From a bacterium (GTDB lineage Bacteria > UBA8248), in NCBI GenBank assembly GCA_965213685.1, contig CBDBZY010000018.1, forward strand, positions 448,001 to 512,000: a stretch of DNA of 64,000 nucleotides, given 5' to 3'. Both the position numbers and the translations under genes were made by a program. Below, piece by piece: positions 1 to 64,000 of the stretch; position 1 is the first letter of the stretch; each line of letters starts with the position of its first letter. Below the pieces are notes generated by a model. That model was not told where the DNA came from. It did no database searches and saw only the letters and a program-made list of their open reading frames with translations.

Positions 1-771
1 TATGTACGTATATACTTTAGTGTTGCAAAACCCTCCGGAAGAATGATCTAATAATAATTTGAATGAAACTCCAGCAGAGTATTCTGCTTAGTGGTTATAC
101 AAATATGCATAATACTGATGTTCAACCTGTCAAGGTGGAATATGCCAAAACTCAATATTCATGTACATCATGTATGTGCCACACATGTACAGCCATGCAT
201 AGTCTGTCCTACAGTTAACTCCCACTCTCAGCATGCATGTACTTTTCCTAGAAAAATAGGAAAGATAGTTTTGTGTGAAGGGTCATACATAATTATGTTC
301 TCTAACCCTTTCAGAGACAGAGCTTTAAACAGATGCAACTAAAATTGCAAGGACCATTTGGGCATGTATTCATTCCAACATTTCAAGTGGGCAAAGAAAT
401 GAAAGCAAGCTTTTAGCCTCTTGATAGGTCATGAATGCAATGTTAATAGCTATGAGCTTTCAACCATGCATCATGAACAAAAAGTGCAGTTAATTACTCA
501 AGAACAACAGATGGGCAGATCACATTGTTGAGTACAATCTAACACCAATATGCTGATGATCAGCAACTCTTAATATAATGAGGTAGTACAACTAGTACAA
601 AATCATCAAGCAAATTAAAGATGACACAGTAACCTATGTCCTTCATTGTATTAGTGTCAAATACATAATCAATATTTGAACATTGTCTTTCATGAATGTA
701 ACTTTCACTACGAAAGTACGGTAGGATAGGTGTAAAGCTATACAGCATGAACTAATGTGTCATCTTTTATA

Positions 772-1105
772 TTAACCTAATATACAAAATTGCTGCCTAC
801 TATAGATCAGAAGTACAATAATCATCACTGAAAACGTGATCGTGATTAGAAAGATTATTTTAAGCATGAACCTCTGTGAGACTATATGGAATGGTGGTGT
901 TTCAGCACCTGTTTCTTGTCCTGCAAGTACAGTGTGACAGAAAGAGATGCATAGTACATCCATAATGACTGGTGGAGTGTACCATAGAGAACGTAGGATT
1001 AAATGAACTTACTTTGGTGTCTTAACATTCCAGCAAATCTCCTCTTCCTCAGCACATTCACATTTTGGCCATCTTGCATTTCTGCTGCTTCTTCTGCATG
1101 TCCAC
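772..1105 (-). CDS. Last exons (1105-1013 and 920-772): basic linker plus C-terminal transmembrane helix
   Basis: Phase-1 chain from the Death exon: GGHAEEAAEMQDGQNVNVLRKRRFAGMLRHQ | RQETGAETPPFHIVSQRFMLKIIFLITITFSVMIIVLLIYSRQQFCILG*. There is a ~20-aa hydrophobic run. A further short exon near 706-644 cannot be excluded. Confidence 0.65.
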
Positions 1106-1419
1106 CTTCAATATTGGAAATACAATATAAATGATTTGCAGTAAGTCAGCTCACACACAATGCAAACATTTACAGACACATACATAGTATAATTATTATA
1201 CATATTTATAGTATATATAGTATATATATAGATGCATATTTATATGCATATAGTATGTGTGGCATATGCACATGTCTATACAAATATTGGCTTTAGCCTA
1301 ATGTCTACATATACTGTGTGACTCGAACTCTATGAGCTTCAGAGCACTGCATACTATATACAACTGTATACGTCCCATGCATGCCTCTGAAAACCACAAA
1401 GGCATTCATAACTTCTTAC

Positions 1420-2213
<794 letters not shown>

Positions 2214-2429
2214 TGAAGCAATCCCATATGTTCAGCTCACTTGTTAATTCTATGGTATTTGGCCAGCAGCACACAACCAAGCATGCAGATCTACCTAGAG
2301 CTATGGATATCACTGCTCATATAACTATATAACACCATTTAATGAAGGCTATTGTGTACACCTAGGAAAGACTTTTCCCCTAAACAGTGTAACTACACAG
2401 ACGTGTCAATGCAAAAGTGCATTCCTTAC

Positions 2430-3482
2430 CTGGTAGTTGCACAGTTCTTCTCAACCTATCAGCTGTGGCAGGCCCATAGCCTGGAGTGTCACTCAGAGCA
2501 TCTGCCAGGCTTTCCCATGATGCACTGAGGTCACTATTTATCCAGTGGGTGATCATATTTGTCAGTTTCCTCACGGAGTCTGATGCGTGATCTGCCCTGT
2601 ATATCACATACATGAATGCCTTAGTTGATTAATGTGTCAATTCACATGCAGAAATAGTATTTACCTATAAAAAGAGAATCATAAGGCTGTGTTAGTAATG
2701 GTGCGTTGATAATATCACTGCGCCTAACGGCCTGTTGTTGGGGATTATGTTGCAATACAGCTCTGCCTAATGCACAGATTCGGAGTCTAAATTTGTTCTT
2801 AGCAGTTGCAATCCAGTGCAGTAATGCAGTAGCCTTGAAAACCACATGTGCGCAATGCACTATCTTGATTACTAATTATGAAGTGGGCGTGCACACCTCT
2901 GTTCACAGCACATGCGCCTGCATGGGCACCTGTGCGCAATTAATTGGCAACTGGCTTTGAAGCAAGTCAGAAATGGTTAACCGGCTTCGAAACGGGTGAA
3001 AGTTTGCGAATCGGGTCACAACATATATACATATCTGTGTCATCTTGACACTTTGCATCAAACGCCAGCCAGCGACTTTACATTGTATAAAGCACTTTTA
3101 GTGGGCATGCACTTATACGAGTGCTAGACAATTAAAAAGAGAATGGTTTGATAGACACATGGTTGCTAAAAAGAACCCTCACTGTTGCTAGGGAATGACA
3201 TCAAAATCATAAATCATGGCTGACAACAATGTATATTTGGTAAAATGCACTTGCCGTCGGGTGCTTCGTGCCCTCAAATCAAGTGCTTTATCTCATATAT
3301 GCACCTATCAGCTGTGTTTATATGTATATACATTCAGTCCATGTCTTACATGATAGTGGTTATCTTATGTGATGGCACGTTTAGTTGTAAGCCTAATTTG
3401 TCCCAGTGAGCTGCAGCAAACTGAACTTCATCCAAAGCATTGATTATGTTCCTCTCAATGAAGTCCTTTATTTTCTCCTTAG
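2430..3482 (-). CDS. Death domain split over two exons (3482-3350 and 2596-2430)
   Basis: Spliced through a phase-2 intron (at|gtaag ... tacag|g): ALDEVQFAAAHWDKLGLQLNVPSHKITTIM-ADHASDSVRKLTNMITHWINSDLSASWESLADAL...ATADRL. This fits the Death-fold signature W..LG..L / ML..W....SW..LA.AL. Confidence 0.85.
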
Positions 3483-3916
3483 CTACAAGTAGGGAACAAT
3501 ATATACAGTAAGACACTCCTCCCATCACTACCTCCAACTGTTACAATTGCATCAGCAACTTAATACACAACCAATGTAAAGCCTTGTGTGGGTGTTGACA
3601 TAGTATTACAAATCAATCAATACTACCATTTTGGGGGGTTATATTTTACCCTACAAGCTGGTCTCATCTGTCCAGAAGCATAGTAAGAACAGGAATGTGT
3701 TGACAAAAAGAGTAATGAGGATCGACACATGATGAGACACATAGAAGACAAGTATGGAAGGTATATCCAAACTTGCAAAACTATTATAGGGAATGGAAAA
3801 GCTACCCTCTGTTATCAGAGGTCATGCTCTATACCTCTGTAGCATGCATGACAAGTATCAGATTGATGTTGTTATAAATTAAACACAACCATAAAACTAC
3901 TGTGAGTATGTGACAC

Positions 3917-4170
<254 letters not shown>

Positions 4171-4183
4171 TATATGCACATGC

Positions 4184-4309
4184 CTCCATGCTCCTGTTCA
4201 TTATTCATGCTTTGTTTGACAAAGGGCCCAGAGGTATGGGCTCCATCGAAGTGTGCCAATAACATCACGTCTTGTGCTCCACTTGAGTCACTAGCAGGGT
4301 CACTGCCAC
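4184..4309 (-). CDS. Probable linker exon (GGSDPASDSSGAQD...NNEQEHG)
   Basis: Acceptor tatccag| is phase 1; the likely donor is G|gcatgt (phase 1). The frame is open and links the UPA-like exons to the Death-domain exon. Confidence 0.55.
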
Positions 4310-4371
4310 CTGGATAGTTCAACTGGATCATGAACTATGCACGTAACATGTACACTACAAATTCCACATAC

Positions 4372-4988
4372 CATGCTTCAAGGTTTGAATGACTTTAGGC
4401 ACAGAAGGGGAGATTAGTTTTAGCATCAATTGCAGTTTCTGATTAATTCCTTTCACCTCCAGAAAGCAGTAAGGCTCTCCAGCACATGGCTTAGTAAGTG
4501 ACACATGCAGTTTTATTAGAGGAGGGTACGTTGTTGAGGATTTATAATCTGGATTCAGCAGGGGTAGGTCCACTTCCCTCTGTGAAATCTAGTGAAAAAT
4601 TGATCGTATCAAACAATCATCAGAGATAGACAATAATCACAAACTTACAGCTGTGGGCAGTCTGTCGGGAACAATCTCTTTATCAGGTGTCTTTTCTGGA
4701 ATAACTAGAACCACTTCTGATTGAAGTATTCTTCGTGGCTGTACAACACTACATTCAAACTTCATACCAGGAAACATTTCCGCCAGCAATTTTTTTAGAC
4801 TCTGTAAAAAGATTAAGATAGTCTTCATAACATGCATACTTCAGTGCCCCATTATGTACTCTTTTGAAAGTCTAATGAATATACCTCGGCATAAACAGGT
4901 TGACACAGCGATACTGAAAACACAGCCACATGCAAATGAGATGCTACATTGCTTTGGTACAACTGGATGGAGTAATCCTTGACAGGAT
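4372..4988 (-). CDS. Three exons (4988-4885, 4801-4649, 4588-4372) encoding a probable UPA-like beta domain after ZU5
   Basis: Open exons with AG/GT borders and compatible phases (1/0, 0/0, 0/1): DPVKDYSIQLYQ..VAVFSVSLCQPVYAE | SLKKLLAEMFPG...DRLPTA | ISQREVDLP...TYPPLIKLHVSL. The UPA call is positional (between ZU5 and Death domain) and therefore an inference. Confidence 0.75.
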
Positions 4989-5069
4989 CTGTAGGAGATA
5001 TTACAGAGGATTGCAATGCAATAATATTTTCATGCAGCAGTGCAGTAATCAATTTTCATGCGTACTTGC

Positions 5070-5591
5070 CATTCTTAGCTTTGGACTGGGTCTCTGCAAC
5101 ACTGGTGGCACTTGTCTGCTTGGCAGCTCCCGTAAGGCAGAAGTGCTTCAAATATATTACACCATGATGTTCCTTCTTCTCAAAGATCCCACCACTCAAT
5201 ACTTTAAAGACATACTTGGCTTGTGGGTCATATTTTGGCTTGGAAGATGATGTGATGAATGTCATGGAATCACAGTCACTACTGCTGTCCAAACCAGCAA
5301 AGTGAGCTATGGACAGTCTCACATCTTTTATGAACTCAAACGCTGGTGTGATCAGATAAACAGGACTGGCCAGCTGGTGCTCTCTGGGTAGATGGAAAGG
5401 TCCACTTAGACATGGCCACACCCTCAATTTCATGGTCGTCCCTTCAGGCACAGCTCCAGGAGGAACGTGCATCTCAAACCCAATCTCCTGCCATGATATG
5501 GTCCCCCCATCTGAGGTCACAGTCTCCTGCCAGGGGTCACCCAGGAAGCATATTCCAGGGTGTGATGAGTCAAACTTGTGGTGGGACAAAA
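5070..5591 (-). CDS. Exon encoding a ZU5 domain ending in an HFC motif
   Basis: VTSDGGTISWQEIGFEMHVPPGAVPEG...GPFHLPREHQLASPVYLI...VRLSIAHF...IYLKHFC is a ZU5 pattern. Acceptor ttttgcag| is phase 1, in frame with the Roc-COR exon; the donor is G|gcaagt. Confidence 0.85.
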
Positions 5592-5692
5592 CTGCAAAAA
5601 AGGCAACACATGTAAGTATTGCAAGCGTACAGTAAATTGGAACACAGCACTCAAAGCAATAATGAAAGTACACTATAGAAGCATATACCAAC

Positions 5693-7774
5693 CTGTCTCC
5701 AGGTCTGCCTGGACTGGCAGCCATAGCTTCTGCTTGTGGGTGAGTGTGCCTGTGACACTTGCATCTTCTGAGCACACCCATGACCTGTGGTCAGGGGACA
5801 CCACTGCCAGGTGAGGGGATGGCTTGTCACAGAGACACTCAAAGCCCATTTTGTGTGATACACTTAACGAGAGTTCACTACACACATCACTTATTCCTTG
5901 GCTTATGTCATCCCAGATCAGTGGTAGGAGCTCGGGAGAGCAGTTGCCATCCACATACAGAGAGTAGTGAGTGTTGTCCTCGATCAGAGTTATCCCGCCA
6001 TCATGCTCGGCCAACGTGAAATGGAGCTCATTCTTGTAAAGGCGGGTTGGTTCTTCTGAGTGGTGAAGGGGAATCTGCCACTGGAATATGCCACGAGAGG
6101 ACGTCATGTACACTATCAGGCAGCACAGGACACCACTAGGAACATGCCTACTGGAAAATTTGATCCTTAGAGTAGCGGCAGCACCACCACTGGGCCTCAC
6201 GATCTCACTGGAATCACGGCTGTCCAACAAGGAGGGCATGAAATACTTGGTGTCGCTTTCCTCTTGGACAGGGGCAATGATTAACAAGTGCTCCAGCACC
6301 CTTAAAAGTGTATCCACTACCACCTTTTCACCTTCACTGGTGATCTCTGATTGCAGGGATTGGAGGAAGCTGGTTGTGATCAGGGCCTGGTTTCGGAGTC
6401 TTATCATCTCTTCTGATTGAACGTCACCTTCTGGAGCATCCATAACTTCAATGCTTCTTTCAAACACAGTGGTCATCCAGTCAAGTAGGGCCATGGGGTC
6501 AACAAAGATCACCTCCTTCACCACTGTGGGGAAGTAGAACATTAGGTTGACAGCATGAAAGAACTGCAGGGCTACTTCCATGGCTTCTTCCGATTCGAAC
6601 ATCAGCTGTTGAGCGATGACCCAGCACTTTGCTCTGCTCACAATTCTGCCTGCTCTCCGCAGTTCCACCTCCAGCAGGTAGTAGCCCAGGGGATACTTGA
6701 GTCGTATGCTCTGTCCACAGCTTTCAATCATATGCAGCAGCTCTTCTGCCATTGGGTCTCGTGGGACTCCTGGACCAGACCCAGCATTGTTAACAGCGTG
6801 GATGATCTCATTGTGGGAATACTTAATGAGACATTTCTTGAATCTTTCCAGCATTGTTGCCAGCTTCCGATTCTTGTCTTCAAATGATTCACCTGATGCA
6901 AGCAATTTATCCTTGAACGTGCCAATCACCATGCTCTTTGGGTGCTCTGGCTGCTTCTCAATAAAGGACATTGGTAGCTGTGAGTGCTGACACTGTGTCA
7001 TTTGCATGCATCGCATTATTAGCTCTGCATTTGTCAGAGTGAAGTGGCCAAGACTGTAGTTGGCGCCATTTGGTGCAAAATAGTCCACAGCTGGACGGTC
7101 ATCTAGCTTATCAGAAAGCTTGAACAATTGTAGTCGAAGAAATGCATTCTTCATCAGAATAGGGATCATCTCCATGAATTGTGGTTGGCCACCGCAGTCC
7201 ACAAACAGGAGGAAGTGGGTCTTCAGTACCTCTCTGGACCCTTTCAACTTGGTCATCTTTCGGGCGATCTCAGCTGTGCGTGGGAGAATATCTGCCCTTG
7301 AAGCTGCAGAGGGTGTGGCCCTAATTTCAGATGTGGCAGATACTGCAGTAACTTGTGTACTGCTGACAGCCTCCCCTTCTTCCTTTGGCAGCTGCTGAGG
7401 CTTGGCTTGTGCTTCTTCACTGCTGGACCCAGCCTGGCCTATTTGCTGGCTGCTGACTTGTACTACTGAAGTGCTTGGCTCTTCTTCTGTGATGGAGACA
7501 CCGGCTGAAAGATTCTCGGCTATCATGTCCACCATATCTGAAGGACTTATTTGCCGACACTTAAGGTGCTGTCCATCCACCTTTTCCATGATGAACCTCT
7601 TGGCCTGTTCCATGCAGGCTGTGCTGGTACGAGCAGGTGGTAGGGTCTCGTTGCATAGGAAATGCCCCAGAGACGTCTTCCCCACACCAGGAGCACCGCT
7701 AACAGCGCATATGGTGTAGTCTGCCAAAACATGACCCTTCTGTAGTTGTCGCAGTAACTCCTGAGTGAATATGT
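5693..7774 (-). CDS. Large exon encoding a Roc (ROCO-family) GTPase plus COR domain; part of a multi-exon gene
   Basis: 684-aa ORF with G1 GAPGVGKT, G2 RTST, G3 DCGGQ, G4 IGTFKD and G5-like HAVNN, followed by a COR-like region (YPLGYYLLEVEL...ALQFFHAVNLMFYFP...IFVDP...YFMPSLL...VPSGVLCCLI). Acceptor aacag| before 7774 (phase 1, xDIFTQELLRQLQKGHV); donor acag|gttggt after 5693 (phase 1). Confidence 0.9.
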
Positions 7775-8487
7775 CTGTTCATGTAAAAGGAAGTAGCAAT
7801 ACTAACGGTAAGGGCAGGCAAAATCCAGTATAATTGCTAAGTGTAGTAAGCAGATGCGGCACTGCCTGCACTTTATATATATTCACACTATAATTTTTGG
7901 GGGGTTATTCCGATGTCATAGTATTGTGTTTACAGTGCAGTAGTGTGATTGTCCGCCGTTACTGCATAGCGCTTCGAACGGCACGGTCGTAAAAACAGCG
8001 TTCGTACCCGCACTCTCCGCGGTCTTCCGCAGATTGGGCGTGGCCTGCTTTGGCCTCTGCCTTCGCAGCTGCGTCTTTGGAAATAGCAGAACGCTTATAT
8101 ATGAGAGCTTTACGTCCCTTGGCGTGTTGAAGGAAGTAGCGCAGGCATCAACGCAGCATATAGCGCATGCGGAACGAGGTTGAACGTAACATTTTGCTCA
8201 TGGGCGGTTATTGACTTTTTACTCACACCCTGAGGGTCAAGGTTCACAAGACCACCTTGAAGCTGGCAACAGGTGTCAAACAACGTGAAGAAGGACGATC
8301 GCGCGTTTCATGAGCGGCCAGAATGATTACTGACGCCGAACTCAGAACGACTGACAGTACGGACAATGGACTGCCTTTACCCGAAACCCTCACAGAGCAA
8401 AATTGTAAGTATAGTATCTATGGATTGCGTGGGAACTTCACCGCTAAACTCCAAGTTGTGACCAAGCCTTCGTGTGGCTCTCTCATG

Positions 8488-8706
8488 CATTGGCGTATGA
8501 GAGGCATGAATATTGGGGAGGCTGACAGAGCGCAAAGCCTTTAAACACTTTGGGGAGGAGCTTATTATTATATGTCAACAAGAATCAGGCCTATTAAAAA
8601 TATTGGGAGGACTCTGCCCCCTCCAGAAAAATATTGGGGGGGCTCTGCCCCCTCCAGAAAAATATTGGGGGGGCTCCAGCCCCCCCCCCCCCTTCCTACG
8701 CCTATG
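8488..8706. mobile_element. MITE with CAT.GGCGTA...TACGCCTATG termini
   Basis: Short terminal inverted repeats and internal ccagaaaaatattggggg repeats; absent at the paralogous site near 13745. Confidence 0.6.
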
Positions 8707-8833
8707 CTATGTGTGTGTGGCAGTTGAAGAGTTACTATGCTATGTGTGTGTGGCAGTTGAAGAGTTACTGTAAGCCATCAGTGTGTGTTGGAATGTTGTG
8801 ATACATGTCGATCCCTAGCGGGATTCTGACGCC

Positions 8834-8997
8834 ACATACAGAGTGATATTGAGAATTGTGAGGGCTGGCTGTCGCACTGTGGCCATAGCTCAGGTGGTAG
8901 AGCACTGACAGCTAAAGTCAGATGTCCCCGGTTCAATCCCGGGTGGCTGCCAGTTTTTCACGGTTCTCTAAAATATTCCCAAGCCTTTCCTCATGTA
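8834..8997 (+). mobile_element. tRNA-derived SINE, family A
   Basis: Box A TAGCTCAGGTGGTAGAGC and box B GGTTCAATCCC; further copies at 9131-9296 (+) and 39357-39481 (-). Confidence 0.8.
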
Positions 8998-9130
8998 TAA
9001 CGTAGTTTGTGTGTTGTGTTCAGTGACTCCCTAGAGGGAGACCCAGCTTCACATGCTCTGCTATGAATACATGTATTTCACTCAGTGTGGCTCCTCCCCT
9101 GATGGAGAGGAGTTACCGGTTGATCCCTAG

Positions 9131-9296
9131 CACATACAGACTGATATTGAGAATTGTGAGGGCTGGCTGTCACCCAGTGGCCATAGCTCAGGTGGTAGAG
9201 CACTGACAGCTAAAGTTAGAGGCCCCGGTTCTATCCAGGGTGGCTGCTGGTTTTTCACGGTTCTCTAAAAATATTCCCAAGCCTTTCCTCATGTAA
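9131..9296 (+). mobile_element. tRNA-derived SINE, family A, second copy
   Basis: Near-identical to 8834-8997, including flank gatccctagc..catacaga, which suggests local duplication. Confidence 0.8.
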
Positions 9297-9324
9297 CTGC
9301 TTTGCTGTGCAATTTTCAAGCTGC

Positions 9325-9361
<37 letters not shown>

Positions 9362-9656
9362 CAACAAGATAATTTCATCTGCATTTCTCTCTCTCTAACG
9401 AGAAAAGCTGAGTGGATGAACTGGCTTAACACACAATCCTCACAGAATTGGTTTTCGACTGAAACAAGATAAAGGTACAGATGACCACACCCACTGGGTG
9501 GAGTCAATATGGAGGGCCACCTGCAGTGATAGAACCTCCGTTCAGGTGAGTGAGTGGTAGAGCATCCCCCCACTTTCCTCTTTACCTGTCCCCCTCCCTC
9601 CCTCCATCCCTCCCTCTCCTCCGTCCCTTTCTCCCTCCCTCCCTCTCTGACTCAGG

Positions 9657-9726
9657 CTTTGAAGTCTCTCCCCTACCCCTACTCCACCACTTGGAGTGGC
9701 TCTACCTGGGAGGAAACAAGATCCAG
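9657..9726 (+). pseudogene. Orphan leucine-rich-repeat exon (LHHLEWLYLGGNKIQ)
   Basis: Polypyrimidine tract with ctcag| and ccag|gtag borders; LxxLxLxxNxI consensus; degenerate duplicate at 14190-14251. Confidence 0.6.
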
Positions 9727-11861
9727 GTAGCCACCCACCTTCCTTCCCACCCTCTCCCTCCCTCCCTCCCTCCCTCTCCCTTCCTTTTTTTTCTACCCTT
9801 TCCTCTCACTCTCTCCTTCCCTCCCTCCCTCTCTCCTCTCTCCATCCATTCCTCCTTCCCTCCCTCCCTCTCTCCTCTTTCCCTCCCTCCCTCTCTCCTC
9901 TCTCCCTCTCTCCTCTCTCCCTCCCTCCCTCCCTCCCTTTCTCTACCCTCCCTCCCTCCCTCTCCACCTTGGCACCTTCACCCACACAAACTCTCTAACA
10001 CATATATACTTGCATGACAATTCCTAAACCACAAGCCACTGCTGTCTTCCTAATAAGGCACACCATAGAGCCACCAGTTGTGTGTGTGCATGTGCTGAGG
10101 AGCTTCAGTGTGTGTGTGTGCATGTGTGTGCATGGAGGGGAAACAGAGGAGGGGTAGGGGGTCTCTGTCCTTGCACTCATTTCTAGACAGGCTGCATGCA
10201 TATATGCCATCCGCAACTGGAGAGCACTGGTCTGGGAACCAGACTCACCATTTGAAGATTGTTTACAAACTAGAGCAAGAAGATTAAGTTGGTGAACGAG
10301 CCTCACTCATTATCATGATGAGTACTGCTCTACTGTGTGCAAGTGAGCTCTAAATGGTGAGTCTGGTTCCCAGACCACTGCTCTCTACTCGTGGACCAAG
10401 TTCTCCTCATAGTGCATGCATGTGCACCATGTCTGGAAACAAGTGCAAAGTCTGAGAATGAGGCTGCAGAGGGTGATCAGAGTGGGTATTTCGTGATGGC
10501 AAGTCTTCCAGTGTTCTCCGCAGAGTCACTCTCTCAATATGTGTGTACATGTATGCTTAATTAGCTAGCCAAGTATTCCAGTTGAGTCCAGTGTTTCTAC
10601 ACTTCCGTTCTGTCTGCCTGTCTGTCTGTCTCTGTCTCCCCATCCATCTGTTTGTCTGTTCTGCTGTCCCTATTGGAACTCTCTCTGCCTTTCATATTTC
10701 TTTGCCTTCTCACCACAGAACAAGTATAGATGTGCCACTTCATTTTGATGGTGGGTCAGTGGAATCTCCCGACTACAAGTGTGGCTACAAGTACACTGCA
10801 GGCAAGTATAGCAGCCTTTCATGCAGCCACAGAGAGCAAGCAGTGGCTATCCTCTCAGAGTGAGTGGTTCTGGTGAGATATATACATGTTCACTGCACAC
10901 CTCAATCACTGATACTTGTCCACTGCAGTGGCTGTTCTCATGGGTGGGAAGAGAGAGTGAGGAAGGAATTACTGAAGCTCAGACAAGAAACATTGCTGAC
11001 ATCATGACTGCTTTTAAATTCATTGTGAATGTATACTGTTATGTACATGTACATGCAATTTCTCCTGCTTCCTCTGCCATTTCCTGCGCGCGCAACATAC
11101 CCACGTATGCGGTTCACAGTGGCGTATGAGTATATACTGATATACCATAGATAATGCACTCGTGTGAATAGCACATTTCTTGTGGTACGTGCGTGTGTTG
11201 ATGCGTAGCTCCACTGACAAAGCGGTTATGGAACAATGGCTGTTTCCAAAGTGATCCAAATCAACGTGTGAAGACGTGAACTTCCAAGATGTTAGAGAGA
11301 CTTACAATGATGTACGCGTACCGCGTACTGCCGCGAGTGAGCTGCATAAGACGATCTTCCAGCTTGCTGCCCTCACAGCTGCGCCTTTGGAAATAGCACA
11401 ACGCTTATTGGGGCGAGCCTTAAGGTGACGGGGTATGTAACGGATAATTAAATATTCATAAACTTTGTGTAGCGCTACTGACCAGAAGAATTACGTTACA
11501 GAGCTTTGTAAGGCAACATTCGAAAGGTCAAGGAATGCACTTTTATACACACACCTTTACAAGACCTGTTCACAACACAGGAATGTAGAATTGAAGCATG
11601 AAAAGCGAGTAGTGAGAAGTGTTTTCCACGTCAATTCTAGCCACAGTCACACTGTGGTAGCTGCGCAAACCAACACATACCGTTTGCTGTTGATCCCCAC
11701 CAGGGCTAGAATCACCTCGTTCGCTTTATATGCAAGCGGTGGCTATGTGAGGGTCTCGTTTCCCCCGCGCGCGCTGATGTTCTTCGCGATCTTTACAGTT
11801 CAGCAGCGTGTAGTTGCTAAACCGTAGTTGTATTGAAATTTTTACATTCCTGCCCTAGCCC

Positions 11862-11930
11862 TAGTCTCGCGAGCCACCGTGTACGCATGCACGCGTGCGT
11901 ACACGGCAGTACGTCTGGCTCGCGATACTA
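11862..11930. mobile_element. 69-bp Academ-like MITE with 9-bp target-site duplication
   Basis: TIRs TAGTCTCGCGAGCCA / TGGCTCGCGATACTA flanked by CCCTAGCCC at 11853-11861 and 11931-11939. Confidence 0.75.
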
Positions 11931-11949
11931 CCCTAGCCCTGTGTCCTAG

Positions 11950-13007
<1,058 letters not shown>

Positions 13008-13278
13008 AGGAATACGAGCAATATACGGTCCAAATTTGCCTGAAGCGAACAAAAATTGACTTGGAAAAGTTGCGTTGCCCGTAAATCGCCACCTTATAGC
13101 TTAACGAACCCCACCCGGTCTGCGCTGTATATATCGTACTTTTGTCACCTTCTGAAGGCGCATGCGTACGATTTAAATTCAAAGGCGGCACGTGGTAAAT
13201 GACATTGAAGTTCATCACATTGAAGTTCAAAGGTCGACATGTGTGCGAACAACTGACTCCTGGCGGCAGCGTCGCACC

Positions 13279-13610
13279 ATGAACCCGGAGCAGAGAAGAG
13301 AAGCAAGGCTGAGCCGTAGAAGAGAAGGCGAGAGAGAACGTCGCGCCCTCCGAAACTGCTGAGGAAAGGGAAACGCGGTTATGTAAGCGATGAGCGAGAG
13401 ATAGAGCTCGACGTGCCTCGCAGATCGCTATTCAGCGGAAGAGGGACTTACAACAGAGAAGAGAGCAGGTGCTACGTTAGACTGTAGAGGAAAGAGAGAT
13501 CCGCCTTCAGCGAATGCGCCTTAATGAGATTGGCTTCTGAGACACAGGAGGAGAGGGAGACCTGCCTTCAACGAATGCTGGCATCTGAGACTCCTAAGGA
13601 CAGACGCTGA
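13279..13610 (+). mobile_element. Degenerate Helitron RepHel N-terminal R/E-rich repeat coding relic
   Basis: Reads MNPEQRREARLSRRRE...ETAEERETRL..R*ARDRARRAS...ETQEERETCLQRM across stops and frameshifts; a similar relic lies at ~21270-21470. Confidence 0.6.
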
Positions 13611-14050
13611 ACTCAGAACGACTGAGTACGGACAATGATAGCTATGGGACTACATGTACCGCTGCATAGGAAACCCTCACAGAGCAAGATTGCGTGGGAA
13701 CTCACCGCTAGACTCCAACTTGTGACCAAGCCTTCGTTTGGCTCTATGTGTGTGTGGCAGTTGAAGAGTTACTGTAAGCCATCAGTGTCACTGTGTGTGT
13801 TTGAGTGTTGTAGATACTGTAGGCCATCACTGTGTTTCATACACGTACATGTACATGTATACATGTACGTTGAGTGCAGGCCACTCAGGAGGGGCAACTA
13901 GTGCTATGAGTGATTGAGGGTGTACCAGAGAAACCTTGTTCTGTTTGAGAGTGATGTTGCATGAAGGTCTGGGTAGTGGGAGCTTTGGTTTCAGCATACA
14001 GCTTGGAAGTTTGTACATTTTAACTGCTTCACTGTACAATTTTCAAGCTA

Positions 14051-14094
<44 letters not shown>

Positions 14095-14450
14095 CCTCTC
14101 TCACCAACAAGATAACCTGTCCTCCTCCCTCCCTCCATCCCTCCCTCTCCCCCTCCCTCCTTCCATCCCTCCCTCCCTCTCTGGCTCAGGCTTCGAAGTC
14201 TCTTTCCCCTACCACTTGGAGTGGCTCTACCTGGGAGGAAACAAGATCCAGGTAGCCACCCACCTTCCTTCCCACCCTCTACCTCCCTCTCTCCCTCTCC
14301 CTTCTCCCTCCCTCCCTCCCTCCCTCCCTCCCTCCCTCCCTCTGTCTCTCCCTCTCTCTCTCCCTCTCTCCCTCTCTCCTCTCTTCCTCCCTCCTTCACA
14401 CTCTCCCTCCCTGCCTTCACCCACGCAAGCTCTCCAACACATGCACACAT

Positions 14451-15057
14451 ATGTGACCGGATCTGCGAAAACTGACCACTTTGTACCCGCTATCGAAATC
14501 GAGATAGCGCAATGAATGATGTCATTGAGGTGTGGTCTAGGTCTGGTGAAAATTTGGAAGCGATCGCCTGTATAGTTTTGGAGATACAGTCCTTAGAAGC
14601 ACGGAGAGTCAGTGAATTTAGACGCACGTGTTTTCCAGAAAACGGGCGTTTATTGCGGTTGCTAGGGCGTGTTTTGCGTAGTCCGTATACTTCCGCGATA
14701 CTTACAGTTTTTACACGCGTACTCGTGTTTACTTGTAATCGACTGATTCTCCATACGATATAGCCATTGGGCAAGCTACAAGTCGTTAGCGTAGCTTGTA
14801 GATCATGTTCTTCGGCTTAGCAACGCACATCGTATACTATACTAGACTATAACTGGGCGCTCGAATAGGCTGCATGTTTCACGCTATAGCGCTCAAACGG
14901 AAGTGCTGATGACTGTCAAACTCCACCACGATGTAGCTAAAGGACCCAAGATTACAGTGGCATAATAAAAAAAGTTTGGGTCTGGAACTACATGACCACG
15001 TTCAAACGCCCGTATCTCTAATGTACATATTTTACAAGGTGGTCGGTTTTCATATGA
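14451..15057. mobile_element. Non-autonomous TIR element inserted in duplication copy 2
   Basis: Starts atgtgaccggatctgcgaaaactgaccac and ends gtggtcggttttcat; absent from copy 1 at ~10005; a related end lies at ~3000-3020. Confidence 0.55.
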
Positions 15058-15290
15058 CAATTCCTAAACCACAAACCACTGCTCTCTTCCTAATAAGGCA
15101 CACCCATACAGCCACCAGTTTGTGTGTGTGTGTGTGCATGTGCTGAGGTGCTTCAGTGTGTGTGTGTGTGTGGAAGGGAAACAGGGGTACGGAGGGGAAT
15201 GTACATGTACATGGGCCTCTACTAGCTGTGCTAATCTACATGTACTGCACCATGCAACAAAATTGTCTGTCTCTCCCCCCCCCCCCCCCC

Positions 15291-15395
<105 letters not shown>

Positions 15396-15602
15396 CTCTG
15401 ACCCCTCACCCCTCACTTCACTCCTCACAGATGCTGGATATCCTGGAACAAATAATCAAATCCAGAGGTTATGTACGTGAAGCACTGTATTTGCTGCCCA
15501 CCGACCCATATTTATGAGCAATCGATAACCGAGACACAGATACACTGAAGGTTTCCTTTGCTTGACATTTTTCCACCTGTGCTTTCTCTTGTGTCTGTTT
15601 GA

Positions 15603-16203
15603 GAGTGTATAAATGCTGGACTGGACTGGACTGGATTACTAATTTAAGCATGCAAGTGTATTGGGACTTGGGAGAGGGGTCTGCGGGAACACTGGAAGAC
15701 TTGCCATCACTTAATGCCCACTCTGGTCACCCTTTGCAGCCTCATTCTCAGGCCTTGCACTCATTTCCAGACAGAAAAAGCTACACATACACTGTACACA
15801 TACGCTATGAGGAGAGATTGGTCCGCAAATGAAGAGCACTGGTCTGCTCTTCATTGGTTAGAGACTGTTTACACACTAGGCAAGAAAATTTGGTTGGTGA
15901 ACAAGCCTCACTCGTAACTGTAATGAGTACTGTTCTACTGTGTGCAGGTGAGCTCTAAATGGTGAGTCTGGTTCCCAGACCAGTGCTCTCCATTCGTGGA
16001 CCAAGTTCTCCTCATAGTGCATGCATGTGCACCATGTCTGGAAACAAGTGCAAAGTCTGAGAATGAGGCTGCAGAGGGTGATCAGAGTGGGCATTTTGTG
16101 ATGGCAAGTCTTCCAGTGTTCTCCGCAGAGTCACTCTCTCAATACGCGTGCATGCTTAACTAGCTAGTCCAGTATTCCAGTCCAGTCCATAGTTTATACA
16201 CTC
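15603..16203. mobile_element. Foldback/MITE-like long imperfect inverted repeat
   Basis: gagtgtataaa..ctggactggactgg at the left pairs with ccagtccagtcca..tttatacactc at the right; inner arms (acactggaagacttgccatcac / gtgatggcaagtcttccagtgt) also pair; partial copy at 10170-10600. Confidence 0.75.
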
Positions 16204-17900
16204 CAGTTCAGTTTGCCAGTCTCTCTCTCCTGCCAGCCTGTCTATCTCTCTGCCTGTCTCTCTGTCTGTCTGTCTCTGTCTCACTGTCTGTCTGTTGTCT
16301 GTTCTGCTGTCTATTGGTTTCTACACTCTCGTTCTGTTTGCTTGTCTGCCTGTCTGTCTGCCAGTCTCCCTGTCTGTCTGTCTCTGTCTCCCCGTCCATC
16401 TGTTTGTCTGTTCTGCTGTCCCTATTGGAACTCTCTCTTGCCTTTCATATTTCTTTTTCTTCTCACCACAGAACAAGTATAGATGTGCCACTTCATTTTG
16501 ATGGTGGGTCAGTGGAATCTCCCGACTACAAGTGTGGCTACAAGTACACTGCAGGCAAGTATAGCAGCCTTTCATGCAGCCACAGAGAGCAAGCGGTGGC
16601 TATCTTCTCAGAGTGAGTGGTTCTGGTGAGATACATGTTCACTGCACACCTCAATCACTGATACTTGTCCACTGCAGTGGCTGTTCTCAGCTGCGTTGAT
16701 GGGTGGGAAGAGACAGTGAGGAAGGAATTACTGAAGCTGAGACAAGAAACATTGCTGACATCATGACTGCTTTTAAATTCATTGTGAATGTATGCTGTTA
16801 TGTACATATACATGTAATTAATTTTCTCCTGCCACTTCCTGCGCAACATACCGCGTATAAAGGGCTCACAGTGGCGTTTAACTCCATGAGTACTGATATA
16901 CATGTACATGTGCCATAGATATCCCATGGATGGGACTTTGAACTCGTGTGAATAGCAGATCCTTTGGTACGTTTATTGATGCGTAGCTCCACGGACGAAG
17001 AAGGAAAGGTCGACATAAAAACGATGGCCGTTTCGAAAAAGATGAACGTGTGAAGACGTGCGTTTCCAAGACGTTAGAGACTTACATGTACGCGTACCGC
17101 GTACTGCTGCGGGTGAGCTGCATAAGATGATCTACCAGCTTGCTGGACACAAAGGCAGAAGCGGCATTTCAGGAACCGAGCAGTGAGTGTGTGCTCTCAC
17201 TCTCACGCTGTTGACAGTCTCTCTCACTGACGGACGTTAGACATTAGACAGTGTTGGTGTCAGTCTTATACATGTCTACTCACTTGCTCTGCATACGCAC
17301 ATTATGCATACATATTGCTGTACATGTACATGTTACGTTGTCTCTACTACTGCTACATGTACCATCTTTCATTTTCTTGTTATACCTCATTCCTCTACCT
17401 CAAACTTTGTCTATTCTATTCCTATTCCTATCACATAATTATTGAGAGCCGCTAGTTATATGCACGTCTTGCGTATGCATGCACATTTCTATTTACTCTC
17501 TCCCTCCCTCCCTCCCTCCTCACTATCTCTGTCCTTCTCATTGACAAGGACATTTTGATATTTTAGTATTACTGCCAGTCAAAAGAATGTTCCAACATAC
17601 ACATATACATGTAAATCCTGTTGGAGAACAATGCTCTCTTGTCAGACTGTACTAACTGTTGTTAACTGTGATGTCATCTGTGTGTCTCTTTATAGCATGT
17701 ATAGTGATGTAATGGTGTAGGCTTATATAGAACTTTGTGTTGGCTGTGTAGTTCCAGCACACATGTTCATAAGAGTCAGTGCAATCACTTATTATCAAAG
17801 CCGAGTCAGTCGCAAGTGCTTCTCTTTGCAACATACCCATCCCTTAATTACACCATTCACATTTCACTTGGTATATTCCTTCCCCACAACCACATGCGTG

Positions 17901-17952
<52 letters not shown>

Positions 17953-18148
17953 AGATACAACCCCCTGTGACACCTTACCTTTTACCTTCACCTTCAGCTG
18001 ATACCAATTCTTCCTCTTCCTTCCCCCACTTCCCCCCTTTGTTCTTCATCCTTACCTTTCTCCCTCTCCTGCTCACCCACCAAGATAAGATACTATTCCA
18101 ACTATGTCCCTGCCCCATGCTGTGATGAGCTAGTGAGGTGGTGCCTAC

Positions 18149-21100
18149 CTTCACTCTCTCTCCTCTGCCGTTCTTCCTCCAACTTGGACCCACTCAGGAC
18201 ATTAGTTAGTGTCCACTTATCTTCCTCTTCACACTCTGCAGTGGAGGCAGAGATACATGTGCAGTTACCTAGGCAACCCTCTTGCCAGTAATTAGTGCAG
18301 TACTCCTCCCTCTGCCCACAGAGGAGATCACATTACATCATCCACTCACACCTGACATCCTGTGCATAGTGCACTATGTACCCACAGGGAGGACATGCCA
18401 CAGCCTTGTACATGTACATACCATCTCACCACATCTCCTACTGCTACTGCTGCCCACAGCATCACTCCAGAGTGAGCAGCGTGGCCAGTCCCCACTCCAC
18501 TCACTGCCACAGTGCCCATCATGCTGCCTACCACACTCACTCCACTCACCAAACTCCAGGACTGTGGTGTCAGAGAGCAGCGGCCAGTCATGTCCTGAGG
18601 TGTACTTGGTAGGGTTATCGGAGATTCCAGCCACAGCCACCACCAACTTCTTTGTAGGAGTAAGGTGGATCACTCCACCACCATGCAAGCACCGTGGAGT
18701 CAGGGATCCTGGGGGAAGGAGTACCTGTAGGGAGGGGAACAAGAGAACACTCAAATGTACAGCAGTCCACACAATTGTCTGCTGCTCCACTGCTTACTGT
18801 TGGCTGTCAGTGGAAGTGTGTTGTGTATTATCTCAAAGGCTGCACATCACCTCCTACACACCCACTGCATTCACTGCTCTCCAGTAATGGAGCAGCCCAT
18901 TCCTCACTACTCTCTCCCTCTCCATACCACACAACTCTACACCACATGACTTCTCTACATGCACTGCACACACTGCCATATGCTCTCCACATGCCAACCT
19001 CTATCCACTCACATGCCACGCCTACTCACCTGGGTTGGCTGCACAGGACAATACCACACACACCACAACACACCATCACTACTGGTATAGGGGCAGGCTT
19101 ACAAGGGGAAGTGTTCAGCTGAGCACTAGCCACACATGCAGTGTGAAGATCATTGCCACACAATAGCACCACTAAGGGGACATCAACACACTCACTGCCT
19201 CATGAGCTCACAGCTCACTCACCTCCTCCCACTGGATGGCGTTAATATTGAAGAGCCACACATCTCCCAGTGGCTCGCCTGATCTGGTCTCACCTCCCAC
19301 CATCACCATACATGGGTGAGGTGGGTCTCTGTCTGGATCCCACAGACTGTAGGCTGTGTGTCTAGTCCTCTCCTCAGGCCATGGCTGGCCTGTCTGAGGT
19401 AGCACTGGTCCAGTCCAGTGCTGGAGAGGGAGAACAATTTGAAAACACTTTGAGAACATGTAATTCACTCATGCTCCAGCTCAGTAAGGCACCCTCCCCT
19501 CTCTACACTGCCTGTATAGACTCACACTACTAGCTAGCCACACATGCCAGCCCATGTACATGGAACATGTACCTGCAAACCTCTTCTCCCATGCACACTA
19601 ACTGGCATGTACACTGTACATACATGTACACTGTATGTAGTTTACATGTAGATTCTGTCTCATCGTGATAAGAGCAACATCTTGTCCACTACTCTATCAG
19701 TTACTATGCATGTACAGACCACTATTGGGTTCCACCAGAGACAATATATTACTGTATGCATGTCCATATTCACGTGTGTATGCTCATATTCATGTACATG
19801 TGTGTGCATGTGATGGTGTCTTGTGCAGGGGACAGTGTCTCCTGTAGCACTGCTCTACATGTATGTACTGCCAGACCTGCCACTCCTCATTCCAACTCAC
19901 AGGCCATGCTCCCCTCTCTACACTGGCTCATGGCTGATGACTGAACACACACTCTCTTCCCTGCACTGACTCATACCAGGTATCTAGGCCCACACTAGCC
20001 TCACATCACATCATTGCAATCATATTACACTGATAGATAAATGTACACACATGGAGAAGGCACTAATTATGTGTTTTATTGTTCAAACAACTGAACTACA
20101 TAAGCAGTAGGCCACGGGTGATCTCAGACAGTACATTATTAATTAGGTACAACTATATCTCAGCCACTCACCCATGCCACAGTGTCCAGGATGAACACTG
20201 CATTTGTCCTCCTCCTCCTCTCCCCATCAAACCCACCAAACCACACGACTCTTCTCCTGTCCACTCTAGTGAGGGTCATGCTGTCAGATGGAGGAGGAGT
20301 CCTACCAGTGGTGGGTGGAGTGGACCACTGACCTGGAGGGGGAGGGAGGGAGTCGTCTGGGACTAGCCACACCCACTGGCCTGGGGACACTGTTCACATG
20401 ATCCACCAACACCCACCAGGTAAGGCACAAGGCACTCTGCTCCTCACAACCATCTACACCACTACATACTGACATGTACTAGTCAACATGTGAGGAGCTC
20501 TGCAATGCTCTCACTGTACTTGCTCTATTTGATTCTTTTACCATAAAATCGAACTCTGTTGCTGTTGGGGTAGGCGAATGGGAAATATGTAAACAATTAA
20601 CCTCTTATTCACAGACTGTAGTGGTATTGTGGGCATGGGAGTGAATACAGTTCATAGTTGACACAGAAGAGGTGCCTGGCTCTGCAATGCTCTGACTGTA
20701 CTTCATTTGAATATTTTACTATGAAATATTTTGTTGGGGCCAATGGGAACTATCTCAAATAAGTAAACATTGAAACTTCCTGTTTATCATAGACAGTGGT
20801 GTAGTGGTATTGTGGGCATGGGAATGAATACAATTCATAGTTGACACAGAAGAGGTGCCTGGCTGACTGTCCAAACATGAGCATGCCAGGCTGATTGCCT
20901 GACATGATACAGGTACATACATGTACATAGCAGAGGGTGAGGGATGTGACTTGTGTAGAGCAGCATACATAGTCACATCATTTGCATGCCCACCTCATGT
21001 GGTGAGAGGTAGCATGTCTGTGCATATATGTATGCTAGAATAACTGACATGGTTACCAGGTACACAGGAGGAGAGAGAGTGCTTCCTTACTAGGAAGCAT

Positions 21101-22688
21101 ACTATTACCATGCCTGGCCAGGCTGTGTGGGTGTTTCCCAACTGTCTATGATGGGGCACAGAGACCACCTCCACCCTAACTAACAGCTCCTCCTCAAGCA
21201 GCCACTGCTAGAGAGGCAGCACTGCAGCACAGAAGAGACAGCCTAGCACCAAACATTACTAACTAGAGGAGTGATGCAGCCGAGGAGGGCCTTGGAAACA
21301 AGAGAGACATGTCTACAGCAGATGAGCTCATATCAGCTCCCACGACTGCTCCTGAGACTGCACTGGAGGGAGAAGCTCGGCTGCAGTAGAGACACATTAT
21401 ATATAATTGCTTAAAAATAGATTGGCCTCTGAGACAATAGACAGGAGAGAGGTCCAGCTATGCAGTCCAGTTAGAGTTGATAACAACTCCTCAGCATAAG
21501 AGATTGTTCAGTGATAGTAGTAGACAGAGGGAACTGCAGAAATTCCATATCCATTCATATGCAGGGCACACTCCCACTAGGGGGTCTGGGAGAATGCCAC
21601 TGAGTGAATTATTGAAGTACAGACACTCTCAGATGGATTCTGAGGCATTCTGCAAGTAGTCATAGCCATTCCCATTATTTTGTTGGGGAGGGGGAGGGAT
21701 GAAGTTGCTTTCTTGTGGGAGGGGGTGATATTCTAGGCCTTTTCCTCCCCCTGCATGAACCCCTGCTGATTTTACAACGCAACTGTACCCCATACACATG
21801 GCCACATGTACAATCATGCATACCTTACTGCACGTAATGATATCCTAAAAATTGAGGTACATAGGAGAGGGCAAGGAAAAGGTATAACTGATCTGCAGCA
21901 CATGACCACACTTATGCATATTACATGATGCATTACCGGTAATTGGTTTCTAATCCTCAAGTACACATACTTTGAGTAAGGATGTCATGCTCTGGCAGCA
22001 ATCAGTTGTCTCTATCTGCACTGAGTGTGTGGTCTGTGTCTGGTGTTATTACATGAGGCCATGTGTAGAGGTCAGCTCATACATGCAGTGGACCAGTTGT
22101 AACCTCATGCACAGCATGTGAGGTAGAGTAAAGGTACTGACAGTCCATGCACACACCTGACTCAGTGTTGTAGTACAGGAGCTGATTGGTCCATCCTCGA
22201 CCATCACTGTCCAGTGGATCAGGAATGAAGCCTGTCATTGGCTGGTGGGTAGGACGTTCTGCGACACCTCCAGCAGTGAGTAGATGTCCATTAGGCAATG
22301 CAACAAGACCAGAGTTCGCAGTGCGTAGCATTTGGCCAGTGTTGACAATTCTCTTCCATACAAAGTTTTGGGAGTTGAAAACAGAGAGCTCATTGCAGAA
22401 GCCTGGGCCACCACAGTGGCCGCCCATGAAGTACACATTTGTGTGGTACGAGGTGACTGCGGCACCTCGGATCCATGATGGCAGCTCACCAGATGTCGGA
22501 TATTTCTTCCATGATAAGGTCACACCATTGAACATCTCCACTTCTCGTGGTAGTGTGAACATGCTGTGCTGGAATGACTTAAGCATGCCCCTAAACATCC
22601 AGAGTTGCGAGCCAACCGAAAATGTTGGTGCATCATAACGTTCCTCAGGCTCATATGAGCCAGTTGGCTGTGCAGGAGGCTCAGCCAT
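18149..22688 (-). CDS. Kelch-repeat beta-propeller module, five coding exons (22688-22157, 20332-20172, 19420-19223, 18724-18550, 18235-18149)
   Basis: ATG in gccATGg just after an acceptor. Kelch motifs VYFMGG, LLTAGG, VVWFGGFDG, MVMVGG with L..F/YN....W ends. All borders are AG/GT and phase-compatible (1, 0, 0, 1) with no stops. The last exon (LEEERQRRESE) ends open in phase 1. Confidence 0.88.
20497..20864 (+). repeat. Two tandem copies of a ~183-bp unit in a Kelch intron
   Basis: ctctgcaatgctct...ttcatagttgacacagaagaggtgcctggct occurs twice. Confidence 0.75.
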
Positions 22689-23779
22689 GGCTGGATCTGG
22701 GGAGAGGGGGGAGGGGGAGATAGCCACTGAGTGAAGTTTTAGCCATGACAATACACATTTGTAGAAGTACACATGTATATGTGAACATCTTTCAGGTCTG
22801 ATTTGAGACAGTGGAACAAGATTGTAAGCTACAAACACTTGTAGTACGTGCAGCATGTGCAGTAGGCATATCTCAACACACGTGGGTATCAGTGCACTGG
22901 GCAGTGCTTCAAACTGTGTAAGGCAAACTAGGCAAATGCAGTCCAGTGTTGTGGCCAGGCTCACACCACTTGCAAGAGGTTGCTAAACTGAGAGAAGAAA
23001 CCCCTTTATGTAGCCTTACCATCTAACTAGGTACTGAGGTTTCTATGCACAGTGGGGGAAATCCCATGATGTATTGTACTATGAGCTAATCCCATCATGT
23101 GATGGATTTCATGGCTGCACACAACGACATTCTGGGGCCATCTCATGCTGCTTGATGTCTGACCTTTATCACTCTTTGCTAATGCTAGACATGTACCTCA
23201 AAGGGTGAAGTTACCATGAAGATACTATGTGTATACTGTCCACAGACCATTACAGTTGCTGACATGAGGAATGAGGAGCAGGAGTTTTGTGCAGTGGGTG
23301 GAGACCTGATGCAGCAATGAGTGAAATACTATGCACATTGAAGGAATGTCAGCGCATAATGATAGCGAGACCTGGCATGTAGGGGTGGGAGTATAGAGCA
23401 AGGAATGGTGCCCTAACAGTAGCGGGTTCAAGCGGTAGAAACGTCTCATTTATTAGAAACCAAGTCAAGGGGCGATGGCTACTCTGAGCGTTACAGTCCT
23501 ACTGTTAGGGGAGAGGCTTGCTATGGTACACAGAGGGATGTATTCTGAGCCAAGGACTGTCCGCTGAGCGGGGCAAAGGTTAGGGCCGCGCTTGTATATG
23601 TGAGAAAGCAAGTGACGCTCGGACTGGCAACGGGGAAAGGATGCTCGGATCATCCGATGTGTGACGGAACAAGGTCTGAGAGCTAGGCTTGACACTACTC
23701 TAGTCCTACCATGCAATCACAAGAGTGACAAAATGTCTAAAGGCTCTTGCCACTTGTTCCCACAGAGATACACATTGTG

Positions 23780-24180
23780 GCTTCGCGATCGCTGCCGGCC
23801 GCAGCGCTTATGATGTATGCAAAGGTAGGCGGAGATCTATACCCCGCGCAAATTCTAAGCCTTTGGCCGTAAACTTATTATGGCTCACTCTTTTCTGGGT
23901 TCTCCTAGCCAGTTGAATGCTCCCTTTGTTTTATCTTGCACGGCGAGGTTCACTCCGATCTGCCCCACCCTTTGCTCGATAGTTTCCTCTTAGTATACGG
24001 ATATACGCGACGTTGAGTCTCATGCAAAACCGGAAGTTCCGTGGGGAATATTGCTCAGCTCACATGAGGGTGACAAGCCAGCAATTCGAAGGCGCCGGCA
24101 AAACGCTGTGTTTCTGAGGTGAATATTGAGCTATGGCGTCCAAGACTGTCACTTTTTTTCTACTGTCTCTCTACTGTATG
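23780..24180. promoter_or_regulatory. CpG-rich putative promoter of the Kelch gene, with a likely non-coding first exon on the minus strand
   Basis: CpG-dense patch in a CpG-depleted background; CCGGAAGT (ETS-type) at 24030-24037; minus-strand donor aaga|gtgagc near 23890; matching acceptor ccccag| at 22697 just before the ATG. Confidence 0.5.
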
Positions 24181-24332
24181 GCTCGATCTGTTGTCTTTTA
24201 TTCATTAATTTTGTCGTATGTTTGCTAGTTTGCGAACATTGAAGCGTCGATCCTAGTCGTTTTTTTTTTTTCCAGCACATTTGACGGCTATTGTTTTTAC
24301 GTCAGCTCTCGCTTGCTTAGATGCTCCAGATT

Positions 24333-24364
<32 letters not shown>

Positions 24365-24819
24365 ACACGCACATTTTCGCCATCCACGCCTACTAAAGAG
24401 ACACGTGAGTTACTCAGTACACGAATCAGGCGGCAAGTATTCATAGCGCCTAGTGTAGCTCGCCTCCTATCAAGAATACTATTGCTAAGCATAAGTATTC
24501 TAGCTATTTGCCTTGAGCGAGCCAAACGTATTTTCCGTGTACGCATGCGCTCGAGACTATAACTTTTGACGTTGCGTGCTCGTGTTCGCAATGGTTTGCC
24601 ACAATGAGAGTCAGGCCCCTTGTATGAACTACATTCCGACTCTTCTGCATAATTATTATTATAGGCTGTCACTTTCAGGCCTGATTTTTCTTTCCGACTA
24701 TACTTTTGTTTCATGCATATTTCTACTATGATCTCTAGAGGTGAATAAAGTGGCAGGTGAGAGGGGTATAGCTATGACAACAAAGAGTCGGTACAGCGTA
24801 GTACATAGGAAAACGACAC

Positions 24820-27065
24820 AGACCATTTTGGAATACACATCAGACTTGTTCTCAAGCCATCTACTATGCACCCAAGAAGCTCAAAACCTTGTTGAAGAAT
24901 GATATGGAGATGTGCTCATGCAGACTTTCCTCTTGCACAGCAACTACTTTTTGAAGTAGACTGGGACAGGATCATTACAGATGATGTTGACTCCTCATGG
25001 CTGAATTGGCAATCCAAATTCCTTGAAATAATGGAGATCTGCATCCCCAAAAAAGTACTTCCCTCTAAACACCGCAACCTTCCATGGCTAACCAAGAGAA
25101 TTGTGCGGGCAATGTGCCGAAAAAATGCTCTATTTAAACGGGCCATGAGAAGTAGAGCTGATTCTGACTATGCCAAATACCGTGAAGCAAGGAATAATGT
25201 TGTGAGTAGTCTCAGATCTGCCAAGAGTGCCTACTCTCATAAACCATCTAATTCTAAGAAGTTTTGGCAAGCAGTGAATGTCTCAACAAGAACTGCTCTT
25301 CTATCCCCACCCTGACACTTAACAACGTAAGTTATGAGTCAGATGAAGACAAAGCTGCTGTTCTCAACTCACATTTTATCAGTTGCTTCAACAATACTGT
25401 TGAACCATTACAAGTACCAGATGAAGAAACATACATTTCTCACCAAGTCCCTGTGGATCTGTCCAACATTATGTGCAGTGAAGAGGAAGTTGATGCAATG
25501 CTTCATTCACTTGACACTACTAAGGCAAATGGCAAGGATGGAATTTCAGCTCGAATGCTCAAGGAAACTGCTGCTGCAATTGCTCCTTCAATAACAAAAC
25601 TCTTTAATTTATCTATCCAACTCTGTTGTGTACCTTATGCCTGGAAAGATGCAATTGTTATGCCTATTCCTAAAAAGCAGGGTGCCAAGACCCCCACAGA
25701 ATTTAGACCAATATCTTTGCTCCCAATTCTAAGCGAGGTCCTTGAAAGACACTTCTATTTGCTAATCTCAGAGCACATAAGTGACCACTCTCCCCTTTCT
25801 ACCTGCCAATTCGGCTTTCAGTCTGGGAAGTCTACCATTTCTGCCTTACTGTCAGTGACACAGGACTGGTTCAGACAGCTGGAGAAGAGACAAGAGATAG
25901 GGGCAGTGTTTTTTGATTTAAAAAAAAAAGCTTTTGACTCTGTTCCACATCTCCCACTGGTTGATAAGCTTTATAAACTTGAACTTCATCGTTATATCAT
26001 TAAATGGGTTCATCACTATTTAGCTGACAGAAAACAGAGTGTGGTGGTGAATGGAGCATCATCAAACCCATTAAGAGTTACATCTGGTGTGCCCCAAGGA
26101 TCAATCTTAGGTCCACTACTCTTCTTTACATTGACGATATTTCACACATCTCATTATCTGAGGGATCTAAACTGGTTCTGTATGCTGATGACATTCTCCT
26201 GTACCACCCCATTTCATCGCGATGGGACTATGAATTACTCCAATGTGATGTAGATGCTGTGCAGGCCTATGCTTCTACTCAACATATGACCCTCAATACA
26301 ACCAAGTGCATATTCATGTTGGTGTCTCGAATGAATAGGCCCAGCATTCCAATTGTCACCATCTCTCTCTATGGAGTACCACTTGAGAACGTCACCACTT
26401 TCCAGTACTTAGGTGTACTGCTGTCTTCTGCTCAAGTCACATACAAAAAAAACTTGTTCAAAGGCAAGGCAGCTATTGGGACTCCTTTATAGGAGATTTT
26501 ACAGACATTCAAGTGAACAAACTCTACGTCAACTCTACATTTCAGTAGTACTTCCACATTTGAAGTATGGTTCATCCGTGTGGTCTCCCCATCTGCAAAA
26601 GGATGTCACTATGTTGGAAAAGAACTCAACATTTTGCTTGTAAAATATGCACAAAACTATGGGATTCCAACTACTATGAGCTCCTTGACTGACTTCGAGT
26701 TCCAACCCTAGCTAATCGCAGGCTGCACACTGACCTGTGTTTGCTGTATAAGATCGTCTATGGAATAATATACTTTCCACCTGACATAATCATTCCTAGT
26801 GCCAGGGTCACACACAGTACTCACTGTCACTTACTTCACCAGCCATTTGCACATGTAGATGCCTACCTTAATTCTTTTGTTCCTAGGTCTATATCTTTGT
26901 GGAACTCATTACCTAACTCTGTTGTATCCTTATCCTCTTTCACTAGATTTCAGTGTACTTTATCATTATGTACCTTATAGGGTACACATTCTCATTAGCT
27001 CCTGCTACTCTGTGTATCCATGCTCTACAACTAAATTGTCTTAGAAATTGTCATAGAAAAAAAAA
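24820..27065 (+). mobile_element. Degenerate 5'-truncated CR1/L2-group LINE (reverse transcriptase ORF2)
   Basis: KANGKDGISARMLK, FRPISLLPILS, QFGF, VFFDL.KAFDSVPH, SGVPQGSILGPLLF, then frameshifted LYADD; several frameshifts; A-rich tail at 27057-27065. Confidence 0.92.
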
Positions 27066-27107
27066 GTAATGCAGAAAAAAGACAACGTGTACTGCAATTG
27101 TTTAATG

Positions 27108-63689: not shown

Positions 63690-64000
<311 letters not shown>

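Follow-up and report, generated by a model that had tools for sequence, protein, structure and literature searches.

The window, a 64,000-nt stretch of contig CBDBZY010000018.1, carries on its minus strand a chain of Kelch exons followed by exons for a Roc-COR GTPase and a ZU5 domain, and these most probably form one gene, a reading made from DNA alone to which we assign a probability of roughly two in three. This sponge-like gene would join a Kelch propeller to a Roc-COR switch with a ZU5/Death tail. The join, the linker exon that makes it and the order of the domains are established at the DNA level: the six exons, joined by their coordinates, give an open frame of 1078 aa with junction phases of 1, 0, 0, 1 and 1. 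In the order of transcription the features are:

23500..24750, minus strand: CpG-rich region, candidate promoter, possibly with a 5'UTR exon (CpG o/e 0.76-1.06)
22157..22688, minus strand: Kelch exon 1, 532 nt, with ATG at 22688 and a phase-1 donor
20172..20332, minus strand: Kelch exon 2, phase 1 to 0 (PF24681 at E=2e-7, under cutoff)
19223..19420, minus strand: Kelch exon 3, phase 0 to 0 (Pfam Kelch_4, 25.2 bits, cutoff 21.6)
18550..18724, minus strand: Kelch exon 4, phase 0 to 1 (no Pfam match)
18149..18235, minus strand: exon 5, the linker, 87 nt, phase 1 to 1, with donor AAG/GTAGGC at 18149
7775..18148, minus strand: putative intron, 10.37 kb, with SINEs, a repeat with ORFs and an internal duplication
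7775..8500, no strand assigned: CpG island adjoining the Roc exon (o/e 1.02-1.03)
5693..7774, minus strand: Roc-COR exon, 2082 nt, with phase-1 acceptor and phase-1 donor
5100..5591, minus strand: ZU5 exon, acceptor 5592/5591, 3' end approximate (Pfam ZU5, 38.9 bits, cutoff 21)
4355..4840, minus strand: two ORFs after ZU5, conserved in paralogs and UPA-like by position only
2380..3540, minus strand: two ORFs, candidate split Death domain

The Kelch chain consists of five exons, beginning with the ATG at 22688 and ending at the phase-1 donor at 18149. The ORF enclosing exon 1 matches Pfam PF24681 at 51.8 bits (cutoff 50), and phmmer searches of the PDB align exon 1 colinearly with KLHDC3 (E 1.1e-7) and with KLHDC2 (query 16-158 to chain 32-180, E 2.5e-6). 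The Kelch part is ~384 aa long including the linker, and from the ~355 aa of exons 1-4 we infer a closed six-bladed propeller. The promoter-like island that the earlier note had proposed for this chain is indeed present as a CpG-rich region ~0.8-2 kb upstream of the ATG, where the o/e ratio compares with 0.07-0.4 in the gene body, and similarly CpG-rich bins lie 0.5-1.5 kb 5' of the start in the 14 Kelch-unit paralogs examined. A 5'UTR exon is possible, because a CAG preceded by a pyrimidine-rich tract lies 9 nt 5' of the ATG.

The Roc exon opens at 7774 in phase 1, directly after the acceptor gaacag. This exon could not by itself start an intact GTPase, because an in-frame TGA lies one codon upstream of the acceptor and the first in-frame ATG falls 3' of the P-loop. 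The P-loop (GAPGVGKT) and switch II (DCGGQ) motifs are both recognizable, with G33, K34, D194 and G197 invariant or near-invariant in alignments of 16 and 76 sequences. As modelled by AF2 (pLDDT 88.4), the exon folds as a Roc-COR; the top Foldseek matches (6hlu, 8e05, 8fo9 and 3dpu, E 6.5e-13 to 1.4e-11) are the Roc-COR chains of C. tepidum Roco, LRRK1 and LRRK2. The Pfam COR-A score is 20.4 bits in the window, below the cutoff of 35.3, and passes that cutoff in homologs P0017 (69.8 bits), P0056 (39.4) and P0007 (36.6). When the PDB was searched with a profile built from 16 family members, nothing matched at E<=0.01, the sequence similarity to solved ROCO proteins being too low. No LRR was found by Pfam in any window ORF scanned, and the coding exons upstream of Roc are Kelch. 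Pfam likewise found no NACHT or NB-ARC domain, the lone match being nSTAND3 over the P-loop at 17.7 bits (cutoff 27.2).

Downstream of Roc-COR, the domain list proposed earlier (Roc, COR, ZU5, UPA, Death and a transmembrane segment) stands in part. Roc-COR and ZU5 are present, while the ORFs at 4355-4840 have no Pfam match to UPA, even at E<=5, and those at 2380-3540 none to Death. The latter are nonetheless weakly colinear with an ORF of a variant paralog (BLASTP E 0.002 and 0.006) that passes Pfam Death at 27.4 bits (cutoff 22.6). A transmembrane segment between COR and ZU5 was rejected: the sole hydrophobic stretch sits in a 101-nt intron between the exons, and none was found in the exons examined of the window copy.

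The observations from which a fusion had first been proposed all hold, namely a Kelch chain with an ATG that ends in phase 1 at 18149, a Roc exon with a phase-1 acceptor at 7774 and no start of its own, and the minus strand for both. Splicing by coordinates also reproduces the proposed junction, which reads through EEERQRRESE. Agreement of phase alone has a 1-in-3 chance of arising, so that the paralogs carry the weight of the argument for one gene. Kelch with COR, which was to be looked for among them, occurs in 14 tandem units on the same contig and, with a short intron, in four of five copies of a divergent subfamily on other contigs.

It is the divergent subfamily that best supports a single gene. 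Its Roc exons are only ~25-27% identical to those of the window subfamily (25-47% in Kelch exons 1-3), and the four copies have the same exons and phases (1, 0, 0, 1 and 1), with an open 1066-aa model and introns of 559-1171 nt between exon 5, here 93 nt, and Roc. One such interval is:

C16:47911 to 48663: short exon 5-Roc interval of a divergent paralog

The pattern recurs in the fifth divergent copy, where the Kelch chain and linker are followed after a 469-nt intron by a phase-1 protein-kinase exon (Pfam Pkinase, 126.9 bits) without an ATG before its glycine loop, and then by a Death-like ORF. CpG-rich sequence is found in this subfamily only at the Kelch 5' end. Furthermore, exon 5 behaves as an internal exon, since four units have an exon-5-like linker between Roc-COR and ZU5 as well, and the most distant Kelch paralog likewise ends its exon 5 in a consensus phase-1 donor.

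Within the tandem array, each of the 14 Kelch chains has Roc-COR sequence on the same strand 4.3-13.2 kb downstream (introns of 4338 to 13165 nt), an adjacency for which segmental duplication alone would suffice. Two of the 14 downstream Roc sequences are pieces only and two more are interrupted (one by ~9 kb, the other by a frame break). All 14 copies retain the exon-5 donor, and the Roc acceptor AG survives in 15 of 16. Kelch exons 1, 3 and 4 are open in all 14 copies, with a median dN/dS of 0.43, 0.80 and 1.01, respectively, against 0.21 for Roc. The Kelch blades thus evolve fast while Roc-COR stays conserved, the pattern one would predict if a diversifying sensor were mounted on a conserved switch.

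The interval between exon 5 and the Roc exon consists mostly of transposable elements and duplicated sequence, much as had been described. It holds two copies of a tRNA-like SINE (8879-8951 and 9176-9249), with bins at 8.75-9.35 kb averaging 43-63 other copies in the 8-Mb assembly, a ~2-kb internal duplication (9.3-11.4 kb against 14.0-17.1 kb, 80-84% identity), and at 11.8-12.8 kb a plus-strand repeat whose ORFs have no Pfam match. Directly 5' of the Roc exon lies a ~600-nt CpG island (o/e ~1.0-1.2) found in 15 of 16 copies of the window subfamily and in none of four divergent copies. It stays CpG-rich where copies are only ~70% identical in nucleotides; it resembles a maintained unmethylated element and is possibly an internal promoter. 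That the island is a dispersed repeat was ruled out, as its sequence occurs only at these loci, and Rfam found no RNA gene within it.

One alternative is that the window subfamily is now two genes, a ~390-400-aa KLHDC2-like Kelch protein that ends by a tiny exon near 18068 or by read-through, and a Roc-COR-ZU5 gene transcribed from the island at 7.8-8.5 kb, the ancestral fusion surviving in the short-intron subfamily and having been uncoupled here. The conserved island speaks for this, and against placing the Kelch domain at the N-terminus of the Roc protein as the paralog structure does; so do the large, repeat-filled intron and an intact Roc-COR-ZU5 copy (C18:80571) that has the island and no Kelch within 16 kb upstream. 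The dS of Roc (0.27) also exceeds that of Kelch (0.09-0.17), which points to partly separate histories. The earlier note had named much the same outcome as contrary to a fusion, with Kelch transcripts ending at 17-18 kb and Roc transcripts starting in the CpG-rich region. The acceptor near 18068, followed by a stop, and the island both exist and favour two genes, but the island is without a conserved start exon: an exon running from an ATG to a phase-1 donor is absent from 13 of 15 copies, the two that were found are not homologous, and none is kept in more than seven of the alignable copies. The single widely shared start-exon candidate in the whole intron lies only 30 nt past the exon-5 donor. 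An unspliced transcript from the island would begin translation past the P-loop, whereas both the Roc acceptor and its phase have been preserved and the Roc dN/dS, indicative of purifying selection, implies that an intact protein is made. We therefore regard two genes as rather unlikely, although the island may yield a product without the P-loop. The locus may also make a Kelch-only isoform: such a product is possible because an acceptor-like AG followed by an early stop lies past the exon-5 donor in both subfamilies, 81 nt on in the window copy, where splicing near 18068 gives a five-residue tail and a stop, and 69 nt on in the divergent subfamily. The single AATAAA/ATTAAA signal in 16.0-18.1 kb, at 16977, and the lack of one in the short intron of a divergent copy are uninformative as to where transcripts end.

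A broader version of the same idea, in which the Kelch chain and whatever modules follow it belong to separate adjacent genes in every member of the family and Roc or the kinase starts from an unrecognised exon or by trans-splicing, is quite improbable. A candidate micro-exon, from an ATG to CAG/GTTAGG, is common to all four short intervals, but it starts 41 nt past the exon-5 donor and its supposed donor falls on an acceptor-like polypyrimidine-CAG; no conserved start exon was found in the short intervals of the divergent subfamily. These intervals, of 469-1171 nt, have a CpG o/e of 0-0.24 and hold no second CpG-rich region, and each of three different downstream modules begins in phase 1 immediately past the phase-1 linker. 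The least probable reading is that the copy in the window has become inactive or is decaying within the array and has no functional transcript. Some units are indeed broken, one with its Roc exon cut down to pieces of 115 aa and 49 aa, one split by ~9 kb and one lacking the acceptor AG, but the window copy is open over all six exons, its Roc exon shares 99% identity with that of another intact copy, and Roc is under purifying selection.

If one gene is the correct reading, transcripts would begin in the CpG-rich region 5' of the ATG at 22688, and splicing over the 10.4-kb intron would connect exon 5 (18235-18149) with the Roc-COR acceptor at 7774. The predicted product would comprise the ~384-aa KLHDC2/3-like propeller with its linker, the Roc-COR GTPase, ZU5 and probably UPA and Death. 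The propeller would bind a ligand, Roc-COR would turn binding into a nucleotide-dependent conformational change, and the ZU5/Death tail would recruit Death-fold partners. The NLR-like logic suggested earlier for such a receptor is an analogy: the likeness to NLR/STAND proteins is one of logic only, the modelled fold in the window being Roc-COR rather than NACHT or NB-ARC.

A protein with both parts was sought in several collections. An exhaustive protein search with the Roc exon gave 1734 matches, of which 150 are listed, mostly ORF-style calls of ~700 aa; their N-termini read like intron sequence. Among those listed, 17 longer homologs were scanned and carry caspase, ankyrin, ZU5 or Death, with Kelch in none; P0149 pairs Roc-COR with ankyrin repeats, and P0057, P0126 and P0067 pair it with Death. 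A search for longer proteins with the Roc exon found two from Halichondria panicea (25% identity) with Death, Roc and COR and no Kelch, one with Kelch exon 1 found none at E<=1e-10, and a near-length search with the Roc exon found 25 matches of 522-759 aa, all on genomic contigs and none with both parts. These protein negatives carry little weight, because the database entries are mostly ~700-aa ORF-style calls. A metagenome scan with one protein found nothing, and one with a 5-sequence alignment found six distant loci, none near Kelch and most on short contigs. There was no match in the genome collection or in 40 relatives of the labelled genome, and in the ESM Atlas the Roc/COR clusters pair with Death or CARD, Kelch not being among their top families. 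Four sequencing runs from a single study contain 0.59-0.63 of the sampled words, none of them on record as RNA.

As in the ROCO proteins (C. tepidum Roco, LRRK1/LRRK2 and MFHAS1), Roc is directly followed by COR and preceded by a repeat domain; unlike them, the window copy has an N-terminal Kelch propeller in place of LRR or kinase and a tail of ZU5 and probably Death. An LRR before Roc is the usual arrangement except in DAPK1, according to the review PMC6320773, which gives DAPK1 an N-terminal kinase, ankyrin repeats, Roc-COR and Death, with no ZU5. DAPK1 and the window gene both combine Roc-COR with a C-terminal Death-fold domain (in the window, a candidate one), and the window gene differs in its Kelch N-terminus. 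The same review counts Kelch motifs among the domains flanking Roc-COR in Dictyostelium Roco proteins, which it describes as LRR-Roc-COR-kinase (PMC6320773). The likeness to these proteins, with their Kelch or WD40 flanks, lies in the described presence of Kelch; the family here has no LRR and ends in the ZU5/Death tail, and a kinase, where it occurs, replaces Roc-COR instead of being added to it. Kelch beside Roc-COR is thus already reported, and a Kelch-Roc-COR with a ZU5 tail would be a variant of the ROCO architecture. The Kelch part resembles KLHDC2 and KLHDC3 in the colinearity of exon 1, PF24681 and length, but those are stand-alone propellers, whereas here a linker exon with a splice donor follows. 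KLHDC2 and KLHDC3 are substrate receptors of cullin-2 ligases. The tail recalls the ZU5-UPA-Death module of ankyrin, UNC5 and PIDD1, with ZU5, conserved ORFs and a Death-like region in the expected order, but attached here to a ROCO GTPase, where those proteins have ankyrin repeats, a receptor ectodomain or LRRs.

ROCO proteins such as LRRK2 and DAPK1 are known GTPase switches guided by LRRs or ankyrin repeats, and the cytosolic immune receptors of animals are regarded as STAND/NLR proteins. If true, a Kelch-Roc-COR-ZU5-Death architecture would differ from both; here it numbers at least 14 tandem copies, its blades evolve quickly, and a sister form has kinase in place of Roc-COR. A literature search found no paper describing it, although supplements of sponge immune-repertoire papers could list it. 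We suggest, tentatively, that sponges carry tandemly expanded cytosolic receptors built on a ROCO GTPase in place of a STAND NTPase, with a KLHDC2-like ligand or degron sensor, a shuffled phase-1 linker, interchangeable Roc-COR or kinase and a ZU5/Death output, an NLR analogue that may have arisen independently by exon shuffling. If so, early animals would have assembled receptors of the sensor-switch-death-domain kind from different components, through phase-1 exon shuffling still traceable in DNA.

The Kelch chain and the Roc-COR exon of the window probably yield one fused transcript, a reading to which we give roughly two chances in three. The earlier note had proposed this fusion from an ATG that opens the Kelch chain, a phase-1 donor at 18149 and a phase-1 Roc acceptor at 7774, and all three were borne out when the sequence was read again, with the following layout.

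22688-22157, minus strand: Kelch exon 1, opened by an ATG at 22688
20332-20172, minus strand: Kelch exon 2
19420-19223, minus strand: Kelch exon 3
18724-18550, minus strand: Kelch exon 4
18235-18149, minus strand: exon 5, a linker exon of 87 nt, phase 1-1, with the 3' end AAG/GTAGGC
7774-5693, minus strand: Roc exon (Roc-COR), 2082 nt, with a phase-1 acceptor, ~10 kb downstream of exon 5
5692-5592, minus strand: intron between Roc-COR and ZU5, 101 nt, phase 1

Splice sites are consensus-like throughout the Kelch chain, with junction phases of 1, 0, 0, 1 and 1, and joining the six exons by their coordinates gives 1078 amino acids without a stop and a Kelch-Roc junction that agrees with the earlier reading. 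An in-frame TGA lies one codon before the Roc acceptor and the first in-frame ATG lies downstream of the P-loop, so that the Roc exon alone could not encode an intact GTPase. The 10.37-kb interval between the two parts does hold the repeats and duplications previously ascribed to it. Two tRNA-like SINE copies (8879-8951 and 9176-9249, plus strand) draw an ARAGORN tRNA call with anticodon CTA and an Rfam tRNA score of 45.5 bits, and the bins around them have a mean of 43-63 further copies in the 8-Mb assembly.

The case for one gene comes from paralogs in this same 8-Mb assembly. Contig C18, which carries the window (C18:448001-512000), holds 14 units in tandem, every one of them on the minus strand. 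Each consists of a Kelch chain, Roc-COR sequence that lies 4.3-13.2 kb further downstream, and ZU5 behind it. The exon-5 donor is retained in 14/14 copies of this subfamily and the Roc acceptor AG in 15/16. Duplication copied entire units along with their introns, so adjacency within the array proves little by itself. Paralogs were also to be checked for Kelch-COR joins, and here a divergent subfamily on contigs C16 and C4, with Roc identity to the window's of ~25-27%, supports the proposal. In four of its five copies the five Kelch exons recur with unchanged phases, a 93-nt exon homologous to the linker comes after them, and the spliced model stays open over 1066 aa; the linker-to-Roc intron is only 559-1171 nt. 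Confidence in a predicted fused transcript is higher for these short-intron paralogs than for the window locus. In the fifth copy, L010 (C4:8144-14421), a phase-1 protein-kinase exon (Pfam, 126.9 bits) lies 469 nt beyond the Kelch chain and linker. This exon lacks an ATG upstream of the glycine loop, and a Death-like ORF comes after it; the predicted architecture of the copy is Kelch-kinase-Death. One unit of the array, L009 (C18:532989-538819), contains fragments of a broken Roc exon that no longer has its acceptor AG. Behind them lies a Roc-COR ORF that shares just 27% identity with the window's, so that a member of another subfamily sits inside the array.

In four C18 units, namely L007 (C18:396561-404665) and others near 99, 299 and 712 kb, Roc-COR is followed by one more linker exon, and this in turn by a ZU5 that has diverged and by a Death domain verified with Pfam. 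The added exon, together with part of its downstream intron, shows homology to exon 5b of the divergent subfamily and is a trace of intron-level exon shuffling. In the most distant Kelch paralog, which has the same five-exon layout (C64:1556676-1562056), a perfect phase-1 donor closes exon 5 immediately ahead of a stop, so that this copy too would continue into a further downstream exon. The related linker between Roc-COR and variant ZU5 and the donor of the C64 paralog together make exon 5 look internal. A Death-like ORF lies ~1 kb downstream of the C64 chain on the opposite strand.

That the Kelch chain and the downstream modules are simply neighbouring genes is hard to reconcile with three start-less modules of different kinds, all of which open in phase 1 directly behind the same phase-1 linker exon. 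A Kelch-only product would arise if splicing used an acceptor-like AG after the exon-5 donor and met an early stop; such an AG does exist 81 nt past the donor in the window, the site near 18068 that the earlier note had named as a possible refuter, and 69 nt past it in the divergent subfamily. Among longer homologs of the Roc exon, the 17 scanned carry caspase, ankyrin, ZU5 or Death, with Kelch in 0 of them. Database proteins related to the Roc exon are ORF-style calls on genomic contigs, and their starts fall within introns.

Roc-COR-ZU5 could also be an independent gene, and one intact copy that has lost its Kelch part through a breakpoint ~2.2 kb into the intron is consistent with this, as is a CpG-rich island of ~600 nt (o/e ~1.0-1.2) that adjoins the Roc exon in 15/16 copies of the window's subfamily, even at ~70% identity there. 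The island appears to be an element that is kept unmethylated, and it may act as an internal promoter. It is locus-specific in the assembly, which rules out a dispersed repeat, and it is absent from 4/4 divergent copies, where CpG-rich sequence occurs only at the Kelch 5' end. However, when a donor score of 7 of 9 or better was required, the island offered no start exon in 13/15 copies, the two found being unrelated to each other, and with no threshold 0/12 window candidates were kept in more than seven alignable copies. Across the whole intron, the sole widely shared candidate (12/14 copies) sits 30 nt past the exon-5 donor. Since the island has no usable start exon, the protein made from a transcript starting there would lack the P-loop. 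The Roc exon nevertheless evolves under purifying selection (median dN/dS 0.21 over 53 pairs, leaving out pairs with dS<=0.02 and 2/13 copies with stops).

Gene bodies in window 1-26000 are strongly CpG-depleted (o/e 0.07-0.4). Sharp blocks rich in CpG stand out at 7.8-8.5, 11.0-12.0, 12.5-13.75, 14.25-15.0, 16.75-17.5 and 23.5-24.75 kb, a pattern that points to heavy methylation of the genome, broken by discrete segments that are unmethylated or young. The assembly (GCA_965213685.1) is labelled prokaryote, with 94% completeness and 3.7% contamination by marker genes, and measures ~8 Mb, against 2.9-4.6 Mb in 22 genomes of the same genus. Given this size and the animal-type genes on contigs C18, C16, C4, C57 and C64, with spliceosomal-type introns in those examined, contigs of a sponge-like host appear to have been binned together with a symbiont. 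Extreme strand skews at the end of the window are due to a degenerate (CA)n array (5.3 kb, 85% matches).

57784-63053 and 63693-64000: degenerate (CA)n array

Domain assignments differ in strength along the predicted protein. The ORF holding exon 1 passes the Pfam KLHDC2/KLHL20/DRC7 Kelch model (51.8 bits, cutoff 50), exon 1 itself gives colinear alignments to solved chains of KLHDC2 and KLHDC3, and exon 3 passes Kelch_4. COR-A is only a sub-threshold Pfam match in the window's Roc exon and scores above cutoff in homologs from an exhaustive protein search (1734 proteins at E<=0.001). An AlphaFold2 model of the Roc exon, built from an alignment of 76 family members, has a mean pLDDT of 88.4, and in Foldseek it matches Roc-COR structures best, those of C. 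tepidum Roco, LRRK1 and LRRK2 (E from 6.5e-13). Family alignments show little or no variation at the P-loop and DxxG residues, and the family profile matched no PDB sequence, which marks this as a divergent Roc-COR. By modelled fold and motifs, the product is a ROCO protein, though one without LRR and without kinase. Of the ZU5-UPA-Death-TM tail in the earlier note, ZU5 was confirmed (Pfam 38.9 bits, cutoff 21). UPA, Death and TM are putative in this copy: Pfam gave no hit for UPA or Death, Death showed weak colinear similarity to a paralog's Pfam-supported Death domain, and the sole hydrophobic stretch seen is intronic. The ZU5 region ends in HFC in the window copy (5100-5250) and in HFS in the variant paralog L007 (13273-13899); in PIDD1, ZU5 domains undergo autoprocessing at an HFS motif, and self-cleavage might differ between copies.

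PMC6320773 mentions Kelch motifs beside Roc-COR in Dictyostelium Roco proteins and Roc-COR together with Death in DAPK1, and PMC12909245 describes many Death-domain genes and unusual NACHT combinations in sponge genomes. No description of a Kelch-Roc-COR-ZU5-Death architecture was found in the main texts of the literature searched.

Kelch exons 1, 3 and 4 are open in 14/14 copies, with median dN/dS values of 0.43, 0.80 (28/91 pairs >1) and 1.01 (47/89 pairs >1), respectively. Relaxed constraint is a possible explanation for this fast evolution; that the Kelch exons evolve faster than Roc supports a sensor role for Kelch. In the proposed fused protein, the KLHDC2-like propeller would provide a binding surface, Roc-COR would switch in a nucleotide-dependent manner, and the output would come from ZU5 and a probable Death domain.
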